Below, piece after piece: positions 1 through 64,000 of a stretch of 64,000 nt of DNA. Each line of letters begins with the position of its first letter. Within the stretch, counting starts at the first letter, position 1. The notes below the pieces were generated by a model. The model ran no database searches. It was given only the letters and a program-made list of their open reading frames with translations, and was not told the origin of the DNA. The position numbers were made by a program, and so were the translations under genes. The DNA lies in the NCBI GenBank assembly GCA_039801365.1, contig JBDRUN010000001.1, forward strand, positions 37,711-101,710. The letters run 5' to 3'. This stretch comes from a candidate division WOR-3 bacterium. GTDB taxonomy: Bacteria > Hydrothermota > Tepidihabitantia > Tepidihabitantales > Tepidihabitantaceae.

Positions 1-724
1 GTCCTTGTCCAATTACAAAATATGTCCCGGCACGCAGATTTCCCGCATCGTTCTCTCCCGGCACAAACTCACCTAGCCGTCGCCCCAGGGCATCAAAAAG
101 CGCCATCCGGCTCCTGCCCGGAATAAGTATCCGGCTACAAGCAAAAGTTGGCCCGGGCAGTTCTCTGGCCGGGTCGGTCCAACGGCCCTCCTTCGCACCA
201 GTACCAAGTTCCCGCACAAACGCAAAGAAGCAGAATTCGCCGACGTTGTCCCGGGTCCAGTTTCCGGGCGTACCGTAGAAGCTGTGAATCGGACTCGAAC
301 TGTCGACGTTCACGTACGGGTGGGCGTAAGAGTCAACCCGCCTGTGCGTCGTGGCGATATAGAACTTGCCGGTGTCAATTCTAACTGGCTGAGCAAGACC
401 GTAGTGCGTCCAGTAGGTTCTGGGCGCGGTCAGACTTTCCGATTCCCACAGCAGCGTTTGCCCGTCGCCGCCATAGATCCTGAAGGTGAATACTGAATCG
501 GTCCACGAACCCATGCCCCAGTACCACCATGTTTTCAGTGATTCAACCTGGACTGGGTGGGCGAGACCAAACTCGGACGGGTCTAAGTCCATCGCCCGCT
601 GCGGGCCCTGGAACGCAAACCAACCATCAACACCGTTGTAGTGGCTGACCCATCTTGCCGTATCAGGCTGAGCCAGACTCGAGACAATCAGCCCGGCCGC
701 AAACAGCATAACGATCCATTTCAT
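1..724 (-). CDS. Secreted protein with T9SS-type C-terminal sorting domain (partial; C-terminus lies beyond the window start)
   Basis: My own reverse-strand translation from the ATG at 724 gives MKWIVMLFAAGLIVSSLAQP... It stays open to position 1 with no stop. It is absent from the ORF track, which seems to list only ORFs closed inside the window. The N-terminus is a signal peptide. The tail (...MALFDALGRRLGEFVPGENDAGNLRAGTYFVIGQG) resembles the Por_Secre_tail domains of the other T9SS proteins here. Confidence 0.5.
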   Translation of the reverse strand, partial: MKWIVMLFAAGLIVSSLAQPDTARWVSHYNGVDGWFAFQGPQRAMDLDPSEFGLAHPVQVESLKTWWYWGMGSWTDSVFTFRIYGGDGQTLLWESESLTAPRTYWTHYGLAQPVRIDTGKFYIATTHRRVDSYAHPYVNVDSSSPIHSFYGTPGNWTRDNVGEFCFFAFVRELGTGAKEGRWTDPARELPGPTFACSRILIPGRSRMALFDALGRRLGEFVPGENDAGNLRAGTYFVIGQG

Positions 725-1167
725 GTTTTTGCCTTTCTTAACATTGGTGCTCCAGCGCTCGGCACCGTGAATCAGGGCGCCAGGCCCGGCAACCGCGTTC
801 CGGACTCCTCCGCACTCAAAAGCCGACGTTCCCGATTTACCCGGATTCCGGGTGACGGATGCCAGCTACAGATACAATACTAGACAACCGCCCAACTGTG
901 TCAAGCCAACGGTCTGTCTACCCTGCCTTGAACCTAGCAGAGCTGAAGCGTGGAGGCGAGCGAATACAGCGACTACTGCCCAAAGAGCTAGCGGAACACG
1001 CAGTGCCGACTCAACCTCCGAAACTTCGAGCTGGACCAAGCTCATGTTTTGAGGCAACGGGGAGTTCTAGAGTACCTCCGTATATTAGGCAACCGAGCCG
1101 AAAAGAGCACAACCAGTCGCCGTAATGGCAGCGAGGGATGAAGCAAGCTAGCGTTGGGACCGAGATG

Positions 1168-2526
1168 CTAGAAAAGCAACAGCGCGGCGTAGCCGAAGTA
1201 AATCAGCAGTCCGGTTGCATCCGCCACGGTCGTAAGCAACGGCGAGCTGACAACTGCCGGGTCCAACCGGAACTTCGTGATCGCAATCGGCAACAGACTG
1301 CCCAAGATATTGGACCACACCGCAAGCGTTGCCATCGAAAGCCCGACCACAAGTCCAACCGGTGCACCACCCTTGCCCAGCGTGCCACGCACGAAACAGA
1401 CCGCGCCCAACGTGATGCCGATAAGCACACCGGTCAGCATTTCCTTGCCAACGACCGTGAACCAGCGCCGCATCGAAAGCTCGCCTGTTGCCAGCGCCCG
1501 GATGACGAGCGTTGCCGCCTGACTGGCGGTGTTACCACCGCTGTCAATGAGTACCGGAATATAGAAGGCGAGCGCGATTACCGCCTGCAGCATACGTTCA
1601 AAATGGGCAATGATGCCGGTTGAGAAAAAGTCGGCAACGAGCAAAACCAGGAGCCAGACAATCCGCTTACGATACAACTTCCAGGGCGAAGCTGCGGTGT
1701 AGCTCGTATCCAGAGGCTGAACCGCTGACCCCTTCTGAAAGTCCTCGGTCGCCTCCTCCTCGATGACCTCAAATATGTCGTCGAAAGTAACGATCCCCAG
1801 AAGCGCACCGGCGGGATTGGTAACCGGCAGGGCCATCAGATTATAATGCTTCATCTGCCGAGCAGCCTCCTCCTGATCTGCGGTAGCAAGTATCGAAACG
1901 TAGCTTCCGTCCATCAATTCCCGCACGGGCTGGGCGCGCTCTGCCAAAACGAACCGCCGGATCGGCAGGTCGTCCAACAGCCGACCGGCCTCATCCACCA
2001 CGTAGACCATATCAATCGTCTCGGCATCACGACCCTGTGTCCGGATGTGTTCGATTGCCTTACCGACTGTCCACTCCGGCCGCAACGCCACAAAATCCGG
2101 CGTCATCAGCCGGCCCACGCTATTCTCCGGATAACCCAAAAGCTCCAACGCCTGCTTGCGCTCCTCCGGCGGCAGCAGGTTCAGAAGCCGCTGGGTCAGA
2201 CTGGCCGGCAGGTCCTCAAACAACTCGGTGCGGTCGTCAGGCGGCATTGCCAGCACGATGTCCCGCACCCGCTGGTCGCTCATCGAGCGCAAAATTGCCT
2301 CCTGCCGCTCCGGAACCATCTCGCCAAATGCTTCGCTAGCCGGCCCAGCCGGCAGCATGCGAAAGAGCAAGATTGCGTCCTCGATGCTCAGAGTTTCCAG
2401 AAGGTCGGCCAAATCCGGCGCGGGCCAAGTCACGAGCATTTCCTTGAGCGCACGCCAGTCCTTGGCCGCAATCAGCTCATGAATCTCCGGCAAAAGCAGG
2501 GGACGCAAAAGCCTTGGATGCTTCAT
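1168..2526 (-). CDS. mgtE: Magnesium transporter MgtE
   Basis: 452 aa. Has an MgtE N-terminal domain, tandem CBS region and a C-terminal five-TM MgtE channel domain (…GGNTASQAATLVIRALATGE…). Confidence 0.9.
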   Translation of the reverse strand: MKHPRLLRPLLLPEIHELIAAKDWRALKEMLVTWPAPDLADLLETLSIEDAILLFRMLPAGPASEAFGEMVPERQEAILRSMSDQRVRDIVLAMPPDDRTELFEDLPASLTQRLLNLLPPEERKQALELLGYPENSVGRLMTPDFVALRPEWTVGKAIEHIRTQGRDAETIDMVYVVDEAGRLLDDLPIRRFVLAERAQPVRELMDGSYVSILATADQEEAARQMKHYNLMALPVTNPAGALLGIVTFDDIFEVIEEEATEDFQKGSAVQPLDTSYTAASPWKLYRKRIVWLLVLLVADFFSTGIIAHFERMLQAVIALAFYIPVLIDSGGNTASQAATLVIRALATGELSMRRWFTVVGKEMLTGVLIGITLGAVCFVRGTLGKGGAPVGLVVGLSMATLAVWSNILGSLLPIAITKFRLDPAVVSSPLLTTVADATGLLIYFGYAALLLF

Positions 2527-2601
2527 GATTCGGGCAGTCTATCCATCAGCCGCAACTTGGCAAGCATTTATCCTTGACTTTCTGCGCTTTTCCTGATTGA
2601 A

Positions 2602-3759
2602 TTGGCGCACACACCCAGGAGCATTGCATTGGCAACTAGCGCCTATCTGACAAGACTAAAAAAATCTCTTCCCCGTCTGGCCCGAAAGTACGGCACCCCG
2701 CTCTTCGTCATCTCCAAAACCCTACTATTGGAACAAGTCGCCAGATTCCGCAAACTCCTCCCGCGCGTCAAACCGTACTACGCAGTAAAGGCCAACTCCC
2801 ACCCGGCGGTACTGAAGCTACTAGCTCAGGCTGGTGTCGGCTTCGACGTCGCCTCGGTACCGGAACTAGAATGGGTACTAGCTGCGGGCGCAAATCCCAA
2901 ACACATCATCTTCGCCAATACCAACAAACGGCCTCAGGACATCGCCCTTGCCGCCAGCCGCAAAGTAGCACTCACAACCTTCGACTCTGAGTACGAACTC
3001 GACAAAATTGCGGCGAATGCACCCGGCGCCCAGGTGCTCGTGCGCACCAAAGTGCCCAACGTTGGCTCGGTGGTCGAACTCTCGCTCAAATTCGGTGCTG
3101 AGCCGGCGGACGTAATGCCCCTGCTGATCAAAGCCAAGCGGCTTGGGCTCAACCCCCGGGGAGTAAGCTTTCACGTTGGCTCCCAGTGCACCCACGGCGA
3201 CAACTACCTAGAAGCGTTCGAGCTGGTGAAAATTATACTTGCCGATGCCCGGCTCAAACAACTACCCTTAGACATAGTGGACATCGGTGGCGGATTCCCA
3301 ATCCGCCACTTCGCATCAGACGAAGACTGGCTTGCGTCCATGGCACCGGCGATGAACATGGAAATGAACCGGCTGTTCGATCCGAGCATTTCGATCATCG
3401 CCGAGCCGGGTCGGGCGCTTGTCGGCCCAGCCTGTTTGCTTGTAATGTCGGTCATCGGCAAGTCAATCCGCGGCAACAAACACTGGTACTATCTAGACGA
3501 CGGCGTGTACGGGTGTCTGTCCGGCATTGTCTATGACCACTGCAAGTACGAATACCACGTTTTCAAAAAGGGACCTACCCAGCTTACCACGCTGGCTGGC
3601 CCGACCTGCGATTCGATTGACATTATCTCAACCAATGAGGAACTGCCCGAGCTGAGTGTCGGCGACCTGGTCTATGCCGTAAACGCCGGCGCCTACACCC
3701 TGGCTAGTGCCACCAACTTCAACGGCATTCCGCCGGCGAGGGCAATCCTGGTCCCGTAA
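2602..3759 (+). CDS. PLP-dependent ornithine/lysine decarboxylase (group IV, eukaryotic-ODC fold)
   Basis: 385 aa. The [15 protein letters not shown] motif carries the PLP-lysine, and HVGSQ and GGGFP motifs are present. The size fits the ODC/LDC/carboxynorspermidine decarboxylase class rather than LysA. The substrate is not resolvable by eye. Confidence 0.8.
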
Positions 3760-3769
3760 GGAGGTTATC

Positions 3770-4936
3770 GTGAAACGAACCGGAAGAATCCGAAAAGACC
3801 TCTCTGAGGTTCCGGACTGGCTGCGCAAGCGGCGCTGCCCGCACAAAGCCCGCTACCTCTCCGGCAAGCGTATTCTGCCTAAGGGTATCACTGGCCGGGA
3901 AAGGCTCGATTCTCTGATTGACGATAAGTTCCTTGCCTACAATGCTGCCCGACTGCGCGAAGGCTGCCGGCTCTACGCCGAGAAAATGCTTGAACCCGAC
4001 GTAGTCGTCGGAATGAGTCTAGCTGGTGCGCTGACCCCGGCCGGTCTGGGCTGTTCCTGTCTGGTGCCGCTCATCAAGGCCGGCTTTATCGACTGGATTG
4101 TCTCAACCGGGGCCAACATGTACCACGACCTACATTTTGCCTTCAATCTGCCACTCCACGTCGGCTCGCATCTTGTGGACGATGCCGACCTCCGCCGCAA
4201 TGACGTGGTACGTATCTACGACGTGCTTTTGGCCTACACCGACTGCCTGTGCAGGACCGATGACATCCTGCGCAACATTCTGGTTCAGCGCGAGTTCCAG
4301 AAAGAGATGGGCACGGCCGAGTTCTACCACTTACTTGGTCGCCACGCTGCGGAATGGGAACGCAAGAACGGCCACCAGGACGTATCGGTCCTAGCCGCAG
4401 CTTACCGGTGCGGTGTGCCGATTTACACCAGCTCGCCCGGTGACTCAACCATCGGCATGAACATCGCCGGTCTTGAGCTCAAAGGGCTCAAGCTCCGCAT
4501 CAACCCTTCAATTGACGTAAACGAAACCACCTCCTATGTTCTGCATGCCAAACGCTCAGGCGGCAAGTCCGCGGTTGTTCTCATCGGCGGCGGCTCACCC
4601 AAGAACTTCATGCTCCAGACCGAGCCCCAGATTCAGGAAGTGCTGATGATCAAAGAGTACGGCCAGGACTATTTCTTTCAGATAACCGACGCCCGTCCCG
4701 ACACCGGCGGCCTGTCCGGTGCCACCCCGCACGAAGCGGTCTCCTGGGGCAAAGTTGACCCGAACCGGCTGCCCGATGCGGTCGTCTGCTATGCTGACGC
4801 AACAATGGCGCTACCGCTTCTGACCCATTACGTCCTTGCGCGGCACCGCCGGCGTCCGCACCGGCGCCTGTATGACCGACGGGCCGAACTGATGGACAAG
4901 CTCCGGCTGGAATTCTTCGCCCATTCCAGGTTCTAG
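3770..4936 (+). CDS. Deoxyhypusine synthase-like protein (homospermidine-synthase-like)
   Basis: Family motifs [11 protein letters not shown] and GGGSPKNF are present. I prefer the GTG at 3770 because an AGGAGG RBS lies 4 bp upstream and it sits right after the decarboxylase TAA. The track ORF starts further upstream at 3707. Confidence 0.8.
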
Positions 4937-5159
4937 AAAATCCTGAGCAACTCCCTAGGCCTAGGCAGAGCTTCGGAACGACGGCGTCATACTATCGTAG
5001 TCCAGATTCCCAAGCTGTCTACCGTCATGCCCCTGCCAAGTCCCGTTCCCCCTTTCTCCCTCAAGGGCAAGGCTGCGGCTAGGCAGTTTTTCGCCCGTAG
5101 CCTTCGCCTGACCGCGGCTTTCTGTCGCCTGCGGTGTCTTCTGTCAGACCTGTTCTCGG

Positions 5160-6956
5160 CTAGAGCTTTTCCAGCTCTTCCCTTATTAACTGCCGCTGGT
5201 ACAACTTCCAGTAAAGCCCGGCCCGCGCCAATAGCTCCTCGTGTGTGCCTTGCTCTTTGACCTCGCCGGCGTCGAGTACATATATCCGGTCACAGGTTGC
5301 AAGTACACTCAGCCGGTGCGATACGACAATGAGCGTTGCTCCCCTAAACTCGTTCGTCAACCGGTCAACCAGCTTGCGCTCGGTTTCGGCGTCCAGTGCC
5401 GAAAAGGCATCGTCGAACACCAAGACCCGCGGCCGGCCAACAAGGGCCCGGGCAATCGCCACCCGCTCCTTCTGGCCACCGGAAAGCCGCGCGCCCCGCT
5501 CACCAAGCTTCTCGCTGAGACCGGCGGCAAGGTCCTTCATATCATCGCTCAGCTGCGCCAGGGAAATGACCCGGTTCAGCTCGGCATCATCTACCGGCCG
5601 ACCGAATGCGATATTCTCGCGCAGCGTCTCTGAAAAAAGCGCTGGCTCTTGGGGCGCGTACCCGAAAAGCGCCCGGTACGCATCCAAATCCAGATTGCGG
5701 ATGTCGGCGCCGCCAAGCGTCACCCGGCCTTGTTGCGGGTCAGCCAGACGGAACAGCAGCCGAAACAAGGTGCTCTTACCCGAACCAACCGTGCCGGCAA
5801 TACCAATCCTGCCTCCAACTGGAAACTCCATAGTTACATTCTTCAACGCTGGCCTGACTGAAACCGCGCCGCCGGATTGGGTCGAGCCCTGGTACGAAAA
5901 CGTGACTCCTTCTAGCCGCAGGTCTCCTTCTGGCATGGGCAAGTCCGCAGCCAGTCGGCCTCGTCGCCTCGCCACCTCAACCGGATGGTTTTCGAGCTCG
6001 CCAACCCGCTCTGCCCCGGCCTGGGCCCGCCGTCCCATGACAAACAGATTGCCGATGTCGAACATCGGCCCGACAAGCATCATAACGTAGCCATTGAATG
6101 CGACAAACTCACCAAGTGTCAAGTGGTGCCTTATGACCAGTAACCCGCCCAGCCACAGAACAACAAGGATTCCTAGTTCTGACACCGCCATGTAGAACAC
6201 GCTGATTCTCGACTCGACTCGGGTCGTTCTCACCGATGCTGCGACCCGCTCATCCAACCCATTGCGAAACCGGCGTTGCAGCCGCTCCTCCATCGTGTAA
6301 CTCTTCACCAACCTCACCCCGGTGAACGACGATTGAATCAAGTTGTTTGTCTTTGCAATCTTCTGACGCCATTCCATGTACCGGCTAAACACCAATGGCC
6401 CAAGTCTCATCCAGACAATAACCGCCACTGCGACCGGCACCACCGCAGCGAGTGTCAACAGCGGACTCATGCTGATCATGATGACCAGCGCAAACCCAAC
6501 CATGAACATAGCCGAGACGGCGCGGAATATCCCAGAGCAAGCAAACCACGATAGCTCGCCCAAGTCGTGGTCCAGCCGCTCCATTACATCACCGGTCGGA
6601 AACCGGATGGCAAAAGAGTGGCCCTTATCCAGAATCCGGCGAAACACCCGGGTTCGCACGACCCACTGGTAACGTTCGTTCACCCGGCCCCGGGCCCAGG
6701 GCAAAACCGACTCGGCAACCGAACGCATCAGACCAAGCCCTGCCAGCAGCAAGACGTAGCGCACAAGCTCCGGTAACGTCGCCGGCCGTCTGATGCCATC
6801 AATAATGAATCTTAGGACATAGGGAAATGCAAGGCTGATTGCGGTTGCCAGCGCTGTCCCGGCGACAAGCAACACCGCAAGGGCTTTATGCTCCTTCCAG
6901 AAGTCAAGTACCAGCCTAAGACCTGGGCGTTTTGCGCCGGGAATCATGAGTTCCAC
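5160..6956 (-). CDS. ABC exporter, fused permease/ATPase (heterodimer partner A)
   Basis: 598 aa. N-terminal 6-TM exporter domain. C-terminal NBD has Walker A GTVGSGKST, signature LSGGQKER and Walker B LVFDDAFSALD. Confidence 0.9.
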   Translation of the reverse strand: MELMIPGAKRPGLRLVLDFWKEHKALAVLLVAGTALATAISLAFPYVLRFIIDGIRRPATLPELVRYVLLLAGLGLMRSVAESVLPWARGRVNERYQWVVRTRVFRRILDKGHSFAIRFPTGDVMERLDHDLGELSWFACSGIFRAVSAMFMVGFALVIMISMSPLLTLAAVVPVAVAVIVWMRLGPLVFSRYMEWRQKIAKTNNLIQSSFTGVRLVKSYTMEERLQRRFRNGLDERVAASVRTTRVESRISVFYMAVSELGILVVLWLGGLLVIRHHLTLGEFVAFNGYVMMLVGPMFDIGNLFVMGRRAQAGAERVGELENHPVEVARRRGRLAADLPMPEGDLRLEGVTFSYQGSTQSGGAVSVRPALKNVTMEFPVGGRIGIAGTVGSGKSTLFRLLFRLADPQQGRVTLGGADIRNLDLDAYRALFGYAPQEPALFSETLRENIAFGRPVDDAELNRVISLAQLSDDMKDLAAGLSEKLGERGARLSGGQKERVAIARALVGRPRVLVFDDAFSALDAETERKLVDRLTNEFRGATLIVVSHRLSVLATCDRIYVLDAGEVKEQGTHEELLARAGLYWKLYQRQLIREELEKL

Positions 6957-6981
6957 CCCTCGGTCGCGCGCTGGTTCCTTG

Positions 6982-8781
6982 TCATCCGGCAGCCCTTGCT
7001 ACTGGCTCACCGACCAGGTACTGTAGTTTGTAGAAACGGGCATAAAGCCCTTCTTTTGCCAGTAGCTCTTCGTGCGAGCCCTGCTCGGCAATCCGGCCCT
7101 TATGTACTACAACGATCCGGTCCACTAGCCGTATTGTTGCCAATCGGTGAGCAACGATAATCGCCGTCCGGCCAGTCAGTAGTTCCGCAAGCGCCTGTTG
7201 AATCAGGTGCTCGGTATGCGGGTCAACCGATGAGGTTGCTTCGTCAAGAACCAGAAGCTGCGGATCGAATACCAGCGCCCGGGCAAGTGCCAGTAGTTGC
7301 CGTTCACCGAGCGAAAGATTGATGCCGCGCTCAATCAGGTTCGTCTCATACCCCTGGGGAAAGCGCTGGATTGCATCGTGGATGCGCGTCCGTTTCGCCG
7401 CCTCGATAACCTGCTCGGCCGGGATGCTCTCATCCATCATCCTCAGATTATCGAGCACCGAACCGGGAAACATGATTACTTCCTGGGGCACAAGCCCGAC
7501 TGCCCGACGCAGGCGATGACGATCAATCCGGCCCAGGTCCTGCCCATCTATGAGAATCCGGCCCTGCTGGGCAGTGTAGAACTTTAGCAGCAGACCGACA
7601 ATCGAACTCTTGCCGCCGCCGGTTTCGCCGACCAGCGCCACCTTTTCTCCCCGCCGGATTACAAGCTCAATATCCTTCAAAACGTAGTTCCTCCCGTCAT
7701 AGGCCAGGCCGACCTTCTCGAAAGCGATCCGGTCCCGGATCATCAGCGTCTCCCCTGGCTCTCGCTCCGGCTCTGATGGCGTGTCGAGCAGGCCGAACAC
7801 CCGTTCGGCTGAGGCAAGCGACCGTTGCATCACGTTGATTTGGTCTGATATCGTTCGCAGCGGCCCGAACAGTCGGGTGATATAGGCGACAAACATGAAC
7901 AGTGTGCCGACTGTCAGCGTGCCCCTGAGTGCCCACGCACCGCCAAGCCCGAGCACTAGCACAAGTCCAATAATTTCGCCAAAGTCAACAAGAAACCACA
8001 CAATGTACCAGAGCGTGAACGCCTTCATTTCATCCCGGTATTTCAGTCGGCACAGGTTGTCCATCTTCTCGCCCAGCCGGGCCTGCTGACCGAACACCTG
8101 CACCACCGGTAGGCTCGCCAAAGCTTCGGCAATCAGGCCGTTGATGTCTGCAACCGTGCGTCGCACACTAAGGTAGATCGGCCGCACCTTGCGCTGAAAC
8201 AGCCAGAACGCTACGATAAATGGTGGCAGTAGCAGCGCAACCAGGACGTACAGTCGCCAGCTCGCCAACGCCATAACAAGACTCATGCCCACCAGCGCCA
8301 GCACGCTCTGCACCAGCACGACCGATGTACGGGTGAAAAGCATCTTTATTGCCTCGGTGTCGCTTTCCACCCTGGAAATGAGACGACCGACCGGGTTCTT
8401 ATCGAAGAACTGCATCGGCAGGCTCAACAAGTGGCTGAACAGACGATGCTTCAGGTCGGCCGCACCCTGCTCGCCGACCATTGTCAGCCACACCATCTGA
8501 AAATAGCTGGCAAAGAAAATCGCAACTTGAAGTCCAAGATACGTTAGCGACGTTACCGCAAGGCCAGCGATGTCGCCGCCGCCAATGTTTACATCAATTG
8601 CCCGTTTTAGGAGCACCGGCCCAAGGAGACCCAGCCCGGTGGCGGTAAGCAGTAACCCGGCCGAAGCCGCAGTCCGGCCCAGATAAGGCCGGAAGAACGG
8701 CCACAACCTCCTGATGTAGGTCGAGGCCCGGCCCTGATACCCTGAATCCTCTTCCTCGACACCGCTGAAATGGTGAAACAC
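6982..8781 (-). CDS. ABC exporter, fused permease/ATPase (heterodimer partner B)
   Basis: 599 aa. TM domain followed by an NBD with GETGGGKSS, LSLGERQ and LVLDEATSSVD. It lies 25 bp from the previous gene on the same strand, the classic heterodimeric exporter pair. Confidence 0.9.
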   Translation of the reverse strand: MFHHFSGVEEEDSGYQGRASTYIRRLWPFFRPYLGRTAASAGLLLTATGLGLLGPVLLKRAIDVNIGGGDIAGLAVTSLTYLGLQVAIFFASYFQMVWLTMVGEQGAADLKHRLFSHLLSLPMQFFDKNPVGRLISRVESDTEAIKMLFTRTSVVLVQSVLALVGMSLVMALASWRLYVLVALLLPPFIVAFWLFQRKVRPIYLSVRRTVADINGLIAEALASLPVVQVFGQQARLGEKMDNLCRLKYRDEMKAFTLWYIVWFLVDFGEIIGLVLVLGLGGAWALRGTLTVGTLFMFVAYITRLFGPLRTISDQINVMQRSLASAERVFGLLDTPSEPEREPGETLMIRDRIAFEKVGLAYDGRNYVLKDIELVIRRGEKVALVGETGGGKSSIVGLLLKFYTAQQGRILIDGQDLGRIDRHRLRRAVGLVPQEVIMFPGSVLDNLRMMDESIPAEQVIEAAKRTRIHDAIQRFPQGYETNLIERGINLSLGERQLLALARALVFDPQLLVLDEATSSVDPHTEHLIQQALAELLTGRTAIIVAHRLATIRLVDRIVVVHKGRIAEQGSHEELLAKEGLYARFYKLQYLVGEPVARAAG

Positions 8782-8896
8782 CGGCCTGCATCGTATCCTT
8801 GCGCCCTAGGTGTGTCAACAGGCGCGCAACGCAGACCAAAAACACCCGCACCCGTATTACAGCTTGATTCTCAGAACCATTACTCTATCCTGAAGT

Positions 8897-9871
8897 GTGC
8901 CTGAGCTACCAGAACTTGAAGCAATCAGCGCACGGCTTCGCCTGGCCCTGACCGGCCGGCGAATACAAAGTCTGACACTCAACAAACCTTCGTGCCTCAA
9001 AACAACTGAGCCGAAACTGGTGGCGCTTGCCGATAACCGTATCATTACCATCATCAGACTAGGCCGGTTCCTCTGCCTGGGAACCGACCAGAAACTGTAC
9101 CTGTGCATCCACCTGATGCAGGACGGCGGTCTGTGTCTCTGCCCTGCTCACCACCCCATGACCACAAGCAATCTTCTCTGTCTCCACTTTGACAACGCCG
9201 AAGACCTGCGTGTCACTGAAGGCGGTACCAGACACCGGGTTCAGGTGCATCTTGTCACCGACCCGAACAAGGTCGCCTGGATTGCCGAGCTTGGTCTTGA
9301 CCCGCTTGGTCCCGATTTCACTCTCAACCGTTTCCGCCAGGCCCTGGCCCGGCGTAACCGAACGATCAAGAGGTTTCTCACCGACCAGCGAACTGTTGCC
9401 GGCATTGGTGGCTGCTACTCAGATGAAATACTCCACGAAGCCCGGCTTTCACCTTTTCAACCGACCGTCAGCCTGAAGCCAGAAGAGACAATTCGCCTCT
9501 ACGCCGCGGTGAAGAGGGTGCTCCACGACGCTATCGTGTATCTAAAGGCCCTGGACCACCTGCCCGACCGTCGCGACCGGACATTCCTCCAAGTCCACGG
9601 TCGTGCCGGGCAGCAGTGTTCCAGATGTGGCTCGGCGATACAGCGCGTCAGCGATGAGAAGTCAATCACATACTACTGCCCTGGCTGCCAGACTGGCGGT
9701 AACATCCTCGCTAACCGCTCCCCCTCCTCTTCCCTCCCACCTCAAGAGTTGGCAAGCTGGTCTAATGCCGCCTGCTTGCCCGCTGACCGCTCCCTCTCAT
9801 CTTCCCTCCCCCTTGAAGGGGGAGGGAATAAAAGGGAGGGGGATCGCCCGCTTTCCGGGCCCCTGAAGTGA
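8897..9871 (+). CDS. fpg: Formamidopyrimidine-DNA glycosylase (Fpg/Nei family)
   Basis: N-terminal MPELPELE (catalytic Pro2/Glu3). The C-terminal zinc finger CSRCGSAIQR...YYCPGCQ ends near 9715. The remaining roughly 50 codons of the predicted ORF run through the tandem repeat, so the true stop is probably earlier. Confidence 0.8.
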   Translation: MPELPELEAISARLRLALTGRRIQSLTLNKPSCLKTTEPKLVALADNRIITIIRLGRFLCLGTDQKLYLCIHLMQDGGLCLCPAHHPMTTSNLLCLHFDNAEDLRVTEGGTRHRVQVHLVTDPNKVAWIAELGLDPLGPDFTLNRFRQALARRNRTIKRFLTDQRTVAGIGGCYSDEILHEARLSPFQPTVSLKPEETIRLYAAVKRVLHDAIVYLKALDHLPDRRDRTFLQVHGRAGQQCSRCGSAIQRVSDEKSITYYCPGCQTGGNILANRSPSSSLPPQELASWSNAACLPADRSLSSSLPLEGGGNKREGDRPLSGPLK

Positions 9872-10007
9872 CCGCACGTTCCGCTCCCTTTCCTCTTCCC
9901 TCCCAGTTCAAGAATTGGCAAGTCGGGCTAATGCCGCGTGCTTGCGCGCTAACCGCCCCCCTTCCTCTTCCCTCCCCCTTGAAGGGGGAGGGAATAAAAG
10001 GGAGGGG
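9714..10007. repeat. Two tandem copies of an approximately 130-bp repeat (9714–9842 and 9881–10007), each containing the perfect hairpin TCCCTCCCCC-TTGAA-GGGGGAGGGA
   Basis: Direct comparison of the two segments shows about 85–90% identity. Each unit also carries an internal CTCTTCCCTCCC sub-repeat. Confidence 0.85.
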
Positions 10008-11217
10008 CCGCGAACTGGAATCTGGCATCTACAACCGTCTTGTTGTCGTCTCTTCTGAGATTGGTCGCGGCCACCCTTCTTACCTCGACTCGGTCATGCT
10101 TGCCCTGTCCCGACTTACTAGCGGTCAGTCTGACCAGACTGCGAAGCGGTTGACGGTTGCGGGCCTGTCTTCGGGTGTCTCGAGTCTGGCTTGGAAAGCC
10201 GTGCGCGCCGCCTACTACTTCGGCGGCCTTGGCGGCCCGGCGACGTGGCTGTACAACCGGTTACGCTCTCCCGACACCAGGCCATCTCGGCTGCAACTGT
10301 CAATCCTCGGCTCAGGCCTGCGCCGCCGTTTCACCGGCTACGAAGGCATCGTCATGGTTGACCATCCGCTCCTTGCCCACATTCTCGCCGGCGTCTGCCG
10401 CGTTGCCTATGTCCACGGCGAAATCGCTGCGCCTTGTTTCTGTGCCGTACCTTCTGTCTGGCGCACCTTTGTACCGCTAGAGTCAACTGCCGCCCGGCTC
10501 GCCGCGTGGGGCATGAGGCGTGAGGCGCTAGGCGTCTGTGGCCTTTTCATCGAGCCCCAACTGGTCGAACAGGCCGAGCCAGCCTATGCTGCTCGCATCC
10601 AACGCCTTGACCCGTCTTCTGATACCCGTCTCACTGTTGGCTTCTTTACCTCTGGAGCACACCCTCGTCCGCATCTGCGGCACATCATTCTTGCCGCCGC
10701 TTCGGTTGCCAGAGTCGGGCATAATGCAATCGTATTCTGGGGCCTCGGCTGGCTGCGTGCGGCCAAAGCTCAACTGTTGCTTCAGCGGTTGGCACTGCCC
10801 GACGGTTCGGTACGGCCGGTCTGGGCACGTACCCGGCAGGATGAAACAACTCGCACCGCTGAGCTATTCCCACAACTGGACGTATTGGTAGCTGCGGCCC
10901 ACGAACGTACCAACTGGGCTGTTGGCCTTGGTTTGCCGATGTTTGCGCTTCTCCCCCATATCGGCCCATTTGCCCGCGAGAACTTCGAGTTTGCACAGCA
11001 ACAGGGCGTCTGCCTTCCACTTGTGTCCGCAGACGATGCCGCGGCCCTGGGTTCATCGCTTGGCGCGCTACGCCGGTATGGGCGGCTGGCCGAGATGGCC
11101 CGCGCCGGCTGGCGCCGATATCCCATCACCGGAGCCGAAAGAGCAGCCCGCAGCCTGCTGGAGTCTATCGCACTGGATCAGCCCGGTCTTAGTAAGGCAG
11201 AAAGCGTCGTTGACTGA
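9868..11217 (+). CDS. Putative GT-B glycosyltransferase (MurG/MGDG-synthase-like); N-terminus uncertain
   Basis: The C-terminal half looks like a GT28-type fold (…VLVAAAHERTNWAVGLGLPMFALLPHIGPFARENFEFAQQQGVC…). There is an N-terminal SSEIGRGHPSY motif. The annotated start lies inside repeat copy 2, so the real start is probably downstream of 10010. Confidence 0.4.
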   Translation: MTARSAPFPLPSQFKNWQVGLMPRACALTAPLPLPSPLKGEGIKGRGRELESGIYNRLVVVSSEIGRGHPSYLDSVMLALSRLTSGQSDQTAKRLTVAGLSSGVSSLAWKAVRAAYYFGGLGGPATWLYNRLRSPDTRPSRLQLSILGSGLRRRFTGYEGIVMVDHPLLAHILAGVCRVAYVHGEIAAPCFCAVPSVWRTFVPLESTAARLAAWGMRREALGVCGLFIEPQLVEQAEPAYAARIQRLDPSSDTRLTVGFFTSGAHPRPHLRHIILAAASVARVGHNAIVFWGLGWLRAAKAQLLLQRLALPDGSVRPVWARTRQDETTRTAELFPQLDVLVAAAHERTNWAVGLGLPMFALLPHIGPFARENFEFAQQQGVCLPLVSADDAAALGSSLGALRRYGRLAEMARAGWRRYPITGAERAARSLLESIALDQPGLSKAESVVD

Positions 11218-11264
11218 GCAAAGCCGGCAGTGTAGTATGGCTGAAGTCTAACAAGGAGAGTGTA

Positions 11265-11747
11265 ATGCGAGTACTGTCCGTCGTTGCCGCGCTCGCGCTG
11301 TTCGTCATGAGCTGCGGGCAGAAGAAGGAACAACCGCCAGCGGCTCGAACCGAGCCGGCGTCGGTCGTCGTACCGGAATCGGTCAAGCCGCAGGCCGAGC
11401 CGGCCGCAGTGCCTGAAACGCCTAAACCTGCGCCGGCCGCAGTCGCGCAGCCAGAAGAGCCGGCCCGGCATCTGCCCAAGCTCTGGGATTTCTGGGCCAC
11501 CTGGTGCCCACCCTGCCGCGAGCAGAAGCCGATTGTCGAGGAGCTGGCCAAGGAGTACGCCGGCGTAGTCGAGGTCAAATCAATTGACGTTGACGAAAAC
11601 AAGGACCTTGCCCAGAAGTTCAATGTTCAGGCAATCCCAACACTAGTCTTTCTTGACACCCATGGCAACGAACTCTCACGCCGGGTCGGACTGTTTCCCA
11701 AAGATTCAATTGTCGGGCGATTCCGCACCCACGGGTTCATCAAGTAG
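11265..11747 (+). CDS. Thioredoxin-family lipoprotein (WCPPC active site)
   Basis: Lipoprotein signal MRVLSVVAALALFVMSCGQ. Active site WATWCPPCREQ. RBS AAGGAG upstream. Confidence 0.85.
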   Translation: MRVLSVVAALALFVMSCGQKKEQPPAARTEPASVVVPESVKPQAEPAAVPETPKPAPAAVAQPEEPARHLPKLWDFWATWCPPCREQKPIVEELAKEYAGVVEVKSIDVDENKDLAQKFNVQAIPTLVFLDTHGNELSRRVGLFPKDSIVGRFRTHGFIK

Positions 11748-14156
11748 GTGAAACACCACCAACCGCTGTTCGCCGGCCGGACCTGGGCCTGGGGACGTTA
11801 CCGCCTGGGGTTGATGATATGCGCCGGCTTTATGACGACGGTCGCCCACGGCCAGACCGGAAACGTCTTCATCGTCAACATTGACGGCCCGCGCTACACT
11901 GAAGGATTCGGCGCCGGTGCCACCAACATGCCGTATATCTGGGACAGTCTGCGGCCGCTTGGCACAACCTACTCGAACTTCTACAACACCGGCGTCACCT
12001 ATACCAACTCGGCTCACTCCACGATTGTCTCAGGTGTCCGGCAGTTGCTTCAGAACAGTCTGAACTGCGGCTCTCAGATTCGCACCCGTGACCCGGGCAT
12101 TGGCGAGTACTTCCGTCGACACACCGGCGCCCGGCTCGGCGACGCTGCGTACATTGATGGAAAACCCCTGATGTGGGGCTACCCGGCCAGCACCGCAGTC
12201 GGCTACGGACCGGCCTGGGCGCCAACGATTGTCTACACAACTGATGAAGATGACTGGGCCACCCTGGAATCAACCTTTGCCGTCATCAACCGCAATCACC
12301 CAAAGCTCTGCTACGTACTCTTCGGTGAAGTTGACCACGCCGGTCATACCGGCGACACCGCCAAGTACATCGGCTCAATCCGCAAGGCCGACCTGCTGAC
12401 CTGGCTGCTCTGGCGTAAGCTCCAGTCCGATACCGTGTACCGCGACCGTACGACGTTCATCATCACCAACGACCACGGCCGGCACGACGACGCCCACGGC
12501 GGCTGGAAGAACCATGGCTGCTACTGTCGTGGCTGTCGCCACGTGATGTTTCTTGCAATCGGCCCAGAAATCAGGGCCGACACGGTAATAACCACCATCC
12601 GCGACCAGATTGACCTGGCACCAACAATCGGCTATCTGCTCGGCTTCCCAACACCGTTCGCCCAAGGCACGATAATAGACGAAATGCTAAAGCAGCCCAG
12701 CGCCAGAAACCGGTGCGAAACGTACGGCGCAGGAAGCACTACCGGCCCTGACCAGAATGAGATAAACCTCTCAACCTCTGTGGCCCACTCTCGCGCCGCG
12801 GACATCGCCCGTACCAGCCAGGCCTTGCACGTCGTTTACGCGGACCACAGCCGGGGGCAGTTCGAAACCTACTACACACGCTCGACTGATGCCGGGCTCA
12901 CCTGGTCCACGCCCACAGTACTTTTCTCAGCCGAGTCCGGCACAAGCTACAGCGAACCAGTGATTGCTGCCGCCGGTGAAATCATTATCGTTGCCGCAAC
13001 CGGCATCCGGTGGCTGCCAGCCGAAACTACCTTCACCTGGGTGCTGAGCAAGCGCCGCTCGACCGATGCCGGGCTTACCTGGGACAGTATCGCTGACCTA
13101 GGAATCCTTGAGACCGTAAGCTCGCGGCCGGGAATCGCGGTCTTCGGTAACCGGGTGAGTATCGCGGCCGGGTGCGACCGCCGGATGGTCAACTTTGTGA
13201 GCGAAGACACCGGCGCCACCTTTGGTCCGGCTGCCGAACTTACCGCGGACGCCAAGCACTATCCGCAACGACCCGCTTCAGTAATCATTGACAGTGCCTG
13301 TGCGGTCTGGGAAGACTGCTTTGCCGACCGCGTACGTCAGTACCACGACCTCTGGTTTGACCGCGAACCCTGGCGCACCGAAGACATCCGCATAACCAAC
13401 AACGACGCTAACACCTACTCCTACCAGCCCGCAGTAACGCGGGACCTTGCCGGCACGCTCCACCTTGCCTACAGCCATCTACCTGACGCTGCGGCTGGCA
13501 ACCGCTGGCAGGTATGTTACCGCCGAAGCACCGACCGGGGCCTGACCTGGACAGGGCCTGAATCCCTGAGCATCGGAAAGATTGGCCGTGCGCCAGCGAT
13601 TCGCGCTGCCGGCGGCCGCTTGACCTGCGTCTGGCAGTCCTACGAACCACCGTACTGGAATATCAAAGGTTGTTTCTCCACTGACCAAGGCCGTACCTGG
13701 ACTGCACCGGGGCCGATGTCATCTCCGCTTGCCTTGTCAGCCGAACCCAGGCTTGCTGTACGCGCCGACACCGCATACGTCGTCTGGGAAGACAACCGCG
13801 ACGGCAACTGGGAAATCTACTTCTCAAGGCACATCTTCGCCGGGTCGGCAAAGCAGGAAGAAAATGCCCCACCGCCCACCGTCCGCAATCAACTCGAAGT
13901 CAATCCGAATCCGTGCCGCGGCTCTGCTGTCCTGCATATCTCGTACCGCACCGGACGCAATACGTCTCTTGCCATCTACGACGCCTCCGGTGCACTCGTC
14001 CGTTCGCTTCCGGCGCCATGCTTAGTGCCCAGCGCGTCGAGCATCGTCTGGAACGGCCTTGACGATGCTGGTCAGCCCCTGCCGGCCGGCGTTTACTCCT
14101 GTATTCTGAGCACGAACGAACACACTTGTGCAAGACAGCTAGTCCTGCTCAGATGA
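11748..14156 (+). CDS. Secreted multidomain protein: AlkP-superfamily phosphoesterase-like domain + BNR/Asp-box propeller + T9SS C-terminal domain
   Basis: GTG start directly after the upstream stop, with a signal peptide. The N-terminal domain carries metal-ligand-like HTGD and DHGRHDD…HGGWKNHG motifs. There are multiple SxDxGxTW Asp-boxes (RSTDAGLTW, STDQGRTW, RSTDRGLTW). The tail is …LAIYDASGALVRSLP…VWNGLDDAGQPLPAGVYSCIL. Confidence 0.75.
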   Translation: MKHHQPLFAGRTWAWGRYRLGLMICAGFMTTVAHGQTGNVFIVNIDGPRYTEGFGAGATNMPYIWDSLRPLGTTYSNFYNTGVTYTNSAHSTIVSGVRQLLQNSLNCGSQIRTRDPGIGEYFRRHTGARLGDAAYIDGKPLMWGYPASTAVGYGPAWAPTIVYTTDEDDWATLESTFAVINRNHPKLCYVLFGEVDHAGHTGDTAKYIGSIRKADLLTWLLWRKLQSDTVYRDRTTFIITNDHGRHDDAHGGWKNHGCYCRGCRHVMFLAIGPEIRADTVITTIRDQIDLAPTIGYLLGFPTPFAQGTIIDEMLKQPSARNRCETYGAGSTTGPDQNEINLSTSVAHSRAADIARTSQALHVVYADHSRGQFETYYTRSTDAGLTWSTPTVLFSAESGTSYSEPVIAAAGEIIIVAATGIRWLPAETTFTWVLSKRRSTDAGLTWDSIADLGILETVSSRPGIAVFGNRVSIAAGCDRRMVNFVSEDTGATFGPAAELTADAKHYPQRPASVIIDSACAVWEDCFADRVRQYHDLWFDREPWRTEDIRITNNDANTYSYQPAVTRDLAGTLHLAYSHLPDAAAGNRWQVCYRRSTDRGLTWTGPESLSIGKIGRAPAIRAAGGRLTCVWQSYEPPYWNIKGCFSTDQGRTWTAPGPMSSPLALSAEPRLAVRADTAYVVWEDNRDGNWEIYFSRHIFAGSAKQEENAPPPTVRNQLEVNPNPCRGSAVLHISYRTGRNTSLAIYDASGALVRSLPAPCLVPSASSIVWNGLDDAGQPLPAGVYSCILSTNEHTCARQLVLLR

Positions 14157-14205
14157 CAGGTATCTGTACTATACTTTTCTCGGTTCTGAGATGAGAGGAG
14201 GCAGT

Positions 14206-16542
14206 ATGAGAGCATCGTTACTGTGTGTCTTGGCCGCAGCTGCTTTCGGCCAGGTGACCGAGAACGTTTTCATCATCAACATTGACGGCCTGCGCTACAC
14301 TGAAGGATTCGGCGCCGGCCGGACCAATATGCCGTTTGTCTGGGACAGCCTGCGACCCCGCGGTGCAATCTACACCGAACTCTACAACACCGGCATCACC
14401 GTGACCAATGCCGGCCACTCAACCATCACCGCCGGAGTCCGGCAGCTCCTACAGAATAACGCTGACACACTCCTCTCGCCGGTCCGGCCACGTGAACCAA
14501 GCGTGGCCGAGTACTACCGCCGGTACAAAGGCGCGCCCGCGACCGCCGCTGTCTTCGTTAGCGGCAATCCGGCCTGGCGCTACCCGGTCAGCACCTACCC
14601 GGGTTTCGGCGACACCTGGGCGCCAACCATCCGGCAGACCAAAGAAGACGACCTTGAAACCTGGGACTCAGTGCAGGCGGTCATCAGCCGGTATCACCCG
14701 AAGCTATGCTACGTACTCTTCGGAGAAGTTGACCTTGCCGGCCATACCGGCGACACCGCCTACTATATCGGTGCTATCCGCCAGGCCGACTCGCTTACCT
14801 GGCAGCTCTGGACCCGGCTCCAGGCCGACACCCTCTATCGCAACCGCACGACGCTCATCCTCACCACCGACCACGGCCGGCACGACGACACCCACGGTGG
14901 CTGGAAAAACCACGGCTGCTCCTGTCGCGGATGCCGACATCTCATCTTCCTTGCGGTCGGCCCGGAAATCATTGCCGACACAATGATAACCGTAATCCAC
15001 GACCAGATTGACATCGCGCCAACCATCGGCTGTCTGCTCGGATTCCCCACGCCCCTGGCCCAGGGCTCGGCAATGACCGAGATGTTCATGAAACATCCTC
15101 CCGCCGTGCCGCAGCCGCAGCACTGGCCAGCCGACGCCGACGTGAACGTCTCAAGGTCACCGGGTCTGTCCCGCTCAGCCGACATCATCCGCACTGCTGC
15201 CGGCCTGCATGTCGTCTTCTCCGACCGCACTGGCGGACAGTACCAGGTCTACTACTGCCGCAGCACCGACGGCGGCTCAACCTGGTCCGTGCCAAAGGTA
15301 ATCATGCCGGCTGCGTCACCATCCGGCTGTCTTGAACCGGTCATTGCCGCAGTCAGCGATACGCTCATCGTCGGCTGTGCCTGCCTCCGCTGGGTTCCAA
15401 CCGAGACAACATTTGTCTGGACGCTATCAACCTGCCGCTCGACCGATGCCGGTGTAACCTGGGACACACCCTTAGACATTGACACCCTGACAACCGTAAG
15501 CTGCAAGCCGGCAATCACATCAATCGGCCGGCGAGTCTTCATTATTGCTAACCTCGACAATCAACTGAAAAGCTACCTGAGCCGCGATGCGGGCGCGACG
15601 TTCGACTCGGGCGCAGCCGTGGCAGTCGAAGGTAAGTACCACCCCCAGTGGCCTTCGGCCACGACCCTTGACACATCCTGCTATGCAGTCTGGCAGGCCT
15701 GCAACCCTGACCTCGCTCACCCTTACCACGACATCTGGTTCGACTGCGAGCCGTGGCACGAAGAAGACGTGATGCTGACCCATAACGACACCCTCAGCTT
15801 CTCCTACCAACCATGCATGACCCGCGACGTGTACGGCGTTCTCCACGTCGCCTACTGCCACCTACCCGACGCTTCAGCTGGCAACCGCTGGCAGATAAAC
15901 TACATTCGCAGCCTGGACCGTGGCCTTACCTGGAGCATGCCAATCAAGCTCAACACCGTAAAGGTTGGCTATACACCTGCAGTCCGCGCCTCGATTGACG
16001 GCCGGGTATCGTGCGTTTGGTCGGTGTTCAGTGACCCGCTCCGCCGCATCAACGGTGCCCGCTCAACCGACATTGGCCGAACCTGGTCTGCACCTGAGCC
16101 GATTTCGGCCCTGAGCGAGTTTGCGGTCGAGCCGAAACTGGCGGTCCGCAGTGACACCGCGTTTGTCGTCTGGGAAGACAACCGCGACGGTAACTGGGAA
16201 ATCTACTTCGCCAAAAAGGTCCTTACCGGGGCCGGCCTGGCCGAGGAAAGCCCAACCCCTCACGCCGTACGCCCTGTGTTGACTGTCGAGCCAAGCCTTT
16301 TCCGCGGCTTTACGGTCCTGCGTGTCGCGGCAGGCACCGCGCACAGTGCGTCACTTGCCATCTACGACGCCTCCGGCGCACTCGTCCGTTCGCTCCCAGT
16401 ACCAAGATTGGCACCCGGTACGTCAAACATCGTTTGGAATGGCCGCGACATCGCTGACCACCCCCTGCCGGCCGGAATCTACTTTGTGCGGCTTGAACTG
16501 CCCGGAGCCGAACTCACCCGCAGCCTGGTGAAACTGGACTAG
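14206..16542 (+). CDS. Paralog of the previous gene (AlkP-like + BNR propeller + T9SS tail)
   Basis: Same architecture, with long stretches identical to 11748–14156. I prefer the second ATG at 14206, after the GAGAGGAGG RBS. Confidence 0.75.
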   Translation: MRASLLCVLAAAAFGQVTENVFIINIDGLRYTEGFGAGRTNMPFVWDSLRPRGAIYTELYNTGITVTNAGHSTITAGVRQLLQNNADTLLSPVRPREPSVAEYYRRYKGAPATAAVFVSGNPAWRYPVSTYPGFGDTWAPTIRQTKEDDLETWDSVQAVISRYHPKLCYVLFGEVDLAGHTGDTAYYIGAIRQADSLTWQLWTRLQADTLYRNRTTLILTTDHGRHDDTHGGWKNHGCSCRGCRHLIFLAVGPEIIADTMITVIHDQIDIAPTIGCLLGFPTPLAQGSAMTEMFMKHPPAVPQPQHWPADADVNVSRSPGLSRSADIIRTAAGLHVVFSDRTGGQYQVYYCRSTDGGSTWSVPKVIMPAASPSGCLEPVIAAVSDTLIVGCACLRWVPTETTFVWTLSTCRSTDAGVTWDTPLDIDTLTTVSCKPAITSIGRRVFIIANLDNQLKSYLSRDAGATFDSGAAVAVEGKYHPQWPSATTLDTSCYAVWQACNPDLAHPYHDIWFDCEPWHEEDVMLTHNDTLSFSYQPCMTRDVYGVLHVAYCHLPDASAGNRWQINYIRSLDRGLTWSMPIKLNTVKVGYTPAVRASIDGRVSCVWSVFSDPLRRINGARSTDIGRTWSAPEPISALSEFAVEPKLAVRSDTAFVVWEDNRDGNWEIYFAKKVLTGAGLAEESPTPHAVRPVLTVEPSLFRGFTVLRVAAGTAHSASLAIYDASGALVRSLPVPRLAPGTSNIVWNGRDIADHPLPAGIYFVRLELPGAELTRSLVKLD

Positions 16543-16621
16543 CCGCCCGTCGCCTCTATCTTCAACCTATTCGCCCTTCACCCGCACGCGTGGTCTGGTC
16601 ACTCCCGACCGTTGACGCTAA

Positions 16622-17118
16622 TCACCAGGTTGGGGTTACACACTAATTTGCGTTTCTTGGCACTGACGCAGCTTAGTCTTCTCCCAGGGCGCTAGCTTCC
16701 AGACCTTGGGCACGGAGACGCACAAAAGCTTCGGCACCAGCATGACCAATGACTCGGGCACAAGCACGAGTAAGCCGACCCAGAACCCGTGCAGCCGACA
16801 CTTCCAGGCAAAGCCCAATAACGCGCTTCTGTAGCCGCCTGGGTACGTACAAGAGAACTGACCCGGCAAGCTACTACGGTGCAGGGGCTTCAGTCCCACC
16901 CGCGCAGAGGCCTGCGGGCAGACTCAAGCTAAGACCCCGGGCTTGGCCGCCTACCCGGCGACCCCTACCCTTGAATTGTCGGCCTTGAGTTTCGCCCCAA
17001 CTTGCGGATAACACTGGCGTTGTGCACCATGGACAGGAATTGGCATCACCGACCGTCGTGCCTAGCCGATTGTCTGGCCACGGCACCAATACCCGGCTTG
17101 ACTTTCCGGCCCAACCAG
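16622..17118 (+). ncRNA. rnpB: Probable RNase P RNA (bacterial type A-like)
   Basis: A 570-bp GC-rich gap without ORFs. Plus-strand matches to RNase P motifs: GUCCCACCCGCGCAGAGGCC resembles E. coli M1 CUCCACCCGGAGCAAGGCC. CACGGCACCAAUACCCGGCUUGAC near the 3' end resembles CACGACAGAACCCGGCUUAUC (P4 3' strand). GAGUAAGCCGACCC is a P4 5'-strand candidate. The terminal GGUUGGG/CCCAACC complementarity looks like P1. The boundaries are approximate. Confidence 0.4.
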
Positions 17119-17130
17119 AGAACATATTTC

Positions 17131-17685
17131 ATGAAGAAAAACACCCGCGAGACCCTGCTGACGATTCTGTATATCCTGCTTGGCATCGGCGCTGCCGTTC
17201 TGGCCGGATACTGGGTCATCGGCCGGCCGTTCTTTCGCCACGGCAGCATCCTTGTACGGTTTCTGGTCGTCGGGTTCTCCGGCTCGCTGGTCTATGCCGC
17301 AGCCCGACTCCGGGGCCTGGGCTATTGCATCATGATGATCGTGCTCATGTTCCTTGGCCAGGTTGCACTTGATCCGCCCCTTCGTGCAGAGTCAGCAATC
17401 ATCGCCGCGCTCTGGGCTCTGCCGGTCGGGATTGCGTTCACGGCTTCCGGCTTCACATTCAAGTCTCTGGAACGTATCCCAATTGGCAAATTCATCATCA
17501 TGGCCCTGTTTGTCGGTCTGGGATACGGCATCGGCATGGTCGCCTTCTTGATAAGGGCACACGCGGCACTACACCTCGCTCCAGTCTTGCGGCAGACGGT
17601 TGCCGGACTCAAGGTCGGTGCGCTCATGGGGTTGGGCATGGAAATCGTTGACCTGGTCGGCAAGGCGCTCAAGGGCCAGGACTAG
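17131..17685 (+). CDS. Hypothetical integral membrane protein (5–6 TM)
   Basis: Hydrophobic throughout. The start is moved to the ATG (MKKNTRETLL…) that follows the non-coding gap. Confidence 0.5.
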   Translation: MKKNTRETLLTILYILLGIGAAVLAGYWVIGRPFFRHGSILVRFLVVGFSGSLVYAAARLRGLGYCIMMIVLMFLGQVALDPPLRAESAIIAALWALPVGIAFTASGFTFKSLERIPIGKFIIMALFVGLGYGIGMVAFLIRAHAALHLAPVLRQTVAGLKVGALMGLGMEIVDLVGKALKGQD

Positions 17686-17703
17686 CCGCAGAATACGACC
17701 GTA

Positions 17704-18303
17704 GTGGCAACGCTATCAGCCGTCCTTGACTGGCATTTTGCCCGCTATCCCCTGCTCCAGGCATCGGATATCTACAAACTTGTTCATCAGGGCGTATTCG
17801 GACCCGGACATCTCCTAATGGACACAGACGGTCAATCGCTTGTTCACGGCCGGGCGTCAGAGTCGGCTCAGGCCCGAATGCATGCCGATGTACGTCGAGG
17901 ACTTGAAGAAGAGCTTGTACGGCTGTCATCGCGAGGCTCTGCTTCCGAAGAAACCGAGCCACTTGACCCGGACGGAAGGCTCATCCGCGTCAATCTTGCC
18001 TGGTTGCGCAGAGACACCGACGCTATCTTGCGCCTGACCCATGCCGTCGTGCAGACATGCCTGATAGTCAAGCCTGACCTGCAAATGACGAACCGACGTC
18101 TGTCTGAAGCGGTCGCCTGGTGTGGAAGAAACATACCTGACCAGGTAGTCTGGCTTGAAGAAATGGCCGAAGCCGGAGCCAAAGAGAACTACCCGCCCGT
18201 TCATCACTCAAGGGTGTATGCGACTGCATACCACCCAGCCTACCGCGTTGTCAGACAGGACTTCTGGACACCGCGCCGCCGAGGCAGCCCCGCAGGCCCC
18301 TGA
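17704..18303 (+). CDS. Hypothetical protein
   Basis: 199-aa ORF tightly following the membrane protein gene. No motif I recognise. Confidence 0.4.
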   Translation: MATLSAVLDWHFARYPLLQASDIYKLVHQGVFGPGHLLMDTDGQSLVHGRASESAQARMHADVRRGLEEELVRLSSRGSASEETEPLDPDGRLIRVNLAWLRRDTDAILRLTHAVVQTCLIVKPDLQMTNRRLSEAVAWCGRNIPDQVVWLEEMAEAGAKENYPPVHHSRVYATAYHPAYRVVRQDFWTPRRRGSPAGP

Positions 18304-18385
18304 TTCCTGCGCAAGTCGCACGCAGGACTAGTCTTCACCATCACCATTTTCCTTCCCCGTCGAAGGAGAGGGAACTGGAGCTGGC

Positions 18386-19087
18386 CTAACTGTCGTCGGC
18401 AACCCCGATTCGGCAGCACCAGCGCTTGACCGGGCAGACCGAGCATCGGGGATGCTGAGGCCGGCAGATTGTCTGGCCCAAAGCAACGAGAAGGCAATTC
18501 CACTCAATCCAGTGCCGCCTGGGCAACACTACCTCAAGCTGCCTTTCGGTCTGTTCCGGCGTTCTCGTGCGCACCAGGCCGAGCCGGTTCGATATGCGGT
18601 GTACATGAGCATCTACCGCTATTGCCGGAACCCCGAAACCTCTTGACAGTACGATGTTTGCAACCTTGCGGCCGACCCCGGGCAACTGCAGGAGCTCATC
18701 CATAGTGCGCGGCACCTCGCCTTGCCCGCATCGGACCAGCAGCCGACCAATCGCACAAAGCTGCCGTGCTTTCACCCGGTAGAATCCTACCGGGTAGATA
18801 AGCTTCTCGATTTGGACTGGCCGAAGTTTGCTCAGTTCTTCGGGTCCTGGAGCCGCGCGAAGCAGCCGGGCACTAGCCGCTGATGTAACCGGGTCCTGAG
18901 TCCGGGTCGAGAGCACCGCGGAAATTAGTATTCGGAACGGGCCTTGGCTTGGCATCTTCTTCACCGGCGCATCAGCCTGTCGGTAAGCGCGGCGGAGCGC
19001 ACCAACCAGCGAGCCCATGGCTGACCGCCAGCGGCTTGCAGCCACCGGTGAGCGTACCGATTTCAGCAATCCCGAACTCAGTGTCAA
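18386..19087 (-). CDS. nth: Endonuclease III (HhH-GPD, 4Fe-4S)
   Basis: HhH motif LPGVGRKVANIV. Catalytic region …VDAHVHRISNRLGL. C-terminal C-x6-C-x2-C-x5-C cluster (CRPQHPRCSVCPVKRWC). Confidence 0.85.
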   Translation of the reverse strand: MTLSSGLLKSVRSPVAASRWRSAMGSLVGALRRAYRQADAPVKKMPSQGPFRILISAVLSTRTQDPVTSAASARLLRAAPGPEELSKLRPVQIEKLIYPVGFYRVKARQLCAIGRLLVRCGQGEVPRTMDELLQLPGVGRKVANIVLSRGFGVPAIAVDAHVHRISNRLGLVRTRTPEQTERQLEVVLPRRHWIEWNCLLVALGQTICRPQHPRCSVCPVKRWCCRIGVADDS

Positions 19088-19106
19088 CCGGGTTTGATTT
19101 CGGTGG

Positions 19107-19520
19107 TCAGATCCCGAGTACTGTCAGAAGCCCAAGGAACCCCATCGTCATGATTGCGACGACCGCCACAACAAGTAGCCACGGATGAAGTCGCATGACC
19201 GGCGGCAATTCACCTGGTGTTTTGGGCTGACCAAAGGTCACCAGGCTGGCGGCAAGCGCCAGGATTACGGTAGTAATGGCCAGCGGCACATGGAAGCTCA
19301 GCGCTGGCATCTTGCTCTGCACACGCAGTACCAGCGCCACGATAAACCCGAGCACCATATTGGCAACGCATAGAAGAAAGAACACGGTACTGCGAACCCG
19401 TTGCCGGCGTAATGGGAAGTCCCAGTCGGTAAGTCGGCGGACGCTAGTCTGGGCCGTGATGATGCCGTAAATCATCGTCGCCACGGCCAAAATCGGGTGA
19501 AGAAACCCGTACCAGGGCAT
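19107..19520 (-). CDS. Hypothetical small membrane protein (4 TM)
   Basis: 137 aa, hydrophobic, same strand and close to nth. Confidence 0.45.
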   Translation of the reverse strand: MPWYGFLHPILAVATMIYGIITAQTSVRRLTDWDFPLRRQRVRSTVFFLLCVANMVLGFIVALVLRVQSKMPALSFHVPLAITTVILALAASLVTFGQPKTPGELPPVMRLHPWLLVVAVVAIMTMGFLGLLTVLGI

Positions 19521-19571
19521 CTCAGGAGAACGACCAATGACAAAGGTCTGCTTGGCGCGGCAAGGTCTCGC

Positions 19572-20383
19572 CTAGTCCACGAGGAAACCGACCCGGCATT
19601 TGGCAAGAAGCTCAAGATTAGCCTTTGAGCCGTGAATTTTTGCCGCGTCATGGGCCGAAACTACAAAGTCGCAGGCATTTGTGCCGGTAACACCTATTGC
19701 CCTCACGGCCAGCGGATTCGCGCCGATACGTTCGCTGGCCAGTGCCTCGGTCCGGCTCTGGTAGTAGGCTACCATGCCGCTTACGGCAAGCTCTTTTTCC
19801 TCAACAAACCCCGGGCCATACACCTCCAAGTCCTTCTCATTCACGACGCGCGGGAATAGCGCCGGCTTGTAACCGAGCCCTCGGCCATCAATGAGAATAC
19901 CGGTGTACCCGGGATCTGTTCCAGTTTCATACGGGACCAGCTCGACGCCCTCAGGAACATCCACCCCCTCTGGCCACTCCTGACCGCAGCATGGACAGGC
20001 GACCCGGCCCAAGAGTCGGCCTCCGCCTGTCTTTGGCAAGATCTGGACCATGATGCTGCCAGTCAGCGGAACTCTGTAGTCGGTTGAGACCGAGCCATCT
20101 GAGCCAAATCTAGTTTCGCCCTGAATGACTGGAAGCGTCATGCGCTCAAGCCGCAATGCCTCACGGGGATGACTGGTCAGGAATTCTCTGACCGTGATGT
20201 CCCGGTCATAACTTGCCCGACCAAGCACCTCGAGCACTCGTGCGGTCAGATTTCCATGAGCAAACGACCCCAAGTTCTGCCGTTCGAGCATCGTCACGTA
20301 AACAGCCTGACGACTGAAGTCCAGCGTGTCGGCAGAAACAAGAGTGATCCCGACTACTAACATCAAAATCACAGTAGACTTCA
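19572..20383 (-). CDS. Hypothetical secreted protein
   Basis: Start reset to MKSTVILMLVVGITLVSA (signal peptide) with a GGAGG RBS 6 nt upstream. A CPCC motif is present. No family recognised. Confidence 0.5.
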
Positions 20384-20430
20384 TTCCAACCTCCGCTATG
20401 TCCTCAATGCTGAGGACTATACCCGACATA

Positions 20431-20501
20431 AGCGGCCAACGGGATTCGAACCCGTGTAGCTGGCTTGGGAAGCCAGAGCTCTACCCCTGAGCTATGGCCG
20501 C
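20431..20501 (-). tRNA. tRNA-Gly (anticodon CCC)
   Basis: The reverse complement folds as a cloverleaf: acceptor GCGGCCA/TGGCCGC, D-arm GCTC…GAGC, anticodon stem CTGGC/GCCAG with loop TTCCCAA, and T-arm ACGGG-TTCGAAT-CCCGT. No encoded CCA. Confidence 0.8.
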
Positions 20502-20567
20502 ACACCAATTGTAGTCCTCAACGACCTCAGCTTAGGAGTCTACGTGCTTTCCAAGTACCCGCATGGG

Positions 20568-20601
20568 CTTGGGAAGCCAGAGCTCTACCCCTGAGCTACT
20601 A
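20568..20601. repeat. 33-bp partial duplicate of the tRNA-Gly gene (D-arm to anticodon arm), about 60 bp from the intact tRNA
   Basis: GGCTTGGGAAGCCAGAGCTCTACCCCTGAGCTA is identical to 20462–20494. The flanks diverge and the segment does not fold as a tRNA. Confidence 0.6.
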
Positions 20602-20845
20602 CATGCTAAGACCCCGGCTCCAACTGTCAAGCAGTTCTCGACCATCGCTCCAGCGGCCAGAAAGCCTTTCCGCCTGCTCCAAGCCTGACCACTCCCTTTC
20701 CGACCAGCCTGCTCCGACAGGTTGCCACTCCGGCTTTCGAGCATGAGCAAGTTGTCCAGAAGCTCGAGTTTGCGACGGTTCCGGACAGGGAATCCGAAGT
20801 TCTAACCCCTGGAAGCTGCGCTGCTCCAGCCAACAGCTTACGACG

Positions 20846-22270
20846 CTATTCCAGTTTGACTACCCGGCAAGCCGGAGAAGTCGAATCCACAGGACAGACC
20901 AGATATACTCCGGCCCCAAGCCCCTTCCCAATCTGGTCTCCGCGCTGTACCGCCACCCTGTTGCCGGCCGGGTCGAAAACCGACACCAGTCCCTGCTCAC
21001 GGCCCGGCAAAACCCCGTGCGTACGGAATACGCTTGGCACCACCAGCGGCTTCGGGGTCGCTGGCGACAGGTGCGCAATGTCGAACATTCCGACGTTGCC
21101 GCTGGTATTGCGCCGATGATATATCTCCTGGTTATAGATATGGCCACCCAGTGGATAGCCGTCGTGAACCACGTGCACAGTATTGCGCGAAGTGATGACA
21201 TGATAGTGATGGGTATGGATGGCCGATTCGCAGGAAACGACGAAGTCCGGTTCCCAAGTCAGCCCCCGGTCAGTAGAACGGGTATAGTGGGTCACATACA
21301 TTATCATGTCCATTCTGACGGCATGCAGGTACTGACCCGAAGCCCACAGATTCACGCTCCACGTGTGCGCCTGGTCGTTTGATATCTGCCGCTCCGGGGC
21401 CCAAGTTGCGCCGTTGTTCGTCGAACGAAAGTAGTAGAACTGGGAGAAGTTATCCCGGCCATCAACGTAGGCCAGATGGACATTCTGTCCTTCGGCCGCA
21501 ATACAGGGTGAGTCAGCTTTGTCTGGTGTCGGAAACTCGTATTCCGGAAGCCAGTCCTTGCCGCCGTTGGTTGAACGCCGGTATGTCACCCGCTCTTGCC
21601 AATAGTTCTCCCAGGCAACGTGTACAAACCGGCCCGATACGGCAATCGTCGGACACCAGTCGCCTGTGTTGATACCGATGGCCAACTCCTGGCCCCAAGT
21701 CCGGCCACCGTCTAATGACCGCCGGTAGAACACGTTGTCATCCCCGGCTAGACCGGCTCGATCGTCGTGAAACACCAGATGCAACGTGCAGCCGCTCGCA
21801 ACCATAACAGGAAAGTAGGCGCCCAGCTCACCGGTAGTGGCAAAGGTAAGCCGTGTCTGCTCTCCCCAGGTTGTTCCCCCGTCGGTTGAGCGCATGTAGT
21901 AAATGTCCGACTCCCGCAGCCGACCCGACATGTTACGCTCGTCGGTCCAGACAAGATGCAGTGTGTCACCAATCGCCAGCAGCGAAGGATAGCCCTGCCA
22001 AAAAGGGTCGTTCACAATACACCGCTCCGGCTCCCAAGTCGTGCCGTTATCAAACGAACGGATGTAATACAAGTCGCCATTGCCGGTCTTGTAGTCCCAC
22101 CACACCAGATGCAGAGTATCTCCGACCGCGGCAATCGGGAACTGCGTGCTGTTCGAGAGATACCCGGTGCTGTCGTGAAATGTCAGCCTGCGGGCCGGTT
22201 CCCACTGACCGACGGCCGGCGTAGTCAAAAGAACAACGACGAACACGGGACACAAAGCAGTCAACTTCAT
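20846..22270 (-). CDS. Secreted BNR/Asp-box repeat propeller (sialidase-like fold) with T9SS C-terminal domain
   Basis: Start at MKLTALCPVFVVVLLTTPAVGQ with a GGAGG RBS. Repeated S/TxDxGxTW boxes (RSTDGGTTW, RSLDGGRTW, RSTNGGKDW, RSTNNGATW, RSTDRGLTW). Tail …GAGVYLVCPVDS…. Confidence 0.75.
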   Translation of the reverse strand: MKLTALCPVFVVVLLTTPAVGQWEPARRLTFHDSTGYLSNSTQFPIAAVGDTLHLVWWDYKTGNGDLYYIRSFDNGTTWEPERCIVNDPFWQGYPSLLAIGDTLHLVWTDERNMSGRLRESDIYYMRSTDGGTTWGEQTRLTFATTGELGAYFPVMVASGCTLHLVFHDDRAGLAGDDNVFYRRSLDGGRTWGQELAIGINTGDWCPTIAVSGRFVHVAWENYWQERVTYRRSTNGGKDWLPEYEFPTPDKADSPCIAAEGQNVHLAYVDGRDNFSQFYYFRSTNNGATWAPERQISNDQAHTWSVNLWASGQYLHAVRMDMIMYVTHYTRSTDRGLTWEPDFVVSCESAIHTHHYHVITSRNTVHVVHDGYPLGGHIYNQEIYHRRNTSGNVGMFDIAHLSPATPKPLVVPSVFRTHGVLPGREQGLVSVFDPAGNRVAVQRGDQIGKGLGAGVYLVCPVDSTSPACRVVKLE

Positions 22271-22435
22271 CTTACCTCCCGCGATTGCAGCGCGGCCGCC
22301 CCTGCACCATTGCCGAGACAACAGCCGTATAGACCTGAACATCTATCTGGCATCCAGGACTGTCTCAATGGTACGAACAGCCGCCAGCGCGTTGCCGTAT
22401 CTCTTACATCGCGTGCCACTGTACTCATGGCGTCG

Positions 22436-25400
22436 TTACTTCTCTACCACCAGCTTCTGCGTTTGGGGTAGTCCGGTTGCGTCCAACCTTACCAGGTAGA
22501 CGCCGGCCGCAAACTGCCTCAGGTCCAGCACGATTGGCAACCGAGTGTCGGTCACCCGTTGGCCGAGAACGCACCGGCCTGCCGCGTCAAACACGCGCAC
22601 CCAACCCCCTGGCCACCTGGGTTCCTGACCACTCAGCCTAAGTATCGCCCGGCCGTTCGCAATCGGATTAGGGCTCACTGTAAGCTGCGTCCCGCCCGCC
22701 ACCGCCTTGTCTGCCTGCACTCCGGCGTAGAGTGTATTGCGCCGGGTGTAGCGTGCCGGGGCTTCGACCCAGCGCCAGAACTCAAAGGTCTTGTTCCCCT
22801 TCAAGGCAAACAGGGCCAAGTCTCGATACCCTGCAATGTCCCCTCCGGCCTTCACATACTTCTTCTTGCCGGTCGAACCGTTGCCCGGCATCGTGTCCAG
22901 CTCCTGCCAACTGTCGCCATCCGGAAAGTAACGGAAAAACTGCTGTGTATTGCCACCCTTCAAGGCGTACAGATTGTCGCGAAACCAAGCGCCGCCTGCT
23001 CCGTCCTTTGACTTCTTCTTCTTGTCCGGCCTGCCGCTGTGCCAGCCTGATACCGGCATCCCCTTGAGCGTGTCAGTCCACCTCTGGGTCAGTACGTCAT
23101 AACGGAACATGCAATGGTGTGGGTTCTCCTGTGTCTTATCGTAATACTTTGCCTGGTGGCAATATATCTCGGACACGGCCTGGCCCCTCTTGTGGTAAAC
23201 AAGGAACGAGCCTTTGTCGTACTTCTGCTTGGCGACACCATAAGGTGCCTCATCCAACGTATCCCAGCGGCCGGCCAGCACATTGTAGCGGTAGAACTCG
23301 GTCTTGCCACCCTTCAACAGATACACATAGCCGGTATCGTGCTGCTTCTTGGCATACACCATGTCGGTTCCCCCCTTCACCTTCTTGCCGTACTTGCCGA
23401 GCGGCACGTTTGCAAGCGAGTCCCAAGTGTTGGTGGTAACGTTGTACCGCCAGAACCCGAGCGTATTATTGCCCTTGACCATATAGACATAGCCATCGCC
23501 AAACACTGCGGCGCAGCCCTTAGAGGGCGGTTTCCTGCGGCCGCCCTCGTAAGACGGAATCGTCTCCAAGACAAAGAACGTGTCGTCCTCTGGCTCGTAC
23601 CGGTAGAAGTCAACCATCTTGTTACCCTTGGCAACGTACAAGACCTTGCGTCCATCGGTTGCCGCCCCCCCCTCGATTACAAAGGCACCATCCTTCACAC
23701 CCTTTGCCCCTGTTTCGTGCGGCACCGACTTCACCTCCACCCAGCCCGGAGGCCAGGAGGGTCCCTCCTGCCTTGTCGAGAAAGTAAACGGCCCGTTCGA
23801 GCTCCATTTTTCACCGTCGGTTGCAGTAATTGCCTTCACGTCCCACTTGTAGGCCGTGCCGTACTTCAGGGCCGCAAGGTCGTAGGTCCAGGTGTTGTCT
23901 GTAAGCCCGGTCTTCACTGGAGAACCTTCCCGCGGATTTGCGGGCGACTCGGTAAGGTACACTTCATAGGTCAACGTGTAATCAGGACTTGCGTCTTCCC
24001 ACTCAAATTTGATTCCGGTCACTGGCTGGCGTAAGGCCAAGTCGGCTGGCTTGGTCAGATTGAAGTCCTTTGGCTCAGGTATCGGTGACCGGACCGTGAA
24101 CGTCGCGGGATTGGATTCGCCACCGCCTGGATTCGGATTGAACACGGTGATTGGGTACTCACCCGCAACAAGCAGGTCCCCGGCCGGTATTGCCGCTTCA
24201 AGTTCAGTCGCACTCTTCCAGGTCGTTCCCCTGTCCGAGCCGTTGAACCGCACGACCGAGCCTGGGCCGAACCCGGTTGTTGGAACGAAGTTCGTGCCGG
24301 TAACGGTCATTGTAAACCCTGGGTCGCCGACGTTCTTCTCATCCGGGTCAATGTCAGTAATCGTGGGCACCAGGTTCTTCACCGTGAACATCACCGGGTC
24401 TGACTCACCACCACCCGGACTCGGATTGAACACGGTGATTGGGTACTCACCCGCAACAAGCAGGTCCCCGGCCGGTATTACCGCCTCGAGTTCGGTCGCA
24501 CTTTTCCAGGTCGTTCCCCTGTCCGAACCGTTGAACCGCACAACCGAGCCTGGGCCGAAGGCAGTTGTTGGTACAAAGTTCGTGCCGGCAACGGCCAGTG
24601 TAAACCCTGGCTCACCAACATTCTTCTCATCCGGGTCAATGTCAGTAATCGTGGGCACCAGATTCTTCACCGTGAACATCTTCGGATCAGACTCCCCACC
24701 CCCAGGCGCCGCGTTGAACACAGTAATCGGGAACTCACCTGCGACTTCAAGGTCCGAGGCCAGTATCGTCGCCTCCAGCCTGGTATTGCTCTTGTACTCC
24801 GTAGCCCTGGGCGAGCCGTTGAACCGCACGACCGAGCCTGGGCCGAACCCGGTTGTTGGAACGAAGTTCGTGCCGGTAACAGTCAGCGTGAACCCAGGTT
24901 CGCCCGCATTCTTCTCAGACGGGTCTATGCTTGTGATACTGGGCCTCAGGTTCTTCACCGTGAAGCTGTGGGTACCGGTACTCGGGTACTTGTCGTTAGT
25001 CTTCACCTGGTCAGTACTGAGTTCGGTGCTGCACGTCACGGTGTAGGTGCCAGCGTAGAGTGTGACGTTCACCTGGCTGAAGTTCACCGCCTTGCCGGCT
25101 TGGAGCGGGTCAAGACTCGGCGTCTTCTGGTCGCTCCAGACCTGGGTGCCGCTGGAGTTGTAGATGCGGAGTGTCACCGGCACGGTCGGCTCGCTGGTCG
25201 AGGTGAAGTTGGAAATCGTCGCAACCGGCGTAATCGGGTCGCCGAAGTTGTACTCTGAACCATTGGCCGGAGTTGTTATCCCGACTGCACCCACGTCGTG
25301 CGGCTGCGTTGCCGTGTAGTTGATTACCAGATACGGAGCAGTTCTCTTCCAGCCATAGATGTACCGAGCCGCAGTACCGCCCGTACCCCTCTTTATGCCG

Positions 25401-26611
25401 AACGCCACCCAGTTCCGGCTGAGCGCGGCCTGAACTGCACCAACACCGGTCGAGTTCAAATCCCTCGCCGACCACGCGGGCGCAGGAGATTCGGTAGCCG
25501 AGGGCGACACCACGTCACCGTTGATGATGGCTTGTTGGAGGTCATATGCGGATGCAGAAACCGGGTCAAAGCTGGGCGAGATGGCAGTCCATATGCTGCT
25601 GGATGATGTCGTCCCGGAGAAAAGATAGTAGTTCAGGGATACCGAGTTTACGGTCGCGCCGTCTGGCACCGCGGAAAGGTCGAACTTTGCCCACCCGACC
25701 GAGTTAGTGCTGTAGTAGTAGATGATATCGTCGGTCTTGGTGGAAGCGGTCGTCCAGCCAGTCCAGTAAGCGCTGTTGAGCGACGCTTGCGGCGAAGCGG
25801 AGATATCGGAAACCCAGAACACTCGCAAGTAAGGTCTGTAAGAACCGCCGGTGTAACCATAGGCGGCCCGGTAGTTTGCCGAACTTGTGTAGTACCAGCC
25901 GAAGGCCACCCAATCGCTAGTGAGATTGCTTTCTATCGCCGCCACCCCTACCGAGTTCAGGGGTCTGGCTACCCAGTTCACATCGTCGCCACCGCTGGCG
26001 CGTGTAGGTTCCTCGCAGGCGGCAGTAATCGCCGGTCCCTCATCGATGGAGGACCATACGTCCTCGGCGCTAGCCGTGACCGGGTCCACGTCCATCAGGT
26101 GCCATTCTGATTCTTCCGCCGATGTTCCGGAGGATATGCAGTAGTACAGTATCGCCGAGGTGATGTCAACCCCTTCCGGCAGGTTACTCAGGTCGAACTT
26201 GGCCCAGCCGTAGTAGGAGTTGCTGCCGCCGCCGGAAATCTGCATCAGCGGGCCGTTTTTTACAGCACCCCAGTAGTCCACCCAGCCGGTTGCATACTGG
26301 ACGTTGTAAGGGTAGGCAATGCCACTACCGTCGGTCATCTGTTCCGCCGAACTGCCAACCTCGATCTCGTCAACTTCAACCCAGTTGCCGTGCTCATCTT
26401 GTCGGTGAATTGGATATGCGTATGTCTCGGTCGTTATTGTCCCGTCGCCATTCGAATAGTGACGGGAGCGCTCAGTCCGCAGCCCGACTATCTCGGTTCC
26501 TTTCGGAAGGAAACCCCAATTCTGGACCGTGGTGCCAGGTACAGCGGCCAGTGCCGCTGTCCAGCAGAGAACCAGTAGTTCTATTCCAATGACAGTCTTG
26601 TGTCGTGCCAT
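22436..26611 (-). CDS. Giant secreted protein (1391 aa): N-terminal domains, 3x tandem TIG/IPT-like Ig domains, Kelch-like repeats, T9SS C-terminal domain
   Basis: Signal peptide. Three approximately 96-aa repeats (…TITDIDPDEKNVGEPGFT…GSVVRFNGSDRGTTWKSATELEA…ITVFNP.PGGGES…). C-terminal tail …AGVYLVRLDATGLPQTQKLVVEK. Confidence 0.8.
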   Translation of the reverse strand: MARHKTVIGIELLVLCWTAALAAVPGTTVQNWGFLPKGTEIVGLRTERSRHYSNGDGTITTETYAYPIHRQDEHGNWVEVDEIEVGSSAEQMTDGSGIAYPYNVQYATGWVDYWGAVKNGPLMQISGGGSNSYYGWAKFDLSNLPEGVDITSAILYYCISSGTSAEESEWHLMDVDPVTASAEDVWSSIDEGPAITAACEEPTRASGGDDVNWVARPLNSVGVAAIESNLTSDWVAFGWYYTSSANYRAAYGYTGGSYRPYLRVFWVSDISASPQASLNSAYWTGWTTASTKTDDIIYYYSTNSVGWAKFDLSAVPDGATVNSVSLNYYLFSGTTSSSSIWTAISPSFDPVSASAYDLQQAIINGDVVSPSATESPAPAWSARDLNSTGVGAVQAALSRNWVAFGIKRGTGGTAARYIYGWKRTAPYLVINYTATQPHDVGAVGITTPANGSEYNFGDPITPVATISNFTSTSEPTVPVTLRIYNSSGTQVWSDQKTPSLDPLQAGKAVNFSQVNVTLYAGTYTVTCSTELSTDQVKTNDKYPSTGTHSFTVKNLRPSITSIDPSEKNAGEPGFTLTVTGTNFVPTTGFGPGSVVRFNGSPRATEYKSNTRLEATILASDLEVAGEFPITVFNAAPGGGESDPKMFTVKNLVPTITDIDPDEKNVGEPGFTLAVAGTNFVPTTAFGPGSVVRFNGSDRGTTWKSATELEAVIPAGDLLVAGEYPITVFNPSPGGGESDPVMFTVKNLVPTITDIDPDEKNVGDPGFTMTVTGTNFVPTTGFGPGSVVRFNGSDRGTTWKSATELEAAIPAGDLLVAGEYPITVFNPNPGGGESNPATFTVRSPIPEPKDFNLTKPADLALRQPVTGIKFEWEDASPDYTLTYEVYLTESPANPREGSPVKTGLTDNTWTYDLAALKYGTAYKWDVKAITATDGEKWSSNGPFTFSTRQEGPSWPPGWVEVKSVPHETGAKGVKDGAFVIEGGAATDGRKVLYVAKGNKMVDFYRYEPEDDTFFVLETIPSYEGGRRKPPSKGCAAVFGDGYVYMVKGNNTLGFWRYNVTTNTWDSLANVPLGKYGKKVKGGTDMVYAKKQHDTGYVYLLKGGKTEFYRYNVLAGRWDTLDEAPYGVAKQKYDKGSFLVYHKRGQAVSEIYCHQAKYYDKTQENPHHCMFRYDVLTQRWTDTLKGMPVSGWHSGRPDKKKKSKDGAGGAWFRDNLYALKGGNTQQFFRYFPDGDSWQELDTMPGNGSTGKKKYVKAGGDIAGYRDLALFALKGNKTFEFWRWVEAPARYTRRNTLYAGVQADKAVAGGTQLTVSPNPIANGRAILRLSGQEPRWPGGWVRVFDAAGRCVLGQRVTDTRLPIVLDLRQFAAGVYLVRLDATGLPQTQKLVVEK
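24070..24960. repeat. Three near-identical approximately 290-bp tandem repeats inside the giant-protein gene (encoding the TIG/IPT domains)
   Basis: Long nucleotide stretches recur, e.g. 24130–24400 versus 24420–24690, and the third copy is highly similar. Confidence 0.8.
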
Positions 26612-26627
26612 TGCTGCCTCCTTTGAT

Positions 26628-28286
26628 TCAGGGTTCTTTCAAACTTCTTACAACTGCCATTCGGCCGGTCGCAATCGCGTCTTTAGTTTCGAACCGAACC
26701 AGATACACGCCCGCGCTCAACCTCCGAAGGTCTAGCGTGACACCCAATGACCAGTCCTCACTCCTCCTGTTCCCTCCGCCTTCCAGAAGGGTGCGGGGAA
26801 TGTTGCGGACAAGAACGCACCTGCCCGCAGCGTCGAATACGCGTATAGTGCCGCCATTTCGTTCAACCCACTGTCCGGCAAGTCGAAGCATTGCCTGGTC
26901 GGACGTAACCGGGTTCGGCACAATGTGGATCCCCAACTCGGCAACAGGTATCAAGGCCGACTGGGAACGCATCGCAACCGGATTGCCACCGCGGTTGCGC
27001 CGGTAGTATATCTCGTAGAAGCCTGTGCTCTCCGGTATCATCCCATCAAAGAGTACGTGCACCGTGGTGTCGCTGACCGCGACCGCGTGGTCCATGCACT
27101 GCATCCGGAAATAGTCCGATACCTCGACTCCCGGTTCCCAAGTCACGCCGCCATCGGTCGAGCGGTGATACCATATGTGGTAGAGGTCCATTAGCAACCG
27201 CACGACATGCACATTTTTGCCCGACACAGCAACATCGGCTGACCAAGTGAAATCGCTATCCTGCGTCAGACAGGTCTCCGGCTCCCAGGTTACTCCGTTG
27301 TCAATCGAGCGGCGGTAGTACAACTGATCGAAGTTGGTCTGGCTGCCGTCAGAATAGACGACATGGACTGTGTCATGGGAAACGTCAACACACGGCGCAT
27401 AGGACACCGTCTCGGTCGGAAAACTGACTTGGGGCTGCCAGGTGTTTCCGCCATCGGTCGAACGCCGGTACCATACCCGCAGACTATTGAAGTTCTCCCA
27501 CACGACGTGCAGGTTCTTTCCCCACACGGCAATCGTCGAGAGCCAAGCTCCCATATCGCTCGCAATTGCCCGATCCTGGGTCCAAGTCTGACCTCGGTCG
27601 GTAGAACGCTTGTAATGAATCAGGTCGTCGCCGTTCCGGTCGTCTTCCCAGACCAGGTGCACGGTGTCGCCACGGCACGCCGCGCACGGGTGCCATCCTC
27701 CATATTCGCCGGCTGGGTTGGTGCAAAGCAGCGTTTCCGGCTGCCATGTCTCGCCTCCATCGGTTGAGCGCCGGTAATAGATGTCAGCCTCACGGATTCG
27801 GCCCGGCTTATTCCGTTCATCGGTCCAGAACACGTGTACCACCAAGCCAGAAACTGCCACCGTCGGCATCGCCTGATAGGCAGAGTCAAACGTGAGCTGT
27901 ACGTCTGGCCCCCAGGTTGTACCACCGTCAGTAGAACGCTTGTAGTACACTTCGTCGTTGCCGGTACGTTCATCGTACCAGACCGCGTGCAGTGTGTCGC
28001 CCGACACAGCCAGACAGCGCTCACCCCCGCTCGAAATCCAGGAATGGCCCGGCGCGCTGGTCAGCCTTTCGTAAGGCTCCCAGTCGACACCCGGCAAGAT
28101 AGCTGGCCGGACAACGATTCGATTGATAACTCTCCGCGCTCCGGCATGTTTGTTCGGTCGGATGCCCTGTTCGGCCCAAACCCACGTTGGTAGACCAAGG
28201 CCGAAAACCAGTAGGACAGCAGCCCACAAGACCGTCTTTCCTCTTGCTCTTGCTGCCATCTTCGCATCTCCTCTCATATCTCCCAC
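26628..28286 (-). CDS. Secreted BNR/Asp-box propeller protein with T9SS C-terminal domain
   Basis: Signal peptide. RSTDGGTTW, RSTDGGETW, RSTDRGQTW, RSTDGGNTW, RSIDNGVTW and RSTDGGVTW boxes. Tail …AGVYLVRFETKD…. Confidence 0.75.
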   Translation of the reverse strand: MGDMRGDAKMAARARGKTVLWAAVLLVFGLGLPTWVWAEQGIRPNKHAGARRVINRIVVRPAILPGVDWEPYERLTSAPGHSWISSGGERCLAVSGDTLHAVWYDERTGNDEVYYKRSTDGGTTWGPDVQLTFDSAYQAMPTVAVSGLVVHVFWTDERNKPGRIREADIYYRRSTDGGETWQPETLLCTNPAGEYGGWHPCAACRGDTVHLVWEDDRNGDDLIHYKRSTDRGQTWTQDRAIASDMGAWLSTIAVWGKNLHVVWENFNSLRVWYRRSTDGGNTWQPQVSFPTETVSYAPCVDVSHDTVHVVYSDGSQTNFDQLYYRRSIDNGVTWEPETCLTQDSDFTWSADVAVSGKNVHVVRLLMDLYHIWYHRSTDGGVTWEPGVEVSDYFRMQCMDHAVAVSDTTVHVLFDGMIPESTGFYEIYYRRNRGGNPVAMRSQSALIPVAELGIHIVPNPVTSDQAMLRLAGQWVERNGGTIRVFDAAGRCVLVRNIPRTLLEGGGNRRSEDWSLGVTLDLRRLSAGVYLVRFETKDAIATGRMAVVRSLKEP

Positions 28287-28290
28287 ATTC

Positions 28291-29049
28291 CTACCTGATC
28301 ACTATCACTTTCAGTATTCCGTCACCGCAATCCCTACTGGTTGGCGTTGCGTAGTACACACCCGACGACAGGTACCTCGTATCATTCTCACCTGGCGCGA
28401 GGTCCATCACTTTCCGGCCGTCTGAACCAAGCAGTGCGTATGAAGAGAACAATACCGATGGCAGCAGCAGGCTTCCGCGCACGACCGTCGGCCCCGGCTT
28501 ACTCCGTGGCGCTTGCGGTAGAAAGTGACCTTCTTTGACTCCGGTCCCGGTGTACTTCACCGAGACTTCGTCTATGTTCGTCGCATAAGGCTCGCCTGAG
28601 ATATTGGTGATGCGTATGCCGCAGAGCTTCTTGCCCAGAGACATCGTACTCTTCAGGTTCCCGGAGTATGTCCAGTCCTCATCGGCCACAAAGCTCGTCT
28701 GACTGGTACTGCTGTCCGAATAGTAGAACCGCACCTGCACTGGGCCTGACCCGCCGTTCTGATACCACATATAGGCCCACATCGAAGCCTCGATTATGTC
28801 GTCAACCGACGTAGCGGCAAACCGTTGTTCGATGTAGCCGTCGTCGGCCTCTGAACACGCGTAATACAGACCCCGCCGCGCGCCGCCGCCCCAGGTGGAA
28901 AAACCGAACCAGTCCCATTCACTCAGGTCCCCGGTCTCAAACCCGCCGTTCCTGATGAGTTCCTCTTGGGCAAATCCGATGGTGGTAATCAAGCAAGCCA
29001 GCAATACAATGACCACAAGTTTCCCCTCGCCAAGTACTAGCTTCATCAT
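28291..29049 (-). CDS. Secreted CBM-like (jelly-roll, NGGFE motif) protein with T9SS-like tail
   Basis: The signal peptide is followed by IRNGGFETGDLSEWDW, typical of CBM4/9/22-type modules. The start codon is ambiguous between the two adjacent Met. Confidence 0.6.
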   Translation of the reverse strand: MMKLVLGEGKLVVIVLLACLITTIGFAQEELIRNGGFETGDLSEWDWFGFSTWGGGARRGLYYACSEADDGYIEQRFAATSVDDIIEASMWAYMWYQNGGSGPVQVRFYYSDSSTSQTSFVADEDWTYSGNLKSTMSLGKKLCGIRITNISGEPYATNIDEVSVKYTGTGVKEGHFLPQAPRSKPGPTVVRGSLLLPSVLFSSYALLGSDGRKVMDLAPGENDTRYLSSGVYYATPTSRDCGDGILKVIVIR

Positions 29050-29072
29050 AAACGACCTTTCGTTACTCACCT

Positions 29073-30311
29073 CTAGCGCACCACCAGCTTCTGAGTCGCA
29101 CTCCGACTGTCAACATCCACTCTCGCCAGATACACGCCAGCTGGAACCTTCCGCAGGTCCAGCTTGGTACCCAGTTCCCAGTTAGCCGCTGCCGGCTGAT
29201 AGGAAATGATGCACCGACCCGATGCGTCGAACACTCGCACGTTCACCGCGCTGCTTCTCGATTCTTTGATTCCTTGAATCTTCAGCGTTACGGACCCGCT
29301 CGTTGCCGGATTGGGGCTCAGGACAAAAACACCACCCGGAGCAGCGCCAGACGACCCTGGCTCTTCCAGAGCCGTAAGTCCGGTGGAATACCAGACGTCA
29401 TTGAGGAAGTTATTGTGTCCGCGCTGGCCACCCATCACCCATATCTTGCCATCGTGCACAACCGAAACGTGGGCCTGACGAGCCTCCCACATCGGCACGC
29501 CGGTTGTTGCCTGGGTCCAGTTTTCACCGTCCGATGAGTACCAGACTTCGTTGTTGTGAGACGGATCGCGATACCCGCCCATTAGCCACAGCTTGTTGTC
29601 AAAGCTGACAAGCGTGGAGAGATGTCGCGGAGTCCAGTTAGCCGCGGCTGTAACCTGAGTCCAGTTCACGCCGTCCGAAGAGCACCACACGTCGTTACGG
29701 TCCGTTCCATCGTACCCGGCCATCACCCATATCTTGCCATTGTGAACGACCGCGGCGTGCCAGAACCGAGGAGACCAGCCCGCATTGCCAGCCAGAACCC
29801 AGTTGACGCCATCCGAAGAATACCAGACGTCGTTCGAACCGGTGTTACCAGGATAAACAAATCCACCCAGAACCCACATCTTGCCGTTGAAAACCACTGC
29901 TTCGTGCCCGATTCTCGGCGTCCACATTGGCGAGCCGGTAGTAAGCTTGACCCAGGTTACGCCGTCCGAGGAATACCAGACGTCGTTCTTGTAGTTACCG
30001 GTGTCATATCCGCCGAGTACCCACACTTTGTTGTCAAACACAACCGAGGCATGATCGTTCCGATACCCAGGGGCAGCACTGACCAACGTCCAGTCCGCGC
30101 CGTCAGCTGAGCGCCAGACGTCCTTGGTCGCGGTACCCTGTCGCCCGTAGATGACCCAGAGCGTATCCTGGAACACAACCGCAGTGTGCAGTTCACGCGC
30201 CGGCCACGCCGCTGCCGGCGTTGCCTGATGCCACACCATCTGGCCGAAGGTGGGCACAAGCCCGCCGATCAGTACCAGTGCGACCGCAAAACAAGTTCTG
30301 CTCATATCCAC
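29073..30311 (-). CDS. Secreted Kelch-repeat beta-propeller protein with T9SS C-terminal domain
   Basis: Six or more repeats of the …W..VLGGY…NDVWYSSDG.NW… motif. Tail …AGVYLARVDVDSRSATQKLVV. Confidence 0.75.
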   Translation of the reverse strand: MDMSRTCFAVALVLIGGLVPTFGQMVWHQATPAAAWPARELHTAVVFQDTLWVIYGRQGTATKDVWRSADGADWTLVSAAPGYRNDHASVVFDNKVWVLGGYDTGNYKNDVWYSSDGVTWVKLTTGSPMWTPRIGHEAVVFNGKMWVLGGFVYPGNTGSNDVWYSSDGVNWVLAGNAGWSPRFWHAAVVHNGKIWVMAGYDGTDRNDVWCSSDGVNWTQVTAAANWTPRHLSTLVSFDNKLWLMGGYRDPSHNNEVWYSSDGENWTQATTGVPMWEARQAHVSVVHDGKIWVMGGQRGHNNFLNDVWYSTGLTALEEPGSSGAAPGGVFVLSPNPATSGSVTLKIQGIKESRSSAVNVRVFDASGRCIISYQPAAANWELGTKLDLRKVPAGVYLARVDVDSRSATQKLVVR

Positions 30312-31538
30312 TCAGCGCAGCCGGCTGACCACTATTCTCTGCGCGACGCTGAACTCCGACGCTTCCAGTCGTGCAAGATAGATGCCGCTGGACAGTCGGC
30401 GGATGTCCAGCGGAATTCCTGATGACCACTCTCCAATGGCCAATAAATGGACAAGAACGCACCTGCCCGCAGCGTCAAATACACGTAGGTTCGCCCCCTG
30501 AACCCTTGATCCTTTGAACCCTTGAACCTTGACCGTAGTAACTTCGCCCGTCACCGGATTCGGGCTGACCTCCAACCATGGTAGCAGGAGGCTCTCTGCC
30601 TCTTCCTCGACCCCGCCCGAACCTGACGTCCACCAGACATCGTTCAGGAAGTTATTGTGTGCTATCTGTCCACCCATGACCCAAATCTTGCTATCGTAAA
30701 CGATTGTGGTATGGCTGCACCGTTGGCTCCACATTGGTGTTGAGCGGGGCATTTCAGTCCAGTACGCGCCGTCCGTGGAATACCATACGTCGTTTCGGTG
30801 CGAGCCGTCATAACCGCCTAATACCCAAAGCTTCCCATCAAAACCTACGCTTGTGTGCAAATGCCGCGCCGACCATCCAGCCGCTGACGTCGCCTGTGTC
30901 CAGTTCAGGCCGTTAGTCGAATACCACACATCATTCAGGTCATCCGGGTTACATCCGCCGAGCACCCACATCTTGCCATCGTGCACGGCTGCGGAGTGCC
31001 AGAACCTTGGCGGCCACTGGGCCGCAGGTGTGGCCAGCGTCCATGTTGCACCGTCGGTTGAATACCAGACGTCATTCAACGGGTCGTAACCAGGGTACTG
31101 GAACCCTCCCAAGACCCACATCTTGCCGTCATAGACAAGGGCCCGGTGCCCAATTCGGGATGTCCACATGGGCTGGTTTGTGTTCACCTTTATCCATGTT
31201 TCGCCGTCAGTAGAATAGAGCACGTCGCTGGTGTAGTTACCGTCCTTGTATCCGCCGAGAAGCCACATCTTGCCGTCATAGTCAAGCGCTACTTGGTCGT
31301 TGCCATACCCCGGTGTTGACGCCGCCTGGGTCCAATTTGTGCCGTCCTTCGAACTCCAAACGTCTTTCGCATCTGCGCCCCGGCCGTACAGAACCCACAT
31401 CGAGTTGTCAAAAGCAACGCTGGCGTGCAACTCCCGCGGCGCCCATGGCGCCGCCGGTGTTGCCAGATTCCACGTTATCTGGCCGACTACAGGCACAGTC
31501 AGAAAAAACAAGACGATTCCAACCGCCAACCTACGCAT
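30312..31538 (-). CDS. Secreted Kelch-repeat beta-propeller protein with T9SS C-terminal domain (paralog)
   Basis: Same repeat architecture. Start reset to MRRLAVGIVLFFLTVPVVGQ, preceded by AAGGAG. Its stop abuts the previous gene. Confidence 0.75.
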   Translation of the reverse strand: MRRLAVGIVLFFLTVPVVGQITWNLATPAAPWAPRELHASVAFDNSMWVLYGRGADAKDVWSSKDGTNWTQAASTPGYGNDQVALDYDGKMWLLGGYKDGNYTSDVLYSTDGETWIKVNTNQPMWTSRIGHRALVYDGKMWVLGGFQYPGYDPLNDVWYSTDGATWTLATPAAQWPPRFWHSAAVHDGKMWVLGGCNPDDLNDVWYSTNGLNWTQATSAAGWSARHLHTSVGFDGKLWVLGGYDGSHRNDVWYSTDGAYWTEMPRSTPMWSQRCSHTTIVYDSKIWVMGGQIAHNNFLNDVWWTSGSGGVEEEAESLLLPWLEVSPNPVTGEVTTVKVQGFKGSRVQGANLRVFDAAGRCVLVHLLAIGEWSSGIPLDIRRLSSGIYLARLEASEFSVAQRIVVSRLR

Positions 31539-32436
31539 TCCTTCTTCTCCTTTTCTTAGTTTCCCAGTCTTTGCTGTGCGGGTTTTCGAAGGAACGGTCC
31601 TTGCTCCCGCCATTTGGCTCTATTCGCTCAAGGTAGCGCGCCGCATCCTCACCTTCGGCCCACAGCGACTCGAACGCGCGGGCAAAAACCTCACCGACCG
31701 CTGCATCGTTTACTTTGAACAGAACCCCTTTTTCGTGGGAATTCTCCGGTCTCACCCAGGTCACCTGCCGATCAACCACGACGAATGTTGTCGGCAGCCG
31801 GTCAACCACCCGTGACTCCTCACCGGCCTTGATCAGCGCCAGTGCATACCGGCGTTCCTCCGGGTCGGCGACCGCTTCCGCCAGATACATGCTTCGGCAC
31901 CGTACCCTGCGCCGAATCGCCCCGATCTCGACCCGACACGCCCTGTTTCGGAAAAGTTTCAGTTTGTCCGCTGGAAGATATCTGGGATGCCGACCGCGCA
32001 CAAACAGCACTTCCCGCCGCGCCTGTTCAATATGCTTGAGCCGGTCCCAGTAGCCAGCCCCCGGTTCCTCGGCCGCGGCCCGGCGCACTTCGATAAACGG
32101 CAACGGACGGTTGTTATCAGCCCGGCGCCGGTACGCTTGCTGCAGCATCTTTACCGACTCCTGTTGTGTGTGAAGCAACCGGTGAGTCCGGCGTACGGTC
32201 GCATCAAAGACAACGTCCGGCGGTGCGGCCGCAAACATCCCGACCTGACCTTCAGCGTGCGTCACGAACCCACGCTCGGCAAGCCGCTTCAGCGCTGCGT
32301 ACACGTTGGGCCGGTGGATGTGGGCTGCTTTGACAAGGTCACTGACCGTCGCGTGTCTGATGCGTAGCAGCGCCGCATAGACCCGCGCTTCGTTCAAGCT
32401 CAGACCTAGCGTCTGGAGCCGTATTATTGCGTCCAT
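31531..32436 (-). CDS. TrmB-family transcriptional regulator
   Basis: N-terminal wHTH LGLSLNEARVYAALLRIRHATVSDLVKAAHIHRPNVYAALKRLAERGFV, typical of TrmB sugar-responsive regulators. It is the first gene of the minus-strand T9SS-cargo array. Confidence 0.7.
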   Translation of the reverse strand: MDAIIRLQTLGLSLNEARVYAALLRIRHATVSDLVKAAHIHRPNVYAALKRLAERGFVTHAEGQVGMFAAAPPDVVFDATVRRTHRLLHTQQESVKMLQQAYRRRADNNRPLPFIEVRRAAAEEPGAGYWDRLKHIEQARREVLFVRGRHPRYLPADKLKLFRNRACRVEIGAIRRRVRCRSMYLAEAVADPEERRYALALIKAGEESRVVDRLPTTFVVVDRQVTWVRPENSHEKGVLFKVNDAAVGEVFARAFESLWAEGEDAARYLERIEPNGGSKDRSFENPHSKDWETKKRRRRNA

Positions 32437-32601
32437 GGTCGGATTCTAGTCTACCCCTCGACCGTGTCAAGGGAAAAGGTATATATAGCTTATATAGACA
32501 ATAAACCGTGGCAAATCGCCGGTACGCGCCCGGTCACGAGGATACCCCCCCAACGCACGGCTGGTTGACAGGGGTGAACCGCCGGCTACAATGACCGTCC
32601 G

Positions 32602-32674
32602 GGCGGCGTAGCTCAATTGGTAGAGCAGCAGAATCATAATCTGCGTGTCAGGGGTTCGATTCCCTTCGCCGCCA
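32602..32674 (+). tRNA. tRNA-Met (anticodon CAT; elongator or tRNA-Ile2-type)
   Basis: Acceptor GGCGGCG/CGCCGCC, D-arm GCTC-AATTGGTA-GAGC, anticodon stem GCAGA/TCTGC with loop ATCATAA, T-arm AGGGG-TTCGATT-CCCTT, discriminator A. There are no three consecutive G-C pairs in the anticodon stem, so it is not an initiator. Confidence 0.85.
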
Positions 32675-32806
32675 CTCAACGGCGCTTGATGCAACACGCG
32701 TTACGTTCCACGCCCTTGTCGGATTGTGGCAGCGATTCCGTCCAGGGCTCGGCATACTACGGACCTGTACAACACAGTGCCGTGATACACAGCAACAGGA
32801 GGTAAA

Positions 32807-33736
32807 ATGGGCCTTGAGGAAACAAAGTCGAAGTACATCTGGATGAATGGAAAGTATGTGCCTTGGGAGGACGCCCGAATTCACATCTGCTCGCACGTCA
32901 TCCATTACGGCACCGGCGTGTTCGAAGGAATCCGCTGCTACAAGACCCCAACGGGGCCGGCCATCTTCCGTCTCGCTGATCATACCGAACGACTCTTCAA
33001 CTCAGCCAGAATCTACCGCATGGACATCCCTTTCACCAAGGAACAGGTCAATCAGGCATGCATCGAGCTCGTCAAGAAGAACGAGCTCCAGGAATGCTAT
33101 ATCCGACCAATCGTCTATCGGGGCTACAAGGAACTTGGGGTAAATCCGTTCTCCTGTCCAGTTGATGTCGCTCTCATCACGTGGTACTGGGGTAAGTATC
33201 TAGGCCCTGAGGCGCTCGAACAGGGCGTTGATGTAATGGTCTCATCCTGGAGCCGGATGGCGCCGAATACCTTCCCGGCGATGTCCAAGACCTGTGCCAA
33301 CTACATGAATTCCCAGCTCATCAAGATGGAGGCTATCAAGTACGGCTTCGTCGAGGGCATTGCCCTAGACGTGAACGGCTTCCTGTCCGAAGGCTCAGGC
33401 GAAAACTTGTTCATCGTGCACAAGGGCGTAATTCACACGCCGCCTTTGCATGCGACAATTCTACCCGGCATCACCCGTAATACTATTATCACCCTGGCCC
33501 GGGACCTTGGATTTCAGGTTGTCGAGACGATGATGCTTCGCGAGATGCTCTACATAGCAGACGAAGTGTTCTTCACCGGCTCAGCCGCTGAGGTAACGCC
33601 AATCCGCTCGGTTGACAAGATAACAATCGGCTCTGGCAAGTGCGGACCGGTCACAAGACAGTTGCAGCAGGCGTTCTTCGCGGTGATTGACGGCAAGGTC
33701 GAAGACAAATACAAGTGGTTGACTCCGGTCCGGTAG
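32807..33736 (+). CDS. ilvE: Branched-chain amino acid aminotransferase
   Basis: 309 aa, fold-type IV PLP enzyme. Motifs …HYGTGVFEGIRCY… and …EVFFTGSAAEVTPI…. Confidence 0.9.
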   Translation: MGLEETKSKYIWMNGKYVPWEDARIHICSHVIHYGTGVFEGIRCYKTPTGPAIFRLADHTERLFNSARIYRMDIPFTKEQVNQACIELVKKNELQECYIRPIVYRGYKELGVNPFSCPVDVALITWYWGKYLGPEALEQGVDVMVSSWSRMAPNTFPAMSKTCANYMNSQLIKMEAIKYGFVEGIALDVNGFLSEGSGENLFIVHKGVIHTPPLHATILPGITRNTIITLARDLGFQVVETMMLREMLYIADEVFFTGSAAEVTPIRSVDKITIGSGKCGPVTRQLQQAFFAVIDGKVEDKYKWLTPVR

Positions 33737-33778
33737 TGTCGCTGCATGCCCACGTGACGCAGGCGGTGTAACGTACAG

Positions 33779-34207
33779 ATGAAAATCGCCCTCGGCTCAG
33801 ACCACCGCGGTTTCAGTCTGAAAGAGCTACTCAAGGATCGTCTGGCGCGCGCCGGCCACGTCGTCGCCGACCTAGGTACCAACACCCCCGAGCGAACCGA
33901 CTACCCCGATTTCGCATTCAAGGTCGCCCGGTCCGTGGCACGGCGGAAATCAGACCGCGGCATCCTCGTGTGCGGCACTGGCATCGGCATGTCAATGGCT
34001 GCAAACCGGGTCAAAGGCGTACGCGCGGCGTTATGCTGCAACACCAGGCTTGCCCGCATGTCCCGGCTCCACAACAACGCCAACGTCCTATGTCTGGGTA
34101 GCGACACGTTGACCCGAAACCAGGCGCTGCGGATTGTCCGCGTCTGGCTTGCGACCGGCTTTGAAGGTGGGCGTCACACCCGTCGGCTGAAGAAACTGGA
34201 CATCTAA
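33779..34207 (+). CDS. rpiB: Ribose-5-phosphate isomerase B (RpiB/LacAB family)
   Basis: 142 aa. MKIALGSDHRGF…GILVCGTGIGMSMAANR…. Confidence 0.85.
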   Translation: MKIALGSDHRGFSLKELLKDRLARAGHVVADLGTNTPERTDYPDFAFKVARSVARRKSDRGILVCGTGIGMSMAANRVKGVRAALCCNTRLARMSRLHNNANVLCLGSDTLTRNQALRIVRVWLATGFEGGRHTRRLKKLDI

Positions 34208-34382
34208 GACCCGACACACTCCGCCACACCCAGTGCTTGGTCCGATAGCTGGAAGGCCAACTAGGCAAATAGCCGGAGAGGCCGAAGGGCGAAAACCTAG
34301 AACTCTCTGCCCAATTCTTGTCGGACCACTCCCCTTCTGGCTACGCACTGTCTGGCTAGCCTGCTATCCTGGGGGTATCCTA

Positions 34383-35693
34383 TCAGCGGTTCAGGGCCCA
34401 GATTGATATTACGATTGAAGCGACCGGAATGCCGATGGCGCTGACAATCTGCACGTAGTCCTGCCAGAACCGTAGATTTACGCGCGGAAGAACGATCTTG
34501 TCGCCAGGCTCGACCACCGGATCGGTACGTGCCGAAATGCGGTGACCACGGCGCTCGATGTATGCCGCCCGCATATTAGCATAGTTGTTCGGCCCACCAG
34601 CCTGGCCGATATAATCACTCGCCTTCTGGTTCGGCGTGAACAGGTAAGGGCCGGGCGAAACAACTTCACCTTCAACATAGACAAGGGTGTTTATCGGCGG
34701 CACAACAAGTATGTCTGAGTTCATCAGCTCGACGTTTTGAGTCGAGTCACCCTGGAAGATGATGTTTTGCAGGTCCACCGGTAGCCGCTTGCGTGCGCCA
34801 TTTCCGCCCATCACCACGCGCTCAATGTAGGTGTTTGAAAGGTCGGCCCAGGGAGTAATGCCGCCCGCCTTGCGAATCATGTCAAACACCCGGTCACCCG
34901 GCTCCAGTTCGTAGATACCCTCGCTGATTCGCTCCTTTTCAGTTGTCAGGGCCGATGCCCGCAACCGGTACTGGCCGCGGCCAAATACTGCGCCCTTTAC
35001 CGTTACGAGGCCTTCAACCGCCGGCACATAGATGACGTCACCAGACTCGACGAACGGGTTAGCCATCAGGTCGCCCTTAGACTCGAATCGTTCGATGTCG
35101 GCAATCGCACTCAGCCGGCCACCGCGAATGACGTTGACCTTGGTCCGCGAGCCCAGCGGCGACAGCCCGCCGGCCCGGGCGACAACCTGCGACACACGTT
35201 CGACCGGCGAGGCATTGTACGCACCAGGATACTGAACTTCACCGGTAACAAAAACGATGCCGGATCGAAGTCCGAGCAGTGTCAGCTTCGCTTGAACCGA
35301 ACGAAAGTAGCGCCGCATTTCCTTGGTCACGGTATCCTGGGCCTGCTGCAAAGTAAGCCCCGAGACCCTCACCGCATCCACCACCTGATTACTGGCCTCC
35401 CGCCTTGACTGGCTGGCGTCACCCGACAGCGAACCCGGCAGTGGCAGGTTGATCGTCATCTTACCCTCGTAGGTGACCCATGTCTCGTACGAGTAGGTTA
35501 CCCCGCCCACGACAGTGACTAGTAGCCGGTCCCCGGGCATCAGCACGTAAGTTTCAGAAATAATCGGACTCTCGACACCAACCAGCGTCGGTATCCCGGT
35601 TGTCGCCGCTCCAGACGGCGGCGATGTCGCCTCCTGGGCTACGGCCGAAACAACCAAGACCGCCAGTAGTATGAACCGTCTGCTATTGAGCAC
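34383..35693 (-). CDS. Polysaccharide export protein (Wza/KpsD-like, SLBB domains)
   Basis: Signal peptide plus repeated SLBB-type segments (…GEVQYPGAYNASPVERVSQVVARAGGLSP…, …GEVVSPGPYLFTPNQKASDYIGQAGG…). Confidence 0.65.
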   Translation of the reverse strand: MLNSRRFILLAVLVVSAVAQEATSPPSGAATTGIPTLVGVESPIISETYVLMPGDRLLVTVVGGVTYSYETWVTYEGKMTINLPLPGSLSGDASQSRREASNQVVDAVRVSGLTLQQAQDTVTKEMRRYFRSVQAKLTLLGLRSGIVFVTGEVQYPGAYNASPVERVSQVVARAGGLSPLGSRTKVNVIRGGRLSAIADIERFESKGDLMANPFVESGDVIYVPAVEGLVTVKGAVFGRGQYRLRASALTTEKERISEGIYELEPGDRVFDMIRKAGGITPWADLSNTYIERVVMGGNGARKRLPVDLQNIIFQGDSTQNVELMNSDILVVPPINTLVYVEGEVVSPGPYLFTPNQKASDYIGQAGGPNNYANMRAAYIERRGHRISARTDPVVEPGDKIVLPRVNLRFWQDYVQIVSAIGIPVASIVISIWALNR

Positions 35694-35723
35694 GGCGCAT
35701 TCTATGACTCGAATCGGCCTCTG

Positions 35724-37940
35724 TCAATCGTGAAAAGCCCGGCAGCAGAGCTGGCTGACAAGACTTGTGGACTTTACCACGACGGCCGCAACGCCGGCTG
35801 CATCCAGGCCCGCAACCGGCACGAGTACAAGCGCGGCGGCAAACGCGCCAGCAAACCCGCCACCAAGGTCCAAACCGAGGAGTAATCCGGCTCCGGAACC
35901 AGCGGAAGCGGCCCTGGCGCCGGCAATCGGAAACTGAATGCCCACTGCGGCCCCGGCCAGAAGTAGCACGGCGAAAAACCCGGCCCGCGGTCCAATTCGA
36001 GCTAGCACGAGCAGCAGGACTGGTAGCACAATCAACCCAATCTCTGCGACCAGAAACTGCAACTGGCCTGAGCCAGCCCTAATCGCTCTCGTACCGACTA
36101 TCCCGCCCGCAACCGAACCGACCATGAAACTTGCAAGAAGCAGGCCGACCCCCGAATATAGGGAACCAAACCGCATCTGGTAGGCGAACACCGCCACTGT
36201 AGTGATCACCATGCCGGCGAAGCCCGACGTAGCAACTCCAGCTGGGCGGCTGAACCGTACTCTTCTGAGCTTGGCTCCGGCGATAAGCACCGCGAAGACT
36301 AGTCCGGCCAAAATCGCAAGATGAATAGGCTGAACCTTCCCGACCGTCTTGTACACCTGACTAAACCAGGGCGAGCTGCTTCGGGTCTGTGCGACCATTG
36401 CCCAGAACAACTCCGCCGGTCTTGTTGCGGTGGACCGCTCGCTTCGGCTCGGAGCAATGCCTCGACGGAACTGCTCCTGCCGGAACGGATCAAGTAGCCG
36501 CGCCAAATACTCCGGGCTGAGCCCCCCGAGTGCGAGCCCAGCCGAACGCAGCCGCAACGCCAGCGTCTCCGGCGCAATGGCTAGTTCCCGGCCTGACGCA
36601 ATGAACAGTGGAAAATCAGCCAGTACCAGGACCACGTGAGGAAAAACCGCCCTCAGGGTTGCAAGTCGAAGTTCCAGTAGGTGCCGCGTCTCAGGCAGTA
36701 ATTGACCGGCACTCCCAGGGCCCGGTAGCGCAAGTACGCCATCCTGGACCAGTCGCCTCCGACACAAGTGATAAAACTCACTTGAGAAAATCCTGCTCCC
36801 GGCCAGACTGGCTGGCATCAAGTCGCTAACAATGATGCAGTCGAAGCTATCGCTCGCCGTATTCAGAAACTGGACCGGGTCACTGGACTGTAGCCTGAAC
36901 CTGGAGTCATGTACGGCCCGGTACAATCCTGAGTCTGCCCGAAGCGCGGCATCAAATGGTTTTCGGTCAAGCTGCACCAGTGTGAGGCGCTCAACCGGCG
37001 CACGCATAACCTCAGTGACAAGCCCAATGCCCCCCACAAGCAAGACCCGGCGTGGTATCGAGCTGACAAGTAACGGCAGGTATGTGAGCTCTTCGACAAA
37101 CAGACGGTCCTGCACCGGTACGGTGTGCCACATCATCCCGTCGTAGAGAATCGTTGTCTGCCCCTCGCGATCCATTCTTATTGTCTTGCCGTAGGGCGAC
37201 TCTTCTACTTCCACAACTCGCTGGCCCGGCCACATACTCTCCCATCCCCGCCGCTCAATCGTCCCAGCCAGCACCAACGCCGCAACCAGCAGTCCGCACA
37301 TCAAGGCTCCAATCACCATTGCTTTCTTTCTTGCTTGCTCCCTTTCCCCTCCGCTCCAGCCCCCCGTCAACCCCGCAAGAAACACAAGCGGTATCCCGAA
37401 CCCGGCAACCAGCCTGACTCCGGGCAGGCCGGCAAGAAACAACAGCCAGGTCAGAACCGCTGCCAAGGCCGTGCCTGCGCCTTCCCACACGTATCCACTA
37501 CCGATACCAGCACCAGGACTACCATCGGTCAGCAGCACTGTCCCCAGGACGAACAGCGCGCCATGAGCCAAAGCCGGAAGAAGAACCACAATAGCGGCGA
37601 CTGCAGCCATGCTGACGATACTCATGCTTTCACCGGCTACTGCTCGGAACAGGACCCGACCAAGTACGACCGCCGGTACGGCCAGGACTCCGACCATGGC
37701 CGAGACCGATGCCAGCACAGACAGCAATGCCCGTGCGTCGGTCACCAACCTTCCCGTTGCCCACGCGCCAATCGCTTCCCCCGCAACCCAAGCCCCAAGG
37801 AGTAGCACCGCGGAAACCTCGCTTCCACCGAAAACGGCAAGCAATTCCCGCAAGAGCACAACCTGGACGACAAACCCATGCGCGCCAATTGCCAGAACAA
37901 GCACCCGGCGCGCTGACGTTGCGGCGCAGCCGACATTCAC
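35724..37940 (-). CDS. Fused polytopic membrane domain / spermidine-synthase-like (class I SAM MTase fold) protein
   Basis: 738 aa. Many TM helices at both ends. The central segment …VLLVGGIGLVTEVMRAP…FDCIIVSDLM… resembles the aminopropyltransferase fold. Confidence 0.6.
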   Translation of the reverse strand: MNVGCAATSARRVLVLAIGAHGFVVQVVLLRELLAVFGGSEVSAVLLLGAWVAGEAIGAWATGRLVTDARALLSVLASVSAMVGVLAVPAVVLGRVLFRAVAGESMSIVSMAAVAAIVVLLPALAHGALFVLGTVLLTDGSPGAGIGSGYVWEGAGTALAAVLTWLLFLAGLPGVRLVAGFGIPLVFLAGLTGGWSGGEREQARKKAMVIGALMCGLLVAALVLAGTIERRGWESMWPGQRVVEVEESPYGKTIRMDREGQTTILYDGMMWHTVPVQDRLFVEELTYLPLLVSSIPRRVLLVGGIGLVTEVMRAPVERLTLVQLDRKPFDAALRADSGLYRAVHDSRFRLQSSDPVQFLNTASDSFDCIIVSDLMPASLAGSRIFSSEFYHLCRRRLVQDGVLALPGPGSAGQLLPETRHLLELRLATLRAVFPHVVLVLADFPLFIASGRELAIAPETLALRLRSAGLALGGLSPEYLARLLDPFRQEQFRRGIAPSRSERSTATRPAELFWAMVAQTRSSSPWFSQVYKTVGKVQPIHLAILAGLVFAVLIAGAKLRRVRFSRPAGVATSGFAGMVITTVAVFAYQMRFGSLYSGVGLLLASFMVGSVAGGIVGTRAIRAGSGQLQFLVAEIGLIVLPVLLLVLARIGPRAGFFAVLLLAGAAVGIQFPIAGARAASAGSGAGLLLGLDLGGGFAGAFAAALVLVPVAGLDAAGVAAVVVKSTSLVSQLCCRAFHD

Positions 37941-38100
37941 CGTTCCATGCTAGACGCCGAATTCCGACCAGTCAACCTATCGGAGCAGACTGCGTGGTCA
38001 GGGAGTAGCGAGAAATGGAGCAGAGGCGGATAGGCTTTCTGGGCCTCTGGCTGTGCGGCTATCCGCTCAGCCGGCTTGCCGGCCATCGGGCGAAAAAGGC

Positions 38101-38128
38101 TTGACCGACGGCGCTTCAGTGCTACAAT
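38101..38128 (+). promoter_or_regulatory. Candidate sigma70-type promoter (TTGACC-16-TACAAT) for nikR, implying a near-leaderless transcript
   Basis: Seen in sequence. It lies inside the long version of the nikR ORF, 10 bp upstream of the GTG I prefer. Confidence 0.3.
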
Positions 38129-38138
38129 TTCTGAAATC

Positions 38139-38606
38139 GTGCCACGCAGAAACGGTAGCAAAGAGCCGGAACTCGTACGTTTCGGCGTCTCGATGGAGCC
38201 GGAGCTGCTTCGTGTCTTCGACCGCCTGCTGGAGCGGACTGGTATTCCCTGCCGGTCCAAGGCAGTGCGGGACATGGTGCGGACCCGGTTGGCCGAGGCC
38301 GAGCTGGAATCTGGCCCTAGTCCGGCGGTTGGCGTTCTTTCGTTCATCTACAGTCACGATCAGCCGGACTTGGCGGAGCGGCTGCTGCACCTGGAGCACG
38401 AGCGTCATACCGAGGTTGTCTCCAGTGTCCATGTGCATCTGGACAGGAACGCCTGTCTGGAGGTGCTGATCATGCGCGGCCGGGCCAGTCGACTGCGGGA
38501 ACTTGCCGACCGCCTGTCCGGATTGCGGGGAGTCAGACATGCCCGGTTGTCGCTCTTGCCTGCTGCCTGTCCGCTTGCCCACAAGAAGGGGGCAGAACGA
38601 CGGTAG
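38139..38606 (+). CDS. nikR: Nickel-responsive regulator NikR (RHH + metal-binding ACT-like domain)
   Basis: LVRFGVSMEPELLRVFDRLLERTGIPCRSKAVRDMVRTRL matches the NikR ribbon-helix-helix N-terminus. The C-terminal domain has the H/C ligands (…HLEHERH…VHVHLD…C…). The GTG start is chosen to give a canonical-length N-terminus. The track ORF begins at a TTG at 38076. Confidence 0.75.
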   Translation: MPRRNGSKEPELVRFGVSMEPELLRVFDRLLERTGIPCRSKAVRDMVRTRLAEAELESGPSPAVGVLSFIYSHDQPDLAERLLHLEHERHTEVVSSVHVHLDRNACLEVLIMRGRASRLRELADRLSGLRGVRHARLSLLPAACPLAHKKGAERR

Positions 38607-38627
38607 GCCTGGGAGAAAGTAGAGCGA

Positions 38628-38660
38628 GTTACAGCGTTACATGTTACAGGTTACAAGTTG
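38628..38660 (+). repeat. Short array of the GTTACAG heptamer (GTTACAG-CGTTACAT-GTTACAG-GTTACAA)
   Basis: Seen in sequence between nikR and the TonB-dependent receptor gene. It is the same heptamer as the arrays at 57003–57088 and 57584–57616. Confidence 0.7.
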
Positions 38661-38778
38661 CGCTATTGCCCGAGGGGAGTAGCGCGAAAGGAAAGGTTGC
38701 TTTCTGCCCCGGGCAACGAAGCCGGCAGCACGGAAGGTAGGAACGACAGGAAACTGAGATAGGAAAAGGAGATCTAGG

Positions 38779-40593
38779 ATGAGTCTAGTGCTATCACTGC
38801 TTTTGCTTGTCGGGCCTGTAGATACGGTAGCAACACCCATTTTCCCCATTGATGAAGTGGTTGTAACCGCAGAGCGGGTGGCGCGTGAGGTGCGCGATGT
38901 GGCCGCTTCGGTTTCGGTGTTGACCGGCGAGGAGATACGAAGGAGCGGTGCCCGTACCGTAACCGACGCCTTGGCCACTCTGCCCGGGGTCTTTGTGCAA
39001 CGAACAAGCCAGTTCGGTCGCACAGACCTGGACATTCGCGGTGTAGGTGACCGGGGTTGCCGAATTGCCGTGCTGGTTGATGGCCGACCGGAGAAAATGC
39101 CCATTTACGGCTGTGTAGTCACCCATACATTGCCTCTGAACAACGTCGAAAGGATTGAGCTGGTGCGCGGGCCTCTGTCTGTGCTCTATGGTTCAGACGC
39201 CATGGGCGGAGTGGTGAATATCATCACGCGCCGGGCATATTCGCCGCTCGACATCTCCGGTCGGGTAGAATACGGTTCGTTCAACACGATTCACTCGCGC
39301 CTGGCTGCCGGCACGCAGCAGGGAGACCTCAACGTGCTCTTTTCTCTCGACAAGGCCAAATCGGACGGGCACCTGCCTAACTCGCAGTACAATGGCAACG
39401 ACCTTTCGCTGCGCGCGGGTTATGAATTGTCGCCGGCTGTATCATTTGACTTCACCGGCAAGTACTTTACCGGCGTGAAGCACGAGCCGAAGCGGACAAA
39501 CGACCCGGATACACTTATTGCCACAGGTTGGAATCAGTACGACCGTGGTGGTCTGGACCTGACCGCCAATTTCCGCACCCAGACGGCCAACGGTTTTGCC
39601 AAAATATACCGCACCTTCGGCGAACACGAGTTTGATCCTAAGGACGGCTGGCACTCCACCGACTACACCAATGGTGCCATTCTGCATGCGCATCGAGAGC
39701 TTAGGTTTGGCAACCTGGTACAAGCCGGGGCTGAGTACAAGCGGCTTTCCGGCACCCGCATCATTTCGGACACGAACAAACCTTCCTGGGCTCGCAACCA
39801 GTGGGATGTGTTCATTCAAGATGAACAGACCCTGGGATTTCTGAGTGCCAATGCCGGTATCCGCTACAGCCAGGACCAGATTTCTGGAGGAGCAGTTTGT
39901 CCCAGACTTGGTCTGGTGGCAAAGACTGGCTTTGGTCTTACCGGCCGGGCCAGTGTGAACCGCGGGTTCCGTTTTGCCCCGCTCAACTACACCAGTGTTT
40001 TCCCGCCCAAGAATCCGGACCTGCGGCCGGAAATAGCGTGGAACTACGAGGTGGGCGCCAATCTGACCCTGGCTGAGCTCCTAAGTGCGGACCTGGCCGG
40101 GTTTATGCTCAAGGGCCAGGACCTGATCGAACTGGGGCCAAATCCCAATCCGCCACCGCCGGTGCAGTTTCAGAACAAGGGCGGTTTCATCTTCAAGGGT
40201 GTGGAGGCGACACTTGACGGTCGCTACCAGTTCCTGCGCAGTCGCCTGGGCATCAGTTTTCTTGACCCAGGCGTCAATACCCGGGCCCGACCCGGACTGA
40301 AGATTTCGGCTGAGGCTGGTGCAAACCTGAGCCGGTTCGACTTCACGCTTGGTTTTCAACACGTCAGCCGTTACTATGCTCAGGACAGTTCCCGCTCACC
40401 GATTCCTGCTTACGGCACCTTTGACCTGCGCGCTGGATGGCAGGCATTTTCCTGGTTGCGGGTTTTTGCCGCGGCCGAGAACCTGTTAGATGCGCAATAC
40501 GATACCTTCTGCGACCTGCCTGGTGCGGCGGCAGGTCTGTACCGCATGCCAGGCCGTTCCTTCACCGTTGGGTTGGACCTGAGAAAACCGTAG
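38779..40593 (+). CDS. TonB-dependent outer-membrane receptor
   Basis: Signal peptide. TonB-box/plug region (…DEVVVTAERVAREVRDVAASVSVLTGEEIRRSGARTVTDAL…). Long beta-barrel ending with a terminal aromatic residue. Confidence 0.85.
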   Translation: MSLVLSLLLLVGPVDTVATPIFPIDEVVVTAERVAREVRDVAASVSVLTGEEIRRSGARTVTDALATLPGVFVQRTSQFGRTDLDIRGVGDRGCRIAVLVDGRPEKMPIYGCVVTHTLPLNNVERIELVRGPLSVLYGSDAMGGVVNIITRRAYSPLDISGRVEYGSFNTIHSRLAAGTQQGDLNVLFSLDKAKSDGHLPNSQYNGNDLSLRAGYELSPAVSFDFTGKYFTGVKHEPKRTNDPDTLIATGWNQYDRGGLDLTANFRTQTANGFAKIYRTFGEHEFDPKDGWHSTDYTNGAILHAHRELRFGNLVQAGAEYKRLSGTRIISDTNKPSWARNQWDVFIQDEQTLGFLSANAGIRYSQDQISGGAVCPRLGLVAKTGFGLTGRASVNRGFRFAPLNYTSVFPPKNPDLRPEIAWNYEVGANLTLAELLSADLAGFMLKGQDLIELGPNPNPPPPVQFQNKGGFIFKGVEATLDGRYQFLRSRLGISFLDPGVNTRARPGLKISAEAGANLSRFDFTLGFQHVSRYYAQDSSRSPIPAYGTFDLRAGWQAFSWLRVFAAAENLLDAQYDTFCDLPGAAAGLYRMPGRSFTVGLDLRKP

Positions 40594-40596
40594 GAA

Positions 40597-41544
40597 ATGG
40601 CAAGGTCAGACAGCTTGATTCGAGCCAGTGGCTTGAAGTGGTGGAATGGTGCGAATGGACGACTATGGCTTCTGTCCGGCTGGGTGCTGGTGGCCATTGC
40701 GCTGGGGCTGGCAGTTTTTGGTTGCGCGGCCAGGCCTGGTTCCCGGCTCCGGGTCGTGACCACCACTACGCTTATTTCTTCCATAGTTGAAGCGATTGGT
40801 GGCAAGTATGTGCAGGCTACCGCCATTGCGCCTGGTGGCATGTGTCCGGGCCATTTCGATATTCCACCTTCGGCCGTGGCTGCGGCAAACGATGCCCAGC
40901 TCCTACTCAATCATGGCTGGGAAGAGTGGTTTGCCAAGCTGGAGCAGGCGTTGCACAATCCCAGAGTGATACGCCGGACGCTGAGCACCAAGGGCAACTG
41001 GATGGTGCCGGCTATACACAAGCAGGCGGTAAAAGAGGTTCTGCAACTGCTCGTGGAAATAGACAGCGCTCACGCGGACAGCTTCCGCCTGGCCGCACAA
41101 TACTATACAGCGCAAATAGATTCCGCTGCGGCCCAGGCGTGCAGCCTTTTTTCCGGCCGGGCCATGCCCAGAGTAATTGCGGCTGAGCATCAGGCTCCTT
41201 TCCTGCGCTGGCTGGGATTTTCTGTGGTTGCCACCTATGGCCGGCCCGAAGAATTCACCGCTCAGGAACTGGTGCGTCTGGCCCGGGTAATGGCCGACTC
41301 CGGGGTCATGCTTGTCGTGGACAATCTGCAGTCCGGTTCAGATGCAGGCAAGCCACTCGCCGAAGCCCACGGCGTAGCACATGTCACCCTGACTAATTTC
41401 CCGCTACCCGGCAAAGCCAAAAACCAAAAGAGCAAGAAAGCCGGAAAGCCAGAAAGCCAGAAAGCAGAAAAGCCAGCCTACTGCCAAGCGCTTCTTGACA
41501 ACGCCCGCGCCCTTGCTTCTGCTCTGGAAGGCTTGAATCCCTGA
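40597..41544 (+). CDS. Metal ABC transporter substrate-binding protein (TroA/ZnuA-like cluster-9 SBP)
   Basis: Signal/TM anchor. CPGHFD motif. Placed between the TBDT and the ABC ATPase. Confidence 0.75.
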   Translation: MARSDSLIRASGLKWWNGANGRLWLLSGWVLVAIALGLAVFGCAARPGSRLRVVTTTTLISSIVEAIGGKYVQATAIAPGGMCPGHFDIPPSAVAAANDAQLLLNHGWEEWFAKLEQALHNPRVIRRTLSTKGNWMVPAIHKQAVKEVLQLLVEIDSAHADSFRLAAQYYTAQIDSAAAQACSLFSGRAMPRVIAAEHQAPFLRWLGFSVVATYGRPEEFTAQELVRLARVMADSGVMLVVDNLQSGSDAGKPLAEAHGVAHVTLTNFPLPGKAKNQKSKKAGKPESQKAEKPAYCQALLDNARALASALEGLNP

Positions 41545-41548
41545 GCCG

Positions 41549-42292
41549 TTGGCCTCGACTTCCCCTGCTGTTTCCATCCGCTCGGTTACTGTCAGCTACC
41601 GCAGCAATGTGGCTTTGCACAATGTTTCGCTGGAGTTACAGCATGGCGATTTCTGCGGCATCATCGGGCCGAACGGTGCCGGCAAGACTACCCTTCTTAC
41701 AGTTTTCAACGGTCTGGGCCGGATTCATTCCGGCACCGTGGAAGTTTTGGGTGAACGCGGCACCAGTCGCAGTTTTGCCCGTCTGCGTCGGCGCATCGGT
41801 TATGTTGCCCAGCAGGAAAGAGTGGACCCGCGCGTGCCCATTTCGTGCCTGGAAGCGGTACTTATGGGTCGCATCGGCCGTGCGGGTGTTCTGCGAAGAC
41901 TGAAGCAGCAGGACTACGACCGCTGCCGGGAAATGATGCAGCTTGCCGGCATTCTGCATCTGGCACACCGGCCGGTGGGACAGTTGTCCGGCGGCGAAGC
42001 CCGCAAGCTCTCGCTAGCCCGGGCCCTGGTGCAGGAGCCAGAGCTCTTACTACTTGATGAGCCTACCTCCAACCTTGACCCCCGGGCAGTGCAGGAACTA
42101 AGTGAACTGGTAGTAACCGCCTGGAGGAAATTCAACCTGACGGTAGTGATGGTCACGCATCAGCTTGACCACCTGCCCAAGGTTACAAACCGTATTGTCA
42201 TGGTGAAAAACGGTCAGCTTCTGGCTACCGGCGACCGTAGCCTGCTGGCTGACAAGCGGCAGCTTGAACTTCTATTTGCCGATGCTGGCTGA
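41549..42292 (+). CDS. Metal ABC transporter ATP-binding protein (ZnuC/TroB-like)
   Basis: Walker A GPNGAGKTT, signature LSGGEARK, Walker B LLLDEPTSNLD. Confidence 0.85.
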   Translation: MASTSPAVSIRSVTVSYRSNVALHNVSLELQHGDFCGIIGPNGAGKTTLLTVFNGLGRIHSGTVEVLGERGTSRSFARLRRRIGYVAQQERVDPRVPISCLEAVLMGRIGRAGVLRRLKQQDYDRCREMMQLAGILHLAHRPVGQLSGGEARKLSLARALVQEPELLLLDEPTSNLDPRAVQELSELVVTAWRKFNLTVVMVTHQLDHLPKVTNRIVMVKNGQLLATGDRSLLADKRQLELLFADAG

Positions 42293-43118
42293 ATTTCTCT
42301 TGCTCTGGAAACCTGCGGTTGCTGCGGTGCTTGGCGGTCTGGTGTGCGGCATCGTGGGCGTCTGGGTGGTAATGATGGAAATACCTTTTGTCGGCGTAGC
42401 CATGTCCCATGCCGCGTTTGCCGGCTCGATTGCCGGACTCTTGCTGGGCATCAACCCGCTTGCTTCGGCCTTGCTTTTTTGTCTAGTTGCTTCTCTGGCA
42501 ATTGGGCCGGTGGCGGAACGGTCTGACCTCGCACCATCAGTCTCGCTCGGTATCATCTTCTCGCTGGTGCTGGGGCTTGCTTTTCTGGGCCTGGGCCTCT
42601 TGCGCGGCCCGCGCAGTGAAGCGCTCAGCCTTATCTGGGGCAACATTCTGCTTGTTTCATCCCAGGACCTTATCCTGATGGCCGCAGTTGCGGCTGTTAT
42701 CCTTCTTTTTCTTTCCCTTTTCTACAAAGAGACCTGCGCCCTGCTCCACAATCGAGAGATTGCGCGAGCGGTGGGGATTCCGGAGCGGGTATTCTTCTTT
42801 GTGATGCTGGCGCTGTCTGGGCTGGTGGTGACGGCCAATCTTTCCACAGTCGGCGGCCTGCTCATCTTCAGCCTGATTGTCAACCCGCCCTCGGCCGCAT
42901 TCCAGCTCACTTACCGGCTGAAGACGATGTATTTTCTCTCGGTTCTATTCAGCATTCTTTCCTGTCTGATTGGTCTTGTCGTATCCTGGCTTACTGATGC
43001 TCCAGCCGGCGCAGTGATCATCATCACCTCCAGCACCATCTTCGGCCTAGCACTTCTCTTCTCCCCAAAACGGCGCCGGAACAGCCTGACAGCTACCGGC
43101 CCGGACACTGGCGGCTGA
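42264..43118 (+). CDS. Metal ABC transporter permease (ZnuB/TroC-like)
   Basis: 284 aa, 8–9 TM. It overlaps the ATPase stop, which suggests an operon. Confidence 0.8.
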   Translation: MNFYLPMLAEFLLLWKPAVAAVLGGLVCGIVGVWVVMMEIPFVGVAMSHAAFAGSIAGLLLGINPLASALLFCLVASLAIGPVAERSDLAPSVSLGIIFSLVLGLAFLGLGLLRGPRSEALSLIWGNILLVSSQDLILMAAVAAVILLFLSLFYKETCALLHNREIARAVGIPERVFFFVMLALSGLVVTANLSTVGGLLIFSLIVNPPSAAFQLTYRLKTMYFLSVLFSILSCLIGLVVSWLTDAPAGAVIIITSSTIFGLALLFSPKRRRNSLTATGPDTGG

Positions 43119-44793
43119 CTTCTGGTGCGATGTTCTTGTTTCCGTAAGCCTTCTCAAACTGGGTGCAGAACTCGGCCGCCAGCCTTCTTGCCCGGTTCTC
43201 GTAGGCCAGTCGGTCCTTCCATGTGTTGGCCGGGTCGAGCATCGCATCATCCGGCACACCTGGACAGACCTTTGGTACCTCAAGATGAAACACCGGGTCT
43301 TCACGATATTCAACATGCTCCAGCGCACCAGACAATGCCGCCTCGACCATCTCTCTTGTCAGACTGATCTCTATTCGCCGACCCACACCGTACGGCCCGC
43401 CGGTCCAGCCGGTATTCACAAGATAGACCCTGACCCGATGACGGTCCAGTTTCTCACCCAGAAGCTGGGCATAGACCTCGGGATTGCGCGGCATGAACGG
43501 CTGGCCAAAGAACCTTGAGAACGTGCTCACCGGCTCAATTACGCCGGTCTCAGTACCGGCGAGCTTCGACGTATAACCCATCAGAAACCAGAGCATCGCC
43601 CGGTCTCGCGACAGCCGGGCAACCGGTGGCAGCACACCGTGCGCATCCGCGGTCAGAAAAATAACCGTCCTTGGGTGACCCCCCACCGGCGGATTCTTGA
43701 CATTGGAAAGAAACGACAAAGGATAGGAGCCGCGAGAGTTTTGCGTGAACCGACTGTCGGCAAGGTCGAACCGGCCGTCCGGGTACATCATCGCATTCTC
43801 AATGATCGCACCATGCTCAAGAAAATGCGCCTGATGGAAGCACGCCTGATATATCTCCGGTTCTTTCTGCGGGTCAAGATTGATAAGCTTCGCATAGCAA
43901 CCGTTCTCAAAATTGGCAATGCCTGAATCACTCCAGCCGTGCTCATCATCGCCCAAAAGTTTCCGCCTCGGGTCAGCCGAAAGCGTTGTCTTACCCGTGC
44001 CGGACAACCCAAGCAAAAGTGCCACATCTCCATCCCTACCCTCATTCGCCGAGCAGTGAATTGGCAGGATGCCCTCAGCTGGCAGCAGAAAATTCATAAC
44101 TGTGAACGCAAGCTTCTTCACGCTGCCGCAATAGGCCGAGCCAAATATCACACCAAGCCTGCGGTCCATGTCGGTGGCAATCACCATATTCGAGGTCCTG
44201 TTGCTCCCCGGCAGCTTACGCAATCTACCCTCGTACCGCGCCGGGTCGAGCTTATCATAAGGAAGCACCAACAAAGTAAACGGCCGGTCCGCAAACACCG
44301 ACTTCGCAGACTTCACCTGTGCCTCCCTATCTACTGGCCGGAACATGTTGACGGTGAACAGTGCGGTCAGGCTGCGGTCGGAAATCGTCCGAAACGGCAG
44401 TGCATAACTTGGGTCAGCACCAAGCACACGGTCAGTCACATACAGTCTCGGTTTCCTCGACATGGCATTGACCGCATCCTCGACCAGCATGTCGAAAGTG
44501 TCAGGTGAAATCGGAATGTTGTTTGGTGAATCCCAGTCAAACAGGGCCTCAGACTCCGGACGTCGGACAAGGACCGTATCCCTCGGACTTCGACCAGTGG
44601 ACTCAACCGGGGTCCAAGTCGCCAGGCATCCGCACTGGGCAACAAACGCCTCCCGGCGTTCCACTACCTCCTGGATCAACTGACGCCGGTTCGGATTGAA
44701 CCACACATCTGGATGACGCTGAACCATTTCGCTCAGCAGACCCTGAGCGAAATCCGGTCGTCTTGCTTCGCCGCCCGGCAAAACGGCGCTCAT
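43093..44793 (-). CDS. pckA: Phosphoenolpyruvate carboxykinase (ATP)
   Basis: 566 aa. Kinase-1a motif LLGLSGTGKTTLS. The family-wide conservation is unmistakable. Confidence 0.9.
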   Translation of the reverse strand: MSAVLPGGEARRPDFAQGLLSEMVQRHPDVWFNPNRRQLIQEVVERREAFVAQCGCLATWTPVESTGRSPRDTVLVRRPESEALFDWDSPNNIPISPDTFDMLVEDAVNAMSRKPRLYVTDRVLGADPSYALPFRTISDRSLTALFTVNMFRPVDREAQVKSAKSVFADRPFTLLVLPYDKLDPARYEGRLRKLPGSNRTSNMVIATDMDRRLGVIFGSAYCGSVKKLAFTVMNFLLPAEGILPIHCSANEGRDGDVALLLGLSGTGKTTLSADPRRKLLGDDEHGWSDSGIANFENGCYAKLINLDPQKEPEIYQACFHQAHFLEHGAIIENAMMYPDGRFDLADSRFTQNSRGSYPLSFLSNVKNPPVGGHPRTVIFLTADAHGVLPPVARLSRDRAMLWFLMGYTSKLAGTETGVIEPVSTFSRFFGQPFMPRNPEVYAQLLGEKLDRHRVRVYLVNTGWTGGPYGVGRRIEISLTREMVEAALSGALEHVEYREDPVFHLEVPKVCPGVPDDAMLDPANTWKDRLAYENRARRLAAEFCTQFEKAYGNKNIAPEVSRQCPGR

Positions 44794-47480
44794 ACGGGCC
44801 TTGCTCTACGGCTCCTCATCCTGGCCCGGATTCTTACCCGCTCAGCCCGGCGCTCAGCCTCCTGCTCCTCGCGCAGCGCCGCATGGGCCGCGGCCAGCCG
44901 AGCAACCGGTACGCGATAAGGCGAGCAACTGACATAATCCATTCCAAGCTGATGGCAGAACCTGATTGAATCCGGATCGCCGCCGTGCTCACCGCAGATG
45001 CCGATTTTCAGCTCAGGCTTCACGCGCCGGCCCATCCGCACGGCCAGCCGCATCAGCATGCCGACCCCTTCGACATCAAGTGTCTCGAACGGATTGCGCG
45101 GCACTATCCTCAACTCCAGGTACTGGGGCAGAAACTTACCGACGTCGTCACGCGAAAAACCGAAAGTCATCTGGGTCAGATCATTGGTCCCGAACGAAAA
45201 GAAACCCGCTTCCCGGCCGATGTCATCCGCGGTCATTGCCGCACGCGGCACCTCGATCATCGTGCCGACCAAATACTCCACCCTTATCCCGGTCTTCTCA
45301 AACACCTGGGCCGCGACCCGATCAACCACCTCGCGCTGGAGCACAAACTCCCTTACATCGCCGACCAATGGAATCATCACCTCGGGCTTGACATCAACGC
45401 CCTCGGCCTTCACCTCGCACGCCGCCTCAAAGATCGCCCTTGCCTGCATCTCGGTAATCTCCGGCCTGGTAATGCCGAGCCGGCATCCCCTGAAGCCGAG
45501 CATCGGATTCTCCTCCCGCAACCGCTCCACCACCACCCTGAGCTTCTCAACCGGCATCCCGACCCGCGCCGCTACCTTTACCAGCCCGGGCTCGTCCTTG
45601 GGCAGAAACTCATGCAGTGGCGGGTCAAGAGTCCGAATCGTAACCGGGAAACCGTTCATCGCCCGGAAAATGTTCGCAAAGTCGTTGCGCTGCATCGGCA
45701 GTAGCTTGGCAAGTGCCCGCCGGCGTCCGGCCTCGTCCTCGGCAACAATCATCTCCTGCATTGCGCTTATCCGGTCCGGACCGAAGAACATGTGCTCGGT
45801 CCGACACAGACCGATTCCCTCGGCGCCGTACTCTCTCGCCTTAGCCGCATCCTTTGGCAAATCGGCATTGGTCCGCACCCGCAGCCGGCGGAACTTGTCA
45901 GCCCAGGAAAGCAACGTGACGAAGTCTTCCGGGAAAGATGCTTCGACCAGCGGCACCGCGCCGGCAATCACCTCTCCGCTCGAACCGTCAATCGTGATAA
46001 CATCACCCTCAGCCAGCTCGCGCGTGCCGACCAGAACCTTCCGGCCCTCGTAGTCCACTCGCAGCGCCTCGCATCCTACTACACACGGCTTGCCCATGCC
46101 CCGGGCCACAACCGCAGCATGCGAAGTCATGCCGCCCGCCGCGGTCAGGAAACCTTCGGCACGGGCCATGCCACCAACATCGTCGGCCGAAGTCTGGTGC
46201 CGAACAAGCACTACCTTCCGGCCGGCCAGTGCAAGCTCGACTGCCCGCTCCGAACTCAAAACCATCTCACCTGAGGCCGCACCCGGCGAAGCCCCTAACC
46301 CCCGGGCCACTACTTCGTACTTTGCGGTCGGGTCAATACTGGAATGAAGCAAGGCTGCGGCCGCATCCGGGTTCACGCGCAGCACTGCCTCCTTCTGCGA
46401 AATAAGCCGCTCCCGCACCATATCGTGGGCAATCTTCACCGCTGCTCTTGGTGTCCGCTTGCCGGTCCGGCACTGAAGCACCCAGAGCCGGCCCCGCTCG
46501 ACCGTGAACTCAACGTCCTGCATGTCCCGGTAATGCCGCTCCAGCCGGGCAAACATGCTTGTCAGCCGCCGATACACTTTCGGCTGCTCTGCGGCCAGCC
46601 ACTCCAAAGGCTTCGGGTTGCGGATTCCGGCAACAATGTCCTCACCCTGGGCATTGTTCAGATACTCACCGTAATGCTTGCGTTCGCCAGTTGCCGGGTT
46701 ACGCGTGAAAGCAACCCCGGTTGCTGATCCCTCGCCCAGATTACCAAACACCATCGCCTGAACATTGACCGCGGTACCCCAGTCATCCGGAATCCGGTAA
46801 ATCCGGCGATACTCCCTGGCCCGCTCGTTATTCCAGGAACCAAGCACTGCCTCAATTGCCATCCACAGTTGCTCCTGCGGGTCTTGGGGAAAATCCCGGC
46901 CGGAAAGCTCCCGCACCTTGGCCTTGTAGCGTGCCACGACCCGGCTCAGGCCTGCAGCATCCAGTTCGGCATCATCCTTGACCCCGGTCCGCTTCCGCTC
47001 CGCCACAAGAATCTTCTCGAACTCAGCGTCGCCGGTCCCAAGCACGACGTCGGAAAACATCTGAATGAACCGGCGGTATGAATCAAGTGCGAACCGCTCG
47101 TTACGGGTCAGCCGTGCCAGACCGTCAACCGTCACGTCGTTCAGACCAAGGTTCAGGACCGTGTCCATCATGCCCGGCATCGAAGCCCGGGCACCGGACC
47201 GCACTGAAACTAAGAGCGGACATTCTGCGTCGCCGAATCGGCGACCGACCACCTGCTCGATAAACTCCATGCCGCGCCGCACCTCGGCCGGCAGACGCTT
47301 GGGCAGCCGGCCGTGTTTCATGCGATAAACGCACACCCGGGTCGAAATCGTAAACCCGGGCGGCACCGGCAGACCGATGTTCGTCATCTCGGCCAGATTT
47401 GCGCCCTTACCGCCAAGCACGTCGAGCATCTTGGCCGAACCATCAGCCAGCCCGTTACCAAAACGATATACGAATCTCAT
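44790..47480 (-). CDS. ppdK: Pyruvate, phosphate dikinase
   Basis: 896 aa. N-terminal ATP-grasp domain (…GGKGANLAEM…). The central phosphohistidine domain has the catalytic His, conserved GGxTSHAA (GGMTSHAAVVARG…). C-terminal PEP-utilising TIM barrel. Its stop overlaps the pckA start by 4 bp. Confidence 0.9.
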   Translation of the reverse strand: MRFVYRFGNGLADGSAKMLDVLGGKGANLAEMTNIGLPVPPGFTISTRVCVYRMKHGRLPKRLPAEVRRGMEFIEQVVGRRFGDAECPLLVSVRSGARASMPGMMDTVLNLGLNDVTVDGLARLTRNERFALDSYRRFIQMFSDVVLGTGDAEFEKILVAERKRTGVKDDAELDAAGLSRVVARYKAKVRELSGRDFPQDPQEQLWMAIEAVLGSWNNERAREYRRIYRIPDDWGTAVNVQAMVFGNLGEGSATGVAFTRNPATGERKHYGEYLNNAQGEDIVAGIRNPKPLEWLAAEQPKVYRRLTSMFARLERHYRDMQDVEFTVERGRLWVLQCRTGKRTPRAAVKIAHDMVRERLISQKEAVLRVNPDAAAALLHSSIDPTAKYEVVARGLGASPGAASGEMVLSSERAVELALAGRKVVLVRHQTSADDVGGMARAEGFLTAAGGMTSHAAVVARGMGKPCVVGCEALRVDYEGRKVLVGTRELAEGDVITIDGSSGEVIAGAVPLVEASFPEDFVTLLSWADKFRRLRVRTNADLPKDAAKAREYGAEGIGLCRTEHMFFGPDRISAMQEMIVAEDEAGRRRALAKLLPMQRNDFANIFRAMNGFPVTIRTLDPPLHEFLPKDEPGLVKVAARVGMPVEKLRVVVERLREENPMLGFRGCRLGITRPEITEMQARAIFEAACEVKAEGVDVKPEVMIPLVGDVREFVLQREVVDRVAAQVFEKTGIRVEYLVGTMIEVPRAAMTADDIGREAGFFSFGTNDLTQMTFGFSRDDVGKFLPQYLELRIVPRNPFETLDVEGVGMLMRLAVRMGRRVKPELKIGICGEHGGDPDSIRFCHQLGMDYVSCSPYRVPVARLAAAHAALREEQEAERRAERVRIRARMRSRRARPV

Positions 47481-47538
47481 TTCACCTCTACCTTGTATCT
47501 TCTTCTCTCATCAGACTGTCAGTCGGCTCTGCGACCAG

Positions 47539-47733
47539 TTACCGCCGCAGAAACAGGTTCAAAAGCAGCGTCAGGATGACCGAAACAACCAAGGCTGACG
47601 CAACCGGAATATAAACCACCAGGTTTCGCCGCTCGATAACCACGTCGCCCGGCAGCCGCGGCAGGCCAAACCGTGCCGCCGCCAGCAGGCCGGCACCAAC
47701 AAGCACCAGCACAATGCCCAGGACAACAAGCAT
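47539..47733 (-). CDS. DUF2905-family small membrane protein
   Basis: Start moved to MLVVLGIVLVLVGAGLL…RLPGDVVIERRN…, which matches the roughly 65-aa DUF2905 pattern (…PGDI.IER…). Confidence 0.55.
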   Translation of the reverse strand: MLVVLGIVLVLVGAGLLAAARFGLPRLPGDVVIERRNLVVYIPVASALVVSVILTLLLNLFLRR

Positions 47734-47752
47734 GCGGCCAAACGGCGCAAGA

Positions 47753-48106
47753 CTACTCACTGTCCTCAACTCCGGACTGCCGGTTTCCGGACTCCCCGGC
47801 GTGTCCACATCCCTTCGCTTCGTCCGTCGGCTCGACTGTCCGGCCTGAACCACCGGCATCTTCGTATCCTTGCATCAGTCTCGAATCCTCAGCCAAGAAT
47901 CCCTCGACAAGTTCCTTTGCCCGCTCAAGGTCTTCCTCCTCGACCAGCACCTCTCCCCACGAAGGTCTCATCACCTGCGCAATGCCGTCGTGGGCCGGGA
48001 TCTGAAACGAATGCATCATTGCCGGAATTCCGTTCTGCTCCAGAAGGTCCTTGATACTCTGGGCCATGAACTCATCCGCGGGCCGATGGACAACAACAAG
48101 AGCCAT
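47753..48106 (-). CDS. Hypothetical protein (DUF2007-like)
   Basis: 117 aa. N-terminal …VVHRPADEFMAQSIKDLLEQNGIPAMM… resembles the small DUF2007 domain. Weak. Confidence 0.4.
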   Translation of the reverse strand: MALVVVHRPADEFMAQSIKDLLEQNGIPAMMHSFQIPAHDGIAQVMRPSWGEVLVEEEDLERAKELVEGFLAEDSRLMQGYEDAGGSGRTVEPTDEAKGCGHAGESGNRQSGVEDSE

Positions 48107-48316
48107 GGAATAGAAAGTATAGCTCGGCGGGCAAACCCGGTCAATGACCCTGCGCCCCTCGCCTCACAACGCACTGCGAGCTTTCCTACAGTGCTTCCGC
48201 ATCTGGCATAGGTCATCATTCTGGTTTTCCTCGCAGTGCAGGAAAGCTGAAGTTGTCCATCTCGGCCCAAAGCCGCCTGTTGTCGCCCTCGCCGGCTGAC
48301 TCGCGCGTGCGGCCAG

Positions 48317-48775
48317 TCAACCCCGCGCGCTTCGCCAAACCCGGCCCAGCATTCGCTCCCAGTCCGCCACTCCACCACTTACCACACGAAACAGCGGGTG
48401 AACTGCGGGTGTGCGGATTCTAGGCATCATCCGATACCAGCGCCGGTCTCGTCGCCTTACTTTCTGTTTCAGCAGAAGAAACTCGTATTCTACCTGCCCG
48501 GTTGCAATCGGAATCCTTTCCACCCTGTGCCGCGGGCTCAACTTGTGCCGATCAAACCGATACCCCCGCCTAACCGCCTCCTTCCACACGGCCCGTAGAT
48601 ATTCGGCTATTGCCAGCCTGGGCCGCGGATGTTTTCTGAATCGCTCCAGTTGCGGATGATGCCGGTATCCCCTTGTCCTGCCCCGAAGAACCGCCTGGGC
48701 CAATAGCGCCTCGCGCCACAAGGCAACCAAACCGGTGCGATCAAGGTATTTCGGGTGAATGCTCCAGAGCCGCAT
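48317..48775 (-). CDS. Pyrimidine-dimer DNA glycosylase (T4 endonuclease V-like, Pyr_excise family)
   Basis: MRLWSIHPKYLDRTGLVALWREALLAQAVL is the hallmark N-terminus of this family. Confidence 0.8.
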   Translation of the reverse strand: MRLWSIHPKYLDRTGLVALWREALLAQAVLRGRTRGYRHHPQLERFRKHPRPRLAIAEYLRAVWKEAVRRGYRFDRHKLSPRHRVERIPIATGQVEYEFLLLKQKVRRRDRRWYRMMPRIRTPAVHPLFRVVSGGVADWERMLGRVWRSARG

Positions 48776-48858
48776 GCAATAGCCGGCTGCGCCGGAAGTC
48801 TATTGAAGCATCCTCCGCCTATTGTCCCTGTAATCTGGTAACGGCAATCGGCGGCTCT

Positions 48859-49833
48859 TCACAAGTCCCTTCCTTTACCCGAGTCAGAAATCAGGGCCAG
48901 CTCCTGCGGATACGGCCGAAAGAAACTCTGCTGCGCAAGGTATTCCTCGCCGAACCGGACGATGTACGCCCGGACAATCGTCTGCGGCACCGACAAAGGC
49001 ACGCGGCCTGCACGATAGTTGACTATTGCCTCGCGACTGAACCGCTTCTCCGCCGGACTCAACCGATCCTTGAAGTATCCGAGCGCATGTTCGAGCACGT
49101 TCACTGCTGACTGCGGTCGCGGCGGCTTGGCAACTGCCTTAGCCAGTCCTTTGGCATACGCCTCATAGACAATTTTCACCGGCCGGTGTTCGAAGTTTGC
49201 CACCAGCCTGCCCAGCTCCCGCATCTTGGTCTGATTGTAGCCCAGCAGCAGTAACTTGTTCTCGGCGTGAAACTGCACAAGTGCGCCCATCGTGCGCGGC
49301 AGTTGACGGAAACGGCACGAAAGGTAAATGCGCGTAAGAAAATGCTCCCGCAGGGTAAAGTTCAACAGCCTGCCCTCATCTTCGACCGCGCTATCCGGAA
49401 ATCGCTCCAGCACTGCCCGGCCAAAGAAACCGGCAACCTTGCCCGGTAACGGCGAACTCTTGCCCGCATAGGCGAACAGCTTCACATCCGACAGCCCGCA
49501 GCTCGGACTCCTGCCCTTCAGCACGAACCCGTCCACCGGCCCAAGCTTATCAAGAAACCTGTGCGCGTACTCCTCCATTTTCTCGGTAATGTCCTGGCCG
49601 GTTGCCGGCTGTACCAGCCTGAGCCCTGTGTCCGTCCGGACGATGCGTATCGGCTCACGCGGCACGCCCAGGCCGATGTCAACCTCTGGGCAGGGCGTCA
49701 CACATTCGCAGAATTTCTTCAGCAGTGCCACTGCCTCGCTTGCGATTATCTGGCCGTTGTACCGGCAATGGTCAAAGGTCAGGCACCGGCTGAAGACGAC
49801 TCGGGGACGGATTGTTACCGGTTGAGAACCCAT
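48859..49833 (-). CDS. DUF523/DUF1722 fusion protein (YbbK/YbgA-like, often photolyase-associated)
   Basis: N-terminal …VVFSRCLTFDHCRYNGQ…CPEVDIGLGVPREP… (DUF523), then a C-terminal DUF1722-like helical region. Confidence 0.55.
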   Translation of the reverse strand: MGSQPVTIRPRVVFSRCLTFDHCRYNGQIIASEAVALLKKFCECVTPCPEVDIGLGVPREPIRIVRTDTGLRLVQPATGQDITEKMEEYAHRFLDKLGPVDGFVLKGRSPSCGLSDVKLFAYAGKSSPLPGKVAGFFGRAVLERFPDSAVEDEGRLLNFTLREHFLTRIYLSCRFRQLPRTMGALVQFHAENKLLLLGYNQTKMRELGRLVANFEHRPVKIVYEAYAKGLAKAVAKPPRPQSAVNVLEHALGYFKDRLSPAEKRFSREAIVNYRAGRVPLSVPQTIVRAYIVRFGEEYLAQQSFFRPYPQELALISDSGKGRDL

Positions 49834-50576
49834 ATTCCCGCATTCAGGGCACTAGCGAAGCTTACCCAGCCGATGTACGGCAGCATCAGAATACCGGCCG
49901 CTCTTGACACGCGGAAGAACAGAATCACGGTGACAAGTATCGCACACCACAGCTTCATTTTGGTTCCCGCACACACCCAGGGCAACTTTGCCGGCCTGAA
50001 CTCCATTGCCAGCACATCGTAATTCTCCTTATCAATGAATGCCCGACCCTCGACGGTCTGCTGCGACTTTCGCACCGGCATGAACCCAAGCACCCAGGCC
50101 GACCGCTCCAGACAAGTATCCTCACCCAAAAGCTCATAACGATAGACATGCTTAGTGTCGCGGAAAAACGGCATCATCGCCTCATCCTGCACCAACCCCT
50201 TGCGCCGGAGCGCCGCTATCAACCGCTCCCTGTTCCGGCCATCCACCCTCCTGCCGTTCAGCGTCACCTCAAGAAACTCTACCTGCGTCTGACCGGTACC
50301 AGCATACACACGTCGGCGACACGTTTCCTCCCGCAACAACCTGCCCCTGCTGTCGCGCTCCCAGTAGTGATAATCTGCCAGATAGCTCGCACTCTGGTAG
50401 CGAGTCGCCATCCCTGCCCTTCTCGCGAACACGCTGTCAACGATACTCTCCACCAACGGCAACGCTGCCGCCATCAGCGCGAAAACCATCCCGGTGCACA
50501 TACGACATAGAATTCCGATGATAGGCAGCGTGTCAAGTAAAGCGTATTGGCAAGGAAAAGGACAGCGGCCATCCAC
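49815..50576 (-). CDS. Hypothetical protein with C-terminal TM anchor
   Basis: 253-aa ORF. Only the final roughly 30 aa (…LMLPYIGWVSFASALNAGIWVLNR) are hydrophobic and TspO-C-terminus-like. The rest matches nothing I recognise. Confidence 0.35.
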   Translation of the reverse strand: MDGRCPFPCQYALLDTLPIIGILCRMCTGMVFALMAAALPLVESIVDSVFARRAGMATRYQSASYLADYHYWERDSRGRLLREETCRRRVYAGTGQTQVEFLEVTLNGRRVDGRNRERLIAALRRKGLVQDEAMMPFFRDTKHVYRYELLGEDTCLERSAWVLGFMPVRKSQQTVEGRAFIDKENYDVLAMEFRPAKLPWVCAGTKMKLWCAILVTVILFFRVSRAAGILMLPYIGWVSFASALNAGIWVLNR

Positions 50577-51759
50577 TGAAACAAGAAACAGCGCCGCGCA
50601 CCCAGCTGAACTATGCCCCTGAGGAAACGGTCGCTATCGGCCTCAGGTCCTTGTTTCCTGCTAGCAACTGAGCGAAAACACTCCCCTCAGCCCGGCATGA
50701 CCCCGGCCCTATCCATACAAGACCGCCCAAGACCTGCGGCCTGAACAGAGACCTCAAGAACCGGCTCATGCCGAAACTCAGCCCGGCCCTGACAACCTGA
50801 CTGAAACAGCCTCTGAACCGACCTCTGAACTTACCAGTCAGACCAAGACTCAAATACCATCTCACACATCCTGTGACGTAACCAGAGACAGACTATTTCA
50901 ACTCCTTACTCACAGGCCGCTTAACAAGCTCCCTCAGCGATCAGCTCAACCCCGAAGTCAAAACCAGCCTGACCCTGCAACTCAGGTGCGGCCTTAGAAC
51001 GCGACTCACAAGGGGAGTCACTCCCCGAGTCACTGGGTAACCCTCTGCCCTCGCGCTAGCTTCCGCGACGGGTTAGCGGCCCTGTGCTATATCATGCTGG
51101 CAATAGAGAACTTATGCAACAGCTTCCAAAATGGAACACCCCCAGTGTGCGCCAGATAGGGCCTTGTAAGTACCTAATTGGATTACTACTAGTACTATTT
51201 CTATCGGCTTTGACAGCCCAGCCGACACTATCTGGCCGGGGCCGAAGCCGTGACCGCATACCATGGCCAAGCCTGAGCCGGTACCCTCAAAAGCTGTATC
51301 AAGCTCGGCTGAAGGCCTGGCCAGTCCGACACAGCGGGTACCCGAATCGCAAGACCGGGTTCAACAAGCCACTGCGTCCGGTTCCCATTCTCGACTGCGG
51401 GTCATGTCTGCGGCCAGCTCTTGGTGCGTTGCAATGCCTCACTGACGGTTTCCTCAACCTGCCGGGTCTTGATCAAACCAAAGACCAGATCTATGGGTGG
51501 AGAACAGTTCTTCCTCTCCGGCTGCTCCCCTTCAGGCTGCCCTCCTTCCGGCCAACCGTCGCCGCGCCCCCGGATTCTCGCCATCGCCCAATATCTTAGT
51601 TAGTACCCTGTCCTTTACCAAAATGATGAGGCCCACCCATTTACCCGCAGACCAGCAGTGCCACGCTGACGGCGAGTTGTCATTGCCAATTCCCCTGCTC
51701 TTGCCGACCAATCTTCGCATAATGTCCCATTGCTCCCTCCGATGTACCAGCTCCTGTTT

Positions 51760-52041
51760 TCACCACTTGCCGTAGAACTCGGTGATGTCGAAGTAAAGCG
51801 TCTTCTCCGTGCCGTCGGACAGCTTTACGCACATCATATCCCAGCGCCGGCCCTCGGTTTCGCCCACGGCCTGCATCTCAAGCTTCCAGTCGCGACCCTG
51901 CTTACCGAACTTCTGCGCCAAGAACGCGTACTCGGCCGCAACGCCCGCGACATGACTCGATGCTCCGTGGATGACGATGGAAGTCTTAGGTGACTCCCCG
52001 CCCCGGTCATCATACGTTATCTCCGAACCAGATTCCTTCAT
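51760..52041 (-). CDS. Hypothetical small protein
   Basis: 93-aa ORF immediately downstream of hsdM on the same strand. No recognisable motif. Confidence 0.3.
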   Translation of the reverse strand: MKESGSEITYDDRGGESPKTSIVIHGASSHVAGVAAEYAFLAQKFGKQGRDWKLEMQAVGETEGRRWDMMCVKLSDGTEKTLYFDITEFYGKW

Positions 52042-52248
52042 TGGTACCTCCTCGCCTTGCGGCGCTGTTTGTTCTGACCCAGATTCCTAATGTATCACTT
52101 TCCCATAGTGCTCGAATACCAGCGCGTCCCCGCAGAAGTGGCAATGGCCGTGCGTTTGTCGAAAACTGCCCGACGCAACCTGCCGGTCATTGATAATACC
52201 TTCCAGCTTGCCGTGTTTCGGCCGCGGTTGCCACGTGCCAATGGATTT

Positions 52249-53844
52249 TCATTGACCCTCCTGCTTGCTGTTTCGCGACAGGCTCCGCAGTCGCGCCACT
52301 GCCTCGGCCACGAGCCTGCCCTGTTCTTCAATCGCGTCCAGCAATTGCTCCGGCGTGCGGGTATCTTCCACGACTTTGCGGTTCGGGTTCACCGCCTTCA
52401 AGTCGAGCCCACGTTTCTCCAGTTCCTCCCGCGTCACGGTCCAGCTCCTCTCGCTCTCGCCCCGCTGGGGCAGAAGCCGAAAGAAGTCCTCGAACCGGTC
52501 CCGGGTCAAGGGCTTCTTCTTTGTCACCTTCACGTCCGAGATGTCGTAGTACCAGACTTTCTCGGTCGGCCTGCCCTTAGTGAAGAACAATAGGTTCGCC
52601 TTCACGCCCGCACCCGCGTTGATGAACGTGCCCGGCGGCAGGCTGATGATGGCCCAAAGGTCGCACTCGTCCAATAGCTTCCGCTTGGTCTGCACGAAAG
52701 CGTTCTCGTTGGTGCGGAAGAGCACACCTTCATCCAGCACGATACCGGCGCGCCCGCCCGGCTTCAGGGAGTCAATTACATGCTGGAGAAACAGCACCTG
52801 CGTGGCGCTGGTTCTGTAAGCAAAACGGGTCTGAGCCTCTTTGCTCTCCTTCCCGCCGAATGGCGGATTCATCAGGATGACATCGTACAGGGAAGGCGCT
52901 CCGGTAAACAGACCGCCATATATTTCCTGTCCGGTCAGGGTATTGCCGTGCCAGATGTGCGGTTCGTCAATCTCGTGCAGGACCAGATTGGCAAGCGCAA
53001 TCGGATAAATGGTGTTGTCCTTCTCCCGGCCAAAGAAGGTTCTACGTTTGAGGATATCCATCTGGTCAGCGGTGACGTTCTCGCCCAGGCGGGCCCGGAT
53101 GTGCGCGTAGGTCTCGGCCAGGAATCCGCCGGTTCCGCAACACGGGTCGTACACCGTTTCTCCTACCTTCGGGTCTATTCCGCGCACCAGCACCCGGATA
53201 ACCTCGCGCGGTGTGAAAAACTGGCCGCCGTCATTGTTCTTCTCGCCCATCTTGAGCAAAAGACCTTCATACACCTGAGACAAGGCGAACACGTGGGTCT
53301 GGTCAACCGTCTCGTGCGACAGCTCGTTCACCTTGTCTAGCACGTCCAGGAGGTTCCGCTCGGTATCAATTCGCGTGCGCTCCACGCCGGAGAAGATTTC
53401 CGAGATAACCTTCTGCCGCGGGGTGGCGTTCGGCTTGTCCTTCAGCGCTTTCAGGTGTGGAATCAGGTCCCGGTTCACGAAGTCGTAGAATGCGTTGGTC
53501 GCGCCTTCCACCAGCGCCTTACGCTTCTTTCCGTCGGGCGCGGCCCAGTCGCGCCAGCGGTAGGGTGGTTTCAAAGACGGCGTGAACGGCACGGACAGCG
53601 CCTCGGCCTCAATCGCCTCGCGCTGTTCGCGCTCATCCAGAATCCGCAGGAAAAGAATCCAGGTCAGCTCCGGCACGTACTGCATCGCACCGGCGCAATT
53701 CGACCGGCGCATAATGTCGCAGATGGACTTCACAGCGGAATTGACCGAAGCGGGAGAGGCTAGGAGTTTTGGATTTTGGGTTTTGGATTTTGGATTGAGA
53801 GGGGAACGAGGACGATTCTGGGTTTTGGATTTTGGACTAGGCAT
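52249..53844 (-). CDS. hsdM: Type I restriction-modification system methyltransferase subunit HsdM
   Basis: HsdM_N-like …SICDIMRRSNCAGAMQYVPELTWILFLRILDE…. SAM motif DPCCGTGGFL. Catalytic NPPFG (ILMNPPFGGKE). The first roughly 40 codons (PKSKTQN…) are encoded by the TTTTGGA repeat array, so the start could instead be an internal codon. Confidence 0.85.
   Translation of the reverse strand: MPSPKSKTQNRPRSPLNPKSKTQNPKLLASPASVNSAVKSICDIMRRSNCAGAMQYVPELTWILFLRILDEREQREAIEAEALSVPFTPSLKPPYRWRDWAAPDGKKRKALVEGATNAFYDFVNRDLIPHLKALKDKPNATPRQKVISEIFSGVERTRIDTERNLLDVLDKVNELSHETVDQTHVFALSQVYEGLLLKMGEKNNDGGQFFTPREVIRVLVRGIDPKVGETVYDPCCGTGGFLAETYAHIRARLGENVTADQMDILKRRTFFGREKDNTIYPIALANLVLHEIDEPHIWHGNTLTGQEIYGGLFTGAPSLYDVILMNPPFGGKESKEAQTRFAYRTSATQVLFLQHVIDSLKPGGRAGIVLDEGVLFRTNENAFVQTKRKLLDECDLWAIISLPPGTFINAGAGVKANLLFFTKGRPTEKVWYYDISDVKVTKKKPLTRDRFEDFFRLLPQRGESERSWTVTREELEKRGLDLKAVNPNRKVVEDTRTPEQLLDAIEEQGRLVAEAVARLRSLSRNSKQEGQ
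53766..53838 (+). repeat. (TTTTGGA)n-type tandem array (GTTTTGGATTTTGGGTTTTGGATTTTGGATT … GGGTTTTGGATTTTGGAC)
   Basis: Seen in sequence between the Fic stop and the hsdM start. It overlaps the N-terminal codons of the long hsdM ORF. Confidence 0.8.
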
Positions 53845-53850
53845 GACGGT

Positions 53851-54855
53851 TCACCTCAACAGATACTTACCCGATCTCCGCGTACCGGAGCGCTTTACCA
53901 GCCCGGCCGCAACAAGCGGTTTCAGAAGGTCCAGGGCACCCTGTTTCGAGACGCCGAGCGCCTCGCGTATCTCGCGCGGGCTCATCGCCTGGCGGTCGCG
54001 CAGGAGCGCCAGCAACTGCTCCTGTTTTGGCCGCAGCACCACTTTCTCCGTGCTCTGGTCGGCGGCCAGCCGCTGGATGCGCAACCAGACCCGTTCCAGC
54101 ACGAGTCGCAACCCGGTGGCGCAGTATTCCAGCCAGCCGGTGAGGTTGCCGCCCTGCCGGCCGACCTCACGCAGGGCCTCGTAGTAACGCGGTCGGTCCT
54201 CCCAGAAGTACTCGTCCACCGAAAAGATGTGATGCGTGTCGAAACCGCGGCGATAAAGCTCCCACAGGGAAAGAAGCCGGCCGACCCGGCCATTGCCGTC
54301 GCCGAATGGATGAATGTCCTCGAAACGATGATGCACGATGGGGGACGAAATGACCGCAGACCAGTCCCGCGCCGAGCCGTTCCACCAGTCCAAAAGGTCG
54401 GACATCAGAGGTTCAACTTGCTCGGGTGGCGGCGGCTTGTGCGGCCCAACCCATACCTGGATGCGGCGATATGCGCCCTCCTGGCCCTGGTCCATCACAC
54501 CCCGGCAGGCAATTAGATGAAGCCGTAGAATGTCCCGGTGCACGAGCCGGCGCTTGGCCGCGTGCGTCTCGATGTAACGCAGGGCCGCGAAGTAGTTCAG
54601 CACCTCCTGCCGCGAACGGTCCGCAATGGCCGGAACGTCACGGCCTTGCGCGAGGTCACGTACCTGCTCCTGAGTCAAAGGATTCCCCTCGATGGCAGTC
54701 GAACTGTGCGTGTTTCTCACCCTTGCGTCTTGCTGAAGCCGGGGAATCCACGGCACCTGCACGGTTGCGGCCAGCACCCTTGCCCGCAGTGCGGCGATTT
54801 CCTCAATGAGCGCAACCAACCGCGCCGTTACCTCAAACGCCGGTACGTATGCCAC
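53851..54855 (-). CDS. Fic/DOC family protein (putative AMPylase) with C-terminal wHTH
   Basis: Canonical Fic motif HPFGDGNGRVGR. C-terminal winged-helix (…MSPREIREALGVSKQGALDLLKPLVAAGLV…). Confidence 0.85.
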   Translation of the reverse strand: MAYVPAFEVTARLVALIEEIAALRARVLAATVQVPWIPRLQQDARVRNTHSSTAIEGNPLTQEQVRDLAQGRDVPAIADRSRQEVLNYFAALRYIETHAAKRRLVHRDILRLHLIACRGVMDQGQEGAYRRIQVWVGPHKPPPPEQVEPLMSDLLDWWNGSARDWSAVISSPIVHHRFEDIHPFGDGNGRVGRLLSLWELYRRGFDTHHIFSVDEYFWEDRPRYYEALREVGRQGGNLTGWLEYCATGLRLVLERVWLRIQRLAADQSTEKVVLRPKQEQLLALLRDRQAMSPREIREALGVSKQGALDLLKPLVAAGLVKRSGTRRSGKYLLR

Positions 54856-54913
54856 GGTTCTACTCTACAATAAGTCAAGTATAAGTCAAGTTATTAGTCA
54901 AGCCAGGACTGCA

Positions 54914-54942
54914 ATTTTGGATTTTGGGTTTTGGATTTTGGA
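54914..54942 (+). repeat. (TTTTGGA)n-type tandem array
   Basis: AATTTTGGATTTTGGGTTTTGGATTTTGGA, immediately 3' of the four-helix-bundle gene. Confidence 0.8.
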
Positions 54943-55299
54943 TTAGGCGCGGGAGCGTCTCAAAGTCTTGATGGATGCTACCGTCATCGCCAAGATGTTG
55001 TCGGCTTCAGCCATCAGGTTTTCCGTATCCGGCTCGGATGCAAGGCGAGCGGCGACGAGCAGGTCCAGCCAATAGATGACCTCATCGGCTTCCTCCTCAA
55101 CGATTGCCAGTTTGGCAAGCATATCGGCCCGTGACCGGGCCCGGCAGGCCGCGCGGTAATTCGCGCCGACCGACGTGGCGCACCGCAATAGTTGCCGGCC
55201 GATGACGTCTGCGCAACGGCTCCGCGGCAGCTCATCAACCAGCCGGATGGCCTCCAACCCGAGTTTTCTGGTCCTATCCTTGAACTCCTGCTCAGTCAC
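54943..55299 (-). CDS. Four-helix-bundle protein (TIGR02436 family; '23S rRNA intervening-sequence protein')
   Basis: 118 aa. …EAIRLVDELPRSRCADVIGRQLLRCATSVGANYRAACRARSRADMLAKLAIVEEEADEVIYWLDL… is the characteristic pattern. Confidence 0.8.
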   Translation of the reverse strand: MTEQEFKDRTRKLGLEAIRLVDELPRSRCADVIGRQLLRCATSVGANYRAACRARSRADMLAKLAIVEEEADEVIYWLDLLVAARLASEPDTENLMAEADNILAMTVASIKTLRRSRA

Positions 55300-55352
55300 C
55301 GCGCCTCCTCAACCCAGAATCCGCGACCCTCGCTCTTCTGCTCCTTCTCTGC

Positions 55353-55436
55353 CAATCCAAAATCCAAAATCGGCAATCCAAAATCATCTGCGCCCCCATT
55401 TCCGCCAATCCAAAATCCCCAATCCAAAATCCAAAA
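55353..55436 (-). repeat. (TTTTGGA)n-type array in inverted orientation (CCAAAATCCAAAATC … CCAAAATCCAAAATC)
   Basis: Seen in sequence between the hsdS stop and the four-helix-bundle start. It is the reverse complement of the 54914–54942 array. Confidence 0.8.
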
Positions 55437-55997
55437 TCAGATGTCTCCTCTAAACGCCTTCCGCAACAGCGCGGCCGGCAGTTTGTTGATTGTTTCCAAC
55501 TGGGCCTCAAGGGCCAGTCGGTGCTTCTCGGCCTCGGCCATACGTTCATTCAGCATCCCCGCAATCCGCCTCTGCTCGGAAAGGGGAGGAAGGGGAAGGA
55601 CAATCTCAGCCGCGACCTTCTGGTTCAGCTTGGCCCTCGTCGCACCGGCGACCATATCGCCCACATCGGGCCGGATTCGGATGGCCAGCAAGCAGTAGGC
55701 AAAGTCAATGCTATCAGGTCTTGGTCTGAGCACGTGAGCGTGGTTGTTGACCCAGTACTTGCCAGCCACAGCATAGGCGATAGGTCTGTCAGCGGATCCA
55801 AAGAACCCGCCGTCCTCGGCGAGCAATATCAGCGGTTCATCGAAAAGGTATCCGTCTATCCAACCCACTTGGCCATTGGCACCATAGTAGGGGTATAGCT
55901 CTGCCTGTTTCTTTCCCGCGATGCGCCGCATTCTGTCGGGTTCATTGACGGGCACTCTCCGGCCGTCTAAGAACTCGCACACCTCTCCCAGCTTCAC
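55437..55997 (-). CDS. hsdS: Type I RM specificity subunit HsdS (single target-recognition domain, half-size)
   Basis: 186 aa. One TRD followed by the conserved coiled-coil region …LPPLSEQRRIAGMLNERMAEAEKHRLALEAQLETINKLPAALLRKAF. Confidence 0.75.
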   Translation of the reverse strand: MKLGEVCEFLDGRRVPVNEPDRMRRIAGKKQAELYPYYGANGQVGWIDGYLFDEPLILLAEDGGFFGSADRPIAYAVAGKYWVNNHAHVLRPRPDSIDFAYCLLAIRIRPDVGDMVAGATRAKLNQKVAAEIVLPLPPLSEQRRIAGMLNERMAEAEKHRLALEAQLETINKLPAALLRKAFRGDI

Positions 55998-56046
55998 CCA
56001 TCGCCAGCCGGGGGGGAAGGGGGCGTTGAACGCCTGTGCTCAAGAC

Positions 56047-56955
56047 CTATGCCTCCTCGTAGCTGCGCTGCAGCAAGGTCTGTGCCTTCTGCAGGCTTGT
56101 CTGGTCGGTAACCACTACTTCCAAGTCGCCCGTGCCCCAATGACCAATCTGGCTGACGTCGCGGGTGAACCCAGTCTCCAGCTTCACCGACTTGGGGTCG
56201 AGCTTGAGATACAGGGTAAGCGCCTTGCGGCTGAATTCCACGCAGGCGAAGTTCTTGATGCGGCGGAAGGCCACGTAGAGCTTGAGTTGCTTCTCGGTCA
56301 CGTCGTCGCCCAGGGCAAGTATGAACGCGCGCAGAGAGTCGTAAAGGTCGCGCATCTGAGGACTCATTTCCCTTAGCCAAGTGGCAACGGTCTTGTCTGT
56401 CCCGCCGGCTGAAACGCGGCTGCGGCGGCGGACAGACGCCGGCTCTTCGCCTGTCGCTCTGTAGACAAGGTCGAGTGCCAAGAGCTCGTCGCCGAACCTT
56501 CGGTAGCGCACCAGTTCCACGTTGCGGCCCATCTGCTTGACCGCGTGTTCGTCGTACTTGGTAAAGTCGGCAGCGATGCAGAGCAGGCGCGGGCCGGTCC
56601 AGTCTATTGCATTGGCCGCCTTCTGCCCCAGTTTCTTCTGTACCAGCAACTGGAACTCGGCCTTGTGGTCGAGAAGCCAGTCCAGGTAGAAAAGGCCCTG
56701 GTTGATGACATTCTCGTTCGTCGCCTTCTTGTATTCGATGATGACCGGGCAGTTGTTCTCGTCTATGCCGAGCGTGTCAATGCGGCCGGCGTGGCTCTTG
56801 CCGGTAGAGTATTCCGAGTCAAGGAAGCGAACCCCGAGCATCGTCTCCAGGTTCTTTTCGACGACGTCCTGAAGTGATTTCTCAAGCGGCGTTGCCTTGC
56901 CCGGCAGTTCGGTCGCCTTGTTGCCGCTCAGGCGGAAGAGTTTGATTTCGCTCAT
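56047..56955 (-). CDS. PD-(D/E)xK nuclease-fold protein with C-terminal domain of unknown function
   Basis: N-terminal …GRIDTLGIDENNCPVIIEYKK… looks like the D…(D/E)xK core. Total 302 aa. It is embedded in the RM locus. Confidence 0.5.
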   Translation of the reverse strand: MSEIKLFRLSGNKATELPGKATPLEKSLQDVVEKNLETMLGVRFLDSEYSTGKSHAGRIDTLGIDENNCPVIIEYKKATNENVINQGLFYLDWLLDHKAEFQLLVQKKLGQKAANAIDWTGPRLLCIAADFTKYDEHAVKQMGRNVELVRYRRFGDELLALDLVYRATGEEPASVRRRSRVSAGGTDKTVATWLREMSPQMRDLYDSLRAFILALGDDVTEKQLKLYVAFRRIKNFACVEFSRKALTLYLKLDPKSVKLETGFTRDVSQIGHWGTGDLEVVVTDQTSLQKAQTLLQRSYEEA

Positions 56956-57002
56956 CGGACGCTCCTTTCAGAAAGAGCTGGGGAACAGGGCAGAGTCACG
57001 GC

Positions 57003-57088
57003 GTTACAGATTACAGCAAGAAAGTTACAGGTTACAGAGTTACAGGTCACAGCAGAAAGGTTACAAGTTACAGGGTTACAGGTTACAG
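57003..57088 (+). repeat. About 10 tandem copies of the GTTACAG heptamer with short spacers
   Basis: Seen in sequence, e.g. GTTACAG-ATTACAG-caagaaa-GTTACAG-GTTACAG-aGTTACAG. It ends 2 bp before the stop of the second four-helix-bundle gene. Confidence 0.85.
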
Positions 57089-57090
57089 GA

Positions 57091-57576
57091 CTATTGGTCA
57101 TTGGCTTTGCGTTTGCGTTGTTCGGCCAGTTCGTCTAGAATCCGACTCCTTTCTTCCGCGGCTGCCACCGCCTGTTGTTGTCTTGCGTGTTGTTTCTGGC
57201 CCGGCATTCCGGAGCCCTGAAGGTATTGGATGAATCTGTATAGCATCGCGCTGAGCCGGCGGCATTGCGCACTCGCCGAATCGCAGTCTTTGGCGCTGAT
57301 ATAGCCCTGGTCACGCGCAATGCCAAGCTGGGCCCGGACTTCGCCGCAGGAGCCTTTGGCGACGTAGAGAAACTGCACGAGTTCCTGCGTCGAACCGCGT
57401 TCGTGCCCTTCCGCGATGTTGGACATGATGGAGACCGCGGCCCGGCGAATCTGGTCAACAAGGCTGCGGTCCCTGGTGAATGCCGGTTGCCGCGTGAGAG
57501 CATAGACCTGGTTGGTCAGTTCTCGCGCCTGCTGGTAGACCTTCAGTTCCTCGAACTTCTGTACCGTTTCTTTCAT
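57091..57576 (-). CDS. Four-helix-bundle protein (TIGR02436 family), second copy
   Basis: Start reset to MKETVQKFEELKVYQQARELTNQVYALT…. The core …IRRAAVSIMSNIAEGHERGSTQELVQFLYVAKGSCGEVRAQL… matches the family. Confidence 0.8.
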   Translation of the reverse strand: MKETVQKFEELKVYQQARELTNQVYALTRQPAFTRDRSLVDQIRRAAVSIMSNIAEGHERGSTQELVQFLYVAKGSCGEVRAQLGIARDQGYISAKDCDSASAQCRRLSAMLYRFIQYLQGSGMPGQKQHARQQQAVAAAEERSRILDELAEQRKRKANDQ

Positions 57577-57583
57577 CTCCCCC

Positions 57584-57616
57584 TCTCTGTAACTCTGTAA
57601 CCCTGTAACCTGTAAC
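57584..57616 (-). repeat. GTTACAG heptamer array in inverted orientation (plus strand reads CTGTAAC x4)
   Basis: Seen in sequence immediately 5' of the second four-helix-bundle gene. It is the reverse complement of the 57003–57088 array. Confidence 0.8.
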
Positions 57617-57622
57617 ACATCT

Positions 57623-58075
57623 CTACGCCGCAAACAGTCTGACCTTGGTTTCTTTGAGTATTTTGGCCGGCTTGCCCAGTTCGGCTAGCGCTTTCACTCC
57701 GCCGGCACGTTTGACCTTCGGGGTCTGGAATACTTCCGGGTTTTCCAGTCCTTCGGTGCCCGCAAGGGCAAACTGGGCAGCAAGGGCTTTGAGGGTAGCG
57801 GCCGCGTTTTCGGGCAGGCTGGCAAGCCACTCTGCATGTTTATAGGAGAATGCCTCAGCCCGCTCTGCGCGCGTGCGCGGAGCAAGGCCGTAGCCGAGTT
57901 CGGCCAGGACGTCGTACAGGTCATAGTCGTCCATTTCTTCCACGCGCTGCACCAGCGAGGGTGAGTAGCCGGCGCTAACGAGGGCATCGATGAGTGCGCG
58001 GCGGCGGGCAGGTTCTACCAAGCGGTCGCGGAACGCCTCGAGCGTCGGCGCTTCGGCCACGAGTTTGGCGGCCAT
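57623..58075 (-). pseudogene. hsdR: Detached C-terminal domain of type I restriction enzyme HsdR (EcoEI_R_C-like)
   Basis: 150-aa ORF. …VEEMDDYDLYDVLAELGYG… resembles the HsdR C-terminal domain. It is separated from the helicase fragment by 9 bp and a frame break. Confidence 0.55.
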
Positions 58076-58084
58076 CCGTTCCTT

Positions 58085-59098
58085 CTATTCTTCTACTGTG
58101 ACGGGTATTGCCCTGCCATCCACTTCGGTCAGAATGTATTTGCCGGCCGGGGTGACGCGGACCTCGAATCCTTCTACGCGGATGGGCGGTTCAGGCGGAG
58201 GCGAAGGCTCGCGCTTTTCGCTTGATCTAGTCGGTCGGGACAGGAACTCTTCGCCGAATAGCCGAGTAGCGTTGGTGTAGTCGTAGACCGTGAATGCTAG
58301 TTTGCCCGAAGGCGGGTCAATGCGCGTGCCCCGGCCTACCATCTGGTAGAAAGCGATAGGCGATTTGACATACTTAAAGAAGGCGATGTTGCGCACACAG
58401 GGCACGTCCACGCCGGTGGTCAACAGGTCAACGGTGGTGGCGATGAAGTGGTGGCGCGAGGCACCGCGGAAGTCAGGAAGCTGGTCGTTACCCGAAGCAG
58501 AGGCGGTGCATTTGAAAGCGTAGGGTTCTGCCCGGGGGTGGCCGTGCTCTTTGCACCAGCGGGCGTACAGGTTGTTCATTTCCGCAGCCACATCGTCCGC
58601 ATGTCGGTCGCGGGTGCAGAAGATGATTGTTTTCTGTTCCGGGCCGCCGGTTTCGCACAGATAGGCAAAGAGGTCGGCGCACATGGCAGACACCCGGTCG
58701 GGCAGCAGAATGCGGTTTTCGTAGTCGGTTTTTTCGTAGAGCTGCCTCAACCGGTCGGAAGAAACCGGCTGGCCGGTGTCCGCATCAACCGGTTCGCGGG
58801 CCAAAATGTCGTCAATGGTGATACCGGTGTCGTCCAGGTTGACCCGGCCTTTCTGTATCAGGCAGGCGGCAAGGTATCCGTCTTCTATCGCCTGGGCCAT
58901 GTCGTATTCGTACACCGGCTCGCCGAAGTACGCAAGGTTGTCAGCGGTAATCTTCGCGTCTGCCTGCGCCTCGCGGGTCTTCTCGGTAATCTTGAGCGAA
59001 CGGGGCGTAGCGGTGAGTCCGATGTGTACCGCATCCGGGTTACGGGTAAGTACCTGAGACCATTTGCCCCAGGCTGAGCGATGGCATTCGTCAATCAC
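58085..59098 (-). pseudogene. hsdR: HsdR helicase-core fragment (starts at motif II; N-terminal nuclease domain and motif I are missing)
   Basis: The ORF begins MIDECHRS (DECH box). It then runs GLTATP (motif III) and the …QMVGRGTR… arginine finger (motif VI). In-frame stops lie immediately upstream, and no ORF follows for about 330 bp. Confidence 0.7.
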
Positions 59099-59426
59099 AA
59101 TGTGGCTGAAGTGATTCTCCGGATAGAACTCGGTGAGGAAGCTGGCGTCGTCGTCTTCGCGGGCAATACCCAGAGTTTGGTAGGTGGCGACGTGGATGCG
59201 GGCGTTGCGGGCGTGGTTCTTGCCGTCCGGGTAGCAAGTAACTCAATGACGATCGTTCCCCTCTGACCTATTCTGCTTCGGACTCAGCTTTCTCCTCCAA
59301 TTGAGAACAGTACTAACCCACGGTTTCGACTTTCTTCAGCTCAGAAAGCGGGGGCGTCCCTGGTATTCCCAAGACCTGACCCCAACCGGCCGGCTGAGAA
59401 TCATCCGCTGTGTCACAAGAACTTTC

Positions 59427-60224
59427 CTACTTCGGCGGCCAGAAGACACCGAGCACCAAGAAACTCCGTGGGTGCAGAAATACATTGCCTACATAGAACC
59501 ACGTGTCCTTGTCCGACCTCAGCATCTCGCCTTCCCACTTCTGTCTGACCTTGCGCAGCACGTCCTGCTCGCAGTTCTCTCGGTCCCGGAGTGTGCGGTA
59601 CAACTGCATCAACTCCCAGTCAATGACGGACAGGTCGTGTCCTCGGCAGCGTTCCTCGCCTGCGCACCTGAAGCGGTAGCCAAAACGGTAGGGTATGGGT
59701 TCAATTGCCTGCTTGGCTCCGGCAAAGGCGTCAAGTTGGTCATAGAACGCAGCCCTGAACTCAGCGCTGGTAGTATCAACCGGCTCGGCGTAGAACCTCA
59801 CGTTCTCCGGCTTGACCAAGCCCAGCGATGTGGCCGACTTTGCCTGCTCGTCCTTCAGGGCGCAGAGCGACGCGGCCCTAAGCGGCAATACGATCTCACG
59901 CCTTCTGGCCCACTTGCGCTTGGTGTCCCACGCCTGCTCGACAACCCTGATGCTGTTGCGGTCTACACGGAAGCTCTCCGGACGGGTGTCTTTCGACGTT
60001 CGGCTCACTCGAGCCTCGATGACGGAGTACTTGCTGAACCGCTGCCACGAGTTCAAGTCCCGGAAGGGCACCGGATAGAGCCTAATCCACCGTTTCGCTT
60101 CCAGGTCAATGCCGGCTACGCACACGGTCTCGGTGTATTTCCGGCTCGGATTGGGATAGGTCTTGACCGTGACGAGGATGCGGCGGGTCTGCCAGTCCAA
60201 AACTACAAGTGCCGGACCACGAAC
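59427..60224 (-). CDS. Hypothetical protein (defence-island gene, no recognised family)
   Basis: Long ORF (…VKTYPNPSRKYTETVCVAGIDLEAKRWIRLYPVPFRDL…). The annotated start overlaps the DUF488 gene by 109 bp, so I propose an internal GTG. The start remains uncertain. Confidence 0.4.
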   Translation of the reverse strand, partial: VRGPALVVLDWQTRRILVTVKTYPNPSRKYTETVCVAGIDLEAKRWIRLYPVPFRDLNSWQRFSKYSVIEARVSRTSKDTRPESFRVDRNSIRVVEQAWDTKRKWARRREIVLPLRAASLCALKDEQAKSATSLGLVKPENVRFYAEPVDTTSAEFRAAFYDQLDAFAGAKQAIEPIPYRFGYRFRCAGEERCRGHDLSVIDWELMQLYRTLRDRENCEQDVLRKVRQKWEGEMLRSDKDTWFYVGNVFLHPRSFLVLGVFWPPK

Positions 60225-60721
60225 TGATGGCCGTTGCGTCCCGCCAAGACCAGAGCCAACAGCGACCTGTGACACTGCTTCGGGTCGCGCTCGTAGCACA
60301 GGAGACAACACGGCTTGGCCACAGCCATCTGGTAGAGAGATTCCACAGAGTCATCCACCGTGGCGACGTAGGCAAGATACTGACGGGCAAGTTCCTCGAA
60401 GCTGCCAGTCATCCTGTACTGCTTACGCACAGCTACAGGTGTTCCCAACTCGCGCAGGCTCACGTATTGGATACCATTCAAAGGAAGGAAGGTTGCCAGA
60501 GCCGACTTGGAAAAGCCCCGCCTGCGGCTCAGCGGCAATTGACGAACGTCCGCCACGACGGCCACCTTTTCCTGCTTCAGCACAGCAATGAACTCATCGG
60601 TCGTCCGCCCTTCATAACCGGCTGTCAACAGCGGAAACACGGGGCACGCCACGCCACAGCCTACTCCTATCCGACCGTCGGTCAAGCCCGTCCGGTTATC
60701 GATGACACCAGGGGTTGTCAA
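60203..60721 (-). CDS. DUF488-family protein
   Basis: …TAGYEGRTTDEFIAVLKQEKVAVVADVRQLPLSRRRGFSKSALATFL…GIQYVSLRELG… fits the DUF488 (YeaO-like) signature. Confidence 0.65.
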   Translation of the reverse strand: MTTPGVIDNRTGLTDGRIGVGCGVACPVFPLLTAGYEGRTTDEFIAVLKQEKVAVVADVRQLPLSRRRGFSKSALATFLPLNGIQYVSLRELGTPVAVRKQYRMTGSFEELARQYLAYVATVDDSVESLYQMAVAKPCCLLCYERDPKQCHRSLLALVLAGRNGHQFVVRHL

Positions 60722-60934
60722 AGAACCGGCCGGTGTCCATTCTTCACACTCAGCTTCCCCCAGGTCGGCCGCGTGTCAAACAGAGAAAGGGTTCCAGGGG
60801 CGAGAGGCCAAGGGTTCGGTTTTGGGAAGAGGGAGCAGGACGCTGGGGCTAGTAACTGTCGGCCCGCAAAGCGCAAGATTCAGAACCTGACCCCGGGTTC
60901 CTCACTGTTGCGGACCCCGAAGCTGTAATACCGC

Positions 60935-63658
60935 TCAGTCCTGTACGGTGAACTCTCCTCCAAGCCGCAGCTCGCGGAGGGCAGCGTTGAGTTGCTGGCG
61001 GACGGCTGGGTCCTTGAGCTTGGCCTTGATGAAGACCTCGATCTCGACGCCATCGGCGCCGGCCAGTCTGGCCAGAACGCGATGGCTGAGCAGATTCCAC
61101 ATGTCGCGTGGGATGTTGCCACGCCACTCGACCGTCGTCGGCTGGACGGTCTTGGCTTCCGGCTTCGGCGGCTCAATGATGACGGTCGTATCGCCGCCCG
61201 GCGGCGCGAAGATGTCGCCCGGCTCCGTTACGCCGCCTGTCTGCGTACCGGCCTTCGCGACCTTCGCCCGCTCGGGCAAGAGTAGAAACGTTTCGTGGTC
61301 GAACTTGACCTCAGCCGGGTCAACGGTCTCTCTGAACCATATTCTGTGCAAGTGCAGCTCGTCCTTGCCGACACCCATGCCCAACGCGCCCTGCGGTACG
61401 GCCTTCTGTATCAGCGCCAATAGAGCTTCGTCGGCGCGCTCCAGCCGCGTGAGCGACCCTTGGAAGAACGCCGCCTTCAGACTGGCGAGCGACCACGCGC
61501 CTGTCTTCTTCAACGCTTGGGGCCACTTTCGCTCAACGTACGTCGGCCCGATTTCCCGGTTCAGCAAGTTGGCTTGGCGCATCCGGGACAGTATCGCGCC
61601 AGTGATGCCGCGTGCTTCGCTGGGATGCATCATCCCCAACGTCAGCTTCTGCAGGGACCCTGCCTTTGCGTCCCAATACAGAAGGCTGCTGTATAGACTC
61701 CAGACTCTCTCTTCAACCCTGGAGTACGCCTTCTTGACCTCTGTCCTCGCCATCTGCTGCTCGTGTGGCTCCAGTTCGCCCATGCTCCCTGCTTCCACCT
61801 CGTCGGCGATGACGGTCCACGCCATCCAGTCAGCGACGTCCTTCTGCAGGCCGGTGGCAGACTCAGGCATCACCCATAAGACTGCGCCCGGATACTGGCG
61901 TGGGGACTGACCGCAGTTCACAGTCCAGGCATTCAACTGCTCAGTCTGCCTCTGATCCAATTCGCTGTCAGGCGTCCCGACCACCAGCCGCAGCACCGGC
62001 CGGTCGGATACCTCGGCCGAGTCCTTGGGGAAGAACTGGGCCTCAATCTTAGCGTTCTTGCGGAACACCTGCGTGACCACGGCGCGCGTCTGCTTCTCCA
62101 CGTCGGCCGGGTTCAGGCCAGCCTTGCGGTCGGCGTGTATCTTGCGCAAGGTGGGCGAGCAGCCAAACTTCCACCCACCGGTCCCGACCGGACGCAAATA
62201 GTAGCAGCGGCTGACCAGGGCTTGGACGGCAGTATCTACAAGCGTTGTCTCGGTTTCCGCATCTCCAAGCGCGAACCGCAGGTCGGAAAGCGTCGCTACT
62301 TTGTCGGAAACCATGCCGCCACATGACTCAAACAGTAGCGCTGTGGCCACGCGCTGGTGCAGGTTCGTCCTGCCGACGGTGTCGCTCAGCTCCTTGTCCA
62401 GAGCAACCGCAACTGCGTTCTCACCGGAGATGTCATAGTTGATAGCGTGTTCCAGCCGCGTTTCGCCCATCTGTTCCAACACCTTGGACCGAAATTCCCG
62501 ATTACTCAGCGGTGCGGAGCCAAGGGTTATCAGTGGCTCTCTGCGTGCGCAGGCATAGCCTTCCCTGGCCGCTATGGCAATCCACATTCCAAGCATCACC
62601 AAAGTACCACGAGTCTGCTGAAATGAGGGCAGCGAAGCCCACTTGCGCTGGAACACGGTCAAAGTGCTAGGGTGAAACGGATAACATGCCTCAAATCGTT
62701 TCCTTATGACTTCTTCACCAAAATTGGCGAACTCCGCGGGCAGCCGATCCCGGCGTTCGAACACCCAGCGGGCGTACTGCCGTGCCGCGGCCTGCTGCAT
62801 GCTCTTGCGGCCCGGGTCTTCAAACAGCCTGCGCCGCACAATCTCGGAAATCTCCTCTGGGTCATTCGCCAGAAGCGGCTGGCCCACCCGGTCAGTCAGC
62901 TTCGACAGCTTGATTTGCCACTCGCATAGCTCATCGGTCATCTCGGTCGGCGACGCAGGCAGGCTGAACACGCCAACCGCATTCTGCCGGGCCGTTAGCG
63001 CCGTAGTGAGATTCTGCAGGAACGAATGGAACTGAGTAGCCAGATTCCCATAGCGGCCGATGAAGTTGAGCGTCTCATCAAACAAGAACAGAATCGGCGC
63101 GTCAACCAGGGCAAAGAGTTTCTCCAGGACTTCTGTGCCGGGTGCCCGCTGCTTGAAATCCTCGCCGATGAGCTTCCGGCCAGCGTCGCCGGCCAGTTGC
63201 ACCGCCACGTCAATCCATGGCGTCTCGCTGCCTGACTTCTGGTCCCAGGAGTTACCCACGAACACGGCGACCCGCGCCTTCGGCACCTGCTTCAGGCCTA
63301 TGGCAGAAAGCAGCTCCGGCACACCGGGATATGCTTGGGCCGCTGGCCCGGACTTGGCCAGATGATAGAGCGCCGCCAACGTGTGAGTCTTGCCGCCGCC
63401 GAACTGGGTGAGCATGGAAAGCACCGGCGCGGTGCCGGAAGTCTCGCCGGCCAGTCGGCGCAGCACTTTGCCGCAGTAGTCGGTAACAAGCGCCTTGGTG
63501 AAGTACGTGCGGCCAAAGAATTGCTCCGGGTTCTTGTAGTCATCCGGCGCTCTGCCCGAGACTATCTGGTCCAGATGCACCGCGAACTCGCTCGGGTCCA
63601 GTGACCGGCCCTCGCGCAATTCCTTACGTGGTGTTGCTACCTTGTACCATGGTTCCAT
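60935..63658 (-). CDS. DUF499-family ATPase (predicted defence-system NTPase)
   Basis: 907 aa. The N-terminus MEPWYKVATPRKELREGRSLDPSEFAVHLDQIV…FFGRTYFT… and the P-loop FGGGKTHT are what I recall as the DUF499 hallmark. Confidence 0.75.
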   Translation of the reverse strand: MEPWYKVATPRKELREGRSLDPSEFAVHLDQIVSGRAPDDYKNPEQFFGRTYFTKALVTDYCGKVLRRLAGETSGTAPVLSMLTQFGGGKTHTLAALYHLAKSGPAAQAYPGVPELLSAIGLKQVPKARVAVFVGNSWDQKSGSETPWIDVAVQLAGDAGRKLIGEDFKQRAPGTEVLEKLFALVDAPILFLFDETLNFIGRYGNLATQFHSFLQNLTTALTARQNAVGVFSLPASPTEMTDELCEWQIKLSKLTDRVGQPLLANDPEEISEIVRRRLFEDPGRKSMQQAAARQYARWVFERRDRLPAEFANFGEEVIRKRFEACYPFHPSTLTVFQRKWASLPSFQQTRGTLVMLGMWIAIAAREGYACARREPLITLGSAPLSNREFRSKVLEQMGETRLEHAINYDISGENAVAVALDKELSDTVGRTNLHQRVATALLFESCGGMVSDKVATLSDLRFALGDAETETTLVDTAVQALVSRCYYLRPVGTGGWKFGCSPTLRKIHADRKAGLNPADVEKQTRAVVTQVFRKNAKIEAQFFPKDSAEVSDRPVLRLVVGTPDSELDQRQTEQLNAWTVNCGQSPRQYPGAVLWVMPESATGLQKDVADWMAWTVIADEVEAGSMGELEPHEQQMARTEVKKAYSRVEERVWSLYSSLLYWDAKAGSLQKLTLGMMHPSEARGITGAILSRMRQANLLNREIGPTYVERKWPQALKKTGAWSLASLKAAFFQGSLTRLERADEALLALIQKAVPQGALGMGVGKDELHLHRIWFRETVDPAEVKFDHETFLLLPERAKVAKAGTQTGGVTEPGDIFAPPGGDTTVIIEPPKPEAKTVQPTTVEWRGNIPRDMWNLLSHRVLARLAGADGVEIEVFIKAKLKDPAVRQQLNAALRELRLGGEFTVQD

Positions 63659-63670
63659 TGTCCATCCTCT

Positions 63671-64000
63671 CTACTTGCCCGCCTGCTTCGTTGCGGGCAG
63701 GCCCATTAGCGCCTGTAAGCCCTCAAGCCAACGCCGCTCCTCACTCTTCTCATGATACAACGCGGTCAACGCGAGCGCGAGCCGCTCGAACCTGCGGCCA
63801 CGCTTCCGCTCATCCTCCAGCAACTGCCGCAGCAGGGTGGTCTGTCCGGCTCGGAACAGGAGCATCGCCACGTGCAGCCGGTCCAGAGTCGTCTGCTCCT
63901 CGATGCGACCGGCGACTCCGCGTTTGGCAGCTACGACCTGCCGCTGCACCTCTTCTTTACCAAAGAGCTTCAACTGCGGACTCGGTAGCGTGAACTCGCG
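63671..64000 (-). CDS. C-terminal part of an upstream gene running off the window end
   Basis: The reading frame stays open to position 64000. The last roughly 110 aa have no recognisable motif. It is positioned where a partner, e.g. a methyltransferase, would be expected upstream of the DUF499 gene. Confidence 0.4.
   Translation of the reverse strand, partial: REFTLPSPQLKLFGKEEVQRQVVAAKRGVAGRIEEQTTLDRLHVAMLLFRAGQTTLLRQLLEDERKRGRRFERLALALTALYHEKSEERRWLEGLQALMGLPATKQAGK

What the first reader, a model, noticed from the sequence alone, without database searches (positions are those of the whole stretch)
52249..59098. Decayed type I RM locus: intact hsdM and half-size hsdS, but hsdR survives only as a motif-II-onward fragment plus a detached C-terminal domain
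hsdM (NPPFG, full length) and a single-TRD hsdS look functional. The only HsdR-like sequence begins at the DECH box, so the nuclease domain and Walker A are missing. Its C-terminal domain is a separate ORF, and about 330 bp of stop-rich sequence lie upstream. This looks like an orphaned methyltransferase (M2S2) left after loss of restriction. The locus also hosts Fic, two four-helix-bundle genes and a PD-(D/E)xK gene. Operon order is R–(inserts)–S–(inserts)–M on the minus strand.
Basis: partly seen in the sequence, partly recalled or inferred. Interest (0 to 1): 0.6.

Follow-up and report, generated by a model that had tools for sequence, protein, structure and literature searches.

The report
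Type I restriction locus, dead hsdR
A bacterial DNA restriction-modification gene cluster has recently lost its cutting subunit (front third deleted, plus a premature stop) but keeps intact methylase and specificity genes; this is an ordinary kind of decay, and the more unusual feature is two small four-helix-bundle gene cassettes bracketed by inverted short-repeat arrays.

Summary
On the minus strand of this candidate division WOR-3 contig the order is hsdR remnant, FHB2, PDC-S18, half-size hsdS, FHB1, SoFic-like Fic, hsdM.

- **hsdR lesions.** HsdR homology starts at 59231, about 45 codons before the DECH box, not at it. About 254 of ~790 residues are missing: the nuclease domain, Walker A and motif Ia. 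They are found nowhere in the window. The "detached" C-terminal domain is in the same frame, separated by one TAG. The closest relative (L084, 92-97% nt identity) has TAC (Tyr) there.
- **Recent inactivation.** The remnant deviates at only 2 of 146 highly conserved columns, which is typical of the listed homologues.
- **hsdM and hsdS.** hsdM keeps its catalytic motifs (dN/dS 0.08 against L084). Half-size hsdS looks recurrent in this family (gene spacing in at least 4 of 80 related loci), so it is not decay. The R-inserts-S-inserts-M layout is the family norm.
- **Best reading.** This is a restriction-dead locus that probably still methylates DNA, in a mosaic defence island. That is ordinary.
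- **Side finding.** Both FHB genes (PF05635) are flanked by inverted heptamer arrays predicted to form 33-35 bp stems. The pattern recurs in 62 metagenomic FHB loci.

The parts
52249..53844 (-). hsdM, 531 aa, intact. Motif I DPCCGTGGF is at 53122-53148 and motif IV NPPFG at 52855-52869. The first ~20 codons of the ORF overlap a TCCAAAA heptamer array, so the true start may lie further in.
   Evidence: Pfam N6_Mtase 1.6e-59 plus HsdM_N. PADLOC MTase_I 8.7e-188. Homologues in 80 loci align from residue ~19-24 to ~520-528. dN/dS against L084 is 0.08. Motif coordinates.
53767..53836 (-). Third TCCAAAA (coding-strand) heptamer array, between the Fic stop codon and the body of hsdM.
   Evidence: TRF; sequence read; pattern found 14 times against 0.37 expected.
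53851..54855 (-). Fic-domain protein with a C-terminal winged helix (SoFic-like), 334 aa. The Fic motif HPFGDGNGRVGR at 54277-54312 is intact.
   Evidence: Pfam Fic 3.9e-16 plus MarR_2. PADLOC SoFic 4.5e-57. 99.6% nt identity to L084. Fic homologues sit between hsdS and hsdM in L037 and L069, and just upstream of hsdM in L042.
54862..54902 (-). Promoter-like element directly upstream of Fic: CTTGACTTATA repeated about 3 times, with TTGACT-16-TAGAGT. Candidate internal promoter for Fic-hsdM.
   Evidence: TRF period 11; consensus scan (no more sites than chance overall); conserved in L084.
54914..54944 (-). Right-hand array (TCCAAAA)x4 of the FHB1 cassette.
54943..55299 (-). FHB1: four-helix-bundle protein (PF05635, 23S rRNA IVS protein / Avd-like), 118 aa.
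   Evidence: Pfam 6.5e-16; same gene at the same place in L084.
55354..55438 (-). Left-hand arrays (GATTTTG, two blocks) of the FHB1 cassette, complementary to the TCCAAAA arrays. The predicted terminal stem is about 33 bp.
   Evidence: TRF; sequence; RNA fold z = -5.8, 0 of 100 shuffles as stable.
55437..55997 (-). Half-size hsdS, 186 aa: one target-recognition domain plus one conserved helical region. The last 60 residues are nearly identical to L084's full-size HsdS; the TRD is unrelated to either L084 TRD.
   Evidence: Pfam Methylase_S 8.3e-13. PADLOC Specificity_I 6.7e-29. BLASTP against L084 HsdS. PDB HsdS matches cover only residues 88-186. Spacing consistent with half-size hsdS just before hsdM in L011, L014, L017, L047.
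56047..56955 (-). PDC-S18 candidate defence gene (N-terminal NucS-like PD-(D/E)xK plus DUF5655), 302 aa, intact.
   Evidence: Pfam DUF5655 5e-17, NucS_C 5e-4. PADLOC PDC-S18 5.9e-149. A 62%-identical homologue directly follows hsdR in L051. L084 keeps only a 62-aa ORF aligning with its 5' end, then a GmrSD-HNH gene.
57003..57089 (-). Right-hand array (CTGTAAC, about 11 units on the coding strand) of the FHB2 cassette.
   Evidence: TRF; sequence; pattern found 8 times against 0.21 expected.
57091..57576 (-). FHB2: four-helix-bundle protein (PF05635), 161 aa from the ATG at 57576. The listed 180-aa ORF reads through the upstream array.
   Evidence: Pfam 5.3e-35; RBS and ATG read; L084 orthologue.
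57585..57616 (-). Left-hand array (GTTACAG)x4 of the FHB2 cassette. The predicted terminal stem is about 35 bp.
   Evidence: TRF; RNA fold z = -5.0, 0 of 20 shuffles as stable.
57623..59231 (-). hsdR pseudogene remnant, equivalent to residues ~255-790 of a ~790-aa HsdR. Retained motifs: ATYQTL 59171-59188, DECH 59081-59092, TATP 59003-59014, IIFC 58616-58636, motif V 58406-58438, motif VI QMVGRGTR 58322-58345, and EcoEI_R_C 57623-58075. Missing: PD-(D/E)xK nuclease, Walker A (GxGKT) and motif Ia.
   Evidence: tblastn; alignment A1; Pfam and PADLOC; full-length relatives are 785-797 aa; motif coordinates.
58085..58087 (-). In-frame TAG nonsense codon inside hsdR. It is TAC (Tyr) in L084, and Tyr in the nine homologues of alignment A1.
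59232..59426 (-). Breakpoint and 195-bp spacer. DNA and protein homology to hsdR stops at 59231/59232. The spacer matches nothing in the window or the related loci, and no terminator is predicted in it.
59427..60721 (-). Upstream neighbour that replaces the hsdR 5' end: PDC-M19 candidate defence pair (DUF488 = M19A at 60203-60721; DuOB-like M19B at 59427-60311). An HmaC/DUF499 ATPase follows at 60935-63658.
   Evidence: Pfam. PADLOC M19B 3.9e-61, HmaC 2.3e-98, M19A 6e-30. None of these genes occurs next to hsdR in the 80 related loci.

Best explanation
This is a type I restriction-modification operon with an EcoEI_R_C-type HsdR and family gene order hsdR-hsdS-hsdM, sitting in a defence island of a candidate division WOR-3 bacterium.

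**What happened to hsdR.** Its restriction subunit gene has recently been inactivated by two independent lesions.
1. A rearrangement replaced the first ~254 codons (nuclease domain, Walker A, motif Ia, and presumably the promoter) with an unrelated block carrying PDC-M19 and Hma-type defence genes. The junction is at 59231/59232.
2. A C->G substitution turned a conserved Tyr codon into TAG, cutting off the C-terminal domain. Established knowledge of type I enzymes says this domain docks HsdR onto the methyltransferase core.

No restriction can come from this gene.

**What remains.** hsdM and the half-size hsdS are intact. The inference is that two HsdS halves dimerise with two HsdM, as shown for truncated and natural half-HsdS of classical type I systems. 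That would give a methyltransferase recognising a symmetric bipartite target, so the locus now acts as a solitary m6A methyltransferase. Transcription would come from read-through of the upstream same-strand genes, from an internal promoter-like element before Fic-hsdM, or both.

**The 'inserts'.** The embedded SoFic-like and PDC-S18 genes are intact, independent cargo of a kind that recurs inside operons of this family. The two four-helix-bundle genes are self-contained cassettes bounded by inverted heptamer arrays. They sit in intercistronic spacers and do not disrupt any hsd reading frame.

**Shown versus inferred.** Shown: the gene map, both lesions, the intactness and conservation of M and S, and the family comparison. 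Inferred: methyltransferase activity, M2S2 stoichiometry, palindromic specificity, and the transcription route.
For: **Truncation**
- tblastn of full-length relatives matches only from residue ~254/260/114 onward (59230..57626). No N-terminal match exists anywhere in the window.
- Alignment A1 shows the nuclease domain, GxGKT and motif Ia are absent.
- DNA homology to L004 and L030 stops at 59231.
- All 80 related loci have the N-terminal 253 residues contiguous with the rest.
- Full-length relatives are 785-797 aa.

**Nonsense codon**
- TAG lies in frame.
- L084 has TAC and a continuous 271-aa ORF across the site.

**Recent loss**
- The remnant deviates at only 2 of 146 columns that are >=95% conserved. 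The median among 119 homologues is about 2.
- dN/dS against L084 is 0.20.

**M and S intact**
- Domain and HMM hits and catalytic motifs.
- hsdM dN/dS is 0.08.
- The hsdS C-terminal helix is nearly identical to L084's.
- Spacing consistent with half-size hsdS is seen in L011, L014, L017, L047 and others.

**Upstream block is foreign to hsdR context**
- PADLOC identifies M19A, M19B and HmaC. None of them appears in the 80 loci.

**TAG is a real stop in this genome**
- It also ends the FHB2, hsdR and M19B reading frames.
Against: - Only 64 kb of a 137-kb contig of a MAG is visible. A second, intact hsdR elsewhere cannot be excluded.
- A chimeric assembly join at 59232 cannot be excluded without reads.
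- No methylome or expression data exist.
- With the hsdR promoter gone, expression of hsdS in particular is unproven. The promoter scan found no more sites than chance.
- dN/dS of the remnant (0.20) is not clearly elevated, so relaxed selection is not directly demonstrated. It is only compatible with recency.
- L084's contig ends inside hsdR, so the ancestral 5' state in this lineage is not seen.
Confidence: 0.72

Rival explanations
1. Assembly or sequencing artefact. The contig is chimeric at about 59232 (two strain or genome fragments joined), the TAG is a consensus error or minor variant, and the organism really has an intact hsdR and a working restriction enzyme.
For: The source is a metagenome-assembled genome. 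The closest relative's contig breaks inside hsdR (L084 ends at window-equivalent 58440), which suggests this region is hard to assemble or varies between strains. The remnant is otherwise pristine.
Against: Two independent lesions would both have to be errors. No repeat of 15 nt or more exists at the junction that could seed a misjoin. GC content is similar on both sides. Substitution errors to a stop codon at a conserved Tyr are rare in consensus assemblies.
Confidence: 0.1
2. Restriction is supplied in trans. Another hsdR of a compatible family elsewhere in the genome assembles with this M/S core, so the system is not orphaned.
For: Only part of the genome is visible. Many bacteria carry several type I loci.
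Against: There is no other HsdR-like gene in the 64-kb window. No hit listed exceeds 76% identity, and none of the best 120 N-terminal hits lies on the 137-kb source contig. HsdR-core assembly is family-specific (established knowledge).
Confidence: 0.08
3. The whole hsd module is silent. Loss of the hsdR 5' end removed the operon promoter, so hsdS (and perhaps hsdM) are no longer expressed and are simply too young to show decay.
For: In the family the order is R-S-M, with hsdR first. The inactivation is recent. The promoter scan found no more sites than chance.
Against: Upstream genes are on the same strand, 195 bp away, with no predicted terminator between them, so read-through is plausible. 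A conserved promoter-like repeat precedes Fic-hsdM. hsdM shows strong purifying selection against L084, although most of that divergence may predate the lesion.
Confidence: 0.12
4. The M/S core is retained as a sensor or partner for the embedded effectors (SoFic-like, PDC-S18), by analogy with EcoprrI keeping the PrrC anticodon nuclease latent. Loss of hsdR would then be tolerated because defence now runs through abortive-infection effectors.
For: Fic and PDC-S18 homologues recur inside hsd operons of this family (L037, L042, L069, L051). Both are intact here, and Fic is 99.6% identical to L084's copy. Both match PADLOC defence models.
Against: There is no evidence of physical or regulatory coupling. 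SoFic is described as a stand-alone system. L084 swaps PDC-S18 for GmrSD, which suggests interchangeable cargo rather than a co-adapted partner.
Confidence: 0.08

Closest known systems
Type I R-M systems with EcoEI_R_C-type HsdR (EcoAI/EcoEI-like, 'type IB' domain signature)
   Same: HsdM has N6_Mtase and HsdM_N domains. HsdS has a TRD plus a conserved helix. The HsdR remnant has SF2 motifs II-VI and a PF08463 C-terminal domain. It is 62-76% identical to hundreds of ~790-aa HsdR proteins.
   Different: HsdR lacks the nuclease domain, Walker A and motif Ia, and carries a nonsense codon. As I recall it, the classical type IA/IB order is hsdR-hsdM-hsdS, whereas here it is R-S-M. HsdS is half-size. 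I did not test classical type IB membership (complementation, hybridisation).
Solitary or degenerate type I methyltransferases (hsdMS retained after hsdR inactivation), and half-HsdS dimers such as truncated EcoDXXI/EcoR124I HsdS
   Same: Intact M plus S beside a dead R. A single-TRD HsdS is expected to dimerise and specify a symmetric target. The precedents are from my own knowledge of the type I literature, not re-read here.
   Different: Activity and target are untested. The hsdR loss here is by replacement of the 5' third with foreign defence genes plus a point nonsense mutation, and it is very recent.
EcoprrI-PrrC (an abortive-infection effector embedded in a type I hsd operon)
   Same: Unrelated defence effectors (SoFic-like, PDC-S18) sit between hsd genes, and this placement recurs in relatives.
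   Different: The effector families are different. No evidence of functional coupling exists, and the cargo differs between the two closest genomes (PDC-S18 against GmrSD-HNH).
23S rRNA intervening sequences carrying an S23p/PF05635 ORF (Coxiella, Leptospira)
   Same: A PF05635 ORF is bounded by terminal inverted repeats predicted to form a stem of about 30 bp. The Coxiella IVS has a 28-bp stem cut by RNase III (PMC4990558). Here the stems are 33-35 bp.
   Different: The cassettes lie in intercistronic spacers of a protein-coding operon, not in 23S rRNA helix 25 or 45. The inverted repeats are tandem arrays of 7-9-nt units. There is no evidence of RNase III cleavage, and G.U and A.C mismatch counts are equal (67 against 63), so selection on sense-strand RNA pairing is not demonstrated.

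Membership tests
Complete type I restriction-modification system | HsdM with an N6-adenine methyltransferase fold and catalytic motifs I and IV (NPPF/Y) | tested here: met
   N6_Mtase 1.6e-59, MTase_I 8.7e-188, DPCCGTGGF and NPPFG present.
Complete type I restriction-modification system | HsdS with target-recognition domain(s) and conserved helical spacer region(s) | tested here: met
   Methylase_S 8.3e-13, Specificity_I 6.7e-29. There is one TRD plus one helix, so it is half-size.
Complete type I restriction-modification system | HsdR as one polypeptide with a PD-(D/E)xK nuclease, SF2 motor motifs I-VI and a C-terminal assembly domain | tested here: not met
   Residues ~1-254 (nuclease, Walker A, Ia) are absent from the window. 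An in-frame TAG precedes the C-terminal domain.
Solitary (orphan) type I methyltransferase | Intact hsdM and hsdS | tested here: met
Solitary (orphan) type I methyltransferase | No functional cognate hsdR anywhere in the genome | not testable with these tools
   Only the 64-kb window is available, and contig look-ups failed. None of the best 120 N-terminal hits is on the 137-kb contig, which is only a weak negative.
Solitary (orphan) type I methyltransferase | Demonstrable m6A methylation of a bipartite target | not testable with these tools
   Needs methylome data or expression in a host.
SoFic (Fic-domain defence gene) | Match to the SoFic model and an intact Fic motif HxFx(D/E)GNGRxxR | tested here: met
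   PADLOC SoFic 4.5e-57; HPFGDGNGRVGR at 54277-54312. Defence activity was not tested.
PDC-S18 (PADLOC candidate system) | Full-length match to the PDC-S18 profile | tested here: met
   5.9e-149, residues 1-301 against profile positions 18-322 of 365.
23S rRNA intervening sequence (IVS) element | PF05635 ORF bounded by terminal inverted repeats that can form a long stem | tested here: met
23S rRNA intervening sequence (IVS) element | Inserted in a 23S rRNA helix and excised from the rRNA precursor by RNase III | tested here: not met
   The cassettes lie between protein-coding genes, and no rRNA or other Rfam family is found in 47-64 kb. RNase III cleavage itself cannot be tested here.

The most novel reading that the evidence does not exclude
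The four-helix-bundle (PF05635/Avd-like) genes are the cargo of a widespread and, as far as my library searches show, undescribed class of IVS-like cassettes. Each ORF is bracketed by inverted tandem arrays of a cassette-specific 7-9-nt unit. The cassettes lodge in intercistronic spacers of operons: here twice in a type I R-M operon, elsewhere between what look like toxin and antitoxin ORFs (from their translations; not checked). The arrays would act either as RNase III-type processing stems that cut the host polycistronic mRNA, or as binding sites for the cassette's own FHB protein. A solo GTTACAG array at 38636-38656 hints that the protein could also act in trans.
Probability: 0.3. Interest if true: 0.6.

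Novelty: new member of a known kind. Interest (0 to 1): 0.27.

Why it matters
The flagged finding itself matters little. Loss of hsdR with retention of hsdM/hsdS is a familiar fate of type I systems. This example mainly shows how quickly defence islands are remodelled. Two WOR-3 genomes that are 92-99.6% identical across the locus differ in four ways:
- hsdS is half-size with one TRD in one genome and full-size with two different TRDs in the other.
- The embedded effector is PDC-S18 in one and GmrSD-HNH in the other.
- A 1.4-kb downstream block is present in only one.
- hsdR carries the TAG in the window, while L084 reads through that site; L084's 5' end is not visible.

For annotation, the locus should be scored as methyltransferase-only, not as an active restriction barrier.

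The side observation is more useful. PF05635 genes are systematically bracketed by inverted, cassette-specific short-repeat arrays. This gives a concrete, testable handle on a large protein family of unknown function that also includes DGR Avd and the 23S rRNA IVS proteins.

Tried and rejected
1. **Source contig look-ups.** Fetching the source contig through exact-protein look-ups failed for P0001, the 907-aa DUF499 protein and NCBI's 362-aa call. What lies beyond 64000 remains unseen.

2. **Apparent nuclease-less HsdR variants.** The first homologue search returned only proteins of 674 aa or less, many starting after the nuclease domain, which suggested a natural nuclease-less or split HsdR. 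I rejected this. The ceiling appears to be imposed by the search (it coincides with about 1.75x the query length), because a longer query returned 785-797-aa proteins. The 'split' cases L001 and L002 are frameshifts within a continuous hsdR.

3. **Clustered break points.** I considered that N-terminal HsdR fragments ending near residue 250-285 on long contigs mark a recurrent break or insertion hot spot at the window's breakpoint. Their ends are heterogeneous frameshifts, and the set is selected by the length cap. Not pursued.

4. **5' hsdR fragment elsewhere on the contig.** I searched with the N-terminal 255 aa of the closest WOR-3 HsdR. None of the best 120 hits maps to a 137183-bp contig. 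This is only a weak negative.

5. **Relaxed selection.** dN/dS for the remnant is 0.20, against 0.08-0.26 for neighbouring genes, and private substitutions at conserved columns are 2 of 146. No decay signal beyond the two lesions, so the loss is recent.

6. **Cause of the junction.** I looked for repeats, IS ends, tRNA genes or known RNA families that could explain it. None were found.

7. **RNA or DNA level for the arrays.** G.U against A.C mismatches are 67 against 63 (p=0.79), which is uninformative. RNAduplex energies on 150-nt flanks were too noisy, so I replaced them with a longest-exact-inverted-match permutation test.

8. **Query alignment too diverse.** A three-sequence alignment worked.

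9. **Literature.** Searches for FHB/IVS-protein cassettes in R-M operons or mRNAs found only the rRNA-IVS work and a DGR review.

Full report
**Gene map**

The minus strand of 52.2-59.3 kb carries the following genes:
- hsdM, 52249-53844, 531 aa.
- A Fic/winged-helix protein, 53851-54855. PADLOC SoFic 4.5e-57.
- FHB1, a four-helix-bundle PF05635 gene, 54943-55299.
- hsdS, 55437-55997, 186 aa.
- A DUF5655/NucS-like gene, 56047-56955. PADLOC PDC-S18 5.9e-149.
- FHB2, a second PF05635 gene. Its true ATG is at 57576 and its stop at 57091.
- HsdR-like sequence from 57623 to 59231.

Immediately upstream on the same strand lie a PDC-M19 pair (DuOB-like M19B 59427-60311; DUF488 M19A 60203-60721) and an HmaC/DUF499 ATPase at 60935-63658. 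Exact-sequence look-up identifies the source as a 137,183-bp contig of a candidate division WOR-3 MAG, proteins MEO0080732-743.

**The hsdR remnant**

Reading the frame upstream of the listed 337-aa ORF gives …VTCYPDGKNHARNARIHVATYQTLGIAREDDDASFLTEFYPENHFSHIVIDECH…, preceded by an in-frame TGA at 59243-59245.

tblastn of full-length relatives against the whole window matches only 59230..57626. That corresponds to P0002 residues 254-661 and P0082 residues 114-663, and the alignment runs straight through the supposed ORF boundary. Nothing in the window matches residues 1-253.

The multiple alignment shows what is missing and what is kept:
- Missing: the PD-(D/E)xK nuclease domain, the GxGKT Walker A and motif Ia.
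- Kept: DECH, TATP, motifs IV-VI and the EcoEI_R_C domain.

At the DNA level, similarity to the closest genome-collection relatives (L004, also WOR-3; L030) begins abruptly at 59231. The 195 bp between that point and the M19B stop codon match nothing in the window or the fetched loci.

Full-length family members are 785-797 aa, so about 254 residues are gone. An apparent ceiling of 674 aa in my first search looked like an effect of the search itself, not biology, because the longer query returned full-length proteins.

**The 'detached' C-terminal domain**

It is in the same reading frame as the helicase part. The two are separated by one TAG at 58085-58087, where the nine homologues in alignment A1 have Tyr (…VTVEEYK…).

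The closest relative I could find is L084, a 19.5-kb contig of another WOR-3 MAG, recovered through a 90%-cluster mate of HsdM. It is 92% identical over this stretch, has TAC at the site, and has one continuous 271-aa ORF.

TAG is a genuine stop in this genome, since it also ends FHB2, hsdR and M19B. hsdR therefore carries two independent inactivating lesions.

**How old is the damage?**

Against 119 homologues, the remnant departs from the consensus at only 2 of 146 columns that are >=95% conserved: the Tyr->stop and one Trp->Leu. That equals the median for the 119 listed homologues. dN/dS against L084 is 0.20 (dS 0.24), within the range of neighbouring intact genes. The inactivation is therefore recent, and 'decayed' overstates it.

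**Is the rest of the locus decayed?**

No.
- hsdM has motif I (DPCCGTGGF) and motif IV (NPPFG). It aligns over residues ~20-525 with homologues in 80 loci. Its dN/dS against L084 is 0.08.
- hsdS is a clean single unit of one TRD plus one helix. Its last 60 residues are nearly identical to L084's HsdS, while its TRD is unrelated to either of L084's two TRDs.

**Family comparison**

I fetched 80 loci encoding relatives of this HsdR, from many phyla, and mapped the window's proteins onto them.
- All 80 have the N-terminal 253 residues contiguous with the rest. L072, and the separately fetched L001-L003, show a frameshift there.
- Wherever hsdS and hsdM are detected, the order is R-S-M, with variable gaps between genes.
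- Spacing consistent with half-size hsdS directly before hsdM occurs in at least L011, L014, L017 and L047.
- Fic homologues lie between hsdS and hsdM in L037 and L069, and just upstream of hsdM in L042.
- A PDC-S18 homologue directly follows hsdR in L051.
- FHB genes lie downstream of hsdR in L004 (after an intervening ORF) and directly after it in L073.
- None of the loci has PDC-M19 or Hma genes next to hsdR.

Only the hsdR truncation is exceptional.

**Mosaic evolution**

L084 and the window are colinear at 92-97% identity over 58440-56799 and 55597-52218, but they differ in several ways:
- L084 has a GmrSD-HNH gene where the window has most of PDC-S18, and keeps a 62-aa ORF aligning with the window's PDC-S18 5' end.
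- L084 has a full-size 416-aa hsdS.
- L084 has an extra 1.4 kb after hsdM.

Synonymous divergence ranges from 0.012 (Fic) to 0.24 (hsdR), which indicates recombination.

**Most likely function**

- Restriction from this hsdR is impossible. There is no nuclease, no ATP-binding loop, and the docking domain is cut off.
- By analogy with characterised half-HsdS proteins (my knowledge of the type I literature), two HsdS halves and two HsdM should form a methyltransferase for a symmetric bipartite site.
- Expression is plausible through read-through from the same-strand M19 genes, because no terminator is predicted in the 195-bp spacer. A conserved promoter-like triple repeat (CTTGACTTATA x3 with TTGACT-16-TAGAGT) lies before Fic-hsdM. 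Expression remains unproven.
- I cannot exclude an assembly chimera, a second hsdR elsewhere, or a silent locus. A search with an N-terminal HsdR query found no hit on the 137-kb contig among the best 120, which is weak negative evidence only.

**Side finding: the FHB cassettes**

On the coding strand the layout reads as follows:
- hsdR-stop, (GTTACAG)x4, RBS, FHB2, (CTGTAAC)x~11, PDC-S18.
- hsdS-stop, (GATTTTG) arrays, RBS, FHB1, (TCCAAAA)x4, Fic, (TCCAAAA)x~7, hsdM.

Evidence within the window:
- The arrays are far above chance: 8 matches against 0.21 expected, and 14 against 0.37.
- Each cassette is predicted to fold with a 33-35-bp terminal stem (z = -5.0 and -5.8).

Evidence from other genomes:
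- FHB genes in unrelated genomes show the same arrangement with different units: GGTTCAAG/CTTGAACC in L063 and L073, GGAGTAA/TTACTCC in L061, GAGGAAG/CTTCCTC in L004.
- I analysed 62 metagenomic FHB2-like loci that had enough flank.
- In that set, 46 have an upstream array and 45 a downstream array.
- The longest exact inverted match between a gene's own two flanks has median 10 nt. The median is 6 nt for mismatched pairs and for distal flanks.
- The observed mean is 10.18, against a permutation mean of 6.85 (SD 0.24). The maximum of 2000 permutations was 7.76.

Comparison and limits:
- This resembles the S23p-encoding 23S rRNA intervening sequences, whose 28-bp terminal stem is cut by RNase III (PMC4990558). 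Here, however, the cassettes sit in mRNA intercistronic spacers.
- G.U and A.C mismatches are equally common (67 against 63). The data therefore do not say whether the arrays work as sense-RNA stems or as DNA or protein-binding repeats.
- Only 2 of the 80 metagenomic loci are next to type I genes, so the cassettes are not R-M-specific.
- My library searches found no description of this arrangement. That is not proof of novelty.

**Verdict**

The flagged feature is real and mostly read correctly. It is an ordinary, recently restriction-dead type I locus that probably persists as a methyltransferase.

Noticed in passing
window 57003-57616 and 53767-55438; also L004, L061, L063, L073, L084, L085-L164: PF05635 four-helix-bundle genes are bracketed by inverted tandem arrays of cassette-specific 7-9-nt units (GTTACAG/CTGTAAC and GATTTTG/CAAAATC here; most often GTTCAAnn/nnTTGAAC elsewhere). 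This gives predicted stems of about 33-35 bp, like rRNA IVS elements but in mRNA spacers. A permutation test on 62 metagenomic loci is highly significant.
   Followed up: yes
window 38636-38656 (+), upstream of ORF 38779-40593: A solo GTTACAG-type array (about 3 units) sits in an intergenic region with no FHB gene or inverted partner nearby. It uses the same unit as the FHB2 cassette. It could be a footprint or a trans-acting binding site.
   Followed up: partly
window 30495-30532: A (CCCTTGAA)x4.9 array, the commonest FHB-flank unit in other genomes, lies inside the ORF 30312-31613(-). No FHB gene is nearby.
   Followed up: no
window 53767-53844: The annotated hsdM ORF begins inside a TCCAAAA heptamer array, which encodes MPSPKSKTQN…NPKSKTQNPK. 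Homologues align only from residue ~19-24, so the real start codon or N-terminus is uncertain. L084 has the same arrangement.
   Followed up: partly
window 54862-54902: An 11-nt unit CTTGACTTATA repeated about 3 times, with a TTGACT-16-TAGAGT promoter-like site, lies directly upstream of Fic. It is conserved in L084 and looks like a promoter or operator for Fic-hsdM.
   Followed up: partly
L084 1478-4242 and 7427-8766, against window 55997-56799 and 52218/52150: The two closest WOR-3 loci differ by cassette swaps. One has PDC-S18 plus half-size hsdS; the other has a 62-aa ORF matching the PDC-S18 5' end, GmrSD-HNH and a full-size hsdS with two different TRDs. L084 also has a 1.4-kb two-gene block after hsdM (one gene is weakly PD-(D/E)xK-like). 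dS ranges from 0.012 (Fic) to 0.24 (hsdR), which indicates recombination.
   Followed up: yes
L001 9580-10010; L002/L003 9579-10016; L072 about 9807: Relatives on long contigs have hsdR split by a frameshift between the nuclease and motor domains. Several N-terminal-only fragments with frameshifted tails also exist on long contigs (P0247, P0343, P0351, P0353). hsdR inactivation, or assembly error, appears to recur in this family.
   Followed up: partly
window 49815-50576 (-): A 253-aa ORF matches only the last ~50 positions of the TspO/MBR profile, through its C-terminal residues 199-250. It is probably another gene remnant or fusion at the edge of the island. Synteny with L084 ends at 51556.
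   Followed up: no
window 59427-63973 (-): Further defence genes lie directly upstream: a PDC-M19 pair (DUF488 plus a DuOB-like protein) and an HmaC/DUF499 ATPase. The latter probably belongs to an Hma system that continues past the window end.
   Followed up: partly
L089, L090, L096, L097, L111, L117, L123, L135, L138: In many metagenomic loci the FHB cassette sits between two conserved small ORFs. The upstream ORF ends …YYDR(V/I)RR(R)WF(L/W)QG…, and the downstream one begins …HPGRILLEEFLAP.G(I/V)S…, which looks like a HigA-type antitoxin. This suggests a preferred intercistronic site in toxin-antitoxin pairs.
   Followed up: no

What the first reader, a model, noticed from the sequence alone, without database searches (positions are those of the whole stretch)
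53851..54855. Fic/DOC gene wedged between hsdM and hsdS and flanked by direct (TTTTGGA)n arrays
Fic-domain proteins inside type I RM operons are a recurrent but functionally unexplained association. Here the insertion boundaries are marked on both sides by the same microsatellite-like array (53766–53838 and 54914–54942). This suggests cassette-like acquisition using these repeats.
Basis: partly seen in the sequence, partly recalled or inferred. Interest (0 to 1): 0.55.

Follow-up and report, generated by a model that had tools for sequence, protein, structure and literature searches.

The report
Fic gene inside repeat-armed cassette
A defence-type Fic gene has been inserted into the repeat "arm" of an older small-gene cassette lying between two restriction-modification genes; such repeat-armed cassettes prove to be widespread, which makes the old puzzle of the ribosomal-RNA "intervening sequence" genes easier to study.

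Summary
A 334-aa Fic gene (53851-54855, minus strand) is bracketed by same-orientation TTTTGGA arrays, two of which are 30/30 identical.

- a 118-aa four-helix-bundle gene (4HB; PF05635, "23S rRNA intervening-sequence protein") at 54943-55299;
- an inverted TTTTGGA array set at 55354-55438.

The arrays are the two arms of this 4HB cassette. A second 4HB gene 2 kb away has the same design with GTTACAG arms.

Three related hsd operons give a series:
- hsdS|hsdM directly abutting, no arrays (L211);
- hsdS-arm-4HB-arm-hsdM with one 3' arm (L208);
- the window, where 1,117 bp carrying Fic sits in that arm, which is now triplicated.

So a single array does mark the empty site, but the array belongs to the 4HB cassette, not to Fic.

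In 69 metagenomic 4HB genes, 7-9-nt tandem arrays abut the ORF (2.4/kb versus 0.20/kb elsewhere). The upstream and downstream arms are mutually complementary: 65% reach the score threshold versus 6% of mismatched controls.

The Fic matches the SoFic anti-phage model and carries its own conserved promoter/operator.

How Fic was inserted, and whether the arms work as an RNA stem, are inferred, not shown.

The parts
52249..53844 (-). hsdM (type I methyltransferase, 531 aa). Its first ~28 codons are the TCCAAAA arrays B1 and B2.
   Evidence: Pfam N6_Mtase 1.6e-59 and HsdM_N. The family has a natural ~25-aa basic N-terminal tail. In this lineage the array encodes that tail, with 14 extra codons in the window.
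53767..53796 (.). Array B2: a copy of the 3' arm, 30/30 identical to array A. It is the right-hand direct repeat of the Fic insertion.
53797..54913 (-). 1,117-bp segment that is absent from the empty-site operon L208. In the direction of transcription it runs: 12-nt linker, promoter/operator, Fic ORF, array B1 with the hsdM ATG, 16-nt spacer.
   Evidence: blastn of L208 against the window. L208 3958-3988 aligns to both 54944-54914 and 53796-53766.
53814..53844 (.). Array B1 plus the hsdM start codon (ATGCCTAGTCCAAAATCCAAAACCCAGAATCG), 7 nt after the Fic stop codon.
   Evidence: Similar sequence follows the Fic stop in L002 and L213.
53851..54855 (-). Fic gene. It is a class-II-type Fic with a C-terminal winged helix and resembles SoFic.
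   Evidence: Pfam Fic 3.9e-16 and MarR_2. PADLOC SoFic 4.5e-57 over 26-328. The motifs STAIEG and HPFGDGNGRVGR are visible in the translation. The closest solved structures are Fic/FICD AMP-transferases.
54862..54903 (-). Fic promoter/operator: three 11-nt direct repeats (CTTGACTnATA) containing TTGACT-16 nt-TAGAGT.
   Evidence: TRF 54870-54902. Promoter-like match at 54889-54862. The repeats are conserved upstream of Fic in all 7 independent contexts.
54914..54944 (.). Array A: the 3' arm copy that abuts and overlaps the stop codon of 4HB #1. It is the left-hand direct repeat of the Fic insertion.
54943..55299 (-). Four-helix-bundle gene #1 (118 aa; PF05635 / TIGR02436).
   Evidence: Pfam 58.9 bits against a cut-off of 33.8. 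TIGR02436 81.2 bits against 24. It is 70% identical to the L208 4HB.
55354..55438 (.). 5' arm U of cassette #1: two inverted TTTTGGA sub-arrays (55354-55385 and 55405-55438) with a spacer. It begins at the hsdS stop codon.
   Evidence: U pairs with B over 74 bp at -90.9 kcal/mol.
55437..55997 (-). hsdS, C-terminal half with a single TRD (186 aa).
   Evidence: Pfam Methylase_S. It aligns only to residues 287-388 of the L207 HsdS. L001 has a full 416-aa hsdS.
57003..57089 (.). 3' arm of cassette #2 (CTGTAAC units on the coding strand).
57091..57576 (-). Four-helix-bundle gene #2 (161 aa).
   Evidence: Pfam PF05635 5.3e-35. TIGR02436 2e-34. It is identical to P0122 from a candidate division WOR-3 MAG.
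57585..57616 (.). 5' arm of cassette #2 (GTTACAG units on the coding strand).

Best explanation
The locus is a set of nested insertions in a decaying type I R-M operon. The operon lies in a defence island of a candidate division WOR-3 bacterium.

**Step 1 (shown by comparison).** A small cassette lies between hsdS and hsdM. It consists of a four-helix-bundle (4HB) gene, of the family first found inside 23S rRNA intervening sequences, flanked by two inverted arms. Each arm is a tandem array of TTTTGGA. The 3' arm also supplies the hsdM start codon and its basic N-terminal tail.

**Step 2 (shown by comparison).** A self-contained Fic module was placed inside that 3' arm. The module is a SoFic-type AMP-transferase with its own promoter and a triple 11-nt operator. 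The arm is now present three times (A, B1, B2). This is why Fic appears bracketed by direct TTTTGGA arrays.

**Step 3 (inferred).** The insertion used the repeat arm itself as a short patch of homology or a slippage-prone break site, not a dedicated recombinase. The perfect repeat is 30 bp, about the minimal length for RecA-type pairing (from general knowledge).

**Step 4 (inferred by analogy to rRNA intervening sequences).** In a read-through transcript the 5' arm pairs with the B arm in a 74-bp stem. The stem encloses 4HB and Fic and buries the hsdM start. It would be an RNase III substrate. hsdM would then depend on the Fic promoter or on ribosomes opening the stem.
For: **Anatomy**
- A PF05635 gene lies between Fic and hsdS.
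- An inverted array set lies at 55354-55438.
- The second 4HB gene has the same design with GTTACAG arms.
- Both 4HB genes fold inside long terminal stems, with z -5.8 and -3.0.

**Three states of one junction in operons with 79-82% identical hsdM DNA**
- L211: hsdS TAG|ATG hsdM, with no arrays.
- L208-L210: arm-4HB-arm, with one 3' array overlapping the 4HB stop and the hsdM ATG.
- Window and L001: the same, plus 1,117 bp carrying Fic between two 30/30 identical arm copies.
- L207 keeps the 3' arm in front of hsdM behind a different Fic gene.

**Generality of the 4HB cassette design**
- In 69 metagenomic 4HB genes, the best inverted-repeat score between the upstream and downstream flanks has a median of 17, against 8 for mismatched pairs. 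65% reach 14 or more, against 6%.
- Period 7-9 arrays lie on both sides of 43 of 69 genes. Their density is 2.4/kb near the gene and 0.20/kb elsewhere in the same loci.
- ORF and arms are co-inherited in otherwise unrelated contexts.

**Autonomy of the Fic module**
- 86% nt homology to L002 is confined to 53841-54903.
- The promoter/operator is conserved in 7 contexts.
- The Fic matches PADLOC SoFic at 4.5e-57.

**Repeat-associated insertion elsewhere**
- Direct repeats containing arrays flank Fic in L212 (74 nt) and L214 (32 nt).
- No recombinase, transposase or reverse transcriptase lies within 47.7-63.7 kb.

**RNA pairing**
- U:B is -90.9 kcal/mol and U:A is -49.3 kcal/mol. In the minimum-energy fold of the 1.7-kb transcript, U pairs with B.
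- rRNA intervening sequences that carry an S23p ORF have a 28-bp terminal stem cut by RNase III (PMC4990558).
Against: - **Distant comparator.** The empty-site comparator is a relative at about 80% identity, not a sister strain. The only other filled example (L001) is the same species.
- **Order of events unresolved.** The sequence just after the Fic stop in L002 and L213 resembles B1 (TGAAnnGnC-A/G-TGCCT-A/G-GTCC). Fic may therefore have sat in front of this hsdM before the 4HB cassette arrived.
- **Donor problem.** A homology-driven insertion needs a donor that already carries an arm copy. This only moves the problem back one step.
- **Two repeat-free contexts.** Two of the seven independent Fic contexts, L002 and L213, show no flanking repeat.
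- **No RNA-specific signal.** Arm mismatches show no excess of G:U over A:C (76 versus 63, p 0.31). Nothing shows that the complementarity is kept for the sense RNA rather than at the DNA level.
- **Arrays occur without 4HB genes.** TTTTGGA arrays in 120 loci of other genomes have no 4HB gene nearby. Heptamer arrays therefore also exist independently of these cassettes.
- **No experiments.** There are no expression or cleavage data.
Confidence: 0.6

Rival explanations
1. The Fic module is a mobile cassette whose insertion machinery, encoded elsewhere, targets tandem heptamer arrays. It makes staggered cuts, so the flanking arrays are long target-site duplications.
For: Direct repeats containing different heptamer arrays flank Fic in three independent contexts: 30 nt in the window, 74 nt in L212 and 32 nt in L214. 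Shuffled controls never exceed a score of 15. Heptamer arrays lie within 150 nt upstream of the operator in 5 of 7 contexts. A single array marks the empty site.
Against: No recombinase or transposase lies near any copy. The distance from the repeats to the module, and the length of the repeats, differ in each context. Two contexts have no repeat. In the window the array predates Fic as part of the 4HB cassette.
Confidence: 0.15
2. The arrays are simple-sequence contingency repeats. Because the heptamer tract lies in the 5' coding region of hsdM, gain or loss of one unit would shift the frame and switch the methyltransferase on and off (a phase-variable type I system). On this reading their position around Fic is incidental.
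For: The arrays lie inside the hsdM reading frame. A 7-nt unit is not a multiple of 3. The window carries an in-frame expansion of 42 nt (6 units) relative to L208. Repeat tracts in R-M methyltransferase genes are a known phase-variation device (general knowledge).
Against: The tracts are short (3-4 units) and imperfect. Copy number and frame are identical in the two strains available, the window and L001. All relatives are in frame. This reading does not explain the inverted partner array, the second cassette with other units, or the general link with 4HB genes.
Confidence: 0.1
3. Coincidence. Heptamer arrays are common intergenic simple repeats in this genome and phylum, and they have no relation to the history or function of Fic or the 4HB gene.
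For: Other 7-8-nt arrays occur at 10504, 30495, 38627 and 41413 in the window. TTTTGGA arrays occur in more than 120 loci across at least six phyla, without 4HB genes. Heptanucleotide repeats are reported as the most abundant long simple repeats in many bacteria (PMC4679880).
Against: The 30/30 identity of the two copies, together with a single-copy empty site and an array-free basal junction, argues against coincidence. So do the 12-fold enrichment of arrays next to 4HB genes and the locus-specific complementarity of their arms.
Confidence: 0.07
4. The arrays are protein-binding sites, for example for the pentameric 4HB protein or a cold-shock/S1-type RNA binder. They would regulate translation of the flanking genes. 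Their complementarity would be a by-product.
For: The arrays abut the ribosome-binding site of the 4HB gene and cover the hsdM start. A translational-regulator role has been proposed for TAACTGA heptamer arrays just upstream of start codons (PMC4679880). Units in many loci resemble each other (RGTYMAA-like).
Against: Unit sequences and periods (7, 8 or 9) differ widely between cassettes, while the proteins are conserved. Upstream and downstream arms are reverse complements, not the same motif on the RNA. Nothing here tests binding.
Confidence: 0.08

Closest known systems
23S rRNA intervening sequences that carry an S23p ORF (Leptospira, Coxiella)
   Same: The protein family is the same (PF05635 / TIGR02436). 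The ORF almost fills a loop closed by long terminal inverted repeats. The element sits inside a transcript without a recombinase of its own (PMC4990558).
   Different: Here the host is an mRNA operon (hsdS-hsdM and hsdR-PDC-S18), not 23S rRNA. The arms are tandem arrays of 7-9-nt units. One arm is also coding sequence of the next gene. RNase III excision is not shown.
SoFic single-gene anti-phage defence (PADLOC model; Shewanella oneidensis SoFic AMP-transferase)
   Same: The match to the PADLOC SoFic model is near full length, at 4.5e-57. The catalytic motif HPFGDGNGRVGR is present, as is an N-terminal inhibitory motif STAIEG. There is a C-terminal winged helix. The gene sits in a defence island.
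   Different: It falls far below NCBI's SoFic equivalog cut-off (54.7 versus 550 bits), so it is a relative and not an orthologue. It carries a conserved triple 11-nt operator. Defence activity is untested.
Accessory defence genes embedded in type I R-M operons (PrrC/RloC anticodon nucleases; general knowledge)
   Same: A stand-alone effector gene sits between hsd genes. Related operons carry Abi_C, GmrSD, another Fic, DUF3800 or PDC-S18 at the same junctions.
   Different: No functional coupling to the R-M enzyme is shown. Here hsdR is a pseudogene, so a guard role for restriction is unlikely in this strain.
Cyanobacterial STRR-type and other tandem heptanucleotide repeats (for example TAACTGA arrays of Beggiatoaceae, Cyanobacteria and Bacteroidetes)
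   Same: These are short tandem heptamers at gene boundaries, in the same phyla. TTTTGGA arrays themselves occur in Nostoc, Calothrix, Kordia, Acidobacteriota, Chloroflexota and others (PMC4679880).
   Different: Here the arrays occur as matched inverted pairs enclosing a gene. No paper found in the held library links such arrays to 4HB genes.
23S_rRNA_IVP genes inside cas operons
   Same: A 4HB gene lies wedged co-directionally between genes of a defence operon, for example between cmr3 and cmr2 (PMC3936711).
   Different: That report does not mention flanking repeat arms. In my sample the neighbours of 4HB genes are mostly ordinary genes, not only defence genes.

Membership tests
Fic/Fido AMP-transferase (PF02661) | Pfam score above the gathering cut-off, and the catalytic motif HxFx(D/E)GNGRxxR | tested here: met
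   60.1 bits against a cut-off of 24. HPFGDGNGRVGR is present in the translation.
Class II auto-inhibited Fic | Inhibitory motif (S/T)xxxE(G/N) N-terminal to the Fic core | tested here: met
   S52-T-A-I-E56-G57 in the translation. The motif definition is from general knowledge of Fic classes.
SoFic anti-phage defence system | Match to the PADLOC SoFic model | tested here: met
   E 4.5e-57, residues 26-328 on model positions 38-346 of 361.
SoFic anti-phage defence system | Orthology to S. oneidensis SoFic (NCBIfam equivalog cut-off) | tested here: not met
   54.7 bits against a cut-off of 550.
SoFic anti-phage defence system | Protects cells against phage | not testable with these tools
   This needs a plaque or efficiency-of-plating assay.
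Four-helix-bundle protein (PF05635 / TIGR02436) | Scores above the curated cut-offs | tested here: met
   Gene #1: 58.9 bits (Pfam cut-off 33.8) and 81.2 bits (TIGR02436 cut-off 24). Gene #2: 120.3 and 118.1 bits against the same cut-offs.
23S rRNA intervening sequence (IVS) | Located within a 23S rRNA helix | tested here: not met
   Both cassettes lie between protein-coding genes. No Rfam hit in 52000-58500.
23S rRNA intervening sequence (IVS) | Terminal inverted repeats forming a long stem around the ORF | tested here: met
   The same holds in 65% of 69 other 4HB genes.
23S rRNA intervening sequence (IVS) | Excised from the transcript by RNase III | not testable with these tools
   The G:U versus A:C test for RNA-level constraint was inconclusive (76 versus 63).
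Diversity-generating retroelement accessory protein (Avd) | Adjacent reverse transcriptase and template/variable repeat pair | tested here: not met
   No reverse transcriptase was found among the ORFs scanned in 47.7-63.7 kb.
Type I restriction-modification system | Intact hsdR, hsdM and hsdS | tested here: not met
   hsdM is intact. hsdS is a half. hsdR is 5'-truncated and has an in-frame stop.
Phase-variable simple-sequence repeat | Repeat-number polymorphism between strains that changes the frame | tested here: not met
   The window and L001 have the same copy numbers and the same 531-aa ORF. Only two strains were available, so this is weak.
Transposon or integron-type cassette | Own or neighbouring recombinase, and defined ends | tested here: not met
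   No recombinase lies nearby. The ends of the Fic-bearing segments differ between contexts.

The most novel reading that the evidence does not exclude
Four-helix-bundle ("IVS protein") genes with inverted arms made of tandem 7-9-nt repeats form a widespread, so far undescribed class of intervening cassette. On this reading the cassettes:
- colonise operons of all kinds, with the rRNA intervening sequence as just one special case;
- travel as ORF plus arms;
- are tolerated because the arms let the cell cut them out of, or fold them away in, the transcript.

Their repeat arms, and the ORF-less heptamer hairpins found in many phyla, would also act as portable recombination patches. Through these patches other genes, such as SoFic-type defence genes, would be captured and shuffled between operons.
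Probability: 0.3. Interest if true: 0.8.

Novelty: new variant of a known kind. Interest (0 to 1): 0.55.

Why it matters
- **The original puzzle becomes an ordinary case.** The Fic-in-R-M association here is a SoFic-type defence gene landing in a defence island. The decaying hsd operon has junctions that accept many accessory genes.
- **The repeats point to something less ordinary.** The ORF found in 23S rRNA intervening sequences has had no known role for 30 years. Its relatives occur in many bacteria as small cassettes inside ordinary operons. Each is closed by arms built from tandem heptamers, octamers or nonamers.
- **This gives testable material.** There are defined stems to test with RNase III. 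There is a three-state natural series of one junction (no cassette, cassette, cassette plus Fic).
- **It suggests a hypothesis for gene shuffling.** Short repeat arms may shuffle genes in defence islands without a dedicated recombinase.
- **It is a warning for annotation.** Here a repeat array is also the start of a methyltransferase gene.

Tried and rejected
1. **Are TTTTGGA arrays specific to 4HB genes?** No. A 4HB profile built from 120 homologues found no 4HB gene in any of them. 31 of the 120 are ORF-less inverted pairs.
2. **Does an RNA-level signature show in the arms?** No. An excess of G:U over A:C among arm mismatches was not found (76 versus 63, p 0.31).
3. **Exact-sequence look-up of the Fic ORF** failed when given as a window reference. 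It worked through the identical database protein P0001.
4. **Fic relatives in viral contigs:** none.
5. **Rfam families over 52000-58500:** none at E up to 1.
6. **Do 4HB cassettes prefer defence operons?** No. Their neighbours are mostly ordinary genes (SelA, SufBD, citrate synthase, T2SSE and others) with a few defence genes. 74 of 94 neighbours are co-directional.
7. **Is the strain difference between the window and L001 bounded by the arrays?** No. The variable block (56799-55597) ends inside the PDC-S18 gene and inside hsdS.
8. **Literature.** No paper in the held library links four-helix-bundle / PF05635 genes to heptamer or tandem-repeat arms.
9. **Context of P0251.** This HsdM starts MPSPKSKTQNRKSL, identical to B1 over its first 11 residues (MPSPKSKTQNR).
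Full report
**1. What is in the sequence**

All genes in 52-64 kb are on the minus strand. In the direction of transcription they are:
- a DUF499/HmaC ATPase (60935-63658);
- DUF488 plus a DuOB protein (60203-60721 and 59427-60311; PADLOC candidate system PDC-M19);
- hsdR fragments (about 59260-57623);
- a 161-aa four-helix-bundle (4HB) gene (57091-57576);
- a NucS/DUF5655 protein (56047-56955; PADLOC PDC-S18);
- a half-size hsdS (55437-55997);
- a 118-aa 4HB gene (54943-55299);
- the Fic gene (53851-54855);
- hsdM (52249-53844).

The source is a candidate division WOR-3 bacterium. 4HB #2 and HsdM are identical to proteins from a 137-kb WOR-3 MAG contig.

**2. The observation**

- The 14-mer TTTTGGATTTTGGA with up to 2 mismatches occurs 13 times against 0.37 expected. 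Twelve of the 13 lie in 53767-55436.
- Two copies, 53767-53796 and 54915-54944, are identical over 30 nt.

- A PF05635 gene lies between Fic and hsdS.
- A further array set lies at 55354-55385 and 55405-55438, in the opposite orientation.

On the coding strand the order is therefore:

hsdS stop - (TTTTGGA)n [arm U] - 4HB - (TCCAAAA)n [A] - promoter/operator - Fic - (TCCAAAA)n [B1] - 16-nt spacer - (TCCAAAA)n [B2] - rest of hsdM.

**3. The arrays are the arms of the 4HB cassette**

The second 4HB gene, 2 kb upstream, has the same design with a different unit. GTTACAG repeats lie at 57616-57585 and CTGTAAC repeats at 57089-57003. Both genes fold inside long terminal stems, with z -5.8 and -3.0 against shuffles.

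I sampled 80 metagenomic loci that encode relatives of these proteins. For the 69 genes with both flanks present:
- The best inverted repeat between the upstream and downstream flanks has a median score of 17, against 8 for flanks paired across loci. 65% reach 14 or more, against 6% of controls.
- Tandem arrays of period 7, 8 or 9 directly abut the ORF. 43 of 69 genes have them on both sides.
- Array density is 2.4 per kb within 150 nt of the gene, against 0.20 per kb elsewhere in the same loci.
- Units differ from locus to locus (GTCCAAA/GGACTTT, GGTCCAAG/TGGACCTT, GTTTGAACG and others). Within a locus the two sides are reverse complements.

In several pairs of loci, nucleotide homology covers the ORF plus 40-85 nt of arm and then stops. 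Examples are L138/L139, L181/L204, L200/L204 and L142/L153. So ORF and arms are inherited together in different surroundings.

Neighbours are co-directional in 74 of 94 cases. They are mostly ordinary genes, with a few defence genes.

This is the architecture described for rRNA intervening sequences that carry an S23p ORF. Those have terminal inverted repeats and a 28-bp stem cut by RNase III (PMC4990558). Here the host is an mRNA operon and the arms are tandem short repeats.

23S_rRNA_IVP genes between cas genes have been noted before (PMC3936711). I found no paper in the held library that links the family to heptamer or tandem-repeat arms.

**4. Three states of the same junction**

Relatives of this hsdM were looked up in their contigs (hsdM DNA 79-82% identical).

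| State | Locus | Junction |
|---|---|---|
| 0 | L211 | hsdS stop and hsdM start abut (TAGATG). HsdM begins MAVRRQLN. No array. |
| 1 | L208-L210 | hsdS - degenerate TTTTGGA arm - 4HB - one TCCAAAA array - hsdM |
| 2 | window, L001 | State 1 plus a 1,117-bp Fic segment within the 3' arm |

Details of state 1:
- The 4HB protein is 118 aa and 70% identical to the window's.
- The 4HB stop and the hsdM start overlap (ATGCCTAA).
- The array encodes the HsdM tail MPNPKSKTQNRKSL.

Details of state 2:
- The single L208 array (3958-3988) aligns to both A (54944-54914) and B2 (53796-53766).
- The 1,117 bp between them (54913-53797) has no counterpart in L208.
- L001 is a second strain, 92-97% identical to the window across the three blocks that align. 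It has the same arrangement and the same array lengths.

L207 has a different Fic gene (Fic_N plus Fic, 384 aa) at this junction. The same array is retained in front of hsdM.

HsdM proteins of this family normally start with a basic tail of about 25 aa. In this lineage the array encodes that tail. The window has 14 extra codons from the spacer plus B2.

But the array was brought by the 4HB cassette, not by Fic.

**5. The Fic module**

Homology to the nearest other copies covers only 53841-54903. These copies are L002-L006, 87% identical in protein and 86% in DNA.

Every one of seven independent contexts keeps three 11-nt direct repeats (CTTGACTnATA) just upstream of the start codon. The contexts are the window, L002, L212, L213, L214, L215 and L217. 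In the window the repeats contain a promoter-like TTGACT-16 nt-TAGAGT. I infer a self-contained, probably autoregulated unit, with the C-terminal winged helix as the likely operator binder. This is not tested.

The protein has these features:
- the catalytic motif HPFGDGNGRVGR;
- an N-terminal inhibitory motif STAIEG;
- a match to the PADLOC SoFic defence model at 4.5e-57;
- a score far below NCBI's SoFic equivalog cut-off, 54.7 versus 550 bits;
- Fic/FICD AMP-transferases as the closest solved structures.

The other contexts are varied:
- after hsdM in another type I operon (L002);
- next to a Dcm-type methylase (L212);
- among toxin-antitoxin and Abi genes (L217);
- among ordinary genes in a WOR-3 chromosome (L213).

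**6. How Fic got there**

Direct repeats that contain heptamer arrays flank Fic in three independent contexts, each with a different unit:
- 30 nt (TCCAAAA) in the window;
- 74 nt (CTACCTA) in L212;
- 32 nt (CACGCAT) in L214.

Shuffled controls never exceed a score of 15. L002 and L213 have no such repeat. Heptamer arrays lie within 150 nt upstream of the operator in 5 of 7 contexts.

No recombinase, transposase or reverse transcriptase lies in 47.7-63.7 kb of the window or next to the other copies. The repeats vary in length and in their distance from the module.

I therefore favour insertion through the repeat arm itself, by short-homology recombination or repair at a slippage-prone tract. 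The alternative is an enzyme with a fixed staggered cut. This is an inference.

One complication concerns the order of events. The first ~20 nt of B1 resemble the sequence that follows the Fic stop in L002 and L213. The module may once have sat in front of this hsdM. So the order of arrival of 4HB and Fic is not settled.

**7. Possible function of the arms**

- As RNA, arm U pairs with B over 74 bp at -90.9 kcal/mol. It pairs with A at only -49.3 kcal/mol.
- In the minimum-energy fold of the 1.7-kb transcript, U pairs with B. This encloses 4HB and Fic and buries the hsdM start codon.
- By analogy with rRNA intervening sequences, this stem would be an RNase III substrate.
- Cleavage would separate hsdM from the upstream operon. 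hsdM would then depend on the Fic promoter.

The test I could run for RNA-level constraint was negative. Arm mismatches show G:U 76 against A:C 63, p 0.31. So the complementarity may equally be a DNA-level property.

ORF-less TTTTGGA hairpins occur in 31 of 120 loci from other genomes. The order TTTTGGA...TCCAAAA outnumbers the reverse order 30 to 3. The reverse order would place a U-run after the stem, as in a terminator. Avoidance of termination is one possible reading, and it is untested.

**8. Rival explanations**

- A heptamer tract in the hsdM coding region could act as a phase-variation switch. However, the tract is short and imperfect, and it is identical in the two strains available.
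- Pure coincidence is unlikely. The copies are 30/30 identical, an empty site and an array-free site exist, and arrays are 12-fold enriched at 4HB genes.
- A dedicated array-targeting insertion system cannot be excluded, but no gene for one is seen.

**9. Verdict**

A repeat-associated insertion with a single-array empty site is seen. But the repeats belong to a neighbouring 4HB cassette and to a widespread repeat class.
- The Fic gene itself is an ordinary SoFic-type defence gene in a defence island.
- The more interesting result is general. PF05635 genes are intervening cassettes with arms made of tandem 7-9-nt repeats. Such arms may serve as junctions for gene shuffling.

Noticed in passing
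window 57623-59260 (minus strand): hsdR is a pseudogene. It matches only residues 245-789 of a related 789-aa HsdR. It also has an in-frame stop, between the ORFs 58085-59098 and 57623-58075.
   Followed up: partly
window 59427-63658: More defence-island content lies upstream. DUF488 plus a dual-OB protein match PADLOC candidate system PDC-M19 A/B. A 907-aa DUF499 ATPase matches HmaC. No Hma helicase or methylase partners were looked for.
   Followed up: no
window 55597-56799 versus L001 1634-4082: The two strains differ by a block swap. The window has a PDC-S18 (NucS/DUF5655) gene plus a half hsdS. L001 has a 62-aa remnant, a GmrSD/HNH gene and a full 416-aa hsdS. The break-points lie inside genes, not at the arrays.
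   Followed up: partly
window 54862-54903; L002 7585-7618; L212 748-779; L214 568-600; L215 931-971; L217 2952-2985: Three 11-nt direct repeats (CTTGACTnATA) with an embedded promoter-like TTGACT/TAGAGT are conserved upstream of every copy of this Fic family examined. This is a likely operator for its winged-helix domain. L217 has an extra copy of the repeat block about 200 nt further upstream.
   Followed up: partly
L007-L126 (for example L059 5316-5420, L085 3199-3297, L120 652-720): ORF-less hairpins of the form (TTTTGGA)4 - short loop - (TCCAAAA)4 occur in Acidobacteriota, Cyanobacteria, Chloroflexota and others. The order TTTTGGA...TCCAAAA outnumbers the reverse 30 to 3. In cyanobacterial examples they sit among other heptamer arrays (GGTAATT, CCAGTCA).
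   Followed up: partly
window 30495-30532, 38627-38659, 41413-41476, 10504-10535: Solo 7-8-nt tandem arrays (CCCTTGAA, GTTACAG-like, AAAGCCAG, GCGTGAG) occur elsewhere in the window without a 4HB gene. The one at 38627 uses the same unit as the arms of 4HB #2. The ones at 30495 and 41413 fall inside long ORFs.
   Followed up: no
window 24093-24964: A 288-nt unit is repeated three times in tandem with 81% matches (TRF score 1100). It was not examined.
   Followed up: no
L211 4016-4690: A 224-aa ORF between hsdR and hsdS gives a precomputed PF05635 hit but only a weak match to my 4HB profile. It contains an internal 10-nt tandem repeat (GTCCGTGTC-like, about 6 copies, 4444-4506), so a repeat array lies inside a 4HB-like gene.
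   Followed up: no
L199 versus L205 (second 4HB gene, 2147-2554): The flanks are homologous (74-76%), but the 4HB cassette between them does not align at the nucleotide level. This suggests replacement of one cassette by another at the same site.
   Followed up: no
L212 1842-1880 and L214 480-512: Two Fic copies share a CAGAAAT array. It lies upstream of the operator in L214 and inverted downstream of the gene in L212. An ancestral Fic module may itself have had inverted arms.
   Followed up: no

Follow-up and report, generated by a model that had tools for sequence, protein, structure and literature searches.

A WOR-3 defence-island interval probably sets the downstream part of an Hma system beside an independent DUF488–DuOB cassette

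Four genes, all on the minus strand, occupy positions 59427-64000 of the window, a 64,000-nucleotide stretch of a candidate division WOR-3 contig, and the question they raise is whether they form one system or more than one. The sequence-only reading had taken them for a single four-gene module, possibly a new arrangement around a DUF499 ATPase, and our reading of the open reading frames confirms four genes, on the minus strand, at the position that it gave. We find it very probable that the interval instead holds two units side by side within a defence island, both of known type. Our full explanation, in which the downstream part of an Hma system lies next to an independent DUF488–DuOB cassette and each has the role proposed below, is likely. 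Neither unit is new by name, as the first is an Hma system and the second is covered by PADLOC PDC-M19 and by Pfam DUF488 and DuOB; that the region is related to defence, as had been suggested, is upheld. The features are as follows.

63671..64000, minus strand: 3′ end of hmaB (DUF1156-type N6-adenine methyltransferase), the last 109 codons plus stop, frame open to the window edge
60935..63658, minus strand: hmaC, DUF499-family AAA+ ATPase, 907 aa, apparently intact
60653..60934: non-coding gap of 282 nt between hmaC and the DUF488–DuOB cassette
60203..60652, minus strand: DUF488 gene (PDC-M19A-like), 149 aa (start GTG 60652) or 145 aa (start GTG 60640)
59427..60200, minus strand: DuOB gene (PDC-M19B), 257 aa from TTG 60200
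58085..59195, minus strand: 5′-truncated remnant of a type I hsdR, given as context, which bounds the cassette downstream

The identification of a DUF499 ATPase proved correct. The hmaC product matches Pfam DUF499 (1.5e-8) and the PADLOC HmaC profile (2.3e-98, 328.6 bits, residues 1-728), its translation contains a Walker A (FGGGKTH) and a Walker B (LFLFDET) motif, and it is of the ORC/Cdc6-like AAA+ type, with full-length homologues of 905-927 aa at 54-87% identity. GenBank lists it as MEO0080743.1, a 'DUF499 domain-containing protein' encoded by a candidate division WOR-3 MAG. Against the PADLOC 'DUF499' model it reaches only 55.6 bits, and against NCBIfam DUF499_antiphage 93.2 bits, below the cutoff of 1200. 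Upstream of hmaC, the gene that was thought to continue past the window does so, its frame being open to the edge. This fragment by itself has no family match in Pfam, PADLOC or NCBIfam; its identity is 82% with residues 891-989 of HmaB from locus L082 and 81% with residues 891-998 of HmaB from locus L081, the neighbours of the two closest HmaC homologues. These two proteins match PADLOC HmaB at 1e-105 and 2e-115, respectively, and the one from L081 carries Pfam DUF1156. The view that the DUF499 gene has unusual partners is mistaken, because a DUF1156 methyltransferase, represented by its C-terminus, lies directly upstream.

Hma and the BREX-related (BR) systems have been described previously (PMC8565338, PMC11232893, PMC12839542), and Hma (PADLOC, Payne et al. 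2021) corresponds to the type-1 DUF499-centred BR system (NAR 2026, PMC12839542). Four related loci, whose HmaC proteins are 57-87% identical to that of the window, have the order HmaA (SNF2 + NOV_C), inserts, HmaB (DUF1156), inserts, HmaC, with HmaA seen in the three that extend far enough, and in each of the four the gene downstream of HmaC is a different one. The window resembles Hma in its strong HmaC match, in the co-oriented HmaB C-terminus directly upstream and in a gene order as in the four relatives; unlike them, it has no genes embedded between hmaB and hmaC, the hmaB stop lying 12 nt from the hmaC start. The set that the sequence-only reading had in mind is that of Type-2 BR systems (DUF499, DUF1156, DUF3780 and a helicase), with which the window shares the ATPase superfamily and the kind of methyltransferase partner. 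It differs from Type-2 BR in that its HmaC falls far under the DUF499_antiphage cutoff and in that neither the window nor any of the four related loci has a DUF3780 gene. Judged by sequence, the first unit belongs to an ordinary Hma system, of which it is the downstream part (the end of HmaB and a complete HmaC), and by analogy with the related loci the HmaA helicase-nuclease probably lies further upstream, outside the window. Following published proposals for Hma and BR systems, HmaB would mark host DNA, HmaC would assemble or scan, and HmaA would nick or cut unmodified invader DNA.

Beyond the 282-nt gap the remaining two genes had been described as overlapping by about 100 bp, with a downstream product of 265 aa. 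Neither statement holds. The DuOB gene starts at TTG 60200, 2 nt past the DUF488 stop codon (TAG, 60205-60203), and yields a protein of 257 aa, an identical copy of which is present in a public collection; its homologues are mostly 255-270 aa long and their alignments begin at the TTG-60200 start. A product of 265 aa would have to begin at residue 30 of the long open reading frame, which is GTT and no start codon. The GenBank call is longer still (282 aa, from GTG 60275), but the overlapped DNA codes for the conserved DUF488 C-terminus, and the alternative-frame GTG falls in the DNA of its conserved LLC motif. The same 73-nt over-extension occurs in 4 of 62 other loci. With the start at TTG 60200 the overlap is therefore an artefact of start-codon over-calling, and we reject a real overlap of the two genes.

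The DUF488 assignment stands as well, at 1.1e-28 (100.7 bits, cutoff 22.2) against Pfam DUF488 and 32.4 bits (cutoff 27) against DUF488-N3a, the 'active subclade'. The PADLOC PDC-M19A match (6e-30) covers the C-terminal half only of each of two profiles (151-293 of 294 positions in one, 91-234 of 234 in the other), and the window protein is therefore a short form. A sequence search of the PDB with DUF488 returned nothing meaningful; in its structure model the fold is PTP-like and a loop carries a cysteine, with an invariant Cys ending a strand and an invariant Cys-His-Arg opening the next helix. The protein thus resembles the Pfam DUF488 and DUF488-N3a families both in score, exceeding both cutoffs, and in its modelled fold, but its loop is C-X9-R and not the C-X5-R of canonical PTPs. 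On the model, DUF488 is predicted to be a cysteine-dependent enzyme with a PTP/rhodanese-phosphatase fold. Burroughs and Aravind are said to have defined the DUF488/DUF488-N3a and DuOB families in 2023; they reportedly placed DUF488 in the rhodanese-phosphatase superfamily and are said to have predicted DNA-end processing in conflict systems.

The downstream protein had been called unplaceable, yet it matches PADLOC PDC-M19B over nearly the whole profile (3.9e-61, positions 3-262 of 269). Like members of the Pfam DuOB family (PF22557) it has two OB folds, although unlike them it stays under the family threshold (21.3 bits, cutoff 27); precomputed PF22557 matches are present on several of its close homologues. 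The AlphaFold model (pLDDT 90.6) places two OB-fold barrels in a single polypeptide and resembles OB-fold ssDNA-binding proteins only, among them HIN-200/AIM2, RPA, baculovirus LEF-3, RecO, PriB and MCM10. The best of these matches align 70-120 of the 257 residues at 5-14% identity, and no fold match spans the whole protein at high score; the likeness to tandem-OB DNA sensors and SSBs is one of fold and not of family membership. A PDB sequence search with the DuOB profile gave nothing meaningful. Among the 24 residues that are invariant in the homologue alignment are C27, C179 and H188; a fourth putative ligand is C185 in most sequences and is shifted to C182 in four, as expected for a metal site. 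Alignment and model together point to a probable zinc site, and DuOB is predicted from them to be a zinc-stabilised binder of ssDNA or DNA ends.

Of 80 DuOB loci from species-representative genomes, 72 have a co-oriented DUF488 gene immediately upstream and 4 have a convergent one downstream; a contig end truncates three more, and the last has no DUF488. The two genes are thus adjacent in 76 of the 77 informative loci. Spacers within the pair are mostly -4 to +24 nt, and no third conserved gene was found around it in the 80 loci. DUF488 and DuOB diverge together, their pairwise identities being correlated at r = 0.72, a value reached by 0 of 999 Mantel permutations. Besides the co-directional layout there is a convergent one, seen in actinobacteria, phages and proteobacterial plasmids. 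The pair moves among phyla, plasmids and temperate phages, and its spread is patchy, with 187 confirmed matches among about 185,000 species genomes for the pattern used. The majority of DuOB copies are chromosomal; the gene also sits on 24 plasmids, of which 11 are conjugative, and in both proteobacterial plasmids inspected DUF488 adjoins it.

These data weigh heavily on the proposal that all four genes make one system, a variant DUF499 locus where DUF3780 and the helicase have given way to DUF488 and the 257-aa protein. The genes are consecutive and all four co-oriented, as such a system would have them, and Hma loci are known hot spots for other genes. HmaC, however, is found within 10 kb of DuOB in 0 of the 80 loci, which speaks against both a single module and a new DUF499 arrangement, and a check for the same four-gene order in relatives failed: none of the four loci with close HmaC homologues has a DUF488 or DuOB gene. 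Upstream, hmaC has kept its canonical methyltransferase partner, the pair is found alone on phages and plasmids, and the gap of 282 nt in front of the cassette, against 2 nt inside it, fits a separate unit. We therefore reject DUF488 and DuOB as Hma accessories, there being no co-occurrence with HmaC, and consider a single four-gene system exceedingly improbable. Across positions 58900-64000 we found neither a match to sigma-70 or terminator consensus sequences nor an Rfam family.

On the two-unit reading, the DUF488–DuOB pair of the window is a cassette of adjacent, co-oriented PDC-M19A and PDC-M19B matches. PDC-M19, a phage-defence candidate in PADLOC, corresponds to CAS_00089 in Payne et al. 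2024, found by 'guilt by embedding' and defined from cassettes inside RM, BREX and DISARM loci, and its recurrence in such loci is the reason for the designation. The window cassette agrees with this definition in abutting other defence genes and departs from it in lying between two systems and not inside an intact one: it has Hma on one side and, on the other, a decayed type I RM locus in which SoFic and PDC-S18 are found as well. The translation of the hsdR remnant (TYQTLG...DECH) starts abruptly near 59190, past a stop codon, and covers positions 290-548 of the 807-position PADLOC REase_I profile, and EcoEI_R_C, the C-terminal part of HsdR, is a separate open reading frame at 57623-58075. 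The HsdR of locus L073 was too divergent to map the remnant. With hsdR both 5′-truncated and split, embedding of the cassette in an intact RM system is rejected here. In the literature searched we found no experimental test of PDC-M19 for anti-phage activity, and the description of the pair as uncharacterised is, in the biochemical sense, apt.

The pair is also carried by seven temperate Gordonia phages of cluster CZ1, where DuOB directly follows the immunity repressor in the variable slot that separates the repressor gene from the integrase gene, and only some otherwise similar CZ1 phages have it in this lysogeny slot. In this position it resembles the prophage-mediated defence cassettes of other actinobacteriophages, such as CarolAnn gp43/44 and Sbash gp30/31, which share the slot, but its proteins are unrelated to theirs. 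Genes 42 and 43 of Nymphadora were listed among candidate prophage defence or toxin-antitoxin (TA) genes by Pope et al. 2017, and no defence test of them was found in the literature searched. Gene 42 is a DUF488 gene, and its RefSeq label 'HipA toxin' is a misannotation.

What might such a cassette do? We are evenly divided on whether it has an anti-phage or anti-MGE role. In the mechanism that we propose, a zinc ion would bridge both OB folds and keep DuOB rigid; DuOB would recognise ssDNA or DNA ends on an element that is invading or replicating, and would bring the DUF488 enzyme, a cysteine phosphatase or phosphotransferase, to a DNA or RNA terminal phosphate. This phosphate step may then block ligation, circularisation or priming, or trigger abortive infection. 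Such a specific end-phosphatase mechanism is, on present evidence, rather unlikely to be right in its details. The wider proposal that PDC-M19 is an autonomous immune system, which would pair a zinc-braced double-OB sensor of ssDNA or of invading genome ends with removal or transfer of terminal phosphates by a cysteine phosphatase-fold enzyme, and so block ligation, circularisation or priming without cutting DNA, would also serve prophages and plasmids in superinfection exclusion and would represent a mechanism new to prokaryotic defence, is speculative and quite improbable.

An immune role has to be weighed against others, and against it stands the make-up of the surroundings: defence or mobilome genes are about a tenth or fewer of 149 near neighbours in 45 loci (an uncontrolled count), and many neighbours are housekeeping genes. 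The pair could be an accessory of nucleic-acid repair or end healing, in which a DNA-end phosphatase with an SSB-like partner maintains the DNA of the genomes and mobile elements that carry it and has no immune function. In favour of this are the housekeeping neighbours, the OB-fold matches of DuOB to proteins of replication and repair such as RPA, RecO, PriB and MCM10, the likeness of the phosphatase fold to that of end-processing enzymes, and the wide occurrence of the DUF488 family. A maintenance function sits poorly, however, with so patchy a distribution and the lack of conserved synteny, with a variable lysogeny slot in only some CZ1 phages, with repeated embedding in RM, BREX and DISARM loci and with the position of the window cassette between two defence systems, and we regard it as unlikely. 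The small, tightly spaced two-gene layout and the presence on conjugative plasmids and prophages would suit a toxin-antitoxin or addiction module serving to stabilise mobile elements, with DUF488 the probable toxin, its partner the neutralising protein and phage defence secondary. The listing of Nymphadora 42/43 as a candidate TA pair and an AbrB/MazE-family gene near the pair on a Pseudomonas plasmid point the same way. That listing, though, seems to derive from the 'HipA toxin' annotation of gene 42, neither protein has a toxin or antitoxin family match in Pfam, NCBIfam or PADLOC, the convergent layout is unusual among type II TA operons, and a highly conserved 257-aa double-OB protein with this many invariant residues is unlike a labile antitoxin. 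An addiction module is accordingly a distinctly doubtful reading.

A counter-defence or signal-erasing device, in which the DUF488 phosphatase destroys nucleotide immune signals or NAD/ADP-ribose derivatives, would draw on DUF4326, said to be a relative in the same superfamily, whose predicted task in viruses is to process the ribose-linked phosphates of ADPr derivatives (PMC9503650), and on the occurrence of the pair on phages and plasmids. In Gordonia phages, however, DuOB comes straight after the repressor in the lysogeny region and does not group with the early lytic genes, the obligatory partner of DUF488 is a double OB fold predicted to bind nucleic acid and not a nucleotide-binding domain, and most copies are chromosomal. 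This reading is very improbable.

The locus itself is ordinary on the preferred two-unit reading: both units should be picked up by standard tools for defence annotation, one as Hma and the other as candidate PDC-M19. The value that is left lies in a sharper picture of PDC-M19, with its strict pairing, joint divergence, two layouts and combination of phosphatase and dual-OB folds, and culturable Gordonia phages with the pair in the lysogeny slot are a ready genetic system. If the cassette is protective, a class of end-modifying enzymes would join the immune effectors, and the large DUF488 family would gain a biochemical function.

Every gene of 59427-64000 lies on the minus strand, and GC content is uniform over the region (0.58-0.64). 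The genes are listed below in the order of transcription.

Genes of the region 59427-64000
enters from past the window edge, stop at 63671, minus: partial frame of 109 codons, putative 3′ end of hmaB
60935-63658, minus: 907-aa ORF, read as hmaC
282 nt: gap between hmaC and the DUF488 gene
ends at 60203, minus: DUF488 ORF
ends at 59427, minus: DuOB (dual-OB protein) ORF, start TTG 60200, 257 aa

The sequence-only reading had taken these genes for a possible new four-gene defence module built around a DUF499 protein. The upstream gene does run past the window as an open frame, and the DUF499 call on the 907-aa protein is borne out, as it matches Pfam DUF499 above the cutoff (1.5e-8, 33 bits, cutoff 23) and, far more strongly, the PADLOC model of HmaC, the DUF499 AAA+ ATPase of Hma systems (2.3e-98, residues 1-728). 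It scores only 55.6 bits with the PADLOC 'DUF499' model and 93 bits with NCBIfam DUF499_antiphage, below that model's cutoff of 1200. The Walker A (FGGGKTH) and Walker B (LFLFDET) motifs are unbroken, full-length HmaC homologues (905-927 aa) are common, and an exact-sequence match, MEO0080743.1, is annotated 'DUF499 domain-containing protein'. We compared four loci whose HmaC homologues are 87, 76, 63 and 57% identical. Three share the order SNF2 + NOV_C helicase, optional inserts, DUF1156 methyltransferase, optional inserts, HmaC, and the fourth ends within the methyltransferase; where scanned, the helicase matches PADLOC HmaA (2e-173) and the methyltransferase HmaB (~1e-105 to 2e-115). The gene 3′ of HmaC is not the same in any two of the four. 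Compared with the final 99-108 residues of the two nearest HmaB proteins, the 109-residue fragment in the window shows 82% and 81% identity; the window thus contains the end of hmaB followed by hmaC, from an ordinary Hma system.

Hma was proposed by Payne et al. 2021, HmaA by itself gave protection from phage T4 (PMC11232893), and the family has been given the new name type-1 DUF499-centred BREX-related system (PMC12839542). The suggestion that the DUF499 partners are unlike the usual set falls away, as the set of DUF1156, DUF3780 and helicase is type 2 of PMC12839542, whereas the window gene is type 1 and has its usual partner, HmaB, directly upstream. Small defence cassettes were seen in relatives' Hma loci: an AAA_15/AAA_21 ATPase (HEC-01A-like) with a 121-aa gene in the hmaA-hmaB interval of L081 (5214-6874), HicA and SocA_Panacea genes embedded in or adjoining L086 (4165-4677, 8304-8795), and DUF2188/PDC-S16 3′ of hmaC in L082 (5773-6006). 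They are examples of the 'embedding' for which Hma loci are known.

The DUF488 call likewise holds (Pfam DUF488 1.1e-28; DUF488-N3a 32.4 bits, cutoff 27), and the protein matches PADLOC PDC-M19A (6e-30). Its neighbour, described earlier as a 265-aa protein that cannot be placed, matches PADLOC PDC-M19B over its full length (3.9e-61), Pfam DuOB below threshold, and PHROG 25907, a family of unknown function. Its true start is TTG 60200; homologues are for the most part 255-270 aa long with the alignment starting at MDWQTRR..., and a public collection holds an identical 257-aa protein. The DUF488 stop (TAG, 60205-60203) leaves a spacer of 2 nt to this TTG, and the overlap of ~100 bp previously seen between the two genes is rejected as an ORF extended through the DUF488 C-terminal coding region. 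Gene callers tend to lengthen DuOB by 73 nt because an alternative-frame GTG lies within the DNA of the conserved DUF488 LLC motif, with no stop before the DuOB gene (window 60203-60275). The GenBank call, an exact-sequence match, is 282 aa long (MEO0080741.1, hypothetical protein, locus tag ABIL25_00405), and the same over-extension occurs in 4 of 62 other loci.

We scanned 185,579 species, each represented by a single genome, with the DuOB alignment, which gave 187 confirmed relatives and 80 loci. The loci belong to Planctomycetota, Omnitrophota, Nitrospirota, Actinobacteria, Verrucomicrobia, Zixibacteria, Firmicutes and one archaeon. DUF488 lies directly upstream on the same strand in 72 of the 80 and directly downstream and convergent in four, while three loci are cut by a contig end and one is without DUF488; the two genes are adjacent in 76/77 informative loci, with spacers of -4 to +24 nt in most. 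Pairwise identities of the two proteins are correlated (r = 0.72, 2016 pairs; 0/999 Mantel permutations equal it), to which shared species phylogeny contributes. Clustering all ORFs within 10 kb at the 80 loci yielded no third conserved gene near DuOB, the next cluster comprising 7 loci. The two-gene DUF488-DuOB cassette is the conserved unit. An HmaC homologue is absent within 10 kb at all 80 DuOB loci, and DUF488 and DuOB are absent from all four HmaC loci; the four-gene module fails because its order is unconserved, the test that the sequence-only reading had itself named. What stands of that proposal is a defence-related region, occupied by Hma and a separate PDC-M19 pair; a DUF499 arrangement that is single or new is not supported. 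The two units belong to kinds already known, Hma with partial experimental support and PDC-M19 as a catalogued candidate, which reached PADLOC via 'guilt by embedding', i.e. as cassettes within RM, BREX or DISARM loci (CAS_00089 in the supplement of that study, in which 145 candidates remained untested).

In the window, a decayed type I RM locus lies downstream of the cassette.

Features of the RM remnant
52249-53844: hsdM, looks intact
53851-54855: SoFic (PADLOC, 4.5e-57)
54943-55299: 23S-rRNA-IVP gene (four-helix-bundle)
55437-55997: hsdS, half-length
56047-56955: PDC-S18 (DUF5655, NucS-like N-terminus; PADLOC, 5.9e-149)
57091-57633: 23S-rRNA-IVP gene (four-helix-bundle)
57623-59195: hsdR

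Homology to hsdR begins abruptly at ~59190 after a stop codon, leaving out ~290 of 807 profile positions (the N-terminal third). A second break, at 58075/58085, makes the EcoEI_R_C C-terminal part an ORF of its own. Besides the RM genes, the remnant holds two further catalogued defence genes, SoFic and PDC-S18. With hsdR truncated and split, and Hma on the other side, the cassette therefore lies at an Hma/broken-RM junction, not within an intact RM system.

Several repeats were observed here. The cassette is enclosed by a 20-nt direct repeat whose imperfect copies (16/20 identical) lie at 59276-59295, 132 nt past the DuOB stop, and 60742-60761, 90 nt ahead of the DUF488 start; it may be an insertion boundary, or chance. 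Heptamer-repeat arrays occupy 53753-53852, 54914-54944, 55353-55437, 57003-57100 and 57587-57616. Inverted arrays bracket both IVP genes, with (TTTTGGA)n and its complement flanking 54943-55299, (GTTACAG)n and its complement flanking 57091-57633, and a third (TTTTGGA)n array in the hsdM-SoFic interval. They resemble the boundaries of small cassettes, or flanks that form RNA stems. A PDC-S18 homologue (55% identical) adjoins a type I hsdR and an orphan DuOB gene in L073 (13961-14899).

In a tblastn search of phage genomes only seven records matched, identical for the two genes, and these are temperate Gordonia terrae CZ1 phages (Nymphadora, BatStarr, Eviarto, TimTam, Herod). In Nymphadora (NC_031061.1) the DuOB gene is gene 43, directly after the immunity repressor (gene 44) and convergent with gene 42 (L083 5825-6277), which encodes a DUF488 protein (Pfam 1.2e-29) labelled 'HipA toxin' in RefSeq; the integrase lies three genes farther along. 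Pope et al. 2017 place prophage-mediated defence genes in this variable region and put forward 'Nymphadora genes 42 and 43' as a candidate TA pair, a label that probably stems from the 'HipA toxin' annotation; our literature search found no test of the two genes. Plasmids too carry the DuOB gene (24, of which 11 are predicted conjugative), and on those of Pseudomonas and Rhizobium the pair is convergent and adjoins transposases and a HEPN/Toprim-associated gene. On Sulfolobus islandicus plasmid pSOG2 (L084 3992-5352) the integrase has beside it a DuOB-like gene of only distant similarity (27% identity, E 1e-19). A 168-aa gene without a match in a Pfam search overlaps the end of the DuOB-like gene and may encode another partner, or a very divergent one, on archaeal conjugative plasmids. 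Defence or mobilome genes among 149 close neighbours at 45 chromosomal loci are AbiEi/AbiEii, type III REase, DruF, mads genes, type I S subunit, AIPR (3), integrases, resolvases and S24 peptidases, interspersed with many housekeeping genes; because it was counted without a matched control, this census gives only mild support to a defence role.

In DUF488 an invariant C119 stands at a predicted strand end and an invariant C127-H128-R129 opens the next predicted helix (D35, R37, S42, R43, K49 and E121 are also invariant). The loop looks like an enlarged P-loop, C-X9-R versus C-X5-R, which fits the rhodanese-phosphatase superfamily in which Burroughs & Aravind 2023 reportedly placed DUF488, with DNA-end or RNA-end processing predicted. 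The nearest viral match of DuOB is the baculovirus SSB LEF-3. Its C27, C179 and H188 are invariant, and the fourth Cys, found at 185 in most sequences, occupies 182 in four of them, a putative metal site for which such a shifting Cys would be the expected pattern. Further invariant residues (E24, R40, R47, K57, D71, R73, R100, D194-W195-E196) point to a specific site for a ligand, and perhaps to catalysis. DuOB would sense ssDNA or DNA ends and place DUF488 on a terminal phosphate. We consider a defence role for the cassette an even call, and this specific mechanism rather improbable. The analysis yields a concrete testable hypothesis for PDC-M19, together with a tractable Gordonia phage model.
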